From Eubacteriales bacterium (GTDB lineage: Bacteria; Bacillota; Clostridia; Oscillospirales; CAG-272): a stretch of DNA of 64,000 bases. Position numbers and translations under genes: made by a program. The stretch is from NCBI GenBank assembly GCA_045660295.1, contig JAZRDN010000030.1, positions 6,577 through 70,576 on the forward strand. Reading direction: 5' to 3'. The notes beneath the pieces are model-generated. The model saw nothing but the letters and a program-made list of their open reading frames with translations, was not told the DNA's origin and made no database searches. This document shows positions 1 through 64,000 of the stretch, in pieces (positions within the stretch are counted from its first letter, which is position 1; each line of letters begins with the position of its first letter).

Positions 1-318
1 GTAAAAAGGACGGAATCCGCACCGCGCTATGCACCCTGAGCGAACTATCTCGCGCACAGAGGCGGGAAAGTCCTTTTGCACGATGGTTTGTTGCGGAAGA
101 TAGCCTATCTCGTTAAGCGAGAAGCCGTCCCCGGTTATAATTTCGCCCGCGTTGGGCTTTTTCAGTCCTGTGAGGGCCTTTATAAGCGTGCTTTTACCCG
201 AACCGTTTTCTCCTACGATGCAGAGATAATCGCCTCGGTCAATGCTGAAATTCAGCTTTTCAACCACGTTTTTGCCTTCGTAGCCAAGCGCTACGTTTTT
301 TACTTCAATTTGCGCCAT
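1..318 (-). CDS. ABC transporter ATP-binding protein, N-terminal part (gene runs off the left edge); looks like the metal (Znu/Mnt) type
   Basis: Reverse-strand translation from ATG at 318 gives MAQIEVKNVALGYEGKNVVEKLNFSIDRGDYLCIVGENGSGKSTLIKALTGL...IGYLPQQ. Walker A GENGSGKS and the Q-loop are present. The + ORF 76..429 is its shadow. Confidence 0.8.
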   Translation of the reverse strand, partial: MAQIEVKNVALGYEGKNVVEKLNFSIDRGDYLCIVGENGSGKSTLIKALTGLKKPNAGEIITGDGFSLNEIGYLPQQTIVQKDFPASVREIVRSGCIARCGFRPFY

Positions 319-504
319 TTTGAATCCTTTCAAAAAAGATCGTTTCCACTATTATATCTTTTTTTTAGGCTTTTGTCAACAGATTTGAGAATCATTTTCA
401 AATTCAAAAAAGAAATCCTAATTATTTGACAAAACAGTCTTGAAATTTTACTAAATATGTGGTATCATATAATGGTTAAAATGTAATTTTTAAAGAGGAT
501 AACT

Positions 505-1503
505 ATGTACAGATCTATTCTTGATATCAAAGAAACTCAAAGAGCAATCAAATCCTGCAAGGACTTTTTCGAAAGAGAGCTTGCCGCCGCGCTCAATCTT
601 GTGCGTGTCAGCGCTCCGCTTTTCGTAACGCCCGAGTCGGGTCTTAACGATACGCTTAACGGAGTTGAGCGCCCTGTTGAGTTCGACCTTTTGGAAACGG
701 GCAAGAACGTGCAGATCGTTCAGTCGCTTGCAAAGTGGAAAAGATACGCTCTCGGCAAGTACAGCTTTGACATCGGTGAGGGGCTTTATACCGACATGAA
801 CGCGATACGCCGAGACGAAAACACCGATGCCATTCACTCTATCTACGTTGACCAGTGGGACTGGGAAAAGGTGATCTCAAAGGAGCAGAGAACACTTGAA
901 ACACTCAAGACTACCGTGAGAAGCATCTATACCACTCTCAAAAACACCGAGAAATATATGGTAAACGAATATCCCGCGCTTGCGGAAGCATATGCCAAAA
1001 ATCCGCTTCCGGATGATATCTATTTCATCACCACGCAGGAGCTTGAGGATATGTATCCAACGATGACGGGCAAAGAGCGAGAGCACACGATCTCACGCGA
1101 AAAGGGCGCAGTCTGCATTATGCAGATTGGCGGAAAGCTCAAGTCGGGCAATAAGCACGACGGACGTTCTCCCGACTATGACGATTGGACGATGAATTGC
1201 GATATTCTCCTTTATTTCGACGTGCTCGACATTGGTCTTGAAATCTCCAGCATGGGTGTCAGAGTTGACGAGACCGCGCTTGAAAGACAGCTTGAGGAAG
1301 CGGGCTGTAACGACAGAAAGTCGCTTCCGTTCCACAGAGCAATTTTCGAAAAGAAGCTTCCTTATTCTATCGGCGGCGGTATTGGTCAGTCAAGACTTTG
1401 CATGTTCTTCTTGAAGAAGATGCACATTGGCGAGGTTCAGGCTTCGGTATGGCCCGAGGAACAGGAAGATGCTTTGCTTGAGCAGGGCTGTAAGCTCCTT
1501 TGA
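505..1503 (+). CDS. asnA: Aspartate--ammonia ligase (asparagine synthetase A)
   Basis: 332-aa ORF with the typical AsnA N-terminus (IKETQRAIKSCKDFFERELAAALNLVRVSAPLFV) and class-II-synthetase-like core. RBS AGAGGA lies upstream. Confidence 0.9.
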   Translation: MYRSILDIKETQRAIKSCKDFFERELAAALNLVRVSAPLFVTPESGLNDTLNGVERPVEFDLLETGKNVQIVQSLAKWKRYALGKYSFDIGEGLYTDMNAIRRDENTDAIHSIYVDQWDWEKVISKEQRTLETLKTTVRSIYTTLKNTEKYMVNEYPALAEAYAKNPLPDDIYFITTQELEDMYPTMTGKEREHTISREKGAVCIMQIGGKLKSGNKHDGRSPDYDDWTMNCDILLYFDVLDIGLEISSMGVRVDETALERQLEEAGCNDRKSLPFHRAIFEKKLPYSIGGGIGQSRLCMFFLKKMHIGEVQASVWPEEQEDALLEQGCKLL

Positions 1504-1504
1504 T

Positions 1505-2128
1505 ATGACGAGACTTATTGTTGTAAGGCACGCCCAGAGCGAGAGCAATTACGCTCATTTTTACGCGGCGAGCACTAATATAAATCTTACCGAGCTTGGT
1601 CGAAAGCAAGCCGAAGAAACCGCGAGATACCTCAAAGACACTCACATTGACATAGCCTACTGCAGTAATCTTGTGCGAGTCGTTCAGACCGCCAAGCCTA
1701 TCGTGCGCGGCAGAAATATTCCGTTTATAATAACCCGAGACCTGCGAGAGATAGACGGCGGCGGATTTGAGGGGCTTACGTATGATGAGATACACGAGCG
1801 TTACCCATACGAAAGGTCTATGTGGGACAACGACATAGTAAATTGCTATTGTCCAAGCGGCGAAAGTCTTTACGACGTGTATAACCGCATCGCCCCGACT
1901 TTCGATAAAATTATCGATGAAAACAGAGGCAAAACTGTTCTTATCGTCACTCATGCCTGTCCTATAAGAGTAATGACAAACAAATTTCTCGGAAAGCCCT
2001 TTTCCGAGCTTAATTCTACTCCGTGGGCGGCAAATGCCTCGGTCACAATAGTTGACGTTGATGACAATAACAATTATGCGATAGTCAAGCAAGGCTATAA
2101 TCAGCATCTTGTTGACGCAGGCCTGTAG
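1505..2128 (+). CDS. Histidine phosphatase (phosphoglycerate mutase) family protein
   Basis: In-frame ATG at 1505 (MTRLIVVRHAQSESN) carries the RHG catalytic motif. The longer track ORF start at 1427 overlaps asnA and was discarded. Confidence 0.8.
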   Translation: MTRLIVVRHAQSESNYAHFYAASTNINLTELGRKQAEETARYLKDTHIDIAYCSNLVRVVQTAKPIVRGRNIPFIITRDLREIDGGGFEGLTYDEIHERYPYERSMWDNDIVNCYCPSGESLYDVYNRIAPTFDKIIDENRGKTVLIVTHACPIRVMTNKFLGKPFSELNSTPWAANASVTIVDVDDNNNYAIVKQGYNQHLVDAGL

Positions 2129-2146
2129 ATTACCGTAAATATCTAA

Positions 2147-2176
2147 CAAAAAACTCCCCGATTGGGGAGTTTTTTG
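2147..2176. terminator. Bidirectional rho-independent terminator
   Basis: AAAAAACTCCCC-GATT-GGGGAGTTTTTT has a perfect GC-rich stem flanked by an A-run and a T-run, between convergent genes. Confidence 0.7.
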
Positions 2177-2299
2177 TTATCCTATCATGAATGATATAGT
2201 AAGGTAAACCGTACCGAGTACCATAAGCGCGGCAAGCGCGAGACAAACGATTCTCACTATGGTTTTCTTCATTTTTTGGCTTTTAGTTGGATTCTGCAT
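2177..2299 (-). CDS. Possible 40-aa single-pass membrane peptide
   Basis: My own reverse translation gives MQNPTKSQKMKKTIVRIVCLALAALMVLGTVYLTISFMIG. It has one hydrophobic helix, sits between the topoisomerase gene and the terminator, and has a weak RBS (AAGGAA). It is below the ORF-track size cutoff. Confidence 0.3.
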   Translation of the reverse strand: MQNPTKSQKMKKTIVRIVCLALAALMVLGTVYLTISFMIG

Positions 2300-2314
2300 A
2301 TCGATTTCCTTTCT

Positions 2315-4507
2315 TTATGAGAGAATAGTTCCCACAGCGGGGAGCTTGAGCTTTTTGTAGCCCTTGGTGTCACCGAAATTTTCGGCAAAATCCGCGCTTG
2401 CGGATACTATCTTTTGGTCTTTCTTGAGAGTCATAAGCGTTACGCCGCCGGCGCTTCGTGTAGTTTTTACGGGGATAAGCGACGATTTGAATACTATCGC
2501 TCTGTCAGCTGAGCTTATCATCATGATCTCAAACGGCTCTTTTTCGTAGAAGACCGCCACAATGGGAGAGACCGCGGAATACGCTCCTTGAAGCTTGCGG
2601 CGTGTACCCTTGGTGTCGTAAGCCGATATCGGGACTCTTACGCCCTTGCCGTTTTCGAAAATGAAGACCATATTCTCGTTTTCGGGATACTCATTCTGAA
2701 CCTTCATAAAAATGGGCTTTTCGCCGTTTTCCATGCCAAGCTCGGCGGGGATAAACGCGCCCATCGCCGATATCTTTACAGACTCAAAATCAGCAATCTT
2801 AGCTTTGTAAACTCGGCATCTGTCGGTGAAGAATATTATCTCGGAGACGTTGTCGGTTTCCTCGGTATATACGATTTCGTCTCCCTCTTTCATCTTGTGC
2901 TCATCGGTTGCCTTGAGGGAAGCAAGCACGACCTTTTTGAAGTATCCCTCTTTGGTCATGTAAAGCTTGACGGGGAAGTTCTCAACCACTTCTTCCTCTA
3001 CGTATTCCTCGATGTCTGACGAATATTCAAGCTCCGAGCGTCTGGGCTGACCGTGCTTTTTCTTTATTTCTGTCAGCTGTTTGGAAATGTAAGCCTTTAT
3101 CTTAAGGTCGTCTCCGAGAAGCTCCTCTATTTTTGCGATTTCTTCCTGCAAGCCCTCGATCTCGTTTATTCTGTTGAGAATATACTCCTTGTTAAGTGAG
3201 CGCAACTTTATTTCAGCTATGTATTCAGCCTGGATCTGGTCGATATCAAAGCCATTCATAAGGTTTACTGTTACGTCGGAGTCTTTTTCCGTGTTGCGGA
3301 TAATTTTAATCGCCTTGTCGATGTCAAGGTATATCTTGGCAAGACCGAGAAGCAGGTGAAGCTTGTCGTTTTTCTTTTCAAGATCAAATCTGAACTCGCG
3401 CTTTACGCACTCCATTCTGAACAGAATCCATTCGTGGAGAATGTCTATCAAGCCAAGCTGTCTGGGCTCTGAATTTATAAGAATGTTGAAATTACACTTG
3501 AAAGAGTCCTCAAGAGGTGTGAGCTTGTACAGCTTTTTCATCAGCTTGTCAGGATCCGTGCCCTTGCGGAGGTCTATAGTAAGCTTGAATCCGCTAAGGT
3601 CTATCTCGTCTCGCACGTCAACCACTTCCTTGAGCTTTCCTTCCTTTACAAGGTCGGAAATTCGCTTCATAATAAGCTCTATTGAAGTGGAGTAGGGAAT
3701 CTGAATGATGTCTATACAGTTTGCGCTCTTGTCATAATTGTATCTTGCGCGTATCTTGACAGACCCCTGACCAGTTTCATAAATATTCTTCATCTGCTCG
3801 CGGTCGTAAATAATAGTACCGCCGCCCGGGAAGTCGGGAGCCTTTACGATGTCAAGTATTTTTTCGACGTTTGTCTTAGGGTTTCGGAGAAGCGCTATCG
3901 TACCGTCGCATATCTCTGCCAGGTTAAACGAGCAAATTGAAGAAGCCATACCAACCGCGATACCCGTGTTAGGGGTTACGAGAATGTTGGGGAAAGAGGC
4001 AGGAAGCAAAACCGGTTCCTGCATGGTGTTGTCGTAGTTGGGTACAAAGTCTACCGCGTTTTTGTCAATACCGCGGAAAAGCTCCGCGCAGAATGTATCG
4101 AGCTTGACCTCGGTGTATCTCGATGCGGCAAAGCTCATGTCGGAGGAGTACTGTTTACCAAAGCTTCCCTTGGAGTCGATAAGAGGGTGCAAAAGAGCCT
4201 CGTTCGCGCGTGTAAGTCTCACAAGTGTCTCGTATATTGCCATATCTCCGTGAGGGTTTAACTTCATGGTCTGACCTACCACGTTTGCGCTCTTTGTACG
4301 GTTACCTGTAAGCAGTCCCATTTTGTACATTGTGTAGAGCAGCTTTCTGTGGGCGGGCTTAAGACCGTCTATCTCGGGAATAGCTCGGGAAATAATAACG
4401 CTCATTACGTAGGGCATGTAGTTTTTTTCGATAGTGTCGGTAATAAGCTGTTTTTGCGCAGGGGCATGAACTATAGGGGCTTTTTCCTTAACTTTTTTTC
4501 TTGCCAT
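2315..4507 (-). CDS. Type IIA topoisomerase subunit A (GyrA/ParC family)
   Basis: 730-aa ORF with motifs GLKPAHRKLLY and NPHGDMAIYETLVRL and the active-site Tyr context FAASRYTE. The C-terminal region is repeat-like. RBS GGAGGAAG. No B-subunit gene is in the window. Confidence 0.85.
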   Translation of the reverse strand: MARKKVKEKAPIVHAPAQKQLITDTIEKNYMPYVMSVIISRAIPEIDGLKPAHRKLLYTMYKMGLLTGNRTKSANVVGQTMKLNPHGDMAIYETLVRLTRANEALLHPLIDSKGSFGKQYSSDMSFAASRYTEVKLDTFCAELFRGIDKNAVDFVPNYDNTMQEPVLLPASFPNILVTPNTGIAVGMASSICSFNLAEICDGTIALLRNPKTNVEKILDIVKAPDFPGGGTIIYDREQMKNIYETGQGSVKIRARYNYDKSANCIDIIQIPYSTSIELIMKRISDLVKEGKLKEVVDVRDEIDLSGFKLTIDLRKGTDPDKLMKKLYKLTPLEDSFKCNFNILINSEPRQLGLIDILHEWILFRMECVKREFRFDLEKKNDKLHLLLGLAKIYLDIDKAIKIIRNTEKDSDVTVNLMNGFDIDQIQAEYIAEIKLRSLNKEYILNRINEIEGLQEEIAKIEELLGDDLKIKAYISKQLTEIKKKHGQPRRSELEYSSDIEEYVEEEVVENFPVKLYMTKEGYFKKVVLASLKATDEHKMKEGDEIVYTEETDNVSEIIFFTDRCRVYKAKIADFESVKISAMGAFIPAELGMENGEKPIFMKVQNEYPENENMVFIFENGKGVRVPISAYDTKGTRRKLQGAYSAVSPIVAVFYEKEPFEIMMISSADRAIVFKSSLIPVKTTRSAGGVTLMTLKKDQKIVSASADFAENFGDTKGYKKLKLPAVGTILS

Positions 4508-4523
4508 TTCTTCCTCCGATGTT

Positions 4524-5558
4524 TTAAACTTTGATTACTGTATGGGCGGCGGCTCTTATCATTCTGTTGTAAAGAGCCAAGCCTATTCCACTTTTGTCGG
4601 GCAGGTGAGCGTATATTACGTCAACGCCAAGGTCATCGGCATCTCTCAAAGCGGTAAAAAGAGTCTGCGCCTGTGTTTCAAGGTCGCTCGATCTGCCTAT
4701 ATCTATTATGTTTTTGTTTTCAAGAAGTGCCATTTCCTCGTGGTAGCAGAGAATAGCGCACTTTTTTTGCTTTTGTTCGTTTTTAAGGAAAGCGGTAACG
4801 TTTTCTCGATCTCCGTCAATAAGTATCAGCGGAACGCTTGGCGCGTAGTGTCTGTATTTCATTCCCGGCGATAACGGACGCTCGTTTTCCTTTAACTGCT
4901 CAAGCACCGCGGGGGCGATATCAACAGAAGCACAAACGCATCTTAACGCGTCGGCGGTGATTGCACCGGGACGAAGAAGTGTCGCTGAGTTTCCGTCAAG
5001 CTTTATTATAGTCGATTCAAGACCTATATCACAGCTTCCGCCGTCGATTATCATGTCTACTCTGCCGCTAAGGTCGTCAATTACGTGGCGTGCACAGGTA
5101 GGCGAGGGCTTTCCTGAAAGGTTAGCCGACGGGGCGGCAACAGGTATTCCCGCCGCGCTTATTATCTGTCTCGCGATGGGGTGCGACGGACATCTTACCG
5201 CCACCGAGTCAAGCCCCCCCGTGACAGAAAGAGGAATAGTATCTTTTTTGGGGAGAATAACCGTAAGCGGTCCGGGCATAAATGTCTTTGCCAACTTATA
5301 GTAAGTATCGTTAGTTACCGCATATCGTTCGGCGTCCTCGGGCGCTGATATGTGAATAATCAGCGGATTGTCCGACGGACGGCCCTTGGCGGCGTATATT
5401 TTTTTCGCCGCGTCAGCATTTGTGCCGTCACCGCCAAGACCGTAAACAGTCTCGGTAGGGAAGACCACCAGCCCGCCGTCGCGCAATATTTCAGCGGCTT
5501 GTGACAACGCCTCTGTGTCAAGTGATATGCCGTCTGTTTTTACTATCTGTGTGTTCAA
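4524..5558 (-). CDS. tsaC: L-threonylcarbamoyladenylate synthase (Sua5/YwlC type, long form)
   Basis: The N-terminal YrdC domain motif VVFPTETVYGLGGD is present, and the 344-aa length implies a C-terminal Sua5 domain. Apparent TTG start. Confidence 0.85.
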   Translation of the reverse strand: MNTQIVKTDGISLDTEALSQAAEILRDGGLVVFPTETVYGLGGDGTNADAAKKIYAAKGRPSDNPLIIHISAPEDAERYAVTNDTYYKLAKTFMPGPLTVILPKKDTIPLSVTGGLDSVAVRCPSHPIARQIISAAGIPVAAPSANLSGKPSPTCARHVIDDLSGRVDMIIDGGSCDIGLESTIIKLDGNSATLLRPGAITADALRCVCASVDIAPAVLEQLKENERPLSPGMKYRHYAPSVPLILIDGDRENVTAFLKNEQKQKKCAILCYHEEMALLENKNIIDIGRSSDLETQAQTLFTALRDADDLGVDVIYAHLPDKSGIGLALYNRMIRAAAHTVIKV

Positions 5559-5569
5559 AATTTTACCCT

Positions 5570-6634
5570 TTAATTGTTCTTTAATTTTTCTGCTGTGTCG
5601 GCTGTGATAAGCGCATCTATCATTTCGCTTATATTTCCGTTCAAGAAGTTTTCAAGCGAGTAAAGCGTAAAGCCTATTCTGTGGTCAGTAACACGTCCTT
5701 GCGGATAGTTGTAGGTTCTTATGCGCTCACTTCGATCGCCCGTGCCAACCTGACTCTTTCGCTCTGACGCGATCTTTTCGGATTGTTCGGTCTGCTTGAT
5801 GTCGTAGAGTTTAGCTCGGAGCATTTTAAGCGCCTTGTCCTTGTTTTTGAACTGGCTTCGCTCCTCCTGACACTCGATTACGATGCCGGTGGGCTTGTGC
5901 GTAAGTCTTACCGCGGACTCGGTCTTGTTGATGTGCTGACCGCCGGCGCCGCTTGATTTGCAGGACTCAAAAATAAGGTCCGCGGGATTAATCTCGATCT
6001 CAACGTCCTCAACCTCGGGAAGCACCGCCACGGTGGCGGTAGAGGTCTGAATACGTCCTTGAGATTCGGTTTCGGGTACTCGCTGAACTCGGTGAACTCC
6101 GCTTTCAAACTTGAAGCGCGAGTATGCGCCGTCGCCCTCAATAACAAAGGAGATCTCTCTGTATCCGCCAAGCTCGGTTTCATTAGCGTTCATAACAGAT
6201 GTCTTGAAGCCAACCGATTCGGCGTACATGGAATACATTCTGTAAAGCACTGCCGCGAACAGAGCCGCTTCCTCGCCTCCCGCGCCCGCGCGGATTTCCA
6301 CTATTACGTTTTTGTCATCGTTGGGGTCACGCGGTAGAAGTAGTATCTTTAACTCGTCAAGAAGCACCTCAAGGTTCTTTTGGCAGGTCTTGTATTCTTC
6401 GCTTACCATTTCACGCATGTCGGCGTCAAGCTGCTCATCAAGCATTTCTCGCGCGTCATTCATGTCGTTTTCGACCTTTTTGTATTCTCTGAATTTTTCG
6501 ATTATGGGGGTAAGACTCTTGTATTCCTTCATCAAGCGGGTATATTCCTCTTGATTAGAAAAAACATCGGGCTTTGCCAATTCATTTTCAATGTCAATAT
6601 ATTTTTCTTCTGCCGATTTTAATTTTTCAAGCAT
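5570..6634 (-). CDS. prfA: Peptide chain release factor 1
   Basis: The GGQ motif (SGAGGQHINKTESAVR) and the RF1-type tripeptide region (RVPETESQGRIQTS) are both present. Confidence 0.95.
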   Translation of the reverse strand: MLEKLKSAEEKYIDIENELAKPDVFSNQEEYTRLMKEYKSLTPIIEKFREYKKVENDMNDAREMLDEQLDADMREMVSEEYKTCQKNLEVLLDELKILLLPRDPNDDKNVIVEIRAGAGGEEAALFAAVLYRMYSMYAESVGFKTSVMNANETELGGYREISFVIEGDGAYSRFKFESGVHRVQRVPETESQGRIQTSTATVAVLPEVEDVEIEINPADLIFESCKSSGAGGQHINKTESAVRLTHKPTGIVIECQEERSQFKNKDKALKMLRAKLYDIKQTEQSEKIASERKSQVGTGDRSERIRTYNYPQGRVTDHRIGFTLYSLENFLNGNISEMIDALITADTAEKLKNN

Positions 6635-6660
6635 ATTTGGATTTTGCCTTTCACGATAAA

Positions 6661-8028
6661 TTAGTTTTTGGAGAATGCGCAGAACGCTCTGTATGTTTCG
6701 TAAACGTCAACCTTTGAGACCACCTCATAGGGGGCGTGCATTGAGATAACGGGAACACCAAGGTCGATGGTGTCGATGTTGTGCTTTGCGATATATTTTG
6801 CTACCGTTCCGCCGCCACCTACGTCAACCTTACCAAGTTCGCCTGTCTGCCAAAGAACACCGTCCTTGTCCATAACCGAGCGAAGCCAAGCAATGTATTC
6901 GGCGCTTGCGTCGTTAGTACTGCTTTTTCCGCGCGCTCCGGTGTACTTTGTGAGAATAGCGCCATGGGAAATTAGAGGGCAGTTCTGCTTCTCAAACACC
7001 TCGGGAAAATTGGGGTCGTAAGCCGCCGAAACGTCCGCCGAGAGGCACTTGGAGTTTGCGCGTACCTTGTAGACGTTTGCGCCGAGAGAAGCCGAAATGT
7101 CTGCAATAAGGTCGGTGAACAGATCAGCCTGCATACCCGTGTTACCCTCGCTTCCGGTTTCTTCTTTGTCAGCGAGAATACACATCAGCGAATGCTCACA
7201 GTCGGCGTTCTCAAAAATAGCCGATAGAGCGGGATAAGCGCAAACTCTGTCATCGTGTCCGTAAGCACCGATAAGCGCGCGGTCAAACCCTATGTCACGA
7301 GCCTTAAGCGCGGGAACAACCGAAAGCTCCGCGGAAAGGAAATCACTTTCCTCAATTCCATAGCTTTCGTGAAGAATATTTAAGATGTTGAGCTTTATTG
7401 TTTTGTCTTCCTCATCATCGAAAGGAACGCTTCCAACCAAAACGTTAAGCTTTTCGGCAGGAACAGCACTTCCAAGCGGCTTTTTGTCATCCTCCTGACT
7501 CAAATGAGGGAGAAGATCGTTGATATAGAATATCGGATCGCTGTCGTTTTCTCCTATAACTATGTCAACCACGCTTCCGTCCTTTTTTGCCACTACACCG
7601 TGGAGAGCAAGGGGAAGCGTGAGCCATTGGTATTTTCTTATTCCGCCGTAATAATGAGTCTTGAAAAAGCCCATTCCGCCTTCGTCGTAAAGAGGACACT
7701 GCTTAAGGTCTATGCGGGGCGAATCAATATGCGCCGCGGAAATTCTGAAGCCGTTTTCAAGAGCTTCGCTGCCTATAGTGAACAGGAATATATTCTTTCC
7801 TCTGTTGTTGTAATAATATTTTCCGCCTTTCACCGGTTTGTCTCCAAAGGAATAGGGAACAAAGCCTCTCTTTTCCGCTTCTTTGACAGTGTATTTTACC
7901 GCTTCGCGTTCAGTTTTTGCGGCGTCGAGAAATTCGGCGTAGCCCTTTGCGTATTCAAAAGCGGCTTCAAGGTCCTTTTTGCCGAATTTTTCATAGAAGC
8001 TTTCTTTCTTGTATGTGAGATTTTTCAT
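6661..8028 (-). CDS. M18-family aminopeptidase
   Basis: 455 aa with AAHIDSPRIDLK and the metal-ligand regions HDDRVC and DKEETGSEG, typical of aspartyl/M18 aminopeptidases. Confidence 0.8.
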   Translation of the reverse strand: MKNLTYKKESFYEKFGKKDLEAAFEYAKGYAEFLDAAKTEREAVKYTVKEAEKRGFVPYSFGDKPVKGGKYYYNNRGKNIFLFTIGSEALENGFRISAAHIDSPRIDLKQCPLYDEGGMGFFKTHYYGGIRKYQWLTLPLALHGVVAKKDGSVVDIVIGENDSDPIFYINDLLPHLSQEDDKKPLGSAVPAEKLNVLVGSVPFDDEEDKTIKLNILNILHESYGIEESDFLSAELSVVPALKARDIGFDRALIGAYGHDDRVCAYPALSAIFENADCEHSLMCILADKEETGSEGNTGMQADLFTDLIADISASLGANVYKVRANSKCLSADVSAAYDPNFPEVFEKQNCPLISHGAILTKYTGARGKSSTNDASAEYIAWLRSVMDKDGVLWQTGELGKVDVGGGGTVAKYIAKHNIDTIDLGVPVISMHAPYEVVSKVDVYETYRAFCAFSKN

Positions 8029-8651
8029 TACGGAATATCCTTTCGATCGGTAGATAATTTTTCATTTGTAAGTATCGCTTTGAGCTGTAACTCAAGCGCC
8101 TTTATGTCGGAGTTGTTTGTGACCGTGTATGTCGCCCTCGATGTGTAAAAAGTATCCGAGTTTTGCGCGTGGATACGCATAGTGGCAGCCTCTCTGGTGA
8201 TAGAATCGCGGCTCATTATTCGTTCTATACGAACGTCTTCATCAGATATGACCGTCACGGTAAAATCGCATACTTTGTCAATTTCCGATTCAAAAAGCAG
8301 AGGAGCGTCAATGACAGCAGCAAGTTTTCCGGCCTCTTTGTATTCAGAAATCATGCTCATGGTTTTATCGAGCACGTATTTGTGGGTTATTTGATTTAAC
8401 AGTTCAAGCTTTCGGTGGCTTTCGTCCGAAAAAACGATGTTTGCCAATATCTTGCGGTTAACCGTTCCGTCTTTTTTTAGAATTTCCGTACCGAAATTTT
8501 TTACAAGCTCATCAACGCAAGCAGACGGTGGAATCAGTAGCTTGTGGTAAACGTCATCGGTGTCTATGCAAGGAATATCGAGCTTTTCAAAAAAAGGATA
8601 ACAAAAGCCTTTTCCCGAGCCGCTTGGTCCCGTAAGTCCTATTATTTTCAT
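8028..8651 (-). CDS. coaE: Dephospho-CoA kinase
   Basis: N-terminal P-loop MKIIGLTGPSGSGKG in a ~200-aa protein with CoaE-like layout. Its stop overlaps the start of the downstream aminopeptidase gene. Confidence 0.8.
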   Translation of the reverse strand: MKIIGLTGPSGSGKGFCYPFFEKLDIPCIDTDDVYHKLLIPPSACVDELVKNFGTEILKKDGTVNRKILANIVFSDESHRKLELLNQITHKYVLDKTMSMISEYKEAGKLAAVIDAPLLFESEIDKVCDFTVTVISDEDVRIERIMSRDSITREAATMRIHAQNSDTFYTSRATYTVTNNSDIKALELQLKAILTNEKLSTDRKDIP

Positions 8652-8652
8652 T

Positions 8653-9792
8653 TTATTTTACCTTTTTCCATTGGCGTTCTTCAGCGGAAGCGTAAGCCGC
8701 TTCCATTACAGACTGAACATACGCACCGTCACAAAAATCAGGTGCGGTCTGTACTCCCGAATAAATCGAGTTTAAGAAATTATACATGCTTGAAACGTGA
8801 CCGCGTAACCATCCCGAAGCTGCTTTGGGGGAGGGAAACACGCCTTGCGGCTCGGGATACCGTCCCACACACTCTATTTTTGTATATCCCTTGTACCCGC
8901 CGAGACTGCTGTCCGATGCTGAATTGTCGTAAAAATGAAGCCAGTTGCAATCCATAAGCGAAAATTTGAGAGAGCCTTTTTCTCCGTATATATCAAGAAC
9001 TATATCGTCGTTTGCGCCTACCGCAACCTTGCTTGCCGATATAGTTCCGCAAGCGCCGTTTTCAAGTCTGGCAAGCATGTAAAAAGCCTCGTCGGCGTTA
9101 GTTGCCCAAGGATTTCCGTCCATACCCGCGCGTTCCTTGTAGGCTATTTGCGTTAAGGTGTTTACCTCGTCAAAGCGTCCGCAAAGATGATATATCAAGT
9201 CGATAACGTGAGAACCGAGGTCAAAGAGAACGCCACCGCCGCAAATATCTTTGTTTTGCTTCCAACCGGCGTTTTTGCTCGTAAGAGTGGCGCTGCTGTG
9301 CAAATAAGATACGTTAAATGAAAGTATTCTGCCGAGCTTGCCCTCGTCGATTATCTGCTTTGCGCGCTGAACGGGAGCAATAAATCGGTTGTTGAATACG
9401 ATATTATGAATTTTACCGCTTTTTTTAGCCAGCTCCGCTATCTCGAAGGCTTGCGCCGAGGAAATACATAATGGCTTTTCGCAGTAAATATGCTTTCCTG
9501 CCGCAATAGCCTTTTTCAGCGTGTCGTAGTGATAAATATTCGGCGTACATATATCTATAGCGTCAATGGTTGGGGAATTTATAATGTCGTCCTCGTTTGC
9601 GGTGGCAAGCTCAAATCCGTACTTTTCGCACACTGCAGTTGATTTTTCAAGACTTGTTGTGCAAACGCCGACGATATTCGCATCAAAAGGTAGCTCGTTC
9701 ATGTAAAATTTAAAGTTGGATATAGCGTATGAATGAGTCTTGCCCATAGAGCCAAATCCCAATATACCTATGTTTATCCTCTTTTTTGACAT
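8653..9792 (-). CDS. Gfo/Idh/MocA family oxidoreductase
   Basis: Rossmann N-terminus MSKKRINIGILGFGSMGKTH. The ATG at 9792 is preceded by GGAGG with 8-nt spacing. The track start at 9828 was rejected. Confidence 0.8.
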   Translation of the reverse strand: MSKKRINIGILGFGSMGKTHSYAISNFKFYMNELPFDANIVGVCTTSLEKSTAVCEKYGFELATANEDDIINSPTIDAIDICTPNIYHYDTLKKAIAAGKHIYCEKPLCISSAQAFEIAELAKKSGKIHNIVFNNRFIAPVQRAKQIIDEGKLGRILSFNVSYLHSSATLTSKNAGWKQNKDICGGGVLFDLGSHVIDLIYHLCGRFDEVNTLTQIAYKERAGMDGNPWATNADEAFYMLARLENGACGTISASKVAVGANDDIVLDIYGEKGSLKFSLMDCNWLHFYDNSASDSSLGGYKGYTKIECVGRYPEPQGVFPSPKAASGWLRGHVSSMYNFLNSIYSGVQTAPDFCDGAYVQSVMEAAYASAEERQWKKVK

Positions 9793-10006
9793 AAAAACAT
9801 CCTCCTGAAAATGAATATACAAACTCAAATTATATTATACACCAAATTTTAGTTTTTTTCAAGTGCTTTTAATAAAAAAGAAGAAAACGAAAAAATTAAA
9901 AATCAAACGCTCAAAAAAATAATTTTGTCGAATTTTGTTGACACGAAGGCTTATTTATGGTATTATTGTGCGTGAACTGTCAAAAAATAACAAAAGAGGA
10001 TTCGAA

Positions 10007-11980
10007 ATGAAAAGAATTTTTATGACGTTGGTTTTGGTGGCGTTGCTTTTTGCCATGTGCGGATTTGCGGTTTTTGCTGAATCTGAGATCGATGTTAGCC
10101 AAAAGGTCGAAACACGCGGCAACGTAACCGTGTTCGAGGCGGTTTCGAACTATGCGGATGCCTATAACGGAGAAGGGCATATTCCGTTAATTTCAGTTGC
10201 AAGAACAAGCGCTGAGGTCAGTGCGGTGCTCGATCTGCTTTTTGTAAACGCGGATGATATGGCTTTTGAAATCAAAAGCATAACGGGAGAATACAAAAAG
10301 CTTTCAGATAACAAGGGGAACAAACTTGTGCTTGACGCGAAAACAACTCTCGCCGTGATATATGACGACAACACGGGACTTTTAAGATATTATATCAATG
10401 GCAGAGTAGCATATCACGGTGAGGATATCGAGGCGCTTGCTCACGTCGCAACTGCATATAACAGCTTTTATTTGTTTGACTGTGACAGCGAAAGCATAAG
10501 TATTAACGAAGAGCTTCTGCGAGACACGAATATCTATAATCTAACCTCATCAGGTACAGCAGAGATAGTAGCTTTTCAGGAGCACGATCTGGAAAACAAA
10601 ATAAGGTTGATCGCCGGCGTTGATATGCCTTGGTATTCCGCGGTGGGATTTAGCGTCCAGGTATTTGAGGACGGCGTGTCCAAAAGCGAAAAGCATGTCT
10701 CCTCAACCGCTATATTTGACAGCGTTTTCGCCGATGACAGGACGGTGTATGCTTCAGATTACGGATATGAATATTTTGCCGCGCTCGAAATATTTGACGT
10801 GAGCCTGAACGGCGAAAAAGAATATTACGTCGTAGCCAGACCGTATACCGATGTAGGCGGTGTAAAGCATTACGGAACGGCGGTTAAAATAAACGTAGAT
10901 AAAGAAGGCTACATTTTTGATAAAAGTTGCGTTGTAAAAAACGGAAATGATAATGTTTTTTCTTGTTCGGACGGCGTTTTGATATCAGAAGGCGCGTTTT
11001 TGATGAGCGAAAACAGCTCGTATGTTTCTATTGAGGTTAATTGTTACGGAAAAGTCTATCTTGATGTTTCCGCGGTGTCGGACTCGGTGTTAAACGTATA
11101 CGCGGATAACGTTCTTGTAAATACTCTATCGCTGACCGCTGGGCGCAACAATGTTCCAATTGCCTCTTTGGAACAGGGAAAACACACCGTTAAGGTAGAA
11201 AAATGTGACGGCGAGTATACTAAAATTCACAGTGTTACGTATTTTGAGGTTCCGCACACCCATACAGTTTCTGAGACAGCTGAGTGGACTATGGCGGATG
11301 GCGCGTTTTATACCGTATGTACCGAATGTGGCGCTCAAGTGAAAATGACAGAATCGGCAAATCCGTCCTTTATGCTTACCTTCGACAAATCTGTAGACGA
11401 AGAAGCCGCGGAATATGAGGGTTTCAGTGTGGTATCGCCTAACCAATATACAGTGGGGAAGGATTCCGACGGCGATAAAGCGCTTGTGGCAGGTGTAAAT
11501 TATTTCTACATAGACGTTGAGCAATACAAGTTGGCCTCGATGCCGTTTTATACAGTTTCGTTTGATCTTACAGTGTCCCAAGAGGGAGATGCGGGAATGG
11601 AAATCTCTCTGTTCACGCTTATTTCAAATTACAGAAACGGCACAAACGTAGCGAATACTTCCTCAAATCACGCTTATTTCTTCAAATACATTCAAAAAAG
11701 CTCTAAGCTATCCACCATAAAGATAAGCGGTGCTACGAACAAGCTGAATGACAGAAACAGTATATCAATAAATCTCGGCACGCAGTATAAAGTAACCGTG
11801 ATCGTCAACACGCTTGCGTGCAGCGCGCATGTATTCGTTGACGGAAAATACATAGGAAAATCGGAAAAAGCTCTTGTAGACGTTACCTCTGCCACAACTG
11901 TGTATCCGTCGTTTAAATTCAATGACGGAGGAAACTGTTGTCCCATTTTTGACAATTTCAAAATCACCGAGCTTAAATGA
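10007..11980 (+). CDS. Large secreted protein of unknown function (two LamG/concanavalin-like modules suspected)
   Basis: ATG at 10007 follows RBS AGAGGA. The signal peptide is MKRIFMTLVLVALLFAMCGFAVFA|ES. The motifs YYINGRVAY and VFVDGKYIG are reminiscent of LamG-type jelly rolls. Confidence 0.6.
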   Translation: MKRIFMTLVLVALLFAMCGFAVFAESEIDVSQKVETRGNVTVFEAVSNYADAYNGEGHIPLISVARTSAEVSAVLDLLFVNADDMAFEIKSITGEYKKLSDNKGNKLVLDAKTTLAVIYDDNTGLLRYYINGRVAYHGEDIEALAHVATAYNSFYLFDCDSESISINEELLRDTNIYNLTSSGTAEIVAFQEHDLENKIRLIAGVDMPWYSAVGFSVQVFEDGVSKSEKHVSSTAIFDSVFADDRTVYASDYGYEYFAALEIFDVSLNGEKEYYVVARPYTDVGGVKHYGTAVKINVDKEGYIFDKSCVVKNGNDNVFSCSDGVLISEGAFLMSENSSYVSIEVNCYGKVYLDVSAVSDSVLNVYADNVLVNTLSLTAGRNNVPIASLEQGKHTVKVEKCDGEYTKIHSVTYFEVPHTHTVSETAEWTMADGAFYTVCTECGAQVKMTESANPSFMLTFDKSVDEEAAEYEGFSVVSPNQYTVGKDSDGDKALVAGVNYFYIDVEQYKLASMPFYTVSFDLTVSQEGDAGMEISLFTLISNYRNGTNVANTSSNHAYFFKYIQKSSKLSTIKISGATNKLNDRNSISINLGTQYKVTVIVNTLACSAHVFVDGKYIGKSEKALVDVTSATTVYPSFKFNDGGNCCPIFDNFKITELK

Positions 11981-12064
11981 AGTTGAACTCCATTGCTTTG
12001 ATTTTGTAATAACCGTTATTTCACCGCGCATATACTTTACCAAAATCATAAGAAAGGTAAAGCT

Positions 12065-13240
12065 ATGAAAACAGAGAAAAAATTAAAGATTTTGTCGGTC
12101 ATTCTCATATTTGCGGTGCTTTGCGGTTCAATAGGCGCGACTGCGTCCGAAATGTCGGTTGGGGCGATAGATGCAAATGCGACACTTGACATTGATTGCA
12201 GAAGCGCCATACTAATGGATGCCGTTACCGGTACGGTCCTTTACGAGCAAAACGCAGACGAGCCGCTTCCGCCGGCTTCTGTAACTAAAATTATGACTCT
12301 GCTTATCGTCATGGAAGCCATAGAGTCGGGTTCGCTTGCGCTTGACGAACAGATAAGCGCAAGCGCTAACGCCGCATCTATGGGCGGCTCCCAGATATTC
12401 CTTGAAGAAGGAGAAACTATGAGCGCTGAGGATCTTTTAAAGAGTGTTATCATATCCTCGGCAAATGACGCGGCGGTAGCGCTTGCCGAGCACGTAGCGG
12501 GAAGCGAGGAGGCGTTCGTGCAAAAAATGAACGCTCGCGCCGCGGAGCTTGGAATGAAAAATACACGTTTTGAAAACACAAACGGGCTTGATGACACCGT
12601 TAGTGAGCATCTGACTTCGGCGCGCGATATAGCGCTTATGTCGCGCGAGCTTATCAAGCACGAAAAGATACTTGAATACAGCTCCATATGGATGGATACT
12701 ATTAGAAACGGCGAGTTCGGTCTTACAAATACCAATCGCCTTGTGCGCTTTTATAACGGTGCCACGGGATTAAAAACAGGCTCCACTTCAAAAGCGAAAT
12801 TCTGCGTAAGCGCTACCGCAAAGCGTAACGGTATGCACCTTATCTGCGTTATTATGGGGGCTGAAACACGTGATGAGCGCAACGCCATGGCAACAAAGCT
12901 CCTTGATTACGGATTTGCCAACTATTCGCTTTTCTCGGCGGCAGGACAAAAGCTGAATGAAATCAAGGTCGTTGGAGGCACTGAAGATACCTGCGGCATC
13001 TCTGTTGATGAATTTAACGTTATAGTAGGCAAGGGCGAGGAGAGTAAAATAACGGCGTCACTTGAATTGGAAGAAGCTTTGGTGGCGCCTGTAAAAATAG
13101 GTGATGTAGCAGGTAAGATTGTGTATAAAAACGGCGAAAAAACAGTAGGAGAGGTAAATATAACCGCCACCGAAAATATAGAAAAAATAAAATACGGCGA
13201 TATTTTGGGGAGAATTTTCGCCAAAATATTGATAAAATGA
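12065..13240 (+). CDS. D-alanyl-D-alanine carboxypeptidase (low-MW PBP, S11 family)
   Basis: A signal peptide is present, together with SxxK (ASVTKIMT), SxN (SSAND) and KTG (LKTGST) motifs in canonical order. Confidence 0.85.
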   Translation: MKTEKKLKILSVILIFAVLCGSIGATASEMSVGAIDANATLDIDCRSAILMDAVTGTVLYEQNADEPLPPASVTKIMTLLIVMEAIESGSLALDEQISASANAASMGGSQIFLEEGETMSAEDLLKSVIISSANDAAVALAEHVAGSEEAFVQKMNARAAELGMKNTRFENTNGLDDTVSEHLTSARDIALMSRELIKHEKILEYSSIWMDTIRNGEFGLTNTNRLVRFYNGATGLKTGSTSKAKFCVSATAKRNGMHLICVIMGAETRDERNAMATKLLDYGFANYSLFSAAGQKLNEIKVVGGTEDTCGISVDEFNVIVGKGEESKITASLELEEALVAPVKIGDVAGKIVYKNGEKTVGEVNITATENIEKIKYGDILGRIFAKILIK

Positions 13241-13328
13241 AAAAAAGTCGAAAAAATTTCAAAAAGCTATTGAAAAAATTCCGAAAATGTAGTAATATAA
13301 ATGGGATTAGATTTAAAGAGGTAAAAAT

Positions 13329-14666
13329 ATGTCAGTAAAACTCAATGAAAATTATGTTAAAGAATTTATATCCGACGCTGAAGTAAATAACATTCAGCCC
13401 ATGATTACCACCGCTCATAATCTTCTTAGAGCCAAAAACGGCCCCGGAAACGATTTCCTTGGCTGGGTAACTCTGCCTTTTGATTACGATAAAGCCGAGT
13501 TTGATGCTATCAAGGCAAGCGCTGAGAAAATCAAGAAAAACTGCGACGTGTTTATCGTAATCGGTATCGGAGGTTCTTATCTCGGTGCCCGTGCGGCTAT
13601 CGAATTTGTGAAGTCTCCCGTATATAACAATATGAAAAAAGATACGCCCGATATTTATTTCTCGGGTTGCAACATCAGCGCCGAGGCGCTTTCCGAGCTT
13701 CTCGCCATTTGTGAGGGCAAGGACGTTTGTATCAATGTTATATCCAAGTCGGGTACTACCACCGAGCCCGCCGTTGCGTTCAGAGTGTTCAGAGCGCTTC
13801 TTGAAAAGAAGTACGGTGTTGAGGGCGCAAGAGAGCGCATTTTCGTAACCACCGATAAGGCTCGCGGAACGCTTAAAAAGTTCTCGGACGAAAAAGGATA
13901 TCAGACTTTTGTTGTTCCTGATGACGTAGGCGGACGCTTCTCCGTGCTTACCGCAGTTGGACTTCTTCCCATCGCGGTTGCAGGCATCGATATCGACTCG
14001 CTTATGAAGGGCGCGCAGGACGCGGCTAACGCTTATACCGACGACGATATTGCAAAGAACGATTGCTACAAGTATGCCGCTCTCAGAAATATCCTTTACC
14101 GCAAGGGTAAGACTACAGAAATACTCGTAGGATATGAGCCTTCAAATCAGCTCTTTAACGAGTGGTGGAAGCAGCTTTACGGTGAGAGCGAGGGTAAAGA
14201 CCAGAGAGGTATCTACCCATCATCGGTTATCTTCTCCACGGATCTTCATTCGCTCGGTCAGTACATACAGGACGGTATGCGTAATATTTTCGAGACTGTT
14301 CTTAACGTAGAAAAGACTGGATTTGAGCTTGAGATACCTTATGACGAGGCTAACGTTGACGGACTTAACTTCCTCGCGGGCATGGACCTTAACAAAGTAA
14401 ACAAAACGGCTATGCAAGGAACTCTCCTTGCTCACGTTGACGGAGGCGTTCCCAACATCGTTATCAACGTTGAGGATAAGAGCGCTCATTCTCTTGGCTA
14501 TCTTATCTATTTCTTCGAGCTTGCTTGCGCTATCTCGGGTTACGTTCTCGGAGTAAATCCCTTTGATCAGCCCGGTGTTGAGGCGTATAAGAAGAATATG
14601 TTTGCGCTTCTCGGCAAGCCCGGATACGAGTCAGAAAAGGCTGAACTCGAAAAACGCATAAAATAA
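13329..14666 (+). CDS. pgi: Glucose-6-phosphate isomerase (short bacterial form)
   Basis: 445 aa with motifs [11 protein letters not shown] and SKSGTTTEP and a C-terminal PGI signature region. Confidence 0.9.
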
Positions 14667-14700
14667 TCGAGAAAATTTTAATATTTTTTCATAAAAGGTA

Positions 14701-14729
14701 TTGATTTTTCGCGTAATTTATTGTATAAT
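14701..14729 (+). promoter_or_regulatory. Sigma-A type promoter
   Basis: TTGATT, 17 nt, TATAAT, located about 50 nt upstream of the 14779 ORF. Confidence 0.5.
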
Positions 14730-14778
14730 AAAGCCAAACCACCATTTGGTTGATAAAAAATAACGGAGGTATCCCAGT

Positions 14779-15189
14779 ATGTTGAAATTGATTATCGGAG
14801 TAAAAGGCACGGGAAAGACTAAGACACTTATTAGCATGGTAAACGAGGCGGTTGACGCTTCTCATGGTGACGTAGTGTGTATAGAAAAGGGAACCAAGCT
14901 CCGCTTTGATATAAAGTATCAGGCTAGATTGATAAACACGGACGAATACTATATCGAGGACGCTCACTCCTTGGCTGGCTTCATTGCCGGAATTCTCGCA
15001 AGCAACCACGACGTAACAGAGCTCTTTGTTGACTCTGCGCTTAAGATCTGTAACAACAACGTTGCGGAATTTGAGCAGCTTGTTGATAAGATCGACAAAC
15101 TTACCGCAGAAGGTAGCACCAAGATTGTATTTACCGTTTCTCTCCCCGTAGAGGAAGCAACCGCTACTCTCCTTAAGTATGTTGACTAA
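14779..15189 (+). CDS. Small (136 aa) P-loop NTPase-like protein, function unknown
   Basis: Walker A-like GVKGTGKTKT lies at the N-terminus and a Walker B-like ELFVDSA follows. RBS GGAGG. The gene has its own promoter and terminator. Confidence 0.55.
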   Translation: MLKLIIGVKGTGKTKTLISMVNEAVDASHGDVVCIEKGTKLRFDIKYQARLINTDEYYIEDAHSLAGFIAGILASNHDVTELFVDSALKICNNNVAEFEQLVDKIDKLTAEGSTKIVFTVSLPVEEATATLLKYVD

Positions 15190-15203
15190 ATAATACTTAC
15201 ACT

Positions 15204-15235
15204 GCCGCCGTTGCATAGCAACGGCGGCTTTTTTT
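15204..15235 (+). terminator. Rho-independent terminator
   Basis: GCCGCCGTTGC-ATA-GCAACGGCGGC followed by TTTTTTT. Confidence 0.8.
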
Positions 15236-15270
15236 GCGAAAATTTAGCCCTATTCTTTCGTGGTTTAATC

Positions 15271-15299
15271 TTGACATTTTAGTGTTTATATAGTATAAT
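15271..15299 (+). promoter_or_regulatory. Sigma-A consensus promoter for miaB
   Basis: TTGACA, 17 nt, TATAAT, a perfect consensus. Confidence 0.55.
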
Positions 15300-15337
15300 A
15301 TTATATTGAGTTAAAATATTTTTATAAGGAAGATAAA

Positions 15338-16759
15338 ATGAGTAAAACCAACATTTTACCGCCCGAAAAGGTTGCAGAACAACAACTGTTTACGGACAGG
15401 CTTCGCGTTTGGAACGCCGAATATGAAAAAGCAAACGGACACAAACGCAAGGCGTTTGTGCTTACGTTTGGCTGTCAGCAAAACGAGGCGGATAGTGAGC
15501 GGCTTGCGGGTATGGCGGTAGCTATGGGATATGAGCTTGTTAAAACTCCCGATGCCGCGGATTTCATTATCGTAAACACTTGTGCTATACGCGAGCATGC
15601 CGAGCTTAAGGCGTTGTCGACCATAGGGCAGTATAAACACATAAAAACAAAAAATCCCGAGCTTGTTATCGCGGTTTGCGGATGTATGGTCACGCAAGAG
15701 CACCGCAAGGATGACATAAAATTCAAATACCCTTACGTTGACTTTGTTTTCGGAACATCGTCAATACACCGTATGCCCCAGCTTCTTTGGGATAAGCTTG
15801 AAAAAGGCAAGCGCCTGTATTGCCCCGAGGAGGCTGAATACATGGTCGCCGAAGGGATTCCTGTGACTCGAGAAAGCAACTACAAGGCGTGGCTTTCGGT
15901 TATGTATGGCTGTAATAACTTTTGCTCATACTGCATAGTGCCGTACGTAAGAGGTCGTGAGCGCAGCCGCAGGAAAGAGGATATTCTTGAAGAATTCAAG
16001 CAGCTTGTATCCGAGGGATATAAGGATATCACGCTTTTGGGGCAAAATGTAAACTCTTACGGCAAGGACAACGGTGACGGATGCGACTTTGCCGATCTGC
16101 TCAAGCTGTTGTGTCAGGTCGAGGGTGATTATAAGATACATTTTATGACGAGTCACCCCAAGGATGCGACGCGTAAGCTTATAGACGTAATGGCAGAGGA
16201 AGAACACATGGCAAAGCATTTTCACCTGCCTATGCAATCGGGAAGCGACCGTGTACTTAAGGCTATGAACCGCCATTATGATACCGCGCATTACATGTCG
16301 ATCGTTGACTATATGCGTCAAAAGATGCCAGACGTAGCCATTACCTCGGATATCATCGTGGGATTCCCCGGAGAGACCGAAGTGGAATTTGAGATGACCC
16401 TCGATATGCTTCGCAAGGTCAAGTTTGATATGCTTTATTCGTTTATTTACTCGCCGAGAAAGGGAACTCCCGCCGCAGAATTGGAAGCCCAAATCCCTAA
16501 GAAAACGCAAAACAACCGCTTTGAGCGACTTCTCGCGGTGCAGAATGAGATAGCCCTTGAAAAGAATATGCCTCTTGTAGGCAAAACGCTAAGAGTGCTC
16601 TGTGACGGAGAAAGCAAGACCAATTCCGAGCTTTACAGCGGACGCACAGAGCAGTCAAAGATCGTTTTCTTTGAGGGTAAAGAAAACGATGTAGGACAGT
16701 TTATAAACGTAGAAATAACCAAAGCAGAGGCATTTGCACTGTACGGAAAGAGAATATGA
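15338..16759 (+). CDS. miaB: tRNA (i6A37) methylthiotransferase
   Basis: The MTTase N-domain (TFGCQQNEADSE), the radical-SAM CNNFCSYC motif and a C-terminal TRAM-like end are present. Confidence 0.9.
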   Translation: MSKTNILPPEKVAEQQLFTDRLRVWNAEYEKANGHKRKAFVLTFGCQQNEADSERLAGMAVAMGYELVKTPDAADFIIVNTCAIREHAELKALSTIGQYKHIKTKNPELVIAVCGCMVTQEHRKDDIKFKYPYVDFVFGTSSIHRMPQLLWDKLEKGKRLYCPEEAEYMVAEGIPVTRESNYKAWLSVMYGCNNFCSYCIVPYVRGRERSRRKEDILEEFKQLVSEGYKDITLLGQNVNSYGKDNGDGCDFADLLKLLCQVEGDYKIHFMTSHPKDATRKLIDVMAEEEHMAKHFHLPMQSGSDRVLKAMNRHYDTAHYMSIVDYMRQKMPDVAITSDIIVGFPGETEVEFEMTLDMLRKVKFDMLYSFIYSPRKGTPAAELEAQIPKKTQNNRFERLLAVQNEIALEKNMPLVGKTLRVLCDGESKTNSELYSGRTEQSKIVFFEGKENDVGQFINVEITKAEAFALYGKRI

Positions 16760-16780
16760 ATTTGAAAGGAAATTATAACC

Positions 16781-17167
16781 ATGGAAATTTTTGAAATTGC
16801 ACAGCTTCTCGGAAAAACACTTAAAGAGGACGAAAGACTTAAGAGACTCGAAGCTGCTAAAAAACAGTACGAGGAGAGCCCCGATCTCGGAAAGATGATG
16901 GTTGAATACGAGGTTCAGCAAAAAGCACTTGAAAATGAAGTTGTAAAGCCCGAAAAGGATACCCATTTCATTGATATTATACAGAATCGCATCAATGACC
17001 TTTATCAGAGCATAGTTCAGCATCCTGCGTTTATTGAACTTAACGAGGCGCAGAACGTTGTGAATGAGCTTATGAATTCTGTAAATCAGACTATTATGTT
17101 CAATATCACAGGTGAGATGCCGAGTGATTGTACACATAATTGCTCCACTTGCGGCGGTTGCCATTAA
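16781..17167 (+). CDS. YlbF/YmcA-family protein with Cys-rich C-terminal tail
   Basis: 128-aa helical protein with YlbF-like layout (EAAKKQYEESPDL...FIELNEAQ). It ends in CTHNCSTCGGCH. Confidence 0.65.
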   Translation: MEIFEIAQLLGKTLKEDERLKRLEAAKKQYEESPDLGKMMVEYEVQQKALENEVVKPEKDTHFIDIIQNRINDLYQSIVQHPAFIELNEAQNVVNELMNSVNQTIMFNITGEMPSDCTHNCSTCGGCH

Positions 17168-17204
17168 AGAAAAACAAAAATCTTTTTCGTAAGGAGATGC
17201 GGCT

Positions 17205-19793
17205 ATGACTCCGATGATGGAGCAGTATTTTGAAATAAAGAATCAATATAAAGACTATTTGCTTTTTTACCGTCTCGGAGACTTCTATGAGATGTTTTTT
17301 GACGATGCTATAATAGCATCGCGCGAGCTTGAGCTTACGCTTACAGGTCGCGATTGCGGAGAGGCGGAAAGGGCGCCCATGTGCGGTGTTCCGTTCCATA
17401 GCGCCGAGGGATATATCGGCAAGCTTATCGAAAAGGGTTACCGTGTCGCTATCTGTGAACAAATGGAAGACCCCGCCACCGCAAAGGGGCTTGTAAAACG
17501 CGACGTAATAAGAGTCATAACCCCCGGAACACTTATAGAAAGCAATCTCTTAAGCGAAACTAAAAACAACTACCTTTGCTCGGTCTACGTAGGCGAAAAC
17601 AGCTGCGGAGTTTGCTTTGCCGACGTTTCCACTGCCGAGATATACGTTACCTGCTTTGATAGTGTAAACCTTGAAACAAGACTTAAAAACGAGCTTGGTA
17701 CGTATTCTCCTTGCGAAATAGTGCTTAACGTAAGCACGCCAAAGCTCCCATGGTTTGGAGACTATATAAATGACAGGCTCAAGGCAATGGTGCTTGACAA
17801 TCAGCCTCACCGTTTTGAACTTGATGGCGCGAGAGAGCTTGTCAAAAAGCAATTTGATGACGATACTTGCGCTCAAATACTGACTAACAACGCCATAGTG
17901 TCCGCAGTCGGGGCTCTCCTTGATTACATAGGCGAAATGCAGAAATGTGATATTTCCTATATCAAAAAGCTCAACGTTTATAACGACGGTCAGTATATGG
18001 AGCTTGATATAAACACCAGAAGAAATCTTGAACTCACTGAAGCGATGCGCTCCAAGGACAAAAAAGGCTCTCTCCTTTGGGTTTTGGACAAAACGCATAC
18101 AGCACCCGGAGCGCGCCTTCTTCGCAAGTGGGTGGAACATCCGCTCCTTAATGTAAAAGATATTTTAAAACGACAGGGCGCGGTGTCCGAGCTTCACGGC
18201 AACTATATGCTCCGAGAGGAAATAGGCGTTTTGCTTGACAACGTGCTTGACCTTGAACGCCTTATTACAAAGGTCGTTTACGGAACGGCAAACGCCAAGG
18301 ATCTCAGAGCTATCGCGGGAACGGTGTCTATTCTTCCCGAGCTTAAAGGGTTGCTTAAAACCTGTAAAAGCGAGGAGCTTGTAAGAATACACAATAATAT
18401 AGATATGCTTGAGGATATCCGCAAGCTCATTGACGATGCAATTGTTGAAGAACCGCCGTTTATAATTCGTGAGGGCGGACTGATCAAGGATGGCTTTAAC
18501 AGTGACGTTGATTATCTCCGCACGATCATGAACGACGGTAAGGGATGGATAGAGAAGGCGGCAGAGGACGAGCGAGAGAAAACGGGTATAAAAAATCTGA
18601 AAATCTCTTACAATAAGGTTTTCGGTTACTATATCGAGGTTACTCGCTCCTATATTGACCTTGTGCCCGAAAGATACATAAGAAAGCAGACTCTCTCCAA
18701 CTGCGAGCGTTATATAACGCAGGAGCTCAAGGACATGGAAGCCACTATTCTCGGAGCGACCGATAAGATATGCTCACTGGAATATGAGATATTCCAGCAG
18801 ATTCGTTCCGTGGTTGCCGAAAACAGCGAGAGAATACAGGAAACGGCGGCTTTTCTGTCGCTTGTTGACGTGTATCTCAGCCTTGCCACGGTTGCCTCTA
18901 AGAACAAGTATGTGTGTCCCGAAATTGATTTGAGCGACATAATAACTATAAAAGAGGGAAGACATCCCGTAGTCGAGCAGTTTGTGAAGGATTCATATTT
19001 CGTTCCCAACGACGTGTATCTTGATACAAACCGTAACAGACTTATGCTTATTACAGGTCCCAATATGGCGGGTAAATCCACCTATATGAGACAGGTGGCG
19101 CTTATTACCATAATGGCACAGATCGGCTCTTTCGTTCCTGCCGAGGACGCGAGAATCGGTATCGTGGACAAGGTGTTTACTCGTGTAGGCGCATCTGACG
19201 ACCTTGCCTCGGGACAGTCCACGTTTATGCTGGAAATGAATGAGGTGGCTTATATTCTCAAAAACGCTACCAAGCGAAGCCTTATTATTTACGATGAGGT
19301 GGGAAGAGGAACCTCTACATTTGACGGAATGAGCATTGCACGCGCTATTGTTGAATATACCTCGGGTAAAAAAATAGGTGCTAAAACACTTTTTGCTACC
19401 CATTATCACGAGCTTACAAGCCTCGAAGATGAGTTTGACGGTATTGTAAACTATAATATTGCGGCAAGAAAGCGCGGAGATAATATTACTTTTTTGCGTA
19501 AGATAGTCCGCGGCTCTACCGATGACAGCTACGGTATTGAGGTAGCAAAGCTCGCTGGTGTACCGAATGAAGTCATCAAGCGTGCCCGAGAGATACTCGC
19601 GGTAGTTGAAAAGAGCGCTAAAACTCTTACGCTCACCGACAACGAGATAGAAAAGGACGACTCACTTATCACAATAGATGATTGCATAGAGGAACAGATA
19701 ATTCAGGAGCTTCGTGCGATAGACGTCAATACGCTTTCGCCTTACGAGGCTATGATGTTGCTTTATGATTTGAAAAAAAGACTTATTGAATAA
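17205..19793 (+). CDS. mutS: DNA mismatch repair protein MutS
   Basis: The mismatch-binding motif GDFYEMFFDDA, Walker A GPNMAGKST, DEVGRGTST and FATHYHEL are all present. Confidence 0.95.
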   Translation: MTPMMEQYFEIKNQYKDYLLFYRLGDFYEMFFDDAIIASRELELTLTGRDCGEAERAPMCGVPFHSAEGYIGKLIEKGYRVAICEQMEDPATAKGLVKRDVIRVITPGTLIESNLLSETKNNYLCSVYVGENSCGVCFADVSTAEIYVTCFDSVNLETRLKNELGTYSPCEIVLNVSTPKLPWFGDYINDRLKAMVLDNQPHRFELDGARELVKKQFDDDTCAQILTNNAIVSAVGALLDYIGEMQKCDISYIKKLNVYNDGQYMELDINTRRNLELTEAMRSKDKKGSLLWVLDKTHTAPGARLLRKWVEHPLLNVKDILKRQGAVSELHGNYMLREEIGVLLDNVLDLERLITKVVYGTANAKDLRAIAGTVSILPELKGLLKTCKSEELVRIHNNIDMLEDIRKLIDDAIVEEPPFIIREGGLIKDGFNSDVDYLRTIMNDGKGWIEKAAEDEREKTGIKNLKISYNKVFGYYIEVTRSYIDLVPERYIRKQTLSNCERYITQELKDMEATILGATDKICSLEYEIFQQIRSVVAENSERIQETAAFLSLVDVYLSLATVASKNKYVCPEIDLSDIITIKEGRHPVVEQFVKDSYFVPNDVYLDTNRNRLMLITGPNMAGKSTYMRQVALITIMAQIGSFVPAEDARIGIVDKVFTRVGASDDLASGQSTFMLEMNEVAYILKNATKRSLIIYDEVGRGTSTFDGMSIARAIVEYTSGKKIGAKTLFATHYHELTSLEDEFDGIVNYNIAARKRGDNITFLRKIVRGSTDDSYGIEVAKLAGVPNEVIKRAREILAVVEKSAKTLTLTDNEIEKDDSLITIDDCIEEQIIQELRAIDVNTLSPYEAMMLLYDLKKRLIE

Positions 19794-19803
19794 GGTGTAA
19801 TTT

Positions 19804-21804
19804 ATGGGAAAAATTAATGTTTTGTCTTTTGCCGTAGCCAATCTGATCGCGGCGGGCGAGGTTGTTGACCGTCCCGCATCGGCTGTAAAAGAAATGCTTG
19901 AAAATTCAATAGATGCCGGCGCTACCAGAATTACGGTTGAAATTCAGAACGGCGGAGTTTCCTTTATCCGCGTTTGCGATAACGGATGCGGAATAGAGCC
20001 CGATGACCTTCCCATTGCCGTGCGCCGACACGCAACCAGTAAGATAAAGGTGGCAGAGGATCTTGAAAGCGTTGAGACGCTGGGATTCCGCGGCGAGGCT
20101 CTTGCGGCTATCGCCTCGGTCTCAGATATGCGCATTATTTCCAAAACTGCCGATGCCGAATACGGCGCAATGCTTGAGGTAAAGGCGGGAAATATTATCG
20201 CGCTTACCGAGCGTGCTTGCGCCACCGGAACTACAATTATCGTTGAAAATCTGTTCGCCAATGTTCCCGCAAGAAGAAAATTTCTCAAGCGAGACGTTAC
20301 CGAGGCGGCGGCGGTCAGTGTGTGGGTGGAAAAAATCGCCCTCTCTCAACCGTCTATCGCTATAAAGCTTATCGTTGACGGTTCTGTAAAATTTGAGACC
20401 GCAGGTGACGGCGAGCTGAAAAGCGCTATATATTCGATATACGGGCGCGATTTCGCGAGCAAGCTGATTCATGTTTGCACGGAAATCGAGGGCGTTGAAG
20501 TCAAGGGGTATATAGGTCGATCAGATAATTTTAAATCCAACCGTAACTTCCAGAATTTCTTTATAAATAAGCGCTTTATTAAGAGTAAGACAGCTACGGC
20601 TGCACTTGAGCAAGCGTATAGCTCTTATATCCCAAGTGAAAGATTTCCATGCTGTGTGCTCGATATAGGCGTAAGTCCTCGTTCAGTAGACGTTAACGTT
20701 CACCCCGCCAAGCTGGAGGTTAAATTTTCCAACGAAAAGCCAATCTTTGATGCAGTATACTATACTGTAAAGAACGCGCTTGAGGACGATATCACAAAGC
20801 CTGCCCTTGAATTTGAGCGCAAAAAGCCGCAATCGGAATTTAAAAATCGCTCAAATGCTTTTGTGGCAGTAGAGGATGAGCGCAGAACATTTGAGAATAT
20901 AAAAATATCGTTTTCGGATGCTCCTAACGTACAGACATCGGCTCGGGATCTTGATACGCCTATTGTCACAGTTCCCCCGCTTCAATCTCCGTATCAAACG
21001 GCACGCAACGATAATGTTCCGCAAAAGGTTCAGGTAACACCTGCGCACAATGAGAAAACACCGCATCCCGAAGAAGCGCCCACATCGGCGGTAAAACACG
21101 AGTCAAAAGCCGAAAATACATTGTCAAATGCCGCAAATGTAGCACAGAGCAGTGAAAAAACGGCAAATACACAGCCAATACCTAAAGAAGCCCAAGAGCC
21201 TACTGTTGCTCGCAGAGTAAGCAAGGTTGATTATAAACTGCTTGGCGAGGCATTTAACTCATATCTCTTTGTTGAGTACGGAGACAAAGTGTTGGTCATA
21301 GACAAACACGCCGCGCATGAACGTATCATATTTGAGGATCTTCGCGCCAAGCTTGCGGCGACCGAAACATATTCCCAGCTTATAATGATTCCCGTAGAGG
21401 TAATGCTTACGTCTGATGAGATACAAGCGCTTGAGAGCTATCGCGAGGAAATAGAAAAGATTGGATTCGCGCTCGAATTCAAGAAGCATTCCGTGCTTGT
21501 GAGCGCGCTTCCAAACAATATATCTGTCAACGCCATTGACGAGATGATAATAACCTTTGCCGACAGAATAATAAACGAAACGGGAAGCGTGGAAATTTCA
21601 AAAAATATAATTTTTGAAAGAGCGCTTTATCAGGCATCGTGCAAGGCGGCAATAAAGGCGGGCAGAGAATATCCCAAGGAGCATATCGAGTGGCTTGTAG
21701 ACAAGCTTATGCAATTGCAAGATATAACCTTTTGTCCTCATGGAAGACCCATTGCAATCGAGATAAGCAAAAATCATCTCGACCATCAATTTGAAAGAAA
21801 ATAA
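19804..21804 (+). CDS. mutL: DNA mismatch repair endonuclease MutL
   Basis: GHKL ATPase motifs (EMLENSIDAG, GFRGEAL) are present. The C-terminal endonuclease motif DKHAAHERIIFE is also present. Confidence 0.95.
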   Translation: MGKINVLSFAVANLIAAGEVVDRPASAVKEMLENSIDAGATRITVEIQNGGVSFIRVCDNGCGIEPDDLPIAVRRHATSKIKVAEDLESVETLGFRGEALAAIASVSDMRIISKTADAEYGAMLEVKAGNIIALTERACATGTTIIVENLFANVPARRKFLKRDVTEAAAVSVWVEKIALSQPSIAIKLIVDGSVKFETAGDGELKSAIYSIYGRDFASKLIHVCTEIEGVEVKGYIGRSDNFKSNRNFQNFFINKRFIKSKTATAALEQAYSSYIPSERFPCCVLDIGVSPRSVDVNVHPAKLEVKFSNEKPIFDAVYYTVKNALEDDITKPALEFERKKPQSEFKNRSNAFVAVEDERRTFENIKISFSDAPNVQTSARDLDTPIVTVPPLQSPYQTARNDNVPQKVQVTPAHNEKTPHPEEAPTSAVKHESKAENTLSNAANVAQSSEKTANTQPIPKEAQEPTVARRVSKVDYKLLGEAFNSYLFVEYGDKVLVIDKHAAHERIIFEDLRAKLAATETYSQLIMIPVEVMLTSDEIQALESYREEIEKIGFALEFKKHSVLVSALPNNISVNAIDEMIITFADRIINETGSVEISKNIIFERALYQASCKAAIKAGREYPKEHIEWLVDKLMQLQDITFCPHGRPIAIEISKNHLDHQFERK

Positions 21805-21825
21805 TAAGTTCAGGAGAAACTAAAA

Positions 21826-22962
21826 TTGTTTGAAATTAAAACCAAAGACGGCCGCGCTCGCCGCGGCGTGCTTCATACCGTACACGGAGATATACAGACT
21901 CCGGTTTTCATGAACGTCGGTACGTGCGCGGCGATAAAGGGCGGCGTTACCACCACAGAGCTTGTTGACTTGAAATGCCAGGTCGAGCTTTCCAACACAT
22001 ACCATCTTCACATTCGCCCCGGCGATAAGTTGATTCACGAAATGGGCGGACTTCATAAGTTTATGAACTGGAAACGTCCTATTCTTACCGATAGCGGCGG
22101 ATTTCAGGTGTTTTCGCTTTCCTCACTTCGAAAAATAACAGAGGAAGGTGTTCTCTTTGCGTCTCACGTTGACGGAAAGAGAATATTCATGGGACCCGAG
22201 GAAAGTATGCAGATACAGTCAAACCTTGCGTCAACCATTGCTATGGCTTTTGACGAATGCACCGAAAACCCTGCTCCTTACGATTACGTAAAAAAGTCTT
22301 GCGAGAGAACCACAAGATGGCTTGTCAGATGTAAGGCGGAAATGGAACGCCTCAACTCCTTGCCGGAAACAATCAATAAAAATCAACTTCTTTTCGGTAT
22401 AAATCAAGGCGGAACATACGAGGATCTTCGCATAGAACACATGAAAAATATAGCCGAGCTTGACCTGCCCGGCTATGCCATAGGCGGGCTGGCGGTAGGC
22501 GAATCGACTGAGGACATGTACCGTATAATTGATGCGGTTGAGCCCCATATGCCAGAGAATAAGCCCAGATACCTCATGGGTGTCGGAACTCCGTGCAATA
22601 TTCTCGAGGCTGTACACTATGGCGTGGATTTCTTTGATTGCGTAATGCCCAGCCGTAACGCACGTCACGGTAATCTTTTTACATGGAACGGAAAGATCAA
22701 TCTTCTTAACGAGAAATATATGAAGGACGCACGTCCCTTTGACGAGGGGTGCGGTTGTCCCGCGTGCCGTAATTACAGCCGCGCTTACGTAAGACACCTT
22801 ATAAAGGCTAAAGAAGCGGTAGGAATGAAGCTGGCTGTCGCTCACAACCTGTATTTCTACAACGAGCTTACCGAAAAGATAAGAGAAGCGCTGGACGGCG
22901 GATATTTTGAGAGCTTCTATCAGAAATACATCAAGATACTCGGTGAACGTTGCGAGGACTGA
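21826..22962 (+). CDS. tgt: Queuine tRNA-ribosyltransferase
   Basis: LTDSGGFQV and the Zn site CGCPACRNYSRAYVRHL are present. Apparent TTG start. Confidence 0.9.
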   Translation: MFEIKTKDGRARRGVLHTVHGDIQTPVFMNVGTCAAIKGGVTTTELVDLKCQVELSNTYHLHIRPGDKLIHEMGGLHKFMNWKRPILTDSGGFQVFSLSSLRKITEEGVLFASHVDGKRIFMGPEESMQIQSNLASTIAMAFDECTENPAPYDYVKKSCERTTRWLVRCKAEMERLNSLPETINKNQLLFGINQGGTYEDLRIEHMKNIAELDLPGYAIGGLAVGESTEDMYRIIDAVEPHMPENKPRYLMGVGTPCNILEAVHYGVDFFDCVMPSRNARHGNLFTWNGKINLLNEKYMKDARPFDEGCGCPACRNYSRAYVRHLIKAKEAVGMKLAVAHNLYFYNELTEKIREALDGGYFESFYQKYIKILGERCED

Positions 22963-22996
22963 ATGAATTTATCCCGAATGGCATAAAATTATCCCA

Positions 22997-23050
22997 GGCA
23001 AGAGAGAATAATTCGAACCAGCCCTGAAGCTTCAATTATTCTCTCTTGCC
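22997..23050. repeat. Perfect 17-bp inverted repeat with 20-nt spacer
   Basis: GGCAAGAGAGAATAATT (22997-23013) pairs with AATTATTCTCTCTTGCC (23034-23050). It lies between the tgt stop and the tldD RBS and is not followed by a T-tract. Confidence 0.85.
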
Positions 23051-23074
23051 TAATGAAGTCAAAGGAGAACTTGT

Positions 23075-24454
23075 ATGATAGACAGAAGAATAGCCGGTGA
23101 GGTGCTTGCGAAGGCAGTGTCCGGCGGCGCCGATTTTGCCGAAATATACTGCGAGCTGACAAGGAACAACAGTATAAGCCTCATTGACGGAAAAATAGAA
23201 AAAATAAACGATAACGTTGTAAGCGGTGTTGGAATCCGTGCGTTTTACGGAACGCAGACGGTTTACGCTTCTACGTGCGACGTGAGCCGTGAGGGGCTTC
23301 TCGCATGTGCCGCAAAGGTCGCCGACGTTATTTCGCTTGATAAAAAGATTGCGTCTGTAAATCTTACCGAGCGAATTTTCCAAAACATTCACCCCGTAGT
23401 TATCGAGCCTGTTGGGGCAGACATGGGGCGAAAAATTGACCTGCTTCGCGCCGGTTGTGATGCGGCGGAAAAGCATGATAAGCTTATTGAACAGGCGCAG
23501 GGAACTCTTGCTTGCGTTGACCATACTATATGGATCGCTAACACCGAGGGGCTTTTCACATCCGATAGGCATATACGAACCAGAATGTACGTTACCGCTA
23601 TTGCCGCGCAAAATGGCGAAAAGCAAACAGGAATGTGCGGTCCCGGCGGAGGAATGGGGCTTGAAATATTCGATATTTATAAGCCGGAGGATATTGGCGC
23701 CGAGGCGGCACGTCACGCGCTTGTAAATCTTCGCGCCGACTATTGTCCCGCGGGAAAAATGACCGTTGCTATCGAAAACGGCTTCGGCGGTGTTATTTTT
23801 CACGAGGCATGCGGCCACTCGCTTGAGGCAACGTGCGTTGGCATTGGAACATCCAAAATGTGCGGAAAGCTGGGGCAGAAGATAGCCAACGAAAAGATAA
23901 CGGCAATTGATGACGGAACTATCCCCGGCGCATGGGGGTCTACCAATATCGACGACGAGGGAACGCCCACAAAGAGAAACGTACTCATTGAAAACGGCAT
24001 ACTCAAAAATTATATGATAGACCGTCCCGGCTCGCGCAGAATGGGATTGCCCGTTACCGGTAACGGACGCCGACAGAGCTATCTTTTTGAGCCTACGTCA
24101 AGAATGACAAACACTTTTATTGATAACGGTCCCGATAAAAACGAGGATATCATAAAGTCTATTGAATACGGCATTTACGCTAAGAAAATGGGCGGCGGTT
24201 CTGTAAATCCCCTTACTAACGATTTCAATTTCGCGGTAAGTGAGGGATATATTGTTAGAAACGGCGAAATATGCGAGCCTGTGCGCGGCGCTTCTCTTAT
24301 AGGCAACGGCGCTGAAATACTCAATCTTATCGACATGGTAGGTCAGAATCTTGAAAGAGGTCAGGGAATGTGCGGATCTGTCAGCGGATCTGTTCCCACC
24401 GATGTCGGTCAGCCTCTTATCAGAGTCTCAAATATCACTGTGGGTGGAAGATAA
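23075..24454 (+). CDS. tldD: Metalloprotease TldD
   Basis: 459 aa with the metal-binding motif FHEACGHSLE and a C-terminal GxC...GQP region typical of TldD. Confidence 0.85.
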   Translation: MIDRRIAGEVLAKAVSGGADFAEIYCELTRNNSISLIDGKIEKINDNVVSGVGIRAFYGTQTVYASTCDVSREGLLACAAKVADVISLDKKIASVNLTERIFQNIHPVVIEPVGADMGRKIDLLRAGCDAAEKHDKLIEQAQGTLACVDHTIWIANTEGLFTSDRHIRTRMYVTAIAAQNGEKQTGMCGPGGGMGLEIFDIYKPEDIGAEAARHALVNLRADYCPAGKMTVAIENGFGGVIFHEACGHSLEATCVGIGTSKMCGKLGQKIANEKITAIDDGTIPGAWGSTNIDDEGTPTKRNVLIENGILKNYMIDRPGSRRMGLPVTGNGRRQSYLFEPTSRMTNTFIDNGPDKNEDIIKSIEYGIYAKKMGGGSVNPLTNDFNFAVSEGYIVRNGEICEPVRGASLIGNGAEILNLIDMVGQNLERGQGMCGSVSGSVPTDVGQPLIRVSNITVGGR

Positions 24455-24466
24455 GGAGGAGTAAAT

Positions 24467-25804
24467 ATGAATTTTTCTGAGATAAAACAAATTCTTTCCG
24501 AGGCTGCAAAAGCCGCTGGAATAAGCGAATATGACGTTTATTATTCGAAAGCCTCCGAAACCTCTACCGAAGCCTTGAAAAACGAGATAAGCGGATTTTC
24601 AAGCAGTGATTCTATCGGTATAGGATTCAGGTGCATCGTAGACGGAAAATTCGGGCAGGCTTCGTGTGAATATATAACAAAGGGTGAGCTTGAAGGGCTG
24701 GTTTTAAGAGCCGCGGAAAATGCTAAGTATATTGAATCTGATGATGAAGCTATCATCTTCAAAGGCTCTAAGCATTATACTGCCGTACCGTGCGAGGATT
24801 TTAAGACACCGTCGGCAGGCGAGCTTAAAAATATCGCCCTTGAAATTCAGGACAAAACCTATAAAGAGAACACACTGGTCGTCGACGGAACTCAGTGTGG
24901 CGCAGGTGCCGGAACATCTGAAGTCTATATGTTCAACTCTTACGGACTCGAGCTTCACAAATCGGCCGGATACGTCAATTACTATGCATATCCCGTTGTG
25001 TCAAACGGCGAGGAGACAGAAGATAGCGGAGAGTCAAAAATCGCAAAGAAATTCGACAAAATAGACGAAACTGTAAAAAAAGCGGTTGAAAAAGCCACCG
25101 CAAAGCTTGGCGCGGACAGTGTTCCAAGCGGAAGATATAACATCGTTTTAAGTGGTAAAAAATTCGCCACCTTTTTATCGGAATTTGGCGATTGCTTCTC
25201 GGCAAAGCAGGTAAAGCTCGGGCTTTCCATGCTTGCGGGCAAGCTTGATACCAAGGTTGCCGCCGATATTGTAACTATCACCGACGATCCGTTCTCGGAT
25301 GAGCTTTGCGGAAAGAACGCTTTCGACGGTGAGGGGGTAGCGACCTACAAAAAGAACGTTATTGAAAACGGAATTCTTAAGACCTATTTTTATGACCTTG
25401 CAATGGCTAAGCACTTTGGGGCAGAACCGACAGGTAATGCCGCGAGAAATTATGCCGCTCCTGTTTCTATCGCTCCGTATTTCCTATCTGTAAATAAGGG
25501 AGATAAGAGCTTTGACGAGCTTTTGGCAGAAGCCGAAAACGGCATTTACGTCACCGAGCTTAAGAGCTTTTCTGCCGCTAATGCAGTTACGGGAGACTTT
25601 TCAATCGAAAGTGGCGGATTTATAATTGAGAATGGCAAGCTGGGTAAGTTTGTAAAGTCGTTCACTATTGCGGGGAACTTCTTCGAGCTTTTGAAAAATA
25701 TTGAAGCACTTTCGGATGATCTTCAAGTAAGACCCAGCGGACTTTTCCGCGGATACGCCGCGCCCGACGCGCTTGTAAAAAATATCAGCGTAGCAGGCAA
25801 ATAG
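24467..25804 (+). CDS. pmbA: TldE/PmbA partner protein
   Basis: This 445-aa TldD paralog lacks the HExxxH site and lies immediately downstream of tldD. Confidence 0.8.
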   Translation: MNFSEIKQILSEAAKAAGISEYDVYYSKASETSTEALKNEISGFSSSDSIGIGFRCIVDGKFGQASCEYITKGELEGLVLRAAENAKYIESDDEAIIFKGSKHYTAVPCEDFKTPSAGELKNIALEIQDKTYKENTLVVDGTQCGAGAGTSEVYMFNSYGLELHKSAGYVNYYAYPVVSNGEETEDSGESKIAKKFDKIDETVKKAVEKATAKLGADSVPSGRYNIVLSGKKFATFLSEFGDCFSAKQVKLGLSMLAGKLDTKVAADIVTITDDPFSDELCGKNAFDGEGVATYKKNVIENGILKTYFYDLAMAKHFGAEPTGNAARNYAAPVSIAPYFLSVNKGDKSFDELLAEAENGIYVTELKSFSAANAVTGDFSIESGGFIIENGKLGKFVKSFTIAGNFFELLKNIEALSDDLQVRPSGLFRGYAAPDALVKNISVAGK

Positions 25805-25869
25805 GTATTGAAATTATCGCAAATATGTGATATACTATAATATCATGACTGTCACAAGGAGGGAATAAA

Positions 25870-26505
25870 GTGAATATTTCGGTTAAAGATATGCTTGTCT
25901 CCTTTGCGGCAGGGCTTGTGATTTTTTCACTGTTAATGGTCGTGATCTGTATGGGAATTTTTAATTCCGAGATAAATGTGGCAAAATTCGGTTTACCTCA
26001 AATCGACACAGATGATACTATTGCACTTCATAAGTCAGTGGTTTTCACAATTCCTCAAAAAAGTGGAGACGCGCTTGAGTTTTCGGTTCTCGCAATGCTC
26101 GACTCAGACAAGAACGAGATATATCTTACACCAATATACGGCGATTTTCTTATGAATTACAGAGATTCGCTGTCCTATGTCTCAAGTGTTTACGACAAAG
26201 TCGGGATTGCTATGTTGCCGGAGCTTGTAAAAGCCTTTAGCGGACTTTTGCTTGAAGAAAACGACGTCGTTGCTTTTCATAACGTGATAAATTATGCAGA
26301 GTTCAAAACCGAGCTTTTGAATTATTTCACGGAAAACAACGGTGAATTTTCAGAAATATTTGAGTGTGATAAAAATGTTTCCGATTTCAAGGTAACCGAT
26401 TTTCCGCTTGTTACCGTCGAAAGTCGCACGGATGACACGCACGTTATTATAAAAACTATAGATACCGAAAAATCGGTAGAGAAATTCAAATCTATTTTAG
26501 GTTAA
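25870..26505 (+). CDS. Membrane-anchored hypothetical protein
   Basis: GTG start follows RBS AGGAGGG. There is one N-terminal TM helix (LVSFAAGLVIFSLLMVVICMGIF) and no motif I recognise. Confidence 0.5.
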   Translation: MNISVKDMLVSFAAGLVIFSLLMVVICMGIFNSEINVAKFGLPQIDTDDTIALHKSVVFTIPQKSGDALEFSVLAMLDSDKNEIYLTPIYGDFLMNYRDSLSYVSSVYDKVGIAMLPELVKAFSGLLLEENDVVAFHNVINYAEFKTELLNYFTENNGEFSEIFECDKNVSDFKVTDFPLVTVESRTDDTHVIIKTIDTEKSVEKFKSILG

Positions 26506-26538
26506 AATAAATTCATATAAAACTTTAGGAGAAAAGAA

Positions 26539-27936
26539 ATGAACAATTCAGAAAAAACAATGGACAAAATTGTTGCGTTGTGCAAAAACCGCGGATTTAT
26601 ATACCCCGGTTCCGAGATTTACGGCGGTCTTGCTAACTCGTGGGACTACGGACCTCTTGGCGTTGAGTTCAAGAACAACGTAAAAAAAGCATGGTGGAAA
26701 AAATTTGTACAGGAGAGCAAGTATAACGTAGGTCTTGATAGCGCCATTATCATGAACCCTCAGACTTGGGTTGCTTCGGGTCACCTTGGCGGCTTCTCCG
26801 ACCCCCTTATGGACTGCAAGGTCTGCCGTAGCCGTCACAGAGCCGACAAGCTCATCGAGGAGTACGCTTTTGAGAACAAGCTCGACGTAAATCCCGCAGG
26901 CTGGTCCGACGAGGAAATGAGCGCGTATATTAAGGAAAACCACATAGTTTGTCCCGATTGCGGAAGCGGCGATTTCACCGACATCCGTAAGTTCAACCTC
27001 ATGTTCAAGACATTTATCGGTGTTACAGAGGCTTCTACAAACACAGTTTACCTTCGTCCCGAGACCGCTCAGGGTATCTTCGTAAACTTCAAGAACGTTG
27101 CAAGAACAACAAGAAGAAAGATGCCTTTCGGTGTTGCTCAGATCGGTAAATCCTTCAGAAACGAGATCACTCCCGGTAACTTCGTGTTCAGAACACGTGA
27201 GTTTGAGCAGATGGAGTTGGAGTTCTTCTGCAAGCCCGGAACAGACCTTGAGTGGTTCCAGTATTGGAGATCCTACTGCGAGAACTGGCTCTACAATCTC
27301 GGCATCAGAAAAGAAAATCTTCGTCTCCGTGACCACTCTCCCGAGGAGCTTTGCTTCTATTCCAAGGGTACTACCGATATCGAATTCCTGTTCCCGTTCG
27401 GTTGGGGCGAGCTTTGGGGTATCGCGGACAGAACAGACTACGACCTTACCCAGCACCAGAATACCAGCGGCGAGTCTATGGAGTTCTTTGACGCTGAAAC
27501 CAATGAAAAGTATATTCCTTACGTTGTCGAGCCTTCTCTCGGTGCTGACCGTGTAGCTCTTGCATTCCTTTGCGATGCTTACGACGAGGAAGTCGTTGAC
27601 GCTGAAAAGAACGATACACGTGTTGTTCTCAGACTTCACCCCGCGCTTGCTCCCGTTAAGGCGGCTGTGCTTCCTCTTTCGAAGAAGCTCTCCGACAAAG
27701 CAGGCGAGATCTACGATGAGCTTGCAAAGTATTTCACAGTTGACTTTGATGAGTCTGGATCTATCGGTAAGAGATACCGCAGACAGGACGAGATCGGAAC
27801 TCCTCTTTGTATTACATACGATTTCGAGTCCGAGACCGATAACTGCGTAACCGTACGTGACCGTGACTCCATGGAGCAGGTTCGTATCCCGATTTCCGAG
27901 CTTAAGAGCTACATCGAAAAGACTCTTGAATTCTAA
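26539..27936 (+). CDS. glyQS: Glycine--tRNA ligase (alpha2 type)
   Basis: The N-terminus [23 protein letters not shown] and the class II motif [25 protein letters not shown] are present. Confidence 0.95.
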
Positions 27937-27951
27937 TTAAAGATTAAACTT

Positions 27952-27978
27952 AAACTCCCACAGAAAATGTGGGAGTTT
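27952..27978 (+). terminator. Terminator hairpin after glyQS
   Basis: AAACTCCCAC-AGAAAAT-GTGGGAGTTT, with only a short T-tract. Confidence 0.6.
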
Positions 27979-27984
27979 CACAAG

Positions 27985-28018
27985 AAAAGCATCAAACTCA
28001 TCGAGCTTGATGCTTTTT
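27985..28018. terminator. Second hairpin, probably the terminator of the convergent aminotransferase operon
   Basis: AAGCATCAA-11 nt-TTGATGCTT is flanked by AAAA on one side and TTTTT on the other. Confidence 0.55.
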
Positions 28019-28022
28019 AGTT

Positions 28023-29210
28023 TTATTTCACTTTTCCTTTTTTAATATCAGTGACAAAAGAATCAATTCTTTCAAGTGCCTGTGTAATGTGCTTTACGGA
28101 GTAAGCGTAAGAAATTCTCGCAAAGCCCTCTCCGCTGTCACCAAACGCCTCACCGGGAACGATAGCGCAGCCGTAATCGTATAACAGCTTCTCGCAGAAC
28201 GTGTTGCTTGACATTCCGAAATTGCCGATGTTGGGGAATATGTAGAACGCACCTTTAGGCTCAAAGGACTCTATTCCGATGTTCTTCAAGCCGTCGTAGA
28301 TGTACTTTCTGCGTCGGTCGTATTCGTCAACCATCATTTGAATATCACCGTCACCGTTGCGGAGCGCTTCAACCGCGGCAAATTGCGATGTGGTCGGCGC
28401 GCACATGATAGCGTACTGGTGAATCTTAAGCATTTGCTTGAGTATCGGCGCGGGAGCGCAAAGGAAGCCCATTCGCCAGCCTGTCATAGCGTACGCCTTG
28501 GAAAAACCGTTCACTATGATAGTGTGCTCCTGCATGTCAGGAAGCGACGCGATAGAAACGTGCTTAAGCCCTCCATAAGTCATTTCCGCATATATCTCGT
28601 CAGACAAGATCATTATATTTGTTTCGCGGATTATAGAAGCGATATCCTCAAGCTCTTCCTTGGTCATAATTGAACCCGTGGGGTTGTTGGGAAAGGGAAG
28701 CACCAGCATCTTTGTTCTGGGGGTGATTGCCGCCTTAAGCTTCTCTGGGGTAAGCTTGAACTCATCCTTGAACTCGGTAGCGATAATTACGGGTGTGCCG
28801 CCCGCAAGTCTTACTATAGGTTCATAGCATACGAATGAGGGTGTGGGAATGATAACCTCGTCCCCTGGCTCAACTATCGCTCTGATAGCGAGGTCAATTG
28901 CCTCAGAGCCGCCAACCGTTACAAAGGTTTCTGTAAGCGCCTCGTACTTAAGCCCAAAACGGCGAAGCATATATCTTGATATTTCTTCACGGAGCTCTGT
29001 CGTTCCCGCATTAGAGGTATAGTATGTCTTGCCTTGCTCAAGGCTTTCAATACCTGCTTCACGCACGTGCCACGGCGTGGGGAAGTCGGGCTGACCCACA
29101 GTGAGAGCCACAACGTCTTTCATGTCGCCGAGCAAATCAAAAAATTTTCTTATACCCGACGGCTTGAGATCAACAACTGTTTTTGATAAAATTTTACTGT
29201 AATCCAACAT
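28023..29210 (-). CDS. Class I/II pyridoxal-phosphate aminotransferase (AlaT/AspC-like)
   Basis: PLP-lysine motif SFSKAYAMTGWRMG and NNPTG are present. The start overlaps the upstream regulator's stop as ATGA. Confidence 0.85.
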   Translation of the reverse strand: MLDYSKILSKTVVDLKPSGIRKFFDLLGDMKDVVALTVGQPDFPTPWHVREAGIESLEQGKTYYTSNAGTTELREEISRYMLRRFGLKYEALTETFVTVGGSEAIDLAIRAIVEPGDEVIIPTPSFVCYEPIVRLAGGTPVIIATEFKDEFKLTPEKLKAAITPRTKMLVLPFPNNPTGSIMTKEELEDIASIIRETNIMILSDEIYAEMTYGGLKHVSIASLPDMQEHTIIVNGFSKAYAMTGWRMGFLCAPAPILKQMLKIHQYAIMCAPTTSQFAAVEALRNGDGDIQMMVDEYDRRRKYIYDGLKNIGIESFEPKGAFYIFPNIGNFGMSSNTFCEKLLYDYGCAIVPGEAFGDSGEGFARISYAYSVKHITQALERIDSFVTDIKKGKVK

Positions 29211-29686
29211 CAGAATTCGGTTCCTCTCAAATCTTCCTCAATGCCGCCGTAAACAACGCTCTTGTCCTTGTACTTGCGGAGCACGAAATGAGTAGCGGTA
29301 GAAACTACCGAGTCAATGGGCGCCAACTTCTGCGCTACGAAATACGCTACCTCTTTCATGGTCCTGCCCTCGATAAATACCGCAAGGTCGTATGCGCCCG
29401 ACATAAGGTAAAGACTCTTTACTTCGTCATAGTTGTATATCTTTTCCGCAACCTTGTCAAAGCCTCTGTCCTTCTGGGGGGTAAGCTTGACCTCAATAAG
29501 AGCGGTAACGTACTCGCGGTCGGTCTTATCCCAGTCAATAATAGTCTTATAGCCGAGAATTACGCCGTCCTTTTCGTATTTTTCAATAGATTTCTTTATG
29601 TCGCCTTCCTCTTTGTCAAGCATAACCGCAAGCTGCGTGGCTGTGAGAGTAGCGTCGTCTTCAAGTAGATTAAGTATCTTGTCCAT
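29210..29686 (-). CDS. Lrp/AsnC family transcriptional regulator
   Basis: It has an N-terminal HTH and a C-terminal AsnC-type ligand domain. The ATG at 29686 (MDKILNLLEDD) follows RBS GAGGGG. The track start at 29701 was rejected. Confidence 0.8.
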   Translation of the reverse strand: MDKILNLLEDDATLTATQLAVMLDKEEGDIKKSIEKYEKDGVILGYKTIIDWDKTDREYVTALIEVKLTPQKDRGFDKVAEKIYNYDEVKSLYLMSGAYDLAVFIEGRTMKEVAYFVAQKLAPIDSVVSTATHFVLRKYKDKSVVYGGIEEDLRGTEF

Positions 29687-29697
29687 AGTAAAACCCC

Positions 29698-31302
29698 TCA
29701 ATTCTTTATGTTTTTTATAATATTTTCGTAATAAAGTCCGTATTTTCTGGCAATGTCGCGGGCGTAGCTCTTTCCGTCAGGCTTTGCGCGCGTAATCTTG
29801 AACGACCGCTTTCCTTCCTCAATCCCCGCTACCAGAGTGTCGATAGGCGCTCCGCCCTGTGGAACTGTTTGTGCGTTTATAGCGTCTATCTCCGCCGCAA
29901 GCTCGTGCAGATGAGTAGAGAAAATACATCTGCAACCGTACATACTCAAGCCGCGCAAGACCTCGCTTGCGATATAGGAAGCCTCGTAAGAGCCTGTTGA
30001 GGAAAGTGACTCGTCAAGCAAAACCAGACTGGTTGGCGTAGTCGCGCTTAAAATTTCATTAAGTCGCGCACACTCCTCACCGAGACGCCCTTTGTCAATA
30101 GTATCGTCCGCTCCGGTGGGGAAGTGAGTAAATATCGCGTCAACGGGACTCATAACCGCCTCTTTTGCAGGAACAAACAAGCCAAGCTGAAGCATTGCCT
30201 GGGCAATACCAACCGCACACGTGATAACCGATTTTCCGCCGCGGTTTGGTCCTGTGAGAACGTATATCATGGCTTTTTCGTCAAAAATCATGTCGTTTGC
30301 GACTATTTCGTCCTCGATTTTTACCGCCACACATGGGTTGTATAAATCGGTAGCCTTAAAGGCTCGCGCATCCATCGTCTCGATTTTCGGAACGCACAAG
30401 TCGCACCCCTTTTCTTGTAAAACGCGAAGCGCGTCGGTTGCTTTTACCGTAAACTCAAACTCACCAAGCAGGTCGAGTAGGAAATTTGTGTTGTCAAGCA
30501 CATAGGACTTGACTATCTTTTTCCAAGAATGCAGAGACGACTTGTAAACATCGTTGATAGCCGAGTTGAAGGCAAGCGAAAGCGCGGTCTTTTGGTTTTC
30601 GTTTTGCTTTTTACCGAAGGGAACGAGACTTGCGATGCAAGTATATTCGTCGTCCTTAAAGCTGAGTCTCAAAATCTTCTCAATAACGTCGCCCGACTTA
30701 AATGATTCGGGATTTATCGAAAGCACTCCCGCTTCCTTGGGACGAAGCTGCGCGTCAAGGTTTACCCCGATAGTGACACTCTTTATTTCGCGAACTCGCG
30801 CGGTAAGCTCCGAGAGCTTACTGTTAAGCTCTTTGTAGTAATCGCTTTGAGCCAGCTCGATAATTCTGTCGGCAAACGCAGTAAAGGCTCGGCTTTTAAG
30901 ATTGTTGCGAATAGCCGAAAAGCCCTCGCTCAACAGGTCAATACACGAAATATAAAGCTCTATCTCAGTGATGCTGGAAAGATAAGAGTCGGTGTCACCG
31001 CTGTCGGCTTCAAGCCTACGAAGCTCCATTATATCGCCGAGTATCGGAATAAGTGAACCAAGAATATCCGAAATTTGGGGATTTTCCAGCATATCGCTGA
31101 AGGTCTCCATTCGATATTCGATAACCTCGCGGTCGGTGGTAAAATATTCCGAAAGCTCACTGTTGCGAAGATCTATAAAATCAAGCATTCCAAGTTCTTC
31201 AAGCACGAACATATCGATTTTAGGCAGATTTACGCCTTTATAATGATTTTGACGCGTCTCAAAGCTTGGATATATGAGAGAAAAATTACTCAAATCCATC
31301 AT
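29698..31302 (-). CDS. MutS-family ATPase paralog (core/clamp plus ATPase domains only)
   Basis: Walker A GPNRGGKS, Walker B LVLLDESLSSTG and FSTHLHEL are present. There is no GxFxE mismatch-binding N-domain and no C-terminal Smr or nuclease extension. Confidence 0.8.
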   Translation of the reverse strand: MMDLSNFSLIYPSFETRQNHYKGVNLPKIDMFVLEELGMLDFIDLRNSELSEYFTTDREVIEYRMETFSDMLENPQISDILGSLIPILGDIMELRRLEADSGDTDSYLSSITEIELYISCIDLLSEGFSAIRNNLKSRAFTAFADRIIELAQSDYYKELNSKLSELTARVREIKSVTIGVNLDAQLRPKEAGVLSINPESFKSGDVIEKILRLSFKDDEYTCIASLVPFGKKQNENQKTALSLAFNSAINDVYKSSLHSWKKIVKSYVLDNTNFLLDLLGEFEFTVKATDALRVLQEKGCDLCVPKIETMDARAFKATDLYNPCVAVKIEDEIVANDMIFDEKAMIYVLTGPNRGGKSVITCAVGIAQAMLQLGLFVPAKEAVMSPVDAIFTHFPTGADDTIDKGRLGEECARLNEILSATTPTSLVLLDESLSSTGSYEASYIASEVLRGLSMYGCRCIFSTHLHELAAEIDAINAQTVPQGGAPIDTLVAGIEEGKRSFKITRAKPDGKSYARDIARKYGLYYENIIKNIKN

Positions 31303-31390
31303 TCGCTCTCCCTCAAAAATAATTATTCATCATATTATAGCACATTTTTGATGATTTGTAAAGTGGTAATACAAAGTTTCGGCAAGTATA

Positions 31391-31419
31391 TTGAATTTTA
31401 AGTTTGCTTGTGTTATAAT
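31391..31419 (+). promoter_or_regulatory. Sigma-A promoter (extended -10) in front of a decayed gene
   Basis: TTGAAT, 17 nt, TGTTATAAT. Confidence 0.5.
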
Positions 31420-31458
31420 TTATAAAAATAGCGCACAAAAACCGAAAGGCTTTTAGTT

Positions 31459-31598
31459 ATGAAAAAATAAAGTGGGGAATCGTCGGTCTCGGTAAAATCG
31501 CAAACAAATTTGGGAAAGCGATTAAAAACGTTGACTGCGCGGAGCTTGTGGCAACAAGAAAACAAATAAACGTAAAATATCCTTTTGACGTTGATTAA
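31459..31598 (+). pseudogene. Remnant of a Gfo/Idh/MocA oxidoreductase gene (N-terminal ~30 codons, frameshifted and truncated)
   Basis: ATG AAA AAA TAA is followed, in a shifted frame, by (I)KWGIVGLGKIANKFGKAIKNVDCAELVAT, the Rossmann N-terminus of this family. That frame then stops at 31596-31598. One extra A in the A6 run would restore the frame. Confidence 0.55.
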
Positions 31599-31612
31599 TT
31601 CAACGAAATATA

Positions 31613-31641
31613 TTGAATTATTCCAAATATTATGGTATAAT
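31613..31641 (+). promoter_or_regulatory. Sigma-A promoter (extended -10) for uxaC
   Basis: TTGAAT, 17 nt, TGGTATAAT, located about 45 nt upstream of the uxaC start. Confidence 0.5.
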
Positions 31642-31688
31642 TAATAGAATAAAATTTTATGTAATAAAACTTTATGGAGGACTGTAAA

Positions 31689-33113
31689 ATGAAAAGATTT
31701 ATGAACGAGGATTTTCTCCTCAACACCGAAACAGCGCAAGTTTTGTTCCACAACTACGCTGAAAAGCTCCCGATAATCGACTACCACTGCCACCTTTCTC
31801 CCAAGGAAATAGCAGAGGACGTTCACTACACAAACATCACCGAGGTTTGGCTTTACGGTGACCACTACAAATGGAGAGCAATGCGCTCCTGCGGTATTGA
31901 CGAAAAGTACATCACAGGCGACGCTTCCGACTTTGAAAAATTCAAGGCTTACTGCTCAGCCATGCCCAAGCTCATCGGTAATCCTCTTTACCACTGGAGC
32001 CATCTTGAGCTTCAGAGATATTTTGACTGCGATCTTATCATCAATGAGGAAAACTGTGAGGAGATCTGGAAGATCGCCGCTGAAAAGCTTGCTCAACCCG
32101 ATATGAGCGCTCAGCAGCTTATCACAAAGTCTAACGTCGTGCTTCTTTGCACAACCGACGACCCTGCCGATTCTCTTGAATACCACAAGCAGCTTGCTGA
32201 AAGCGGATTTAAGACAAAGGTGCTTCCTGCATTCCGTCCCGATAAGGGCATGAATATCGAGCGCAAGGGAATTACCGCATATCTTAAAACTCTTAGCGAG
32301 TCCACAGGTGTCGAGATCGTTGATATCGACTCTCTTGAAAAGGCTTATCTTGTATCGCTCGATCGTTTCGACGCTCTCGGATGTAAAACCGCGGACCACG
32401 GAATGGACGACGGTGTAGTATTCACAAAGCCCGACAAGTTCCACGCAAACGAGGCTCTTAAGAAGGCTATCGCCAGCGACGGTGCTGACGTTACTTGCGA
32501 CGAGGCTGTTATGTTCAAATCTCAGATGATCCGCTTCTTCGGATGCGAGTATAAGAAGCGTCAGTGGGTTATGCAGCTCCATTATGGCGTAAAGAGAAAC
32601 CCCAACTCCGAAATGTTCGCAAAGCTTGGTCCCGACTCCGGATTTGATACTATCAACGGCAATATCACCGCAGAAAAGCTTATCGCTATGCTTGACTACC
32701 TCAAGGACAACAACGGACTTCCCAGAACAGTTATTTATTCCATCAACCCCATTGAAAACGCGGCTATCGGTACAATGTGCGGCACATTCTGCGCAGGCGA
32801 CGGAAGCGGCAAGCCCACAGTAACACAGGGCTCTGCTTGGTGGTTTAACGACAACCTTGACGGAATGGTAGCTCAAATGCGCTCTTACGCAAATCTTTCG
32901 GCGCTCGGCAACTTCCTCGGTATGCTTACCGACTCCAGAAGCTTCCTTTCTTACCCCAGACACGAGTATTTCAGAAGAATACTTTGCCGTCTTGTAGGAG
33001 AGTGGGTAGAGGACGGTATGTACCCCGCTGATATCGACGCTCTCGCACAGCTTATTGCCGATATAAGCTACAACAATACCAAGGATTACTTCGGTTTTGA
33101 GCTTGTTGACTGA
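31689..33113 (+). CDS. uxaC: Glucuronate isomerase
   Basis: The ATG at 31689 follows GGAGGA. The sequence MKRFMNEDFLLNTETAQVLFHNYAEKLPIIDYHCHL is the characteristic UxaC N-terminus. Confidence 0.9.
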   Translation: MKRFMNEDFLLNTETAQVLFHNYAEKLPIIDYHCHLSPKEIAEDVHYTNITEVWLYGDHYKWRAMRSCGIDEKYITGDASDFEKFKAYCSAMPKLIGNPLYHWSHLELQRYFDCDLIINEENCEEIWKIAAEKLAQPDMSAQQLITKSNVVLLCTTDDPADSLEYHKQLAESGFKTKVLPAFRPDKGMNIERKGITAYLKTLSESTGVEIVDIDSLEKAYLVSLDRFDALGCKTADHGMDDGVVFTKPDKFHANEALKKAIASDGADVTCDEAVMFKSQMIRFFGCEYKKRQWVMQLHYGVKRNPNSEMFAKLGPDSGFDTINGNITAEKLIAMLDYLKDNNGLPRTVIYSINPIENAAIGTMCGTFCAGDGSGKPTVTQGSAWWFNDNLDGMVAQMRSYANLSALGNFLGMLTDSRSFLSYPRHEYFRRILCRLVGEWVEDGMYPADIDALAQLIADISYNNTKDYFGFELVD

Positions 33114-33127
33114 TAAGGAATAGCGGT

Positions 33128-34537
33128 ATGATAAAGTTTGTAAAGCTGATTTCTCTTATTCTTGTCGCATGCTTCGCGCTTTCTGCTTGTGGCGGTTTGG
33201 CGGGTATCGGCGACAATCCCGAAGAAACAGGACTTATATTCACTCAGTTCCGCGGCGAAATTTTGGGATATGAAGAAACAGATGACGGTCTTATTGTTCT
33301 GATAGATGACATCTTCTCTAATGATGAACGGCGTGTCATTATAAAAAACAACACCAGAGTTTATACAGAGGATGACCCGATACGAGAAGTTATTGAGGCG
33401 CGCAGAACCGGAACAGTAGTTTTTGTTCATTCGGAACATTTTATAAGCCAAGAATATCCAAATCCATATCCTGTAACCACAATATATATTTTTGGGGATG
33501 AAAATATAACGGCTAAGGAGTATACAACCCAAACGCTTAACATGCTTGAAGCAAGCGAGTTTTACCGTACCCTTGGCAGGACGTCCGTGCTCGGCACATC
33601 GCTTACATGCGATTGGACTGCCTCAGGTGTTGAATTTGTTGCCGATTGTAAAGGTGATGTTGTTGTTGGAATTACCGCGGCGAATTCCTCAACCACCTCA
33701 TTTACTTTTGTCGTTGACGGTGTTGTTACTGAAAAGCATTTTAGAGCCAATAGAACCGAAGGCACTTATGTTGTCGCAAGAGGCCTTGATGAAGGTGTTC
33801 ACAGCATTAAGATACTTGGTGAAAAAGGCTATGGAAACAATGCTACTATTGATTCAATAACTCTTACAGGTAATCTCATAAAAGCCGAGGAAAAAGATCT
33901 CTATATTGAGGTTGTGGGCAACTCAATTACCTGTGGTGCTGGTCTTGGAGCAAGCGGAGATGACGGTACGGCGGCATATGCTTACCTTGCTCTTGATGAG
34001 CTTGATGCCGATTATTCTATCTGTTCAAACGGCGGTATGGGAATCGCATATTCGGGTAGCGAAACAAACATTTTTTCAAAGGTCTACCCTTATCAGAATC
34101 TCAAGCGTGACGAAACGCCCTATGCGCCTACACGTATTCCGGACCTCGTTGTGATAAATCTTCACACTAACGATAACTGGCAGTGGTATAGCAATACGCC
34201 GGAAAACAGAAATGCTGAGAACGAGAAATACAATTACGTTACCTTCGACGCGGCGTTTGACGATATGGTAAAGACATTCACGAACCTGTACGGCAACGAC
34301 GTGCCAATGCTCTTTGTTTTCGGGTGCATGGCTAATGAGAATTATGAGAACGCTACTATTCGTTCAAAGTATCTCATTAAAAGCAAGTATATTGCTCAGG
34401 GATACAATATGAAGATTGTAAATCTTACTACAAACAGACTGGGAAACGCATCTCATCCCAATGTTGAGGGCGCAAAAATTCAGGGCGAAGAGCTTGCTGA
34501 ATTTATAAAGTCTAATTATCCCGAACTCTTTAAATAA
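33128..34537 (+). CDS. Lipoprotein with C-terminal SGNH-hydrolase (carbohydrate esterase CE2-like) domain
   Basis: Lipobox LSAC|GG is present, with SGNH blocks VVGNSITCGAG, INLHTNDNW and GNASHPN. The N-terminal beta-rich region precedes the esterase domain as in CE2 enzymes. Confidence 0.7.
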   Translation: MIKFVKLISLILVACFALSACGGLAGIGDNPEETGLIFTQFRGEILGYEETDDGLIVLIDDIFSNDERRVIIKNNTRVYTEDDPIREVIEARRTGTVVFVHSEHFISQEYPNPYPVTTIYIFGDENITAKEYTTQTLNMLEASEFYRTLGRTSVLGTSLTCDWTASGVEFVADCKGDVVVGITAANSSTTSFTFVVDGVVTEKHFRANRTEGTYVVARGLDEGVHSIKILGEKGYGNNATIDSITLTGNLIKAEEKDLYIEVVGNSITCGAGLGASGDDGTAAYAYLALDELDADYSICSNGGMGIAYSGSETNIFSKVYPYQNLKRDETPYAPTRIPDLVVINLHTNDNWQWYSNTPENRNAENEKYNYVTFDAAFDDMVKTFTNLYGNDVPMLFVFGCMANENYENATIRSKYLIKSKYIAQGYNMKIVNLTTNRLGNASHPNVEGAKIQGEELAEFIKSNYPELFK

Positions 34538-34602
34538 AATCATTACTTATTGTTGAAACGGCAACAGCTTTGCCGTTTCAACTTTATGAAAAGGAGAAAG
34601 CG

Positions 34603-35010
34603 ATGAAATTCAGGCAGAGACTTGAAAGATTTATGTATGGCAGATACGGTACCGATAATCTCGGTATGGTGTTGCTTTGGACAGCTCTGGCTTTGATGAT
34701 TATAAACTCCTTCGTCAATTCTTTAACCATTTACCTTTTAGAGTTGTTTCTTATCGGATATTCGTTTTTTCGTTTCTTTTCGAAGAATATAGGAAAAAGA
34801 TATCAGGAAAATGCAAGGTTTGAAAAATGGCTTAAAAAAGCCGTGTCTTTTGTCAAGCTTCGCAAAGCTATGTGGAAGGACAGAAAAACACATGTTTACA
34901 CCAAGTGCCCCTCGTGCAGAGTAAACATAAGGCTTCCCAGAAAAGTTGGAAAACACACGGTAAATTGTCCAAAATGTCATACATTATTTGACTTTGAATG
35001 TAAAAAATAA
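34603..35010 (+). CDS. Small membrane protein with C-terminal zinc ribbon
   Basis: The ATG at 34603 follows AGGAGA. There are two TM helices, then CPSCRVNIRLPRKVGKHTVNCPKCH. Confidence 0.55.
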   Translation: MKFRQRLERFMYGRYGTDNLGMVLLWTALALMIINSFVNSLTIYLLELFLIGYSFFRFFSKNIGKRYQENARFEKWLKKAVSFVKLRKAMWKDRKTHVYTKCPSCRVNIRLPRKVGKHTVNCPKCHTLFDFECKK

Positions 35011-35028
35011 CCCCTGATCGGAGCTTTT

Positions 35029-37173
35029 ATGATCGTAATTATAGCGGAAAAACCAAGCCTTGGACGCAACATTGCCGACGCCATCGGCGGCATGTCCAAA
35101 AGAAACGGTTATCTTGAAGGAAACGAATATATTGTAACGTGGGCTTTTGGTCACCTTTTTTCGCTTGCCGATATTGAGGATTATTCAGCAACGCCCATCA
35201 CAGATAAGCGGTGGACACTTAACAATCTTCCTTGCTTTCCCGAGGAGTTCAAATTTGAATTAAAAAAGGGAAGCGACAAAAAGGTAGATAGCGGTGTAGT
35301 CCGTCAGTTTGAGATTCTAAAATCACTCTGCAACCGTAACGATGTTGATACGATAGTGAATGCGGGAGACGCTGACCGAGAGGGTGAGATAATAGTCAGA
35401 CTCTGTGTTAGCCATGCGTTACAGTCTCAAAAGTCCTTTAAACGCTTGTGGCTGCCTGACCAAACTCCCGAAACTATACGTAAAGCTCTTTCCGAAATGA
35501 AAGATGAAAATGAATACAACGCGCTTGCCAACGAGGGCTTTGCGCGCACTTATATAGATTGGCTTTACGGGGTTAATCTTACCCGTTACGCCACACTCAA
35601 AACGGGAACGCTCCTTCGTGTAGGGCGCGTAATCGTTCCCATAGTCAAAGCAATATATGACCGCGACATGGCCATAAAAAACTTTGTTCCTGGGAAATAT
35701 TACGCTATCGTGAGCAAAGCTGAAACCAACGGTGAGGTAGTTGAACTCACAAGCAAGCAAAAATTTGAAAACAATCAATACGAGGATGCTCTTGCGTTTT
35801 GCGCCAAGTATAACGCAGTAGATGCCATCGTCAAATCTGTAAAAAAGAAAAAAGATACCCTTGCGCCCGGTAAGCTTTACTCTCTGTCGAAGCTACAAAA
35901 CGTGCTGGGTAAAAAATACAAAATGTCAATGGCAGAGAGCCTTGAAATAGTTCAAAGGCTTTACGAGCAGGGTTATCTGACCTATCCTCGAACCAACTCG
36001 GAATATCTTGCTACCGCCGAGAAGGATAAGATAAGTAAAATTATAGACAACTGTAAAAAGCTTGGATATCCCGTAGAGCTTAAGGTCAAAAAAACAATTT
36101 TTGACGATTCTAAGATAGAATCACACTCGGCGTTGACACCTACATACAAAATCCCAGACAAAAATAAATTAAGCGAAAAGGAAATGCAGGTGTATTCAAC
36201 TGTTTTCCGTCGCTTTATAGCGGTTTTCTGTGCCGAAGACTGTGTAATTGAAAAAACAGAAATAGTGGTTGCCGTTGGTGATTACGAAGATTTCCTGCTC
36301 AAAGGCACCGTTATTGTCGAGCCGGGCTGGACAAAATATGATGACAGCAGCCAAAAGGATAAGATACTTCCTAAGCTTTCAAAAGGAGATAAGGTCAATA
36401 CCGAATTTAAGCCAACCGAAAAAGAAACCACGCCGCCCAAGCACTATACCATAGAGACACTCAATAACTATTTGAAGAACCCCTTCAAGGAAGAAAAAAA
36501 CGCCGCCAAGGAAAAGGCAAAGGAGCAACAAGAGGATAACAGCTCCGAATTTGACGACGAGGAAGACTACAAGGCAATTTTCGAGGGTCTCGAGCTTGGA
36601 ACAGAGGCAACACGAACCGGTATTATTGATAACGCGCGAAAGAGCGAGTACATTCAACTGAAAAAGGACGTTTACACCATACTCCCGCAAGGAATATTCC
36701 TCATTGAAGCGCTTTCGAGGCTCAATATCATAATGGATAAGTACAAAACCTCACAAATGGGTCAGGCGCTCAAGAAAATATATCGCGGCGATATAACCAT
36801 TAAAGACGGCGTAACCCTCGCACAAAACGAAATAAGCGAGGTTTTCAATCACGAGGGGTCTACCGAAGCCACTCCGCTTGAAAAGGATATGAACACCGGA
36901 TGCTTTGGAGACATTGTCGGCAAATGTCCGATTTGCGGAAATGAAATCATGAGAGGAAAGTTTTATTACGGCTGTAAAGGATATAAAGAAGGCTGTACTT
37001 TCAAGGTCGGAATTTATATTTGCGGCCGTGCCATCTCGGTTTCTAACATGAAGCTTTTGCTTGAGCAAGGCAGAACATCAAAAATAGAAGGTTTCGTCTC
37101 CAAAAAGACAGGAAAAAGCTTTGACGGCAGACTAAAGCTCGAAAATGGCGAAGCAAAATTCGATTTCTCATAA
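35029..37173 (+). CDS. topB: DNA topoisomerase III
   Basis: Toprim motifs (IIAEKPS, DADREGE), the active-site Tyr context GYLTYPRTNS, and C-terminal Zn-finger motifs (CPICGNEI...YYGCKGYKEGC) are present. Confidence 0.9.
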   Translation: MIVIIAEKPSLGRNIADAIGGMSKRNGYLEGNEYIVTWAFGHLFSLADIEDYSATPITDKRWTLNNLPCFPEEFKFELKKGSDKKVDSGVVRQFEILKSLCNRNDVDTIVNAGDADREGEIIVRLCVSHALQSQKSFKRLWLPDQTPETIRKALSEMKDENEYNALANEGFARTYIDWLYGVNLTRYATLKTGTLLRVGRVIVPIVKAIYDRDMAIKNFVPGKYYAIVSKAETNGEVVELTSKQKFENNQYEDALAFCAKYNAVDAIVKSVKKKKDTLAPGKLYSLSKLQNVLGKKYKMSMAESLEIVQRLYEQGYLTYPRTNSEYLATAEKDKISKIIDNCKKLGYPVELKVKKTIFDDSKIESHSALTPTYKIPDKNKLSEKEMQVYSTVFRRFIAVFCAEDCVIEKTEIVVAVGDYEDFLLKGTVIVEPGWTKYDDSSQKDKILPKLSKGDKVNTEFKPTEKETTPPKHYTIETLNNYLKNPFKEEKNAAKEKAKEQQEDNSSEFDDEEDYKAIFEGLELGTEATRTGIIDNARKSEYIQLKKDVYTILPQGIFLIEALSRLNIIMDKYKTSQMGQALKKIYRGDITIKDGVTLAQNEISEVFNHEGSTEATPLEKDMNTGCFGDIVGKCPICGNEIMRGKFYYGCKGYKEGCTFKVGIYICGRAISVSNMKLLLEQGRTSKIEGFVSKKTGKSFDGRLKLENGEAKFDFS

Positions 37174-37175
37174 GA

Positions 37176-37216
37176 ACAAAAAAGCAGGTGCTTTCGCACC
37201 TGCTTGATTTTTGTTT
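37176..37216. terminator. Bidirectional rho-independent terminator
   Basis: AAGCAGGTGC-TTTC-GCACCTGCTT has an upstream A-run and a downstream T-runs, between convergent topB and the transporter gene. Confidence 0.8.
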
Positions 37217-38908
37217 TTAGCCTCTCTTTGTTTCGGGATGAAGCTTGTCTGAGAGCTTCTTCATTACGAAGAGGAACGCAACAGTAACTACAACACCGAT
37301 TGCAAGACAGATAATCGCGTTCTGAACGAAGCCTGCGATTATGTACATTACAAACGAGATAGCCGCAACGCTGATCGCATAGGGAAGCTGTGTCGAAACG
37401 TGATTGAGGTGATTGCACTGACCGCCTGCGCTGGACATAATTGTTGTATCCGAAATGGGCGAGCAATGGTCTCCGCAAACCGCGCCTGCAAGGCAAGCCG
37501 ACATACCGATAATGAGTATCTCGCTTCCCACGGGGAAGATCGCGTTAACGATGGGAATAAGGATACCGAACGTACCCCAAGATGTTCCGGTCGCGAATGC
37601 AAGTACGCAAGCAACAAGGAAGATAACGGCGGGAAGGAAGTTAGCAAGACCTGCTGCAGCACCGCTCATAAGCTCGCCAACAAAGTACTTAGCGCCAAGA
37701 ATAGTTGTAATGTTCTTAAGACCTGTAGCAAAGGTAAGGATAAGAATTGCGGGAACCATTGCTATAAAGCCCTGAGGAACGCAATCCATTGATTCCTTAA
37801 ATGTTACAACCTTGCGAATTATCATATAGATAACAATGAAGATAAGTGAGAAGAGACCTCCCCAAGGAAGACCTATGGTCGCGTCGGTGTTGCCGAATGC
37901 GCCTATGAAATCACCTGCGCAATCTGTACCGCCCCAAGCGTCAACTCCAAAGAATCCGCCGACATAAACAAGAGCGATTACGCTTACGATGATAAGGAAT
38001 ACAATGGGAAGAACAAGATCCCAAACGCGACCGCGAGTAGAAGGTTCAACCTCTGCCACCTCTGCTTTGTCGCCCTCTGTATAAAGATCACCGTTTACGA
38101 TCGCATTGTATTCGTGTGTTCTCATCTTACCGTAGTCAAACTTCATAAGAGCAAGAGCAACTACGAACACAAGTGTGAGAAGAGAATAGAAGTTATAGGG
38201 AATAGCCATAACGAAAAGCTTAAGTCCCTGACCGTCTTCAGCGTACTGAGCAACTGCCGCAGCCCAGCTGGAGATGGGAGCAATCATACAAACGGGAGCC
38301 GCCGTAGCATCGATAATGTAGGAAAGCTTTGCGCGTGATATCTTGTGCTTGTCTGTTACGGGACGCATTACAGAGCCTACTGTAAGGCAGTTGAAATAGT
38401 CGTCGATGAAAATAAGCACACCGAGAAGGAACGTAGCAAGCTGCGCGCCTACTCTTGTCTTAATGTGTGTTTTTGCCCAGTTACCAAATGCAGCTGAACC
38501 GCCAGCCTTGTTTATAAGAGCCACGATAACTCCGAGCTCTACAAGGAAGATAAAGATTCCCGCAGTGCCCGAAACTGCATCGATGAGACCTGCGCCAACG
38601 GCAGTATCAAGTGATGCGGTTACAGAGAAATTGGAGGCGAGGAGTGCGCCGGAAACGATTCCGATAAAGAGGGAGCTGTAAACCTCTTTAGTAATAAGCG
38701 CGAGTCCGATTGCGATAATGGGAGGAACGAGAGCCCACCACGTACCGACAACCTCACTTGTTCCGCCACAGGTTTCACAGTCAGCAGCACCACTGCAATC
38801 GGGGCAGGGTACGGTACCCATAGCACCACCGGTTACGGCAGCAATGACAAGCAAAACGACGATAAGCGCAACAGCGACAGCGAGTGTGATCTTGGTTGTT
38901 TTTGTCAT
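37217..38908 (-). CDS. NhaC-family Na+/H+ antiporter-type transporter, probable lysine transporter (LysW-like) given its riboswitch
   Basis: 563-aa polytopic membrane protein with NhaC-like composition. It is preceded by an L-box leader. The N-terminus carries an extra TM helix and CPDCSGAADCETCGG. Confidence 0.8.
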   Translation of the reverse strand: MTKTTKITLAVAVALIVVLLVIAAVTGGAMGTVPCPDCSGAADCETCGGTSEVVGTWWALVPPIIAIGLALITKEVYSSLFIGIVSGALLASNFSVTASLDTAVGAGLIDAVSGTAGIFIFLVELGVIVALINKAGGSAAFGNWAKTHIKTRVGAQLATFLLGVLIFIDDYFNCLTVGSVMRPVTDKHKISRAKLSYIIDATAAPVCMIAPISSWAAAVAQYAEDGQGLKLFVMAIPYNFYSLLTLVFVVALALMKFDYGKMRTHEYNAIVNGDLYTEGDKAEVAEVEPSTRGRVWDLVLPIVFLIIVSVIALVYVGGFFGVDAWGGTDCAGDFIGAFGNTDATIGLPWGGLFSLIFIVIYMIIRKVVTFKESMDCVPQGFIAMVPAILILTFATGLKNITTILGAKYFVGELMSGAAAGLANFLPAVIFLVACVLAFATGTSWGTFGILIPIVNAIFPVGSEILIIGMSACLAGAVCGDHCSPISDTTIMSSAGGQCNHLNHVSTQLPYAISVAAISFVMYIIAGFVQNAIICLAIGVVVTVAFLFVMKKLSDKLHPETKRG

Positions 38909-38940
38909 GTCTGTCTCCTTAAAAAATATTTAATAATTAT

Positions 38941-39142
38941 AAAAAGCGCTGTAAAATACAGCGCTAATCATACAAGTGTACGATTGATAGCGCTCCACAA
39001 ACGTGACAGTACATAATATGTTTTACTATGCACCAGCAAAATGCGTCGGAAAACGCATCCGCTTCGGCGACTATTCCTTTCAAAGCCCCAACCTTTCCGA
39101 GTTATAACAGAGCTTCTACTTATAATAAATCGCACCTCTATC
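38941..39142 (-). promoter_or_regulatory. Lysine riboswitch (L-box) with intrinsic-terminator expression platform
   Basis: The minus-strand leader contains GATAGAGGTGCG, AAGTAG, CGGAAAGGTTGGGGC, AGTCGCCGAAGC, TTTGCTGG, ACTGTCA and GTGGAGCGCTATC in the order of the L-box conserved blocks. The hairpin AGCGCTGTA-TTT-TACAGCGCT plus TTTTT follows at 38941-38965. Confidence 0.8.
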
Positions 39143-39154
39143 AAAATCATATAT

Positions 39155-39183
39155 ATTATACCAATATATGCGAAATTTGTCAA
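39155..39183 (-). promoter_or_regulatory. Sigma-A consensus promoter driving the lysine-riboswitch leader
   Basis: On the minus strand the promoter reads TTGACA, 17 nt, TATAAT. It ends about 12 nt upstream of the aptamer P1. Confidence 0.65.
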
Positions 39184-39211
39184 TATATTTGGGCTAAATT
39201 ATCAATATTTT

Positions 39212-39247
39212 TGCAAAAAGAAAACAGGGCGGACGAACCGCTCTGTT
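39212..39247 (-). terminator. Terminator of the htpG operon
   Basis: The minus-strand hairpin is ACAGAGCGG-TTCGT-CCGCCCTGT (one mismatch), followed by TTTTCTTTTT, directly after the TSCPD gene stop. Confidence 0.55.
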
Positions 39248-39249
39248 TC

Positions 39250-39501
39250 TTACTGTTTATTATGCCCCTTCAGCGCCGCTGCCAACTGGTCGGGGCAGGA
39301 CGTAGGACGAAATCCGCAACGGATTCCCTCAAGGCGTGAAATAGCGTCATCTATTTTCATGCCTTTTACAAGTGCGCAAATTCCTTGAGTATTACCTGAG
39401 CATCCGCCCATAAATTTGCAGGACACTATAACGCCGTCATCTACCTCTATTTCTATCTGTCTTGAACAAACGCCCTTGGGCGAATAAACTATCTTTTCCA
39501 T
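39250..39501 (-). CDS. TSCPD-domain protein (TIGR03905-like)
   Basis: 83 aa containing GGCSGNTQGI and RPTSCPDQLA. Confidence 0.75.
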   Translation of the reverse strand: MEKIVYSPKGVCSRQIEIEVDDGVIVSCKFMGGCSGNTQGICALVKGMKIDDAISRLEGIRCGFRPTSCPDQLAAALKGHNKQ

Positions 39502-39511
39502 TGTTTTCTCC

Positions 39512-40378
39512 TTAAATTTCGCTATATAGACCTATAAAGTCAATTTCACCTAAAAATATATACATATACAACCACGTCTCGTAAACCGAATCGCTATCAA
39601 TGGTAATATTGATATAATTGGCGTACTCTGTATTGTTGTAAAGGAAGGGAACCGAGGTTATCTCCCCAATCTCCCCGCCTATATGTTCAACCATTGAAAC
39701 TACGTCAACGATTGCTCTGTTTGTGGCGAACTCTATGGTCTTTTTCTTTTTTACATCGGTATTTGCAAGATGCTTTCCGACCAAGGCGAATTTTGTAAAG
39801 CCCTCTCCGTCGGGGTTTTCCACCTTACACACAGCAGAAATTTTCAAATCGTATTTGTCAATGAGACGGTAAAAAGACATCAAGCGACCGTCGTTTGAGT
39901 TGATTATAGGAATTATTCCAAGCGTATTTCCGTCATCTGTGCTTTCGCAAACCGCGGTAAAGCTATCAACAGGAATCTCTCGGAAATTTTTTAATCTTTC
40001 CCCAAACCTCAAAAGAGCCTCTTTAGCGTAACTGTTTGAATACCAATATGCTATTCCTGAGAAATCGCGCTTTTGCAATTCTTCTATGTCAACTCCCAAA
40101 CTGTGTTTAAAGCGCGCCGCAAGCTGCTTACATATCAGGAGCTGTTCACGCGCTATTTCAAACTTGGATATTCCAGCGTGCCGCTTTTGGCGTTGGTCTT
40201 GTAAAAACCCATATTTATGGTTTATCTCATTTTTGATATCCGATATTGAGCGATGCTCAAGGTCGGTGTCAAATATAAAGTCAAGCAGCAATAAATCTAT
40301 CTCCGCCGAGCTTCTCTGGGCATCGGCGGAGCATTCGATTATATTTTGTATTATAATATCGTCCCTTGGCGAGCTCAT
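39512..40378 (-). CDS. Degenerate prephenate-dehydratase/ACT-like protein, function unknown
   Basis: The middle region IPVDSFTAVCESTDDGNTLGIIPIINSNDGRLMSFYRLIDKYDLKISAV resembles the first lobe of PDT domains, and FTKFALVGK resembles the TRF motif. The ACT-like C-terminus ends in FIGLYSEI. The start overlaps the htpG stop as ATGA. Confidence 0.5.
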   Translation of the reverse strand: MSSPRDDIIIQNIIECSADAQRSSAEIDLLLLDFIFDTDLEHRSISDIKNEINHKYGFLQDQRQKRHAGISKFEIAREQLLICKQLAARFKHSLGVDIEELQKRDFSGIAYWYSNSYAKEALLRFGERLKNFREIPVDSFTAVCESTDDGNTLGIIPIINSNDGRLMSFYRLIDKYDLKISAVCKVENPDGEGFTKFALVGKHLANTDVKKKKTIEFATNRAIVDVVSMVEHIGGEIGEITSVPFLYNNTEYANYINITIDSDSVYETWLYMYIFLGEIDFIGLYSEI

Positions 40379-42219
40379 ATCTTATTAAGAATTTTAAAGC
40401 TATCGGCGAGGAAAGACTGCATTTCTTCAGCAGACAGCTTTCTCTGCGAAAGCACCGAGAGCTTATAGATATAAGAAGCCATTTGCTCAGCGGTCTCCTT
40501 ATCGGAAATTACCAGCGTTCCAAGCTTGGATATAAGCGGCGAAGCATTGTTTACGACAAGAGTCGCTCCGTTATCCATGCCCATCATAGGCGCGTTACCG
40601 CCATACATACGCATCATATCTTCAAAGCGTCTTGCTTCCTCGGAAATATTGAGTATAGCAGGAATTTCGGAAGCCTTAAGAGCCTCAAATTTCACCTCAA
40701 GCTGCTCATTTCTGCTGACCTTCTTGAAAAGCTCCGCGATATCCGTGTTTTCGGTAATATCTCCATCGCCCTTAAGTGCTGCAGCAACATCAGCGTCCAC
40801 GCGCACAAACTTGACATTTTCAAGATACTGCTCCAGCATCGAGATAAACTGGGTGTCAAGCTGGTGGTCAAAACAAACTACTTTTATATTTTGTGCCTCA
40901 AAAAGCGAAATATACTGAGCCTGAAGTGCTTTGTCGGTAGTGTAATAAACAGTGTTTTCGTTGGTTTCCTTTGCGGCTTCAAGATACTCGTTTACCGAAA
41001 CGTGCTTGTCATCGGTAAGCTTGAGGAGTAGAGAATCCTTTACTCTATCATAGAATTTTTTGTCACGCAGACAAGCGTATTCTACAAATATCTTAATGTC
41101 TTCCCACACCTTTTCAAAGGTCTCGCGGTCAGTATTGTAAAGTGAATTAAGCTTGTCCGCAACCTTCTTGATTATGTGAGCCGACACCTTGGAAACGTAT
41201 GTGTTAGTCTGAAGATAGCTTCTGGATACGTTAAGCGGAAGCTCGGGACAGTCAAGCACGCCCTTAAGCATTATCATGTAGTCGGGTATAACTTCCTTGA
41301 TGTTGTCGGAAACGAACACCTGATTGTAATAGAGCTTTACCTGACCCTCGAGCGACTCATACTCGTTAGCGATTCTCGGGAAGAAAAGGATTCCCTTGAA
41401 ATTGAGCGGATAATCGGCATTGATATGAATGTAGAAAAGCGGATCCTTGAAATCGTGGAACACCTTTTTGTAGAAATCATTGTATTCCTCGGGTGTGCAC
41501 TCGGATGCGGACTTGAGCCACAGAGGAGTTGTTTCGTTGATAGGCTTTTCCGCTGTCTCGTCCGACTTTTCTTCGGCGGTTTCTTTTACTTCCTTGAAGA
41601 ATATTTCCACGGGCATAAAAGAACAATATTTATCAAGCATTTCCTTAAGCTTGGAGGCGTTAAGATACTCCTCGCCCTCGTCGGAAACGTGCATTACCAC
41701 AGATGTTCCGTGCTCCCGGCAATCACAGGCTTCTATTTCATATTCACCGATATCGTTACAGGTCCAATGAACCGCGGGCGCCGTTGTGTAAGATTTTGTA
41801 AATATCTCAACGGTATCGCTTATCATGAATGCCGAATAAAACCCGAGACCGAAATGACCTATAATTCCGTCGGCGGAGTTGTTTTCGCCCTCATATTTTT
41901 CGATAAACTCAAGCGCGCCAGAGAGAGCTATCTGGCAGATATATCTCTCAAGCTCATCCTCGCTCATACCTATACCGTTGTCGCGAACAGTGATAGTTTT
42001 TTCATCAGTATCAAGAATTACGTCTATTTTGTATGTTTCGTCGGGGAGTGATATCTGACCGAGGGACTGCAACCTCTTAAGCTTGGTCACCGCATCGGTA
42101 GCGTTTGAAACGATCTCGCGCAGAAAGATATCCTTTTCCGAATAAAGCCATCTTTTAATTACAGGGAATATATTGGCGGTTTCAACCGAAATTCCGCCTT
42201 TTTTTATCTGGTCACTCAT
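40375..42219 (-). CDS. htpG: Molecular chaperone HtpG (Hsp90)
   Basis: The GHKL N-domain motifs EIFLREIVSNATDA and GHFGLGFYSAFM are present in a 614-aa protein. Confidence 0.95.
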   Translation of the reverse strand: MSDQIKKGGISVETANIFPVIKRWLYSEKDIFLREIVSNATDAVTKLKRLQSLGQISLPDETYKIDVILDTDEKTITVRDNGIGMSEDELERYICQIALSGALEFIEKYEGENNSADGIIGHFGLGFYSAFMISDTVEIFTKSYTTAPAVHWTCNDIGEYEIEACDCREHGTSVVMHVSDEGEEYLNASKLKEMLDKYCSFMPVEIFFKEVKETAEEKSDETAEKPINETTPLWLKSASECTPEEYNDFYKKVFHDFKDPLFYIHINADYPLNFKGILFFPRIANEYESLEGQVKLYYNQVFVSDNIKEVIPDYMIMLKGVLDCPELPLNVSRSYLQTNTYVSKVSAHIIKKVADKLNSLYNTDRETFEKVWEDIKIFVEYACLRDKKFYDRVKDSLLLKLTDDKHVSVNEYLEAAKETNENTVYYTTDKALQAQYISLFEAQNIKVVCFDHQLDTQFISMLEQYLENVKFVRVDADVAAALKGDGDITENTDIAELFKKVSRNEQLEVKFEALKASEIPAILNISEEARRFEDMMRMYGGNAPMMGMDNGATLVVNNASPLISKLGTLVISDKETAEQMASYIYKLSVLSQRKLSAEEMQSFLADSFKILNKI

Positions 42220-42230
42220 TTTTGCCTCCG

Positions 42231-43640
42231 TTATATTTGGTCGTTGTCACCATTCTGATCCGACGCATCGCTGTCTGAATCGATTTTTATAATCTCAATT
42301 TCGCTTTCATCCGGCTTGTTTGATTTTTTGTTTCTCTTTTTGCTTTTGAAAAACTTAACCAGTTTATGCTCGCCGTCCACAATAAACCTTCCGAGAACAC
42401 GGTATACTCTCGCGGAAATCGGCTCGGGGATGCGTCTGGGGTCAACGATAGAATTTTCGCTGTAATAATCCGCCAAATCGGTGGTAAGCTCTTTCTTTTT
42501 CAATCTCTTGTCAACAAAGCTCATAACCAGCGAATAGAAAATAGCAAATATCGGAACACCGAAGAACATACCGATAATGCCGAAATATCCGCTCATTATC
42601 ATAATGGCTACGATAACGCCAAGTGAAGAAAGCCCCGTGCGGTCGCCAACGATTTTGGGTTCAACAACGTTGGCATCAAACTGCTGAATAAGAAGTGTAA
42701 GAATTACGAAAATAATAAATTTTCCGGGATTTGCGATCAAAATAATCAGTCCCGATGGGATAGCACCGATAAAAGGACCGAAGAAGGGAATAATGTTACA
42801 TACACCGATAACAACGGCAATAAGAATGGCATAAGGGATTTTCGCAATGCTGAAAGCTATCGAGCATGTAAATATCATAAATGTTGCGTCTATAAGTTTT
42901 CCGATTACAAAGCCGCCGAATGTCTTGTCGGCGAATCTGCACCAATCAAGAATAGAGTCGCATTTTTTCTTAGAAAATATCGCCGAAATAATCTTCTTGG
43001 ACTGTGCGTAAAGGTTTTCTTTGCCGATAACAAAGTAGATTGAAAGCAACAATCCGAAGAAAATATTCTTAACACCGGTAAATATCTTTGAAGCATATGA
43101 GACAATGATATTTAACCCCTGTTGAAGTATATCCTCGGAACTTACGAAGAAGTTTGTAATGACGTTGTTTATTTTGTCAACATCGATAAACTCAAAGTTC
43201 TCCTCGCCCTGAACGAACATATTGTTAAGGAAATCGTTTATTGTATCCAACGCGTAATTCATATACGTTCCGTCGGTCATCTTACGAACCAGATCCTCCA
43301 CGCTGGAAATAAGCTGAGGAACGATCATAAAAGCAATAATAATTATTAACGCAAGAAGCAGAAGATACGCGCAAAGAATTGACAGTCCGCGTTTTACCAC
43401 GTTATTCTTTATTCTTTTAAGTACCACCTTCTGAAAGAGTTTCACAAGCGGCGTGCAAAGATATGCTATTATAGCTCCGAGAACTATCGGTGTAAATACA
43501 TCAAGTTTATCGTTAAGCCAAGTGGTAAAGGCGGTGAATTTCTCAAAATTCATCATTATAATGGCAAGCAAGAGTATAACGGCGTATACAAAAAACGATA
43601 TTGCCAAAACCTTTTTCTTTTTTTCGTCAAATCCAAACAT
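42231..43640 (-). CDS. AI-2E (PerM) family transporter with acidic C-terminal tail
   Basis: The protein has multiple TM helices and the motif IIPFFGPFIGAIPSGLIIL. The start is uncertain: either ATG at 43640 (MFGFDEKKKK) or GTG at 43697. Confidence 0.7.
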   Translation of the reverse strand: MFGFDEKKKKVLAISFFVYAVILLLAIIMMNFEKFTAFTTWLNDKLDVFTPIVLGAIIAYLCTPLVKLFQKVVLKRIKNNVVKRGLSILCAYLLLLALIIIIAFMIVPQLISSVEDLVRKMTDGTYMNYALDTINDFLNNMFVQGEENFEFIDVDKINNVITNFFVSSEDILQQGLNIIVSYASKIFTGVKNIFFGLLLSIYFVIGKENLYAQSKKIISAIFSKKKCDSILDWCRFADKTFGGFVIGKLIDATFMIFTCSIAFSIAKIPYAILIAVVIGVCNIIPFFGPFIGAIPSGLIILIANPGKFIIFVILTLLIQQFDANVVEPKIVGDRTGLSSLGVIVAIMIMSGYFGIIGMFFGVPIFAIFYSLVMSFVDKRLKKKELTTDLADYYSENSIVDPRRIPEPISARVYRVLGRFIVDGEHKLVKFFKSKKRNKKSNKPDESEIEIIKIDSDSDASDQNGDNDQI

Positions 43641-43850
43641 TTTGTTACCGGTGTTGAGTTCAACAGATCCTTTCCTCGGTGATACGTATATAAACACTTA
43701 ATAAAGTTTATTTACTTGTATATATTATATATCTTTTTTCGCAAATAGTCAATAAGTTATGGCACAAGAAAAAAATTTTTTACAATATAGTTTATTTTTC
43801 ATAAAATTTGTGATACAATTATAGTATCAAACTTTCAAAGGAGACATTTT

Positions 43851-44726
43851 ATGACCGAAAAGAAAGCCTATGCGAAAATAAATCTTTTTCTTGATATAGA
43901 ATCCCGCCGCACTGACGGCTATCACAACATAAAGAGTATAATGCAGACCGTTGACTGGTATGACGTAATAAAGGTAGAGAAAACTCAAAGCGACGGAATT
44001 AAGATAACATCGGATGATAAAAGTATTCCAACAGACTCGTCAAACATAGTTTACAGAGTCGCAAAAGCTTTTCTGTGTGAACTTGACTGTCATGACGGAA
44101 TTGCCATAGATATTCAAAAAAACATCCCTGTATCGGCAGGAATGGCAGGCGGAAGCGCTGACGGCGCGGCAACTCTTGAGGCACTCAACGAGCTTTTTGA
44201 TTATCCTTTTTCTACTGAAGAGCTTATTGATATAGGCAAGAATATCGGTGCTGACATTCCTTTCTGCCTTGTTGGCGGCACAAAGATCATAAGCGGAATA
44301 GGCGAAATAATAGAACATTGTGCCGATATGCCCGAATGCTTCATAGTTTGCGCCAAGCAAGGCGATAGCGGCGTAGCTACTCCTCAGGCGTATAAAGATC
44401 TTGACGATAAGTACGACGGCTTCTGGGACTATAAATACAACAAGACAAAGCTCGACGCTATGGTTGCGGCTATTGAACGCAAAGATATAAAGGGAGTCTG
44501 CAAAAACGCATTTAATATTTTTGAGGAAGTAATAGAAAAAGAGCACATGTCGGTGAATAAGCTGAAAAACACAATGAAATCGGGCGATGCGGAGCTTACC
44601 ATGATGAGCGGAAGCGGACCCTCTGTTTTTGGAATTTTTTACGACATCAAAAAAGCCGAAAAAACGCTAAGCGCACTTCTGAAAGGCGGCGCAAAAGCTA
44701 AAATTTGCAAACCGATAAGTAAATAA
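43851..44726 (+). CDS. ispE: 4-diphosphocytidyl-2-C-methyl-D-erythritol kinase
   Basis: The N-terminus AYAKINLFLDI and the GHMP kinase motif PVSAGMAGGSADGAA are present. Confidence 0.9.
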   Translation: MTEKKAYAKINLFLDIESRRTDGYHNIKSIMQTVDWYDVIKVEKTQSDGIKITSDDKSIPTDSSNIVYRVAKAFLCELDCHDGIAIDIQKNIPVSAGMAGGSADGAATLEALNELFDYPFSTEELIDIGKNIGADIPFCLVGGTKIISGIGEIIEHCADMPECFIVCAKQGDSGVATPQAYKDLDDKYDGFWDYKYNKTKLDAMVAAIERKDIKGVCKNAFNIFEEVIEKEHMSVNKLKNTMKSGDAELTMMSGSGPSVFGIFYDIKKAEKTLSALLKGGAKAKICKPISK

Positions 44727-44751
44727 GGGGCGAATGCCCCTTATTTGTTTC

Positions 44752-45222
44752 CTATTTTTTGATGGCTTCAAAAGCGGATTGAGATTCTTGCGGATCAATG
44801 ATAGTATATATTAAATAATTTCCAAATCGCTCGGACCTTGCGCCCGTAAATTTTGGATATTCACTCACATCATAAATTATACCGTTTTCAAATTCTTTTT
44901 TTGCGGTACTTAAATAGCTATCAATAATCGCCAAGCCCTTTTTAGCATCTTTAGCTGTCACAAATTTAAAAACGCCGAACTCATTAAAATTGGAACTTTC
45001 GTTACAGGTATATATTTTTCCTTCTTCAACGCCTACAAGCTCGCTGAAATAATTTTTAAGATAATATTCACTCACGTCGCAATATCCGAACTCTACAGGG
45101 GCATTTTCAATAATATCATTTACTATTTCATCGGTTTCCAAAAAAGAATAATCTACACTCTCACCGGAGCAGGACACGAGAACCATACAGGCTAAAAAAA
45201 CAATTATAAGCGTTTTTTTCAT
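44752..45222 (-). CDS. Lipoprotein of unknown function (DUF4358-like)
   Basis: The signal and lipobox sequence is MKKTLIIVFLACMVLVSC|SG. It is the last gene of a three-gene minus-strand operon. Confidence 0.55.
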   Translation of the reverse strand: MKKTLIIVFLACMVLVSCSGESVDYSFLETDEIVNDIIENAPVEFGYCDVSEYYLKNYFSELVGVEEGKIYTCNESSNFNEFGVFKFVTAKDAKKGLAIIDSYLSTAKKEFENGIIYDVSEYPKFTGARSERFGNYLIYTIIDPQESQSAFEAIKK

Positions 45223-45224
45223 AT

Positions 45225-46046
45225 TTATCCCCCGTAGCCGTGTGTTTTTATATAATCTATCACGGCTGTCAAGCCTAAGCGGTTAAGGTGTATTCCGTCG
45301 CCGCCGTTATCATATTCGGGAAGCAAATATCCCTCGTCGTTTTTTAACACTTCAGCAGTGTTCAGAAATTTAATGTCATATTCTTGGGCGATTTCATATA
45401 TCCAGCCGTTACACTCATCAATGCGTCTTGGCGTATAAGCGTTTATCTGACAGCTTTGGGAAACGGGAAAAAGCGATTGCAAAATAATCTTTGTATTTCC
45501 ATAGCTATCGTTTATGGAGTTGAGAAGCATTCGATAGCATTGCTTGAATTCATATTCGTTATAGTATGAAACGCCATTGTTAAGCCCCAAGGTTATTATC
45601 ATATATTCGGGCTTTTTCTGCCCAACCGCCTGTGCTACCGTAAGAGCTTCTCCCGTATCGGGGTAGTATATTTTGGCTTGCGCTATTGACGGAGACAGCG
45701 AAAGTGTACCTGCCGAAACCGTTTTTCCACCTGACATCATCGCGCCCGTCCACACTTGGCGTGTGTCAGTACCGCCCGACAGTACCCCATATCGCTGAAG
45801 CCCATAGGTAGTGGATTCTCCAAGGAAAATAATTTTATCAATATATTCCTGACCGTAATCCTCGGTCGCTCTCAGCATGTTTCCGTTGTCGTCAGCCAAA
45901 GCATCTACGCTTGGCGTGTCTGTTTCCTTGATATAATAATCCCCATTGTCAAAAAGCGGAAACATTATAAACAGAGCTACAAGCAGGGCAAACAGCGCTA
46001 ACAAAACAAAAAAAGAAATAATAAAGGAATTTAGCTTCTTTTCCAT
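45225..46046 (-). CDS. Membrane-anchored SGNH/GDSL-like hydrolase
   Basis: It has an N-terminal TM helix and SGNH blocks FLGESTTYG, ITLGLNNG and GDGIHLN. Confidence 0.7.
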   Translation of the reverse strand: MEKKLNSFIISFFVLLALFALLVALFIMFPLFDNGDYYIKETDTPSVDALADDNGNMLRATEDYGQEYIDKIIFLGESTTYGLQRYGVLSGGTDTRQVWTGAMMSGGKTVSAGTLSLSPSIAQAKIYYPDTGEALTVAQAVGQKKPEYMIITLGLNNGVSYYNEYEFKQCYRMLLNSINDSYGNTKIILQSLFPVSQSCQINAYTPRRIDECNGWIYEIAQEYDIKFLNTAEVLKNDEGYLLPEYDNGGDGIHLNRLGLTAVIDYIKTHGYGG

Positions 46047-46124
46047 ATCTCACCGTAATTCATTGGACTAAACATGCGGAAGCATATTCAACTTTATTAT
46101 TTCTTTTTTGTTGTTACATATACT

Positions 46125-46541
46125 TTAGAATACGTTTTTGTATTCGGATTTTTTCTCGTTCTTACGTTTCTTCTTCGCCGTTGCAGCCATGTAAAAGCCA
46201 ACGCAGACAGCATACAAAACAACGTAGAGCGAAAAAACTATCATCGCACTTCCCGAAGAAACCCCTGCGCCGTGAGGCAAATATATAAACAAAACCAACG
46301 CGAGAGTCACAAGCGTAAAATGAACGAACAGCTTTATCACTCCGCTTAAATTTGTGTGTTTGACAACATTATTCGCAAACGAAATAACAAGCGCGAGAGG
46401 GAACATAAGGAATACCGACACAGGATTCATACCCAAACCGCCATAAATGCAGATTACCAGCAAGGAATACAGAAGTATAATAGCCGAAAAAACATAACAT
46501 GCAGAGAGCAATGCTCTTTTAAACAATGTACTCAACGTCAT
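46125..46541 (-). CDS. Small integral membrane protein (about 4 TM helices)
   Basis: The 138-aa protein is strongly hydrophobic with a basic C-terminal tail. RBS AAAGGTG. Confidence 0.55.
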   Translation of the reverse strand: MTLSTLFKRALLSACYVFSAIILLYSLLVICIYGGLGMNPVSVFLMFPLALVISFANNVVKHTNLSGVIKLFVHFTLVTLALVLFIYLPHGAGVSSGSAMIVFSLYVVLYAVCVGFYMAATAKKKRKNEKKSEYKNVF

Positions 46542-46679
46542 TATAAAACACCTTTCAAAAACGATTTACCTGTACATTTTATCATAAAAACGCATTTATT
46601 TCAAGTGGCTGGAGAAAATATTCATCTTTTTTCCCCGAAAATGTTAAAAATTTTCAACTTACAAAAATTTAGCAAACCA

Positions 46680-46708
46680 TTGACAAGCGATAAGAGCGAT
46701 GATATAAT
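46680..46708 (+). promoter_or_regulatory. Sigma-A consensus promoter of the TerB/ATPase/helicase operon
   Basis: TTGACA, 17 nt, TATAAT (perfect consensus), 38 nt upstream of the ATG at 46747. RBS GAGGGGG. Confidence 0.6.
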
Positions 46709-46746
46709 AGAAAGATAAGAAGAATGATAATGAGAGGGGGATTTTT

Positions 46747-48354
46747 ATGAAAAACAAGAACGATCTTGACACTTTTTGGGATTTGAGTGAACTTATACCG
46801 CCCCAAAAAGAAAATAAAAATCCTGTTCGAAAATCTATTTCAACTGTTGAAATGGTTGTCTCAGAACAACAAGAAAAAAGCACATCGGAAAACATAATAA
46901 GCCCTCAAATATTAAGTCGAGGACAAAAACGCGAATTGCCGCCTACCGTGGAATATGAAGGATTTTCTCATTTCATAAAAAAGGTCAAAATTCTCAATTG
47001 GAAAAGCGACTGTATATATTATGATCTTTTTGGTCGCCACGCGCTTTACTACAAAAAGCTCAAGCCTCACAAATGTGAGCCGGTACATTTCTTCTCCTAC
47101 ATGCCACAATATTCTCAAATGAACCAAAAACAGATGGATTGGTACGTTTGGTGGAGAGAACAGGTAAACAACGGTATATATCCCGATACCGACCATCCGT
47201 ATATACTTCTCTATGTCTTTGAGCTTATAAATCTGAGCACCGAGGAAAGTGCCGCAAGAGACCTTGATATCTTAATAAATCTCTGGGCGAACTATCATGA
47301 AATTTATCCTCAGCTCAATCAAACACTCGGAGAATGGATTTGTGATTTTTCTTTGATTTATAAAATACCTATCCGGTTTCCCGACAAGCGTTTGACCCAT
47401 GAGATGATAAGCCGTGTTACCATACCGGAAATATTTTACTCTTTTGATTTTTCCGACACCGGGTTACTGGCTAAATTTTTATTATCCTACTGTAATTCAT
47501 ACAACTACCGAAGGAGCAAATTTTACGATAACACAACCGCTCCGTTATACGAGAAACATATATTAGCCGCTTTCGAAGCGGTTATGAAAAAAATCGAACT
47601 CGGCTCAAAAATCTTTACCGAATCTGTAAAAAGCAGCTCAAAAATCGCTTTTATGGGAGCGCTTTGTTCGTCGCCCAAGACTAAAAAGAGGATAGAAATA
47701 AGCTATGCTTCTATTGCTCTTGAAACCGATCTTCGCGTGTATATTTCCGATATTATCAAATATTCCGAAAACAGAATAAGGAATGTTGTCGGAATTCGTT
47801 CGAGACTTAACGTAAAGCACATGGACAACGAGGCAAAATCTATCTTGGACAACTATTTTTCATCAGTTTTCGGCAAAAGCTCCGAAAGCACGTTAGTTCC
47901 CGAATACGAAAAGCTTTACGATTCAAAAGCCGAGCCGTTTTCAATCGAAACCGCAAAAACGATAGAACAACGCTCATGGGATGTCACGCAAAAGTTGGTC
48001 GAGGCATTTGAGGAATACGTGGAGACAGAAGAAATACCGGAGGAGGTTTCCTCGGTGTCGATCAGTGCTACGTTGCCCGCAGATAATGCCACGCAAACAG
48101 CGACCGAAAGCGCGTCTGACGGAGCTTCAAGCTTTTACAAGGCGATTTCCAAATATTCCGAATTGTTTGAGCTTATAAAAAACGAAAAATATCCTGAGCA
48201 GATCAACTATATCAAATCAAACAAGCTTATATTTGAAGCCGTTGCGGATGAAATAAACGAGGCGGCCGCCGAGATATTCGGAGATATCCTGATTGAGGAA
48301 TCGGATATCGGATACAAAATAATTGACGATTACAAAGATATTATTATGGAATAA
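46747..48354 (+). CDS. TerB-N / TerB-C domain protein (Shango SngA-like)
   Basis: Residues ~113-165, HFFSYMPQYSQMNQKQMDWYVWWREQVNNGIYPDTDHPYILLYVFELINL, fit my memory of the TerB-N signature. The C-terminal LIFEAVADEINEAAAEIFGDILIEESDIGYKIIDDY fits TerB-C. An acidic linker lies between them. Confidence 0.75.
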   Translation: MKNKNDLDTFWDLSELIPPQKENKNPVRKSISTVEMVVSEQQEKSTSENIISPQILSRGQKRELPPTVEYEGFSHFIKKVKILNWKSDCIYYDLFGRHALYYKKLKPHKCEPVHFFSYMPQYSQMNQKQMDWYVWWREQVNNGIYPDTDHPYILLYVFELINLSTEESAARDLDILINLWANYHEIYPQLNQTLGEWICDFSLIYKIPIRFPDKRLTHEMISRVTIPEIFYSFDFSDTGLLAKFLLSYCNSYNYRRSKFYDNTTAPLYEKHILAAFEAVMKKIELGSKIFTESVKSSSKIAFMGALCSSPKTKKRIEISYASIALETDLRVYISDIIKYSENRIRNVVGIRSRLNVKHMDNEAKSILDNYFSSVFGKSSESTLVPEYEKLYDSKAEPFSIETAKTIEQRSWDVTQKLVEAFEEYVETEEIPEEVSSVSISATLPADNATQTATESASDGASSFYKAISKYSELFELIKNEKYPEQINYIKSNKLIFEAVADEINEAAAEIFGDILIEESDIGYKIIDDYKDIIME

Positions 48355-48364
48355 GGAAAAAATT

Positions 48365-49705
48365 ATGGAAAACAAAACTTCGCAAACAGTTCCAAGAAGA
48401 ATACTGTCATCTCTTATAACCTCGGTTTCTGCAGGCGTTGTTCCGCGTTCGGGAGCGCCTTATATGGCTATAGGAAGAAACGACGAAATCTCCGCATTGC
48501 TTGACGATCTTGAAAAAATAAGCGTGGGCGAGGGAAGAATGCGTTTCATAATAGGTAGATATGGAAGCGGAAAGAGCTTTCTTATCCAGCTCGTACGAGG
48601 ATACGCTCTTGAAAAGAATTTCATTACGTCGGACGCCGATCTTTCTCCCGAGCGAAGACTTTACGGTACTAACGGAAGCGGTCTTGCCACGTACAGGGAG
48701 CTTATCAAAAACATGGCGTCCAAGTCCTCGCCTGATGGGGGCGCACTTTCAAAAATCATATCAAAATGGATCGCAGGGCTTCGCGCCGAGCTTCTTGACA
48801 GCGGTATAAACGAGGACTCCCCCCTTTTTATGACCGAACTTCACCGCGCGGTGTCGTTAGCGATGAGGGATATTGAATTTCTTGTCGGCGGCTTTGACTT
48901 TTCCAAAACGGTAACCGAATTTTATCGCGCCTACATGGAAGGGGATGACGAAAAGCAAAGCGCTTGTCTGCGCTGGCTAAGAGGAGAGTTCAGTACAAAG
49001 ACTGAGGCTAAGCAGGCTCTCGGATATAACGTATCAACTATCGTAAACGATGACAACTGGTACGATTATATCAAGCTTTGGGCGGCGCTCGTCCGAAAAA
49101 TGGGTTACAGAGGTCTTGTGATTTTCATAGACGAGTGTGTAAATCTTTACAAGATACCCAACCGAGTAAGCCGCGAAAACAACTACGAAAAGATTCTTTC
49201 CATGTTCAACGATACCTTGCAGGGGCACGCCGAGGGTTTGGCTATCGTGTTTGGCGGAACTCCTCAGTTTCTTGACGACACAAGGCGCGGGCTTTTCAGC
49301 TACGAGGCTCTCAGAAGCCGTCTCTGTGACAGCAAGTATGAGATTGCGGGAGTTAAAAACCTAAACAATCCTATAATCAGACTTGTTCGTTTGAGCGACA
49401 ATGAGCTTTTCGCGCTTCTCAAACGAATAACAGATTTGTTTTATCAGTATTATTCCTGCGAACTCAATATCACAGACGAAAATATAGCCGATTTTCTTAA
49501 AATAAATATGCAAAAAGCAGGCGCTGACTCTATGGTGACTCCTCGTGAAATGATAAGAGACTACATGACTGTGCTTAATATTTTGCTTCAAAACCCGAGT
49601 GTTAATTTTGATACTATCGTCAAATCCCAGAACAACGATAGTACCGAGCAGGAAAAGACAAAATCACAAATAAAAACAATTTCCGCAGACGATATAATTT
49701 TTTAG
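48365..49705 (+). CDS. DUF2791/BrxC-BrxD-like P-loop ATPase (Shango SngB-like)
   Basis: The ATG at 48365 is 10 nt after the upstream stop. Walker A GRYGSGKS lies at nt 48554-48577 and Walker B is GLVIFIDE. The N-terminal RRILSSLITSVSAGVVPRSG region is typical of this family as I remember it. Confidence 0.75.
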   Translation: MENKTSQTVPRRILSSLITSVSAGVVPRSGAPYMAIGRNDEISALLDDLEKISVGEGRMRFIIGRYGSGKSFLIQLVRGYALEKNFITSDADLSPERRLYGTNGSGLATYRELIKNMASKSSPDGGALSKIISKWIAGLRAELLDSGINEDSPLFMTELHRAVSLAMRDIEFLVGGFDFSKTVTEFYRAYMEGDDEKQSACLRWLRGEFSTKTEAKQALGYNVSTIVNDDNWYDYIKLWAALVRKMGYRGLVIFIDECVNLYKIPNRVSRENNYEKILSMFNDTLQGHAEGLAIVFGGTPQFLDDTRRGLFSYEALRSRLCDSKYEIAGVKNLNNPIIRLVRLSDNELFALLKRITDLFYQYYSCELNITDENIADFLKINMQKAGADSMVTPREMIRDYMTVLNILLQNPSVNFDTIVKSQNNDSTEQEKTKSQIKTISADDIIF

Positions 49706-49715
49706 GGGATAAACG

Positions 49716-51944
49716 ATGAATAAAGCCGAGCAACTTTTTGAAAGATTTCCCGACTATATAAAAAATTTCATATACGAAAACTCATGGACTGCATTGCGTG
49801 ACGTTCAAATAGCGGCGGCAGAATCTATTTTTGAAAGCGAAAACAATCTGCTTTTGTCATCTTCGACTGCCAGCGGAAAAACCGAAGCAGCGTTTTTTCC
49901 AATACTCACAACTCTTTGCGAAGATCCGTCAAGTAGTATTGCGGTAATCTATATCGCCCCCATAAAAAGCCTTATAAACGACCAGTTTGAAAGGCTTGAT
50001 CTATTACTTGAGGAAAGCGAAATCCCCGTGTTTCATTGGCACGGAGACGTTTCGCCCGCTCACAAGCGCAAACTACTCCAAGACCCACGCGGAATACTTC
50101 AAATCACCCCCGAATCCCTGGAGTCAATGCTTATCAACCGTTCTAACGATATCGTAAGGCTTTTCCATGACTTACGGTATATCGTAATTGACGAGATACA
50201 CACGCTTATCGGAAGCGATCGCGGGAACCAGGTAATATGCCAGCTTCAGCGAATCTCAAGACTCATCGGTCATTCGCCGCGCAGAATCGGTTTGTCCGCA
50301 ACCATAGGCGATACGGAGGCGGTAGGGAAGTGGCTTTCCTTGGGAAGCGGACGGGGAATTGATATCCCGATAATTCCGCAAACCAAATTGACGTGGCGTT
50401 TGGGGCTTGAGCATTTCTTTATACAAAACAAAAGCTTTTCTCAATCCTCGCCGGAGTTAACTCGCTCCACGGAAAATACAGCGACATTTGATGCGGGATT
50501 TGAGTATATGTATGACTGTGTAAACCATAAGAAGGCACTTGTTTTCTCAAATTCGAGAGAAGAAACCGAATATGTCACCGCTACCTTTCGCCAGATTGCC
50601 AAGGCGCGCCGCGATGCCGATATTTTTCTTATTCATCACGGCAATCTTTCAGCAAGTCTGCGTGAGGAAGCCGAGGCGAAAATGAAAGAAGAACTTCCCG
50701 CCGTCACCTGTGCTACCGTAACGATGGAGCTGGGAATTGACATCGGAAAGCTCGAGCGAATACTCCAATACAACTCTCCTCATAGCGTTTCAGCGTTTCT
50801 TCAACGTCTCGGACGCTCGGGGCGGCGTGGAACCCCACCCGAGATGATGATGGTGTTTCGCGAGGACGAACCTCTGCCTAACGCTCCCTTGCCTCAGCTT
50901 ATTCCATGGGAGCTTATACGCGCCATTGCCGTAATTCAGTTATATATTGAGGAACGATTTATCGAGCCGCCCATAGTCAAAAAAATGCCTATAAGTCTTT
51001 TGTTCCACCAGACGTTAAGCATTCTCTCCTCCGGCGGAGAGCGAACGCCCAAGGAGCTTGCGGAGATGATTCTCGCCTTGCCGCCGTTTGCAAATATCGA
51101 AAAAGAGGACTACCGCGAGTTGCTTGTCTCTATGATAAACAATGAATTTCTCGAATTCACCGACGAAGGCGGTCTTATAGTGGGTATGGAAGGCGAAAAG
51201 ATAATAAACAGCTTCAAATTCTATGCGGTTTTCAAAGATAGCGAGGACTTTACAGTTCGCTGCGCGTCTGATGAAATCGGAACCATAACCACTCCGCCAC
51301 CCGTTGGCGACAGGTTGGCTCTCGCGGGCAGAGTTTGGGAGGTTGAGGAACTTGATACCTCACGCCGACTGGTATACGTACATCAAGTGGATGGAAAAAT
51401 GGAAGTCTCTTGGCCCGGTGATTACGGTGAGATACACACGAAAATTCTTGAAAGAATGAAACGCGTGCTCGAGGAAGATACTGTTTATCCTTATCTCAAG
51501 GAAAACGCGCGTCACCGTCTCGACGTTGCGAGAACTCTCGTCAAAAACACAAAAATCAAAGACAGAAATCTTGTAAGCCTGGGCGGATATACAAAATGTT
51601 TATTCCCATGGCTTGGCACAAAATCATTCCGCACACTGGTGAGATATTTGAAATTCAAAGCACAGGAGCTTGGAATAAGCAATATTTCCTATGACGGCTG
51701 TAATTATATTACCTTCCGTTTGGATAAGTGTGATGAAAAGACATTTTGCAGACTTTTGATGCAGGATATCGAAAGCCGAGGAATTAATTGTAGAAATTTA
51801 GTAGGAAGCGGCGAAACGCCTATAACAGACAAATACGACATTTATATTCCTACAAATCTGCTTCAAAAGGCATACGCCACCGACAAGCTGGATGAAAAAG
51901 AAGTAATCGAACGAATAAAAGCATTATATAACCAATTTAATTAA
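49716..51944 (+). CDS. Superfamily-2 DEAH-box helicase, Lhr-like (Shango SngC-like)
   Basis: Helicase motifs are I TASGKT (GKT at nt 49875-49883), Ia YIAPIKSLINDQ, II VIDEIHTL, III LSATIGD and VI FLQRLGRSGRRG. About 310 aa follow the core. The start is 10 nt after the upstream stop. Confidence 0.85.
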   Translation: MNKAEQLFERFPDYIKNFIYENSWTALRDVQIAAAESIFESENNLLLSSSTASGKTEAAFFPILTTLCEDPSSSIAVIYIAPIKSLINDQFERLDLLLEESEIPVFHWHGDVSPAHKRKLLQDPRGILQITPESLESMLINRSNDIVRLFHDLRYIVIDEIHTLIGSDRGNQVICQLQRISRLIGHSPRRIGLSATIGDTEAVGKWLSLGSGRGIDIPIIPQTKLTWRLGLEHFFIQNKSFSQSSPELTRSTENTATFDAGFEYMYDCVNHKKALVFSNSREETEYVTATFRQIAKARRDADIFLIHHGNLSASLREEAEAKMKEELPAVTCATVTMELGIDIGKLERILQYNSPHSVSAFLQRLGRSGRRGTPPEMMMVFREDEPLPNAPLPQLIPWELIRAIAVIQLYIEERFIEPPIVKKMPISLLFHQTLSILSSGGERTPKELAEMILALPPFANIEKEDYRELLVSMINNEFLEFTDEGGLIVGMEGEKIINSFKFYAVFKDSEDFTVRCASDEIGTITTPPPVGDRLALAGRVWEVEELDTSRRLVYVHQVDGKMEVSWPGDYGEIHTKILERMKRVLEEDTVYPYLKENARHRLDVARTLVKNTKIKDRNLVSLGGYTKCLFPWLGTKSFRTLVRYLKFKAQELGISNISYDGCNYITFRLDKCDEKTFCRLLMQDIESRGINCRNLVGSGETPITDKYDIYIPTNLLQKAYATDKLDEKEVIERIKALYNQFN

Positions 51945-51950
51945 AATTAT

Positions 51951-51978
51951 GGAGTTGTGTAAAAGCAACTCCATTTTC
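51951..51978 (+). terminator. Terminator of the three-gene operon
   Basis: GGAGTTG-TGTAAAAG-CAACTCC followed by ATTTTCGTT, 7 nt after the helicase stop. Confidence 0.55.
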
Positions 51979-52052
51979 GTTATAAAATACCTTGTTTTGA
52001 TTTTAAATATCTATAAAAAATAATAATGAAATCAAAACACAGAGGTTACACA

Positions 52053-52823
52053 ATGAACAAAATGCTTAAATTTGTGCTATGTATTTTGCTGACATTTGGC
52101 TTTTGGACTTTAGCGACTTCCGCTGAATCGAGCGGAACCTTCAGTTGGTACTGTAAAAGGAACACCGAACACCGTCAACCCGAAATTGACAGCGAAATGC
52201 GTTTTATAGAGGACTATAATGGATATTATGTAGACAAAAAATGCGTAGAAAATAACGAAAAGGTAGTTTATCTTACGTTTGACGTTGGTTATGAAAACGG
52301 AAACGTTGAAAAAATCATGGACATTCTTCGTGATGAGAAAATAAACGGCAGCTTCTTTATCCTTGAGAACGTTTTATTAAAAAACACTGATTTGGTTAAA
52401 CGAATGGTGAATGAGGGCGACCTTGTGTGCAATCACACCGCGAATCATAATGATATAAGCGAAATGAGCCTTGAGGAGCTGAAAATCGAGCTTGAGACAA
52501 TGGAAAAACTATTTAAAGAAAAGATTGGCAGAGAAATGCCAAAATATTTTAGACCGCCGGAAGGCAAATTTTCGCTTGACAGTATGAAATATGCTTCGGA
52601 GTTAGGATACAAAACTGTATTCTGGAGCTTTGCGTACGCCGATTGGGATAACAACAATCAAATGTCTTATGAAAAAGCCATGGAAAAGGTAATGTCAAAC
52701 ACCCACAACGGCGCAATAATGCTTTTTCACCCAACCTCCGAAACCAACGTAAAAATTCTTCCAAATGTTATAAAAGCGCTCAAAAAGCAAGGATATCGCT
52801 TTAAAACTCTTGAACACCTGTAA
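52053..52823 (+). CDS. Polysaccharide deacetylase, PdaA-like (delta-lactam-biosynthetic de-N-acetylase type)
   Basis: The ATG at 52053 follows AGAGG. A signal peptide is present, with NodB motifs LTFDVGYENG, HTANH, RPPEG and LFHP. Confidence 0.8.
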   Translation: MNKMLKFVLCILLTFGFWTLATSAESSGTFSWYCKRNTEHRQPEIDSEMRFIEDYNGYYVDKKCVENNEKVVYLTFDVGYENGNVEKIMDILRDEKINGSFFILENVLLKNTDLVKRMVNEGDLVCNHTANHNDISEMSLEELKIELETMEKLFKEKIGREMPKYFRPPEGKFSLDSMKYASELGYKTVFWSFAYADWDNNNQMSYEKAMEKVMSNTHNGAIMLFHPTSETNVKILPNVIKALKKQGYRFKTLEHL

Positions 52824-52830
52824 AACAGAT

Positions 52831-52856
52831 AACCTCCCGCGAAAAAGCGGGAGGTT
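52831..52856. terminator. Bidirectional rho-independent terminator
   Basis: AACCTCCCGC-GAAAAA-GCGGGAGGTT lies between convergent genes. Confidence 0.75.
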
Positions 52857-52859
52857 GAT

Positions 52860-53768
52860 TTATTCACCGGCAGGTTGTACTGGGTCTATCATGTATTTTT
52901 GGATTATAGGATAAGCCGCGTATGCGGTAGTAAACATAGGTATAATAGGCAAATAAAGAATAGGCAAAATAATTCCAAGCGGTAAATAAGTAAATATCAA
53001 CGCCACGTTAAGTCCCAACAAAACGACCGTCCACAGTATCGCCAACAGATTGCGCTTGATGCCAAGCACAACAAATATAAACGCGTTTTTGAAAATTTTT
53101 CTTATCTTCATATCAAATGTAACAAGCATCAGATAAATATAAAAGCGCATTATAAAGTAAATTATAGCGATAGCTATTATCGCTATGTACATAAAGTCAC
53201 CGAAAAAGCTCATCGGCAAAAGATCCATAGAGGTAAAATCAATATAAAATATGGCTATAACAACAAAATCAATAATACCCACAAGAATTCCTTGCTTGAA
53301 ATTTCGCTTTATGGCGTGCTTCATATCCGCAAAAATAAATACAGGGTTTCCCGTTACCATTTCGCGCATAAGATAGGTCAGACCTACATTCCAAAGGCCA
53401 AAAGTAAGCGCGAAGAATATTACAAGAAGCGCCAGAATAACGATAGTCCACACAGAAAAATAGGGAGCGTGATATTGAAGCGCGGTTGCCGAAAATAGCG
53501 AGAAATCAGCCGGAGTCGCTGTTCCGAAGTCCGCAACGCCTTGAAGCACAGGGAACATTGCGTTAGTTATCGTAGGTGTTGTATCAGCCCAAAACCTAAC
53601 AAGAAATGCCGCAAGCAGCGGTGCAAACTGCAATATCGCAAGAAGATTTATCGATATCAGCTTAGCAAGCTTACGCCACAGGGATTTAAAATAAAATTTT
53701 AAATTTGGTGTGGTGTCCTCGGCAAATTCAACGCCGATATCATCCTTTTTGAAGTTAAAGAATTTCAT
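52860..53768 (-). CDS. YesL/DUF624-like integral membrane protein
   Basis: 302 aa with about 6 TM helices. The N-terminal FKSLWRKLAKLISINLL pattern resembles the DUF624 family. Confidence 0.55.
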   Translation of the reverse strand: MKFFNFKKDDIGVEFAEDTTPNLKFYFKSLWRKLAKLISINLLAILQFAPLLAAFLVRFWADTTPTITNAMFPVLQGVADFGTATPADFSLFSATALQYHAPYFSVWTIVILALLVIFFALTFGLWNVGLTYLMREMVTGNPVFIFADMKHAIKRNFKQGILVGIIDFVVIAIFYIDFTSMDLLPMSFFGDFMYIAIIAIAIIYFIMRFYIYLMLVTFDMKIRKIFKNAFIFVVLGIKRNLLAILWTVVLLGLNVALIFTYLPLGIILPILYLPIIPMFTTAYAAYPIIQKYMIDPVQPAGE

Positions 53769-53884
53769 TTTATAACAACCTTTTTCATAAATTCGTAAAA
53801 TTGACTTATTCAGTATAGCACAAATATTTTAATAAATCAAGAATAAGTATTAAATAAACAGATATTTTTACAGATTTTGCGCTT

Positions 53885-54670
53885 TCAATCACGGTTTTGC
53901 CTGTATATCTCATACACCATAATAGTCGCTGCCGAAGCGGCGGAAAGGGAACCGCGAAACTCCCGACCGTACTCCACACGTGCCACAACATCGGCCTGTG
54001 ACTCAATGACGCTTGATATGCCGCGTTTTTCTCCTCCCACAATAAGGAAAATCGGTTTTTTCATATCAGCGTCGTACATTGACACTGAATTTCTGATGCC
54101 CGAACAAATTATTTTATAACCCTTGTTTCTAAAAATTGCAATCGCTTCATCAGGAGCGGCAATATACATATCTATAAGCTCCGAAGCTCCGGCGGATGAT
54201 TTTGCTACTATCCCCGCCACGTTCATCCAGTTTCTCGGGGTCAGTATCACCCCATCAGCACCGGCGGCATAAATAGAACGTACCGAATACCCAAAATTAT
54301 AAGGATCCTCGATTCCGTCAAGCATAACGTATACACCATCCGCCTTAATTTTTTCGACTTTTTCCGCCAAAAAGGGAATTTTGTGCGGGTTGCAAAGCGC
54401 AATAATGCCGCCATGTGTGTTTCCCGTGGTTAATTTATCAATTTCATCAGCGTTTGAATATACGATATCAAAGCCAAGTTCAGTAGATTTGTGCTTTAAA
54501 AAGGCTATCTCACGTGATTTTGACTTTACTTTAGCCTCGTCAATTATAACTTTGTTAATTTTTTGACAATCATCTCTTTCCTCGCATTTTTTGATAATTG
54601 CCGATATAGAGGTCATACCTTCAAAAATATTGCCGTCAAAACAGGTAAGATAGGTTTCTTTTTTTGCCAT
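53885..54670 (-). CDS. TrmH/SpoU-family RNA 2'-O-methyltransferase (RlmB-like)
   Basis: SpoU motifs LDGIEDPYNFGYSVRSIYAAGADGVIL, LIVGGEKRGIS and SLSAASAATIMVYE are present. Confidence 0.85.
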   Translation of the reverse strand: MAKKETYLTCFDGNIFEGMTSISAIIKKCEERDDCQKINKVIIDEAKVKSKSREIAFLKHKSTELGFDIVYSNADEIDKLTTGNTHGGIIALCNPHKIPFLAEKVEKIKADGVYVMLDGIEDPYNFGYSVRSIYAAGADGVILTPRNWMNVAGIVAKSSAGASELIDMYIAAPDEAIAIFRNKGYKIICSGIRNSVSMYDADMKKPIFLIVGGEKRGISSVIESQADVVARVEYGREFRGSLSAASAATIMVYEIYRQNRD

Positions 54671-54748
54671 AAATATATTCCTTTGGTAATAAAATTAAAT
54701 AAACTCTCATAGAATGTAACAAATAAACTTACAGAAAGAATTGATGAC

Positions 54749-55015
54749 ATGGTTTACATATCAGAATCTAAAGAAAGATGTATAACGCTTGGCGAGTATT
54801 TGGTTGCCAACAAAGCCACTGTACGCGCCGTGGCGCAAAAATTCGGCGTCAGCAAAAGTACAGTCCATAAGGACATCACCCAAATTTTAAAAAGACACGA
54901 TAAAAACCTCTATAAGGAGGTAAAGGAAGTATTGGAGCAAAATAAATCGGAACGCCACCTGAGAGGCGGCGAAGCCACGAGAATAAAATATGAAAAGCTA
55001 AGCGGCAATTTATAA
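54749..55015 (+). CDS. spoIIID: Sporulation transcriptional regulator SpoIIID
   Basis: 88 aa containing ERCITLGEYLVANKATVRAVAQKFGVSKSTVHKDI, the hallmark SpoIIID HTH. Confidence 0.85.
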   Translation: MVYISESKERCITLGEYLVANKATVRAVAQKFGVSKSTVHKDITQILKRHDKNLYKEVKEVLEQNKSERHLRGGEATRIKYEKLSGNL

Positions 55016-55093
55016 GTACCACACATAATTTAAATTCAATTAATAGATATCAGCAACGGAAGAAATACCAGAAATATTCAATTTTTAATAATC

Positions 55094-55156
55094 AAGGCTA
55101 AATCTATGCTTAAATCGATAGGATTATCGAAATAACGCTGTTTTTAGCCTTTTTTG
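55094..55156 (+). terminator. Possible structured terminator after spoIIID
   Basis: The outer stem is AAGGCTAAA...TTTAGCCTT, the inner stem is TCGATA-GGAT-TATCGA, and TTTTT follows. Confidence 0.4.
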
Positions 55157-55256
55157 CACCCCGAATTATACAAAATTTGCATTTTGTATAATTGCTTGTG
55201 TGTAATCAAGAATAACTCCCTTTACCCGCCTATAGATACAAATCACCTTTTATTAA

Positions 55257-55781
55257 TTACAGCTTCTTCTCCAAGCAAACCAATCTGAAATTTCCGATAC
55301 CGTTGAATTCGCTGACAACTATACCAACTTCGTTGTATCCTAATTTTTTGTACAACGCTCTTGCTATATGATTCTTTTCCCACGTATCTATGCGAAGATA
55401 ACGACAGCCATTTTCGAGCGAGTATTGCTCATAAAATTTCATAAATTTTGTACCATAGCCGTTGCGCTTCACCCTCGGAGACACCGCCAAGGTGTGCAAA
55501 ACCATTATTTCGGCATCGGGGGCCGAATGTTTCCAATTCACGTCAGCATATTCATCAAGCTGTACATGATTTATACGGGAAGATGCAACTATGACGCCGT
55601 TGTCTTCTTCAACGAACATCTCACCGGCCTCGATGGCATTTTGGGCGGTGCTTTTTGTAGGGTACACTCCCCTTTTCCACCCGATACTTGCGGAGCTATT
55701 CTGGTTTTCCTGCTCGGTGTGCAGTTCATCGTATATTTCAACTATTCTGTCGAGGTCGTTCAAAACGGCTTTTCTAAACAT
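55257..55781 (-). CDS. GNAT family N-acetyltransferase
   Basis: 174 aa with the acetyl-CoA binding motif LAVSPRVKRNGYGTKFM. Confidence 0.8.
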   Translation of the reverse strand: MFRKAVLNDLDRIVEIYDELHTEQENQNSSASIGWKRGVYPTKSTAQNAIEAGEMFVEEDNGVIVASSRINHVQLDEYADVNWKHSAPDAEIMVLHTLAVSPRVKRNGYGTKFMKFYEQYSLENGCRYLRIDTWEKNHIARALYKKLGYNEVGIVVSEFNGIGNFRLVCLEKKL

Positions 55782-55954
55782 AGCAACTCCTTAGTGGATC
55801 AACACTTTTTTATAATTATATCACTTTTAGGTATATACATCAAGAGCTTTTTTGTTTTTATTTGGTCAAAAGCATCGAGAATTTACAGTTTGTTTATAAA
55901 AAATCGAACAATATGTGGTATAATCATAATAATAATTTATTTCGGAGGCTTATC

Positions 55955-56380
55955 ATGGCAATTAAAATGCGTTTCCTTTACTACTCCAAGCAAAAAAAGA
56001 TGAAAGCGCTCGGAGAGCTTATCAAGCAGGAGTTCCAGCTTGACAACATCAATGCTTTTGACATTATTCCCCCTGCATATTCTTGCGAGAAAGAACGTCT
56101 TGTTATTCTCGGTATATCCACCAAGGGCGATCTTGACGACACTGTAAGACGCTTCTGCAGCGAGCTCAACCCCAAGAAGGCTACCAACGTTGCGGTTGTG
56201 ATTGACGGTAACGAGGCGGGCGCAAGCAAGGTTCTCGAGGCTCTTAAGATAGCAGGCACAAACATAGCAGGCGACGTTCAGTACCTCACATGCGGACTCT
56301 TCAACACGAAGCTTTCCGATGAGGAAAAGACAAACCTTCTTGCGTGGGCTCGCGACATCGTTGATAACAAGCTTGTTTAA
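55955..56380 (+). CDS. Hypothetical protein (141 aa)
   Basis: The ATG at 55955 is 6 nt after GGAGG, and an extended -10 (TGGTATAAT) lies upstream. I recognise no motif. The track start at 55862 was rejected. Confidence 0.5.
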   Translation: MAIKMRFLYYSKQKKMKALGELIKQEFQLDNINAFDIIPPAYSCEKERLVILGISTKGDLDDTVRRFCSELNPKKATNVAVVIDGNEAGASKVLEALKIAGTNIAGDVQYLTCGLFNTKLSDEEKTNLLAWARDIVDNKLV

Positions 56381-56392
56381 TTACATATTATT

Positions 56393-56426
56393 AAAACTAC
56401 AGCCGAAATCGGCTGTAGTTTTTTTG
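56393..56426. terminator. Bidirectional rho-independent terminator
   Basis: AAAACTACAGCC-GAAATC-GGCTGTAGTTTTTTT lies between convergent genes. Confidence 0.8.
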
Positions 56427-56432
56427 CGGATA

Positions 56433-57494
56433 TTATTCAGCTGAAAATGCGTAAACCGTCGTATAATCGTAGGTTTCGCCTACATCGAGAGTAACGTCGG
56501 TAAAGTTGGAGTGATTTATAGCATCGGGCATGTGCTGTGTTTCAAGACAAAGCGCCATTTGCTTTTTCTTTACACAACCGCCCTTAAAGGGATATCCGTC
56601 GTCCTCAAGGAAGTTACCTGTATAAAGCTGAACGCAGGGCTGATTTGTGTACATTTTCATAACTCTGCCCGACTTGGGGTCCTTGAGCGTTGCGCGCAGA
56701 ACAGGTTCCTTGCTCTCTCCGCCCGTAAAGTTGAAGCAGTGGTCATAACCTCCCGCGATCTTGAGGTCAACATTGTCAGCGTCTATCTCGTCACCAACGA
56801 GCTTGCCCATTCTGAAATCAAACGGTGTTCCGTCAACCGAGGCTATCTCGCCGGTGGGAATAAGACGCGAATCTGTCTTGATATAGGATTCGGCATCCAT
56901 TTCAAGATAATGTCCCTTCACGCAACCGCTTGCGTAACCGCCAAGATTAAAGTAAGCATGGTTTGTGAGGTTAAGAATAGTCTTTTTATCGGTGGTAGCC
57001 TGATATCTGATAGAAAGTGCGTTATCGGCTGTAAGCACGTACGTAACCTTAACGGAAAGTGTTCCGGGATAACCCTCCTCGCCATCAGGAGATACGTATT
57101 CAAGCTCAAGCGCGGGAGAATTGCCGTCAATAGGTGTTGCCTTCCAAATCTTTTTATCAAAGCCAACCTTGCCGCCGTGAAGATGGTTTACGGCATTATT
57201 GTTGCAGAAAAGTGAATATTCCTTGCCGTCAAGAGTAAACTTACCCTTGCAAATACGGTTGCCGAAGCGGCCTATAAGCGCGCCTTGATAGCCCGAAGCC
57301 TTTATGTAATAGTCAACATTATCATAACCGCCGATAACGTCTGTGAGTCTTCCCTCTTTGTCAGACACGTTTATCTGATTGATGATTCCCCCAAGGTCGA
57401 GTATCTTTACAGACATTCCGTTGTTGTTTTCGAGTGTGTAAGCATATACGTCGCTTCCGCACGCAAGCGTACCGAATTTCTTCTTTGTAATCAT
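56433..57494 (-). CDS. galM: Aldose 1-epimerase (galactose mutarotase)
   Basis: It has the typical length and motifs (NHLHGG, LTNHAYFNL, ETQHMPDA). The ATG at 57494 follows GAGGAAGG. The track start at 57515 overlaps galE and was rejected. Confidence 0.85.
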   Translation of the reverse strand: MITKKKFGTLACGSDVYAYTLENNNGMSVKILDLGGIINQINVSDKEGRLTDVIGGYDNVDYYIKASGYQGALIGRFGNRICKGKFTLDGKEYSLFCNNNAVNHLHGGKVGFDKKIWKATPIDGNSPALELEYVSPDGEEGYPGTLSVKVTYVLTADNALSIRYQATTDKKTILNLTNHAYFNLGGYASGCVKGHYLEMDAESYIKTDSRLIPTGEIASVDGTPFDFRMGKLVGDEIDADNVDLKIAGGYDHCFNFTGGESKEPVLRATLKDPKSGRVMKMYTNQPCVQLYTGNFLEDDGYPFKGGCVKKKQMALCLETQHMPDAINHSNFTDVTLDVGETYDYTTVYAFSAE

Positions 57495-57507
57495 TTTTCT
57501 TCCTTCC

Positions 57508-58521
57508 TCAATCACCGTAGCCGTTGGGATTCATTTGCTGCCAATTGTTGGAGTCACGGCACATATCTTCAATATTATATTGAGCCTTCCAACCGAGGAT
57601 TTCAGCCGCCTTTGTGGGGTCCGCGTAACATTCGTCGATGTCTCCGGGACGCCTGGGAGCAATGATATAGTTTATCTTGATGCCCGTAGCCTTTTCATAT
57701 GCGTTGACAATGTCAAGCACCGAATATCCAACGCCTGTACCTATATTGTAATATTCAACACCCGTAACCTTTTCAGCTCTCGCAAGAGCCTTAAGGTGAG
57801 CCTTTGCCAAGTCTACAACGTGGATATAATCTCTTACGCCTGTTCCGTCATGTGTGTTATAGTCGTTACCAAACACCGAGAGATATTCTCTCTTGCCTAA
57901 AGCAACCTGCGTAATATAAGGAAGAAGATTATTGGGAATACCCTTAGGGTCTTCACCGATAAGTCCGCTCTTGTGTGCTCCGATGGGGTTGAAATAACGA
58001 AGAACCGAAATACTCCACTCGTTATCCGAAACGAAAAGATCTTTGAGTATTCTTTCGATCATCAGCTTGGTCTCACCGTAAGGATTGGTTGTAGAGAGCG
58101 GAAAATCTTCTCTGATCGGAACACTTTCGGGCTTTCCGTAAACTGTTGCGGAAGAGCTGAAAACGATTCTCTTTGTGCCGTGTTTTTGCATTACGTTACA
58201 AAGATTGAACGTGCCTGTAAGGTTGTTGTGATAGTAACGGAGTGGCTGAAGAACAGACTCACCGACAGCCTTAAGTCCCGCAAAGTGGATAACGCTGTCT
58301 ATCTCGTTTTCTTCAAAGATTTTGTCGATAGCATCATAATCAAGAAGATCCGCTTCATAGAACTTAAAATCCTTTCCTGTTATCTTTTTTATTCTATCAA
58401 GCACGACAGGCTTACTGTTGCAGAAATTGTCAAGAACTATTACTTCATTGTTCTCGTTAAGAAGCTCCACTATAGTGTGAGATCCGATAAATCCAGCTCC
58501 GCCGGTAACTAAAATTGCCAT
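57508..58521 (-). CDS. galE: UDP-glucose 4-epimerase
   Basis: [10 protein letters not shown] and the YxxxK motif (PYGETKLM) are present, in a 337-aa protein with GalE-typical sequence throughout. Confidence 0.95.
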
Positions 58522-58544
58522 TTATATGTACCTCATTTCAAAAA

Positions 58545-59450
58545 TCATTTCCAAAGCCCGTCGGGATACTCGCCCGTGTCTATAAGCGCGCGCAGTCCCG
58601 CAACCACCTTTTCCTTATCCTCGCTATATGTAACGCCGTACCATTTTGCATTGGTGGAATATACCTTTACATCACTCTTACCGGCGTGCATGGCATCGCC
58701 TACCGACATCGGAAGATAACATTCGCACTTCATGGGATTTTCGGGTATCTTCGCTATAAATTCAGAAAAGCTCTCCTCAAGCAAAGAAAAGATAGCGGGT
58801 GTAAAGCCCCAGAAGTTCATGGACACTATAGTCTCGTAAGGAAGCGGATACTTTTTGTCATCCTCAAAATAAGCCGCCTGCGGTCCGTCAGGCATTATCT
58901 TTGTAGTTTCCACGATATTTTCAAGCATGCCGTCATCGGATATCTTGCACACACCGCGAGAGACTGTTCCGTTTTCCGTAAGAGTATTTCCAAGAACATA
59001 ACCAACCATTGCGGCGTTAGCTATACCGTTTTTATCTTCGGCGTTCTTAAGGTGATCGGAAATTATTTCAAACGCTTCTCGACCATAAAAATCATCTGAA
59101 TTGATAACCGCAAAATTGTCATCTATTTTATCCTTAGCACAAAGAAGCGCGTGCGTGGTTCCCCAAGGCTTAGCGCGTCCTTCGGGTATAGTTGCCTCGG
59201 GAACAAATCTGTCAATTGCCTGGAAAGCGTATTCGACCTTTATCTTTGAAGAAATACGCGAGCCTATGGTTTCTTTGAAATCGGCAAGGTTTTCTTCCTT
59301 GATAATAAACACTACCTTGTCAAAGCCTGCTTTGATAGCGTCATACACAGAAAAGTCTATTATAAACTCTCCGTTTTTTGTTATAGGATCGATCTGCTTG
59401 AGTCCACCGTAGCGCGAGCCCATGCCCGCTGCCAAAACAACAAGTGTCAT
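58545..59450 (-). CDS. Sugar-1-phosphate nucleotidyltransferase family protein
   Basis: The ATG at 59450 is 5 nt after GGAGG. The N-terminal signature is VVLAAGMGSRYGGLKQ. Confidence 0.75.
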   Translation of the reverse strand: MTLVVLAAGMGSRYGGLKQIDPITKNGEFIIDFSVYDAIKAGFDKVVFIIKEENLADFKETIGSRISSKIKVEYAFQAIDRFVPEATIPEGRAKPWGTTHALLCAKDKIDDNFAVINSDDFYGREAFEIISDHLKNAEDKNGIANAAMVGYVLGNTLTENGTVSRGVCKISDDGMLENIVETTKIMPDGPQAAYFEDDKKYPLPYETIVSMNFWGFTPAIFSLLEESFSEFIAKIPENPMKCECYLPMSVGDAMHAGKSDVKVYSTNAKWYGVTYSEDKEKVVAGLRALIDTGEYPDGLWK

Positions 59451-59570
59451 ATTAACCTCCAAAAAATTTTTTTACATCTCATTATAACTCTTTTTTATAA
59501 ATAAATCAATAGAATTTTGCGTAAAAACCTTTGTTTTTTTATATTTTTGAAAGAATCTTTCGACATGCGC

Positions 59571-59599
59571 TTGACAAAGTTATAACAATATGTTAGAAT
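59571..59599 (+). promoter_or_regulatory. Sigma-A promoter for the Crp/Fnr-ABC operon
   Basis: TTGACA, 17 nt, TAGAAT. Confidence 0.55.
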
Positions 59600-59609
59600 A
59601 GTGTATCAC

Positions 59610-60305
59610 ATGAGACATTTTGGAGGGCGTTTGAAAAAAGAAGATACTATATTAAAACTAAAAAAACACATACTTTTTAAGAATGTTGACACGCTTACAC
59701 TGTCAGATATACTATTGACTGACTGCTGTGAGCTTGAAACGTTCAAGGCTGGGGACGAGATACTCTCCCCCAATAATGAAGAAAAACGCCTGGGCTTCAT
59801 TCTTTCGGGCGAAGCAAGTGTCTATTCGGCAGACGGCAACCGTTCGGTGCTTCTGCGTTCGCTTGGCGAAGGCGATACATTCGGTGTTTCCAATCTTTTT
59901 GATGAAAACAATCGCTTTGTTAGCCTTATCGTTGCCAAACGCGCATCAAGCGTAATTTTCTTCACTGCCGCCGCAATTGGAAAATTGCTTGATAATAGCT
60001 CAGCGTTCAGAATGAGTTATATCAAATTTTTATCCGAAAGGATCTGCTTTCTGAACAAAAAGATATCCTGCTTTACCGCAGGAAGCCCCGAGAGACGGCT
60101 GGCAGTCTTTTTATGCTCACAGAGACCGGAAAACAGCTTTTCTGTAAGCATAAACGCCAATTCCCTGTCCGAGATGCTCAACATCGGGCGAGCGTCCCTG
60201 TACAGAGCCTTCGACAAGCTGATTGCTGACGGTTTTATAACCAAGGACGGAAAAACTATAACTCTGATTGACAGATCCGCTCTCGAAACAAATTATATTG
60301 ACTAA
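59610..60305 (+). CDS. Crp/Fnr family transcriptional regulator
   Basis: A cNMP-binding-like beta-roll (GDTFGVSNLF) and a C-terminal HTH (RASLYRAFDKLIADGFI) are present. The start is uncertain: ATG at 59610 or TTG at 59631. The promoter position excludes 59601. Confidence 0.7.
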   Translation: MRHFGGRLKKEDTILKLKKHILFKNVDTLTLSDILLTDCCELETFKAGDEILSPNNEEKRLGFILSGEASVYSADGNRSVLLRSLGEGDTFGVSNLFDENNRFVSLIVAKRASSVIFFTAAAIGKLLDNSSAFRMSYIKFLSERICFLNKKISCFTAGSPERRLAVFLCSQRPENSFSVSINANSLSEMLNIGRASLYRAFDKLIADGFITKDGKTITLIDRSALETNYID

Positions 60306-60338
60306 CCGTAAGACTAAACAAAGAAAGGAAATATTATT

Positions 60339-61325
60339 ATGAAAAATTCTGTTTTTACCAAAATCATGGCACTTGTATTTGCGCTCGTGCTCGTAGTCAG
60401 CATGCAGGCTTGCGGAAGCGCAACAAAAATTGACGGAGAGCTTGAAATAAACGTATCCGTGCTCAACGGCACGACAGGCTTCGGCATGGCAAAGCTTATG
60501 AGTGATACCGCAAACGGAAACGCTTCGCTCAACTATCAGTTCGCGGTTGAAACCGACGCTTCTGTTGTTACCGCAGGGCTTATCAACGGAACCGTAGATA
60601 TTGCGGCTCTCCCCACCAATGCGGCATCGGTGGTATACAACAAGACCGAGGGCGGTGTTAAGGTACTCGCACTCAACACCCTCGGTGTCCTTTACGTAGT
60701 TGAAAACGGAAATACGATCACTTCCATCGCCGACCTCGAAGGCAAAACAGTATATGCACCCGCACAGAACCCTGCGTTTGTTATGGAATACGTTGCAAAG
60801 CTGGCTGGAGTTAACGTAACTATCGATACCACGTACGCACAGCCTGCGGCTCTTATGCAGTTCGTAGCCGGCTCTCCTGAGGGCACAGTCGCCGTTCTTC
60901 CCGAACCCGTTCTCTCTGTCGCTAAGAGCAAGAATGCCGCGCTCAACACGGTTCTTGACCTTACTGCCGAATGGAGCACAAAGGCTACCGATAGCGCGCT
61001 TGTTCAGGGATGTATCGTAGTTCGCACAGAGTTCCTTGAAAATCACCCCAAGGAGGTTGAGGAGTTCCTTAACGCTTACGAGTCTTCTGTAAATTATGTT
61101 AACACCAATGCTTCTGAAACCGCCACTCTTGTAGTTGACCTTGGTATCTACGCAGGCGCGGCAGCAGTAGCTGAAAAAGCGATCCCCAAGTGCAACATCA
61201 AGTATGTTGATGGAGCGGAAATGAAAACATTACTCTCGGGCTTCCTTGCGGCAATGGAAACCGTAAATCCCACCTCTATAGGCGGCAAGCTTCCCGCGGA
61301 CGATTTCTACTATAACGCTAAATAA
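60339..61325 (+). CDS. ABC transporter substrate-binding lipoprotein (NMT1/SsuA-like)
   Basis: The lipobox is SMQAC|GS. The type-2 periplasmic binding fold pattern is followed by a cognate permease and ATPase. Confidence 0.7.
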   Translation: MKNSVFTKIMALVFALVLVVSMQACGSATKIDGELEINVSVLNGTTGFGMAKLMSDTANGNASLNYQFAVETDASVVTAGLINGTVDIAALPTNAASVVYNKTEGGVKVLALNTLGVLYVVENGNTITSIADLEGKTVYAPAQNPAFVMEYVAKLAGVNVTIDTTYAQPAALMQFVAGSPEGTVAVLPEPVLSVAKSKNAALNTVLDLTAEWSTKATDSALVQGCIVVRTEFLENHPKEVEEFLNAYESSVNYVNTNASETATLVVDLGIYAGAAAVAEKAIPKCNIKYVDGAEMKTLLSGFLAAMETVNPTSIGGKLPADDFYYNAK

Positions 61326-62098
61326 TGAAATTTGTTAGAAAATCAATAAAATTTTTACTGATTCTTCTCTTCTGGCTCGGCGTGTGGGAGCTTGCGGCTC
61401 TCGCCGTCGGGCAAGAGCTTTTTATGCCAACTCCGATATCTGTTATCGTGTGCGGAGCAAGATTGCTTGTTACGCCGCTGTTTTGGCACACTATCGTGCG
61501 TTCTATCTTAAGAATAGTTATCGGCACGGTCATCGCAATAATTCTCGGTACACTTCTGGCGATAATAACCTCACGCGCGAAAATCTTGCATGACCTTTTT
61601 TATCCTATGCTTACCATAGTGAAAGCTACTCCCGTAGCATCTTTTATAACACTTGCCATTATATGGATGGGCGCAAGAAAACTCCCCGTGTTCATTTGCG
61701 CGCTCATGGTCTTCCCTATCGTTTGGGCGGCAGTCAGCGACGGAATATCGGCAATAGATAAAAAGCACAAAGAGCTGGCGCATGTTTTCGGCTTCTCAAC
61801 AAAAAAGAGGTTTAGACTCATATATATACCTACCATTGCGCCCTATTTTCTTTCGGCATGCAAAACCTCCGTGGGACTCGCGTGGAAGGCGGGCGTTGCC
61901 GCCGAGGTGCTTGCGGTCTCCCCAGATTCTATCGGAAAACAGCTTTTCAACGCGCGAACATATTACGAGATCCCCGAGCTTTTTGCGTGGACGATAACGG
62001 TCATTATCCTTTCGCTTGTTATAGAGCTTGCAGTGACAAAAGTCTTTGAAAGTCTCGGAAAAAAGTATGCTTATGTGAGGAATTATGATAAAAATTAA
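61325..62098 (+). CDS. ABC transporter permease (NitT/TauT family-like)
   Basis: 257 aa with about 6 TM helices and an EAA-like loop region. Its start overlaps the stop of the SBP gene. Confidence 0.8.
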   Translation: MKFVRKSIKFLLILLFWLGVWELAALAVGQELFMPTPISVIVCGARLLVTPLFWHTIVRSILRIVIGTVIAIILGTLLAIITSRAKILHDLFYPMLTIVKATPVASFITLAIIWMGARKLPVFICALMVFPIVWAAVSDGISAIDKKHKELAHVFGFSTKKRFRLIYIPTIAPYFLSACKTSVGLAWKAGVAAEVLAVSPDSIGKQLFNARTYYEIPELFAWTITVIILSLVIELAVTKVFESLGKKYAYVRNYDKN

Positions 62099-62651
62099 AA
62101 ATATTATCAAGAATTACGGTAAAACCAGAGTCCTCGATGACTTTTCTATGGAATGTCCCGAGCACGGAGTGGTTGCGCTTATGGGCGCATCCGGTATCGG
62201 AAAAACCACACTGCTTAACATTATAGCGGGAATAGAAAAAGCCGATTCCGGAGCGATCGAATCGACATTCGAAAAAATATCTTATAAATTCCAAGAGCCA
62301 AGGCTTTTGGGCTGGCTCACCGCGCTTGAAAACGTAGAGTCGGTGCTTCCGGACCGCTCAAAAGACGATGCGCAAAGATGGCTTGAGTTGGTTGAGGTAT
62401 CAGATAGCTGTAATAAATATCCTCATGAGCTTTCCGGTGGCATGCAACAGCGTGTTGCTTTGGCAAGAGCGCTGGCTTACGGCGGAGATCTCCTTCTGCT
62501 CGACGAACCATTCAGCGCTGTTGACAGTGATACTAAGCGTGTTTTGATAAAGGCTATTAAGGACTATGCCCAAAGCCGCGCGGTCATTCTCGTTACGCAC
62601 GATATATCCGAAGCGAAAGAGCTTGATGCCACCATAATCACTATGAAATAG
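62085..62651 (+). CDS. ABC transporter ATP-binding protein (compact, 188 aa)
   Basis: Walker A GASGIGKTT, the Q-loop, the signature LSGGMQQR, Walker B LLLLDEPF and the H-loop VTHD are all present. Confidence 0.85.
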   Translation: MIKIKNIIKNYGKTRVLDDFSMECPEHGVVALMGASGIGKTTLLNIIAGIEKADSGAIESTFEKISYKFQEPRLLGWLTALENVESVLPDRSKDDAQRWLELVEVSDSCNKYPHELSGGMQQRVALARALAYGGDLLLLDEPFSAVDSDTKRVLIKAIKDYAQSRAVILVTHDISEAKELDATIITMK

Positions 62652-62692
62652 ACTGTCCCGAAAAAATTTTGAAAAATAAATTCAAAAAACTA

Positions 62693-62721
62693 TTGCTTTT
62701 TCATTTCGGTTGTGATATAAT
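62693..62721 (+). promoter_or_regulatory. Promoter (extended -10) for tRNA-Ser
   Basis: TTGCTT, 17 nt, TGATATAAT, located about 65 nt upstream of the tRNA. Confidence 0.5.
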
Positions 62722-62789
62722 ATTTAGCGTTGCAGGTTTTCTGCTTCTAATTTGCAAAAGTTAGACTCTTTTTGAGTTTAATCATATAC

Positions 62790-62878
62790 GGAGAGATATC
62801 GAAGTGGTCATAACGGGGCTGACTCGAAATCAGTTTGCGCTAACGCGCACGAGGGTTCGAATCCCTCTCTCTCCGCCA
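62790..62878 (+). tRNA. tRNA-Ser (anticodon CGA), CCA encoded
   Basis: Hand fold: acceptor GGAGAGA/TCTCTCC, anticodon stem GCTGA/TCAGT with loop CT-CGA-AA, long variable arm TTGCGCTAACGCGCAC, T-arm GAGGG-TTCGAAT-CCCTC, discriminator G plus CCA. Confidence 0.9.
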
Positions 62879-62881
62879 TTT

Positions 62882-62914
62882 AGGGCTAAAATCTTGCGAT
62901 TTTAGCCCTTTTCC
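62882..62914 (+). terminator. Terminator after tRNA-Ser
   Basis: AGGGCTAAAATC-TTGC-GATTTTAGCCCT followed by TTTCC. Confidence 0.65.
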
Positions 62915-62982
62915 TCTTGAAGTATTCGTGTTTTTGTGATACAATAAACTAACCGATAAATAAGAATTTGTTGAGGTTAATT

Positions 62983-63666
62983 ATGAAAGACGAATGCTTA
63001 ATCTGCGGTGCGCCGCTGAAATATTTAGAAAACGAGATCCCGATGGAATGTGCCATCTGCCACAAAAAAGAAAATAGTAAAACAGCTTGCGAAAACGGTC
63101 ACTACATATGCAACGAATGTCATACACAAGGTATGGATAGCATTATAGGTGCATGCCTTGCAGAAACCTCGAAGAATCCTATCGAAATCATTCAGAAAAT
63201 GTTTGTCTTGCCGTTCTGTCATATGCACGGCCCCGAACATCATGTTATGGTAGGCTCGGCATTACTTACTGCGTATAAAAACGCGGGTGGTGATATTGAT
63301 CTTGTAAAAGCACTTTCCGAGATGCAGGCACGAGGCAAGAAAGTCCCCGGCGGTGCTTGCGGATTTTGGGGAGCTTGCGGTGCAGGAGTGAGCGCAGGAA
63401 TGTTCGTTTCCATTGTAACGGGCTCTACACCTCTCGCAAACGAGGCGTGGGGATTGTCTAATAAAATGACCTCCTCCGCCCTTGGTGCGATCGGCGAGAT
63501 TGGCGGTCCACGTTGCTGCAAGCGCAATTCCTATATTTCAATCATCAAAGCCACGGAGTTTGCAAAAGAACACCTCGGCGTAGAAATGGAGCTTGGTGAG
63601 ATCAAGTGTGTGCATTCAGCACAGAACAATCAGTGCATTGGAACGAGATGTCCTTTTCACGCTTGA
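62983..63666 (+). CDS. Cys-rich protein of unknown function (DUF5714-like)
   Basis: The ATG at 62983 follows GAGG. The N-terminal zinc-ribbon-like region is CLICG...CAICH...C..GHYICNECH, with further Cys clusters CGFWGACGAG, CCKRN and CIGTRCPFH. Confidence 0.6.
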   Translation: MKDECLICGAPLKYLENEIPMECAICHKKENSKTACENGHYICNECHTQGMDSIIGACLAETSKNPIEIIQKMFVLPFCHMHGPEHHVMVGSALLTAYKNAGGDIDLVKALSEMQARGKKVPGGACGFWGACGAGVSAGMFVSIVTGSTPLANEAWGLSNKMTSSALGAIGEIGGPRCCKRNSYISIIKATEFAKEHLGVEMELGEIKCVHSAQNNQCIGTRCPFHA

Positions 63667-63697
63667 TAATTAAATTTCAATTTGTCAACTACACACC

Positions 63698-63727
63698 AAA
63701 AGGGCTACCCTCAGGGTAGCCCTTTTT
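63698..63727. terminator. Bidirectional rho-independent terminator
   Basis: AAAAGGGCTACCC-TCA-GGGTAGCCCTTTTT lies between convergent genes. Confidence 0.75.
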
Positions 63728-63735
63728 ATATCCCA

Positions 63736-64000
63736 TCAATCCGTCAGCGCATCGTATATCGCTACGCCGGTCGGCACCTTACTGTGACTGTCCAGATGGC
63801 TATAAATGTTTCCTGTCGTGCCGATATCCGAGTGCCCGAGCCACATTTGAATGTCTTTCATCTGCTTGCCAAGTGGGGGCATTGTTGACGCGCAGGAGTG
63901 GCGCAGATCCTGAAATCTTATCTTGCGAAGTCCGTGCCGTCTAAGGAGCCCCGCGAAGTGTTCACTAACGTAATCGGGATTATAAATATTGCCTATCGCA
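63736..64000 (-). CDS. Tyrosine-type site-specific recombinase/integrase, C-terminal 88 codons (gene continues beyond right edge)
   Basis: My own reverse translation gives ...HGLRKIRFQDLRHSCASTMPPLGKQMKDIQMWLGHSDIGTTGNIYSHLDSHSK...LTD*. The box I/II motifs (LRH, LGHS...Y.H) of tyrosine recombinases are present. Confidence 0.8.
   Translation of the reverse strand, partial: AIGNIYNPDYVSEHFAGLLRRHGLRKIRFQDLRHSCASTMPPLGKQMKDIQMWLGHSDIGTTGNIYSHLDSHSKVPTGVAIYDALTD

Follow-up and report, generated by a model that had tools for sequence, protein, structure and literature searches.

Three genes on the + strand, framed by a promoter and a terminator, form a compact unit in the window (the whole 64,000-nucleotide stretch of DNA analysed). 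Its features are as follows.

46680–46708, + strand: sigma-A-type promoter, TTGACA, 17-nt spacer and TG-extended TATAAT (consensus scan and orthologous loci)
46709–46746, + strand: short 5' leader with a (G)ATAAG element (46714–46719) and the Shine–Dalgarno sequence GAGGGGG (46734–46740)
46747–48354, + strand: sngA (ORF1), a 535-aa TerB_N/TerB_C protein without a transmembrane helix (Pfam, PADLOC, AF2)
48365–49705, + strand: sngB (ORF2), a BrxC_BrxD (DUF2791) P-loop ATPase of 446 aa counted from its ATG (Pfam, PADLOC)
49716–51944, + strand: sngC (ORF3), a 742-aa Lhr/BrxHI-like SF2 DExH helicase (Pfam, PADLOC, fold search)
51949–51974, + strand: intrinsic terminator hairpin, then UUUUCGUU (terminator scan and RNA fold)

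The co-directional open reading frames are separated by 10 nt each (48355–48364 and 49706–49715), in base-for-base agreement with an earlier annotation of the same DNA (the sequence-only reading). That reading had also proposed a perfect promoter, a hairpin terminator past ORF3, a set of peptide motifs and the Walker A lysines K70 (ORF2) and K55 (ORF3); all of these were recovered, and every quoted string was present in the translations. The promoter was the sole 12/12 consensus match within 44–54 kb, a stretch of 10 kb. TTGAC and (A)TG-n-TATAAT were invariant in 10 orthologous loci representing two clades, and the remaining intergenic sequence was unconserved, while the ATAAG/ATAAC element just 3' of the −10 box was seen again in eight clade-1 loci (alignment A3). 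The invariance of this consensus promoter suggests constitutive expression. The terminator hairpin has a 10-bp stem and folds at −14.2 kcal/mol (z = −5.75 versus shuffles), with 0 of 200 shuffles folding as well. Mechanical start calling also offers a TTG at 48323, which would lengthen ORF2 by 14 codons. Since an AAGGA Shine–Dalgarno sequence 8 nt upstream of ATG 48365, the starts of the orthologues at the equivalent position and the Pfam match beginning at residue 9 agree, ATG 48365 is the real start. sngABC is a single transcription unit: its three genes are closely packed, each has a ribosome-binding site, and they are enclosed by a consensus sigma-A promoter and an intrinsic terminator. 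The GC content climbs from approximately 0.36 to 0.49 along the operon, that of the adjoining genes being approximately 0.35–0.48, and base composition gives no island signature.

SngA matched the Pfam profile TerB_N (7.3e-19, 68.8 bits versus a cut-off of 25) and, marginally under the gathering cut-off of 26.3 bits, TerB_C (3.3e-5, 24.6 bits). The TerB_C match is borderline in this copy and clear in the family, in which 55 of the 58 close SngA homologues had it; TerB_N was matched in all 58. The TerB domain proper (PF05099) was detected neither in SngA nor in these homologues. The protein starts with an invariant D-x-F-W-D peptide motif (aa 8–18), followed by a disordered linker (approximately 20–65), an ordered core (66–424), an acidic disordered linker (425–457) and the TerB_C module (458–535). 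A PDB fold search with the AF2 model (pLDDT 82.3) returned no match. The maximum hydropathy of SngA, KD(19), was 0.96.

SngB has an intact Walker A (GRYGSGKS, K70) and Walker B (VIFIDE, D256/E257) and covered positions 1–413 of the 414 in the BrxC_BrxD profile PF10923 (8.6e-151). As an equivalog of the NCBIfam BrxD family it was rejected, scoring 164 bits versus a cut-off of 350. SngC contains the helicase motifs I (K55), II (DEIH, 159–162), III (SAT, 194–196) and VI (QRLGRSGRRG, 363–372), and matched Pfam DEAD (4e-28) and Helicase_C (3e-16). The helicase core is followed by a winged helix (approximately 426–498), a beta-barrel (approximately 512–557) and an alpha+beta C-terminal domain (approximately 596–742); the WH_Lhr profile matched weakly. 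The best PDB sequence matches were MrfA/YprA and Lhr (6znp, 7e-31; 5v9x, 5e-29), and the best fold match was again Lhr of M. smegmatis (5v9x, E 1.3e-20, TMq 0.55, full length). Assignment of SngC as an equivalog of Lhr, the ligase-associated DExH helicases or MrfA was rejected (TIGR04121, 200.8 versus 850; NF010338, 190.6 versus 849), and its score against NF007284 was 104.1 versus a cut-off of 1496. SngC thus shares its fold with the Lhr/MrfA repair helicase families and belongs to none of them.

In PADLOC, the best matches were the SngA model (1.1e-40, aligned residues 95–534), the SngB model (1e-163, versus 1.2e-48 for BrxD) and the SngC model (1.8e-238 over the full length, with BrxHI at 3.4e-124). 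Because these best matches are full-length and fall to SngA, SngB and SngC, the locus is, as judged from its sequence, an intact operon of the already catalogued Shango (sngABC) family. The sequence-only reading had likewise called the locus Shango-type, with TerB-N-like and TerB-C-like regions in ORF1, a DUF2791/BrxC-BrxD-like ORF2 and an Lhr-like SF2 helicase in ORF3, and these calls were borne out. Shango has been validated experimentally in E. coli KTE113 (Millman et al. 2022) and in P. aeruginosa PA14 cDHS1 (Johnson et al. 2023), the only two for which a phage-resistance phenotype is known; both cut the plating of several phages 10–100 fold. A defence role for the copy described here is suggested purely by homology, because SngB and SngC are 39% and 38% identical, respectively, to the validated KTE113 proteins (approximately 400 residues available for each). 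SngA showed no detectable similarity to KTE113 SngA in BLASTP.

For the TerB-containing systems Bunzi and Shango, Millman et al. proposed membrane surveillance, whereby SngA would sense phage-induced membrane perturbation and then activate SngB and SngC. The hydrophobic helix at the start of KTE113 SngA (KD 2.07) fits this proposal. In the window, however, no segment of the three proteins exceeds KD(19) = 1.17, and SngA carries TerB_N and TerB_C without TerB proper. A small membrane protein is encoded nearby, but as part of the divergent GDSL/DUF4358 unit, and this unit is kept in loci that lack the trio. As all three Sng proteins are predicted to be cytosolic, we consider this mode of sensing improbable here.

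The operon lies among genes for HtpG, an AI-2E transporter, IspE, DUF4358, a GDSL lipase, a polysaccharide deacetylase, a SpoU methyltransferase and SpoIIID. This fits the housekeeping neighbourhood and Clostridia-like host that had been proposed, SpoIIID indicating a sporulating host. The locus showed no integrase, transposase, neighbouring defence system or tRNA junction, no flanking repeats were found around the operon, and no relatives were found on viral contigs. Among the other 39 proteins of the window, the single strong PADLOC match was a type IA topoisomerase; five weaker ones (mad3 at 2.9e-30, AriA, TmtA, mad8) make up no system. The sequence-only reading had named beforehand two computable results that would count against it, missing domain matches and broken synteny. 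The domains were matched, and the A-B-C order was kept in every related locus with the whole operon (L001–L003, L006–L010, L014, L016, L025, L026, L028–L030, and the plasmids L043 and L044). The chromosomal site is common to species whose IspE proteins are only 47–65% identical, and a sister clade (clade 2) has a second fixed site, where the trio adjoins nrdR, holB and mutS. Loci without the trio were nested among carriers: two had clean empty sites (L017, L018) and two lacked it (L013, L015). Since it was cleanly lost at least twice in nested relatives, the trio is dispensable and non-essential. In other Firmicutes, homologous trios were plasmid-borne, with relaxase, transposase, integrase and HNH/helicase genes as neighbours.

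SngA, SngB and SngC gave gene trees congruent with those of the flanking GDSL, DUF4358, HtpG and polysaccharide deacetylase genes, and the dS of the sng genes (approximately 0.8–1.1) equalled that of the flanks. The dN/dS values were 0.029 for SngB, 0.028 for SngC and 0.113 for SngA, compared with 0.029 for HtpG. SngA is the fastest-evolving subunit (approximately 4 times SngB and SngC), and SngB and SngC are as slow as HtpG, GlyRS or MutS, a rate unusual for arms-race genes. Between clades 1 and 2, SngC was 66–69% identical, MutS 70% and MiaB 64%; within clade 1, SngC conservation tracked that of GlyRS, TGT and TldD. The operon is vertically inherited at a fixed chromosomal site, with occasional clean loss and under strong purifying selection, and it behaves as a long-resident chromosomal unit, unlike a mobile defence cassette. 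Vertical inheritance with housekeeping-grade constraint is the main peculiarity of this locus, and the sequence-only reading had missed it. Loss of the trio in some close relatives might be expected of a decaying, now functionless remnant of an old acquisition. That reading is hardly credible: the frames are intact, all catalytic motifs are present, the expression signals (promoter, ribosome-binding sites, terminator) are likewise intact or conserved, and dN/dS values of 0.03–0.11 at a dS of approximately 0.8–1.1 effectively refute it.

The same record would suit a housekeeping or domesticated trio that serves mainly cellular DNA transactions (stalled forks, R-loops, damaged DNA), anti-phage activity being secondary or absent. 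Its helicase would be loaded by the ORC/Cdc6-like ATPase and would work as Lhr and MrfA do. The site shared by divergent species, the agreement of trees and dS with the flanks, the HtpG-like dN/dS of SngB and SngC, the divergence of SngC in step with MutS, MiaB, GlyRS, TGT and TldD, the invariant promoter and the clade-2 position beside nrdR, holB and mutS all point this way, as does the fact that, among relatives of solved structure, the repair helicases Lhr and MrfA come closest. A DNA-processing complex is reportedly what Anantharaman and co-workers originally predicted in 2012 for the TerB_N/C–BrxD–Lhr triad. On the other side stand the repeated clean loss, SngC scores far under the repair-helicase equivalog cut-offs, the protection against phage conferred by homologues in two species, the homologues that other Firmicutes carry on plasmids together with mobile and defence genes, and the fast-evolving SngA, which fits a sensor under changing selection. 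On balance we judge a mainly cellular function possible but rather unlikely. A somewhat more doubtful idea is that in this order of gut Clostridia the trio is an ancient vertical operon serving mainly a cellular DNA transaction (loading of a helicase on stalled forks, R-loops or damaged DNA), from which the mobile Shango systems of Proteobacteria and plasmids arose by exaptation, or the reverse, a domesticated defence system. If true in either direction, it would offer a natural system in which to study the Shango motor apart from the phage arms race.

The reading we favour, and hold to be moderately probable, is that of a Shango-type cytosolic nucleic-acid machine in which a SngB–SngC motor with SngA as adaptor or sensor blocks phage or plasmid replication. 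The trio is probably constitutively expressed and directed against mobile elements. SngB, as an ORC/Cdc6-type AAA+ protein, and SngC, as an Lhr-like 3'-to-5' translocase/helicase, would form the conserved motor, the same dyad as BrxD–BrxHI in BREX type-2, with SngB spending ATP on loading SngC onto a nucleic-acid substrate or activating it there. The rapid evolution of SngA, its invariant N-terminal peptide motif and its two disordered linkers suggest the adaptor or sensor role: the ordered TerB_N core may recognise the trigger or target, and the flexibly tethered F-W-D peptide and TerB_C module may dock onto the motor or regulate it. By unwinding the foreign replication or recombination intermediates on which it is engaged, or by removing proteins from them, the helicase would keep a phage or plasmid from replicating. 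The operon showed no nuclease or toxin domain, so interference would be direct or via host nucleases rather than by host killing. In the literature searched, complex formation, a loading step or a substrate was reported for no Shango system.

Several known systems share parts of this architecture. The TerB_N and TerB_C modules were first defined in proteins associated with the Ter tellurite-resistance clusters, and TerB-type proteins recur in defence systems (e.g., Bunzi and Dionysus). In contrast to Ter clusters, Bunzi and Dionysus, TerB proper and a transmembrane or pore-forming partner are missing here, and no terZABCDE genes were found among the operon neighbours. With the repair helicases Lhr and MrfA/YprA, SngC has in common a DExH core, a winged helix and C-terminal domains. 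It lacks the DUF1998/MZB domain of MrfA, however, and is always encoded with SngA and SngB, whereas Lhr and MrfA have no such partners.

The likeness to BREX type-2 (Pgl) concerns the BrxD–BrxHI pair, given the PADLOC matches of SngB and SngC to these models. Both pairs combine an ORC/Cdc6-type ATPase with an Lhr-like helicase that has wHTH, beta-barrel and Lhr-CTD-like domains, and in both the two genes are closely linked, the arrangement described for BREX. BrxD has been described as an ORC/Cdc6 AAA+ protein and possible helicase loader, and BrxHI has the same domain order as SngC (PMC12839542); SngC, BrxHI, DruE and DpdJ form one defence-associated helicase clade (PMC12278908). Unlike in BREX type-2, the pair is partnered here by a TerB_N/TerB_C protein, and PADLOC matched no PglX, PglZ, BrxC or PglW among the other 39 window proteins.

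The closest counterparts are the Shango systems of KTE113 and PA14, which share its three components and their order and are likewise without a nuclease or toxin domain. The KTE113 SngA is a 769-aa protein with an N-terminal transmembrane helix, whereas SngA here has 535 aa and is predicted to be cytosolic; the absence of transmembrane helices from all three proteins is new relative to the validated E. coli SngA. The known systems also differ in setting, the present operon having a fixed housekeeping site and vertical descent in place of a defence hotspot, island or plasmid. While Shango itself is already known, what is new is that in uncultured gut Clostridia the trio occupies one housekeeping site across species, outside defence islands, that it descends vertically and that its SngB and SngC are constrained like core housekeeping genes.

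The three genes of the Shango-type candidate operon form a single promoter-to-terminator unit. Their coordinates, common orientation and 10-nt spacing were exactly those given in the sequence-only reading:

sngA, 46747-48354, + strand, 535 aa
sngB, 48365-49705, + strand, 446 aa, from ATG
sngC, 49716-51944, + strand, 742 aa

The promoter that had been proposed at 46680-46708 (TTGACA-17-TATAAT) was the sole 12/12 match across the 10 kb scanned, and it carries a TG extended −10. A hairpin terminator had also been claimed after sngC; the hairpin at 51949-51974 folds with −14.2 kcal/mol (z = −5.75; 0 shuffles folded equally well) and is followed by a U-run on its 3' side. The quoted peptide motifs and the Walker-A lysines (K70 in SngB, K55 in SngC) were all correct. 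The sngB start listed by mechanical ORF calling, a TTG at 48323, was set aside for the ATG at 48365, which is preceded by an AAGGA ribosome-binding site, is also used in the gene calls of orthologues and agrees with a Pfam match beginning at residue 9. Good Shine-Dalgarno sequences also precede sngA and sngC. The TTGAC and TG-n-TATAAT elements were invariant in 10 loci from both clades of compared genomes (clade 1, trio at the same site as in the window; clade 2, trio beside nrdR), while the surrounding intergenic DNA was not alignable. A (G)ATAAG/ATAAC element (46714-46719) immediately follows the −10 box, close to where transcription is predicted to start. It has the same position in L001, L002, L006, L008, L009, L014, L016 and L028, while other leader sequence varies, and it could be an operator or a constraint on the initial transcribed sequence.

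All Pfam profiles expected for the trio were matched. SngA matched TerB_N (E = 7.3e-19) and TerB_C (E = 3.3e-5; 24.6 bits, slightly under the 26.3-bit gathering score), SngB matched BrxC_BrxD (DUF2791) from end to end (E = 8.6e-151), and SngC matched DEAD and Helicase_C. Since TerB_C was present in 55 of the 58 homologues aligned with SngA (TerB_N in 58/58), the C-terminal module of SngA is real. The top full-length PADLOC matches were SngA (1.1e-40), SngB (1e-163) and SngC (1.8e-238) for the three proteins in gene order; the runners-up were BrxD for SngB (1.2e-48) and BrxHI for SngC (3.4e-124). NCBIfam named none of the three proteins, and its BrxD, Lhr-type and ligase-associated DExH models scored far under their cut-offs. 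The proposal of a Shango-type system is thus supported in every sequence-level feature of Shango. Judged by its sequences, the locus is a member of this catalogued system, an identification that alone leaves current understanding unchanged. The SngA family is large, with 3199 clusters (50% identity) at E ≤ 1e-3 and 962 at 1e-30.

An AlphaFold2 model of SngA built with 58 sequences had a mean pLDDT of 82.3, exceeding 90 across most of the core. It comprises a short N-terminal helix, a disordered linker (residues ~20-65), an ordered, mostly helical body (66-424), an acidic disordered linker (426-456) and a compact TerB_C module (458-535). The alignment revealed an invariant N-terminal peptide motif, D8-x-F10-W11-D ... 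L16-x-P18, before the variable linker. The N-terminus and middle region of SngA had no Pfam match, Foldseek found no similar fold to the model in the PDB (best E 0.9), and sequence searches found no solved structures for SngA or SngB. The SngC model (pLDDT 70.7) was most similar in fold to Mycobacterium smegmatis Lhr (5v9x) over its whole length (E = 1.3e-20, TMq 0.55), followed by MrfA. In Pfam, the C-terminal half of SngC gave a weak WH_Lhr match (0.0038) and nothing else; its order of winged helix, beta-barrel and alpha+beta C-terminal domain is that recently described for BrxHI (PMC12839542). No nuclease or toxin domain was found in the trio proteins. A transmembrane-grade hydrophobic segment was likewise absent from all three (maximum KD(19) 1.17). 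The Shango literature searched contained no mechanism, only the suggestion of membrane surveillance, to which the wholly cytosolic window copy is a poor fit.

As the sequence-only reading had claimed, the genes flanking the trio are housekeeping genes. Upstream are HtpG, an AI-2E-family transporter, IspE and a divergent unit of DUF4358, GDSL lipase and small membrane protein genes; downstream are a polysaccharide deacetylase, a DUF624 membrane protein, a SpoU methyltransferase and SpoIIID. The rest of the window encodes a gyrase/topoisomerase IV A subunit, MutS, MutL, MiaB, TGT and TldD/PmbA, and further GlyRS, UxaC, a type IA topoisomerase and a lysine riboswitch. The features that bear on the context of the trio are:

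44752-46541, − strand, DUF4358 lipoprotein-like gene, GDSL lipase and 138-aa multi-pass membrane protein, a conserved divergent unit adjoining sngA
35029-37173, + strand, type IA topoisomerase, 714 aa, with Toprim, Topoisom_bac and Toprim_Crpt, conserved in relatives

The divergent unit is a neighbour and not a component of the system, because it is kept where the trio is absent (L013, L015, L017, L018). A perfect 18-nt A/T-rich inverted repeat (46009-46026 and 46092-46109, arms 65 nt apart) spans the junction of its small membrane gene and GDSL gene. Insertion by a mobile element was rejected, since the operon is not bracketed by direct or inverted repeats, neither integrase nor transposase genes occur nearby, the site is not a tRNA junction (the sole tRNA in the window is at 62.8 kb), and the GC content of the operon falls within the range of its neighbours. 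A defence island was also rejected. A PADLOC scan of the 39 other window proteins gave five weaker matches and one strong match, DpdF (2.4e-65), which was the type IA topoisomerase. This match spans only the N-terminal domain of the 1499-position model and is a defence false positive, a trap for automated annotation.

Other features recorded in the window were:

38980-39148, − strand, lysine riboswitch, 96.7 bits
37217-38908, − strand, Na+/H+ antiporter-family (NhaC-like) gene downstream of the riboswitch, conserved in L001 and L002, presumably a lysine-regulated transporter
9935-11980, + strand, 681-aa ORF with a TTG start and no Pfam or PADLOC match at E ≤ 1e-5
29698-31302, − strand, 533-aa MutS2- or MutS-related ATPase, sole match MutS domain V, mismatch-binding domains absent; separate from the canonical MutS-MutL pair at 17205-21804

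The synteny anticipated for the trio was found in other genomes, which were gut MAGs (human, deer and other) carrying the label Eubacteriales, Clostridia or Oscillospiraceae. In clade 1, trios shared the site of the window copy, with the small membrane protein/GDSL/DUF4358 unit on one side and the deacetylase on the other, SngA being 80, 57, 45, 44, 42, 40, 38 and 37% identical at L002-L005, L001/L012, L006/L007, L014, L028, L016, L008 and L009. Small local insertions occurred at the site in L016, L006/7, L008 and L028, and L009 kept the linkage of trio and site despite a rearranged wider neighbourhood. The slot between sngC and the deacetylase (L006:15246-16181, L008:15244-21475, L028:11256-14902) held small insertions that varied between species, either a class I methyltransferase or an AraC/MBL-fold/enolase-superfamily/SDR block; gene gain is tolerated more readily here than within the operon. 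In clade 2 (L010, L025-27, L029-30), the trio occupied a different fixed site, always with small ORFs, nrdR and DUF5131 downstream. One or two small ORFs followed sngC there, one of 109 aa and, in L010 and L025-27, one of 86-122 aa on the opposite strand. On a Clostridium estertheticum plasmid, too, DUF5131 is found ~4 kb from the trio (L043:16535-17407), a possible recurrent association.

Neighbour-joining trees of SngA, SngB and SngC had the same topology as those of GDSL, DUF4358, HtpG and the deacetylase. In the comparison of the window with L002, its closest relative, the sng genes had dS values (0.76-1.10) matching those of the flanks (0.63-0.93). The dN/dS values were 0.029 for SngB, 0.028 for SngC, 0.029 for HtpG and 0.073 for IspE; that of SngA, 0.113, was similar to those of GDSL and the deacetylase. 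At larger distances, SngC and SngB identities (73% and 69% with L009; 69% and 66% with L025 of clade 2) tracked those of core genes (GlyRS 78, TldD 76, TGT 84 and MutL 60%; MutS 70 and MiaB 64%, respectively). Given these fixed sites, the tree congruence and the tracking of flank and core genes, the operon appears to have resided in, and been passed down vertically through, a broad group of uncultured gut Clostridia. The three proteins are intact and under purifying selection, with SngA, whose terminal modules are flexibly tethered, evolving faster.

The trio is nevertheless dispensable in this lineage. In L017 and L018 the deacetylase adjoins the small membrane gene across ~185 bp, a clean empty site, and in L013 and L015 other genes stand in its place. 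These trio-less genomes are nested in trio-bearing clades of the flank trees, which implies at least two independent losses. The genome scan for presence and absence yielded 13 loci, all outside the window's own species. A metagenome scan with the GDSL alignment yielded 12 loci, among them L031, a duplicate of L018, and none represented a further orthologous site; the exact window SngA was absent from the contig index searched.

Outside these Clostridia the trio looks mobile. SngB/BrxD homologues, all below 60% identity, occurred in 690 plasmid records, and the trios on C. estertheticum and Bacillus thuringiensis plasmids adjoin a relaxase, IS transposases, an integrase, an HNH endonuclease and other helicases. 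A search of IMG/VR viral contigs by two patterns found no relatives of the clostridial SngC. This mobile context and the defence phenotype of homologues, together with the repeated clean loss and the unreached thresholds of repair-helicase equivalogs, speak against the main rival explanation, a cellular role in DNA transactions, which is favoured by the vertical inheritance, by constraint of housekeeping grade and by the kinship with Lhr and MrfA. We consider such a role rather unlikely and the trio probably a defence or anti-mobile-element system. In a defence system of this kind, SngB, as an ORC/Cdc6-like AAA+ protein, would load or activate SngC, the Lhr-like translocase, on nucleic acid that is selected either by SngA or by the DNA-binding domains of SngC itself. 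SngA would use its FWD peptide and/or TerB_C, predicted to dock on SngB or on the C-terminal domain of SngC, to connect the motor with the sensing of a trigger or target. In the end, foreign replication or recombination intermediates would be unwound or stripped of protein.

The system itself was already catalogued and validated; what is new here is the unusual evolutionary behaviour of the operon. It is a rare instance of a 'defence' operon with a fixed chromosomal location, constraint at the level of housekeeping genes and a conserved consensus promoter, which bears on how long defence systems can persist vertically and on a possible cellular role for a BrxD-BrxHI-type motor. The lineage also provides a rich sequence set that pairs slowly diverging SngB and SngC with fast-evolving SngA; it suits analyses of co-evolution and the prediction of interfaces and points to SngA as the specificity subunit.

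SngB-SngC, the conserved motor, is the same dyad as BrxD-BrxHI of BREX, in which BrxD is classed as an ORC/Cdc6-type AAA+ protein that may load or activate BrxHI (PMC12839542), but the locus is not BREX, as PglX, PglZ, BrxC and PglW are absent. Nor is it a Ter cluster, lacking the TerB domain proper and the ter genes, and SngC, although akin to Lhr and MrfA by fold, is an equivalog of neither. Shango protection is modest, 10-100-fold, in E. coli and Pseudomonas aeruginosa. The comparison with the experimentally validated E. coli KTE113 Shango used the supplementary sequences of Millman et al. and covered approximately the first 400 residues of each protein. Over this range, SngB and SngC were 39% and 38% identical to the window proteins, whereas the two SngA proteins had no BLASTP similarity and only that of KTE113 begins with a transmembrane-grade hydrophobic segment (KD 2.07). 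The window copy differs from characterised Shango in three respects: its SngA is cytosolic and 535 aa long, islands and mobile elements are absent from its context, and it has long resided and been inherited vertically with its consensus promoter conserved. These differences make the lineage helpful for resolving the Shango mechanism, and they raise the possibility of a cellular role without establishing it. A minimal version that lies wholly in the cytosol speaks against the idea that Shango always requires membrane sensing.
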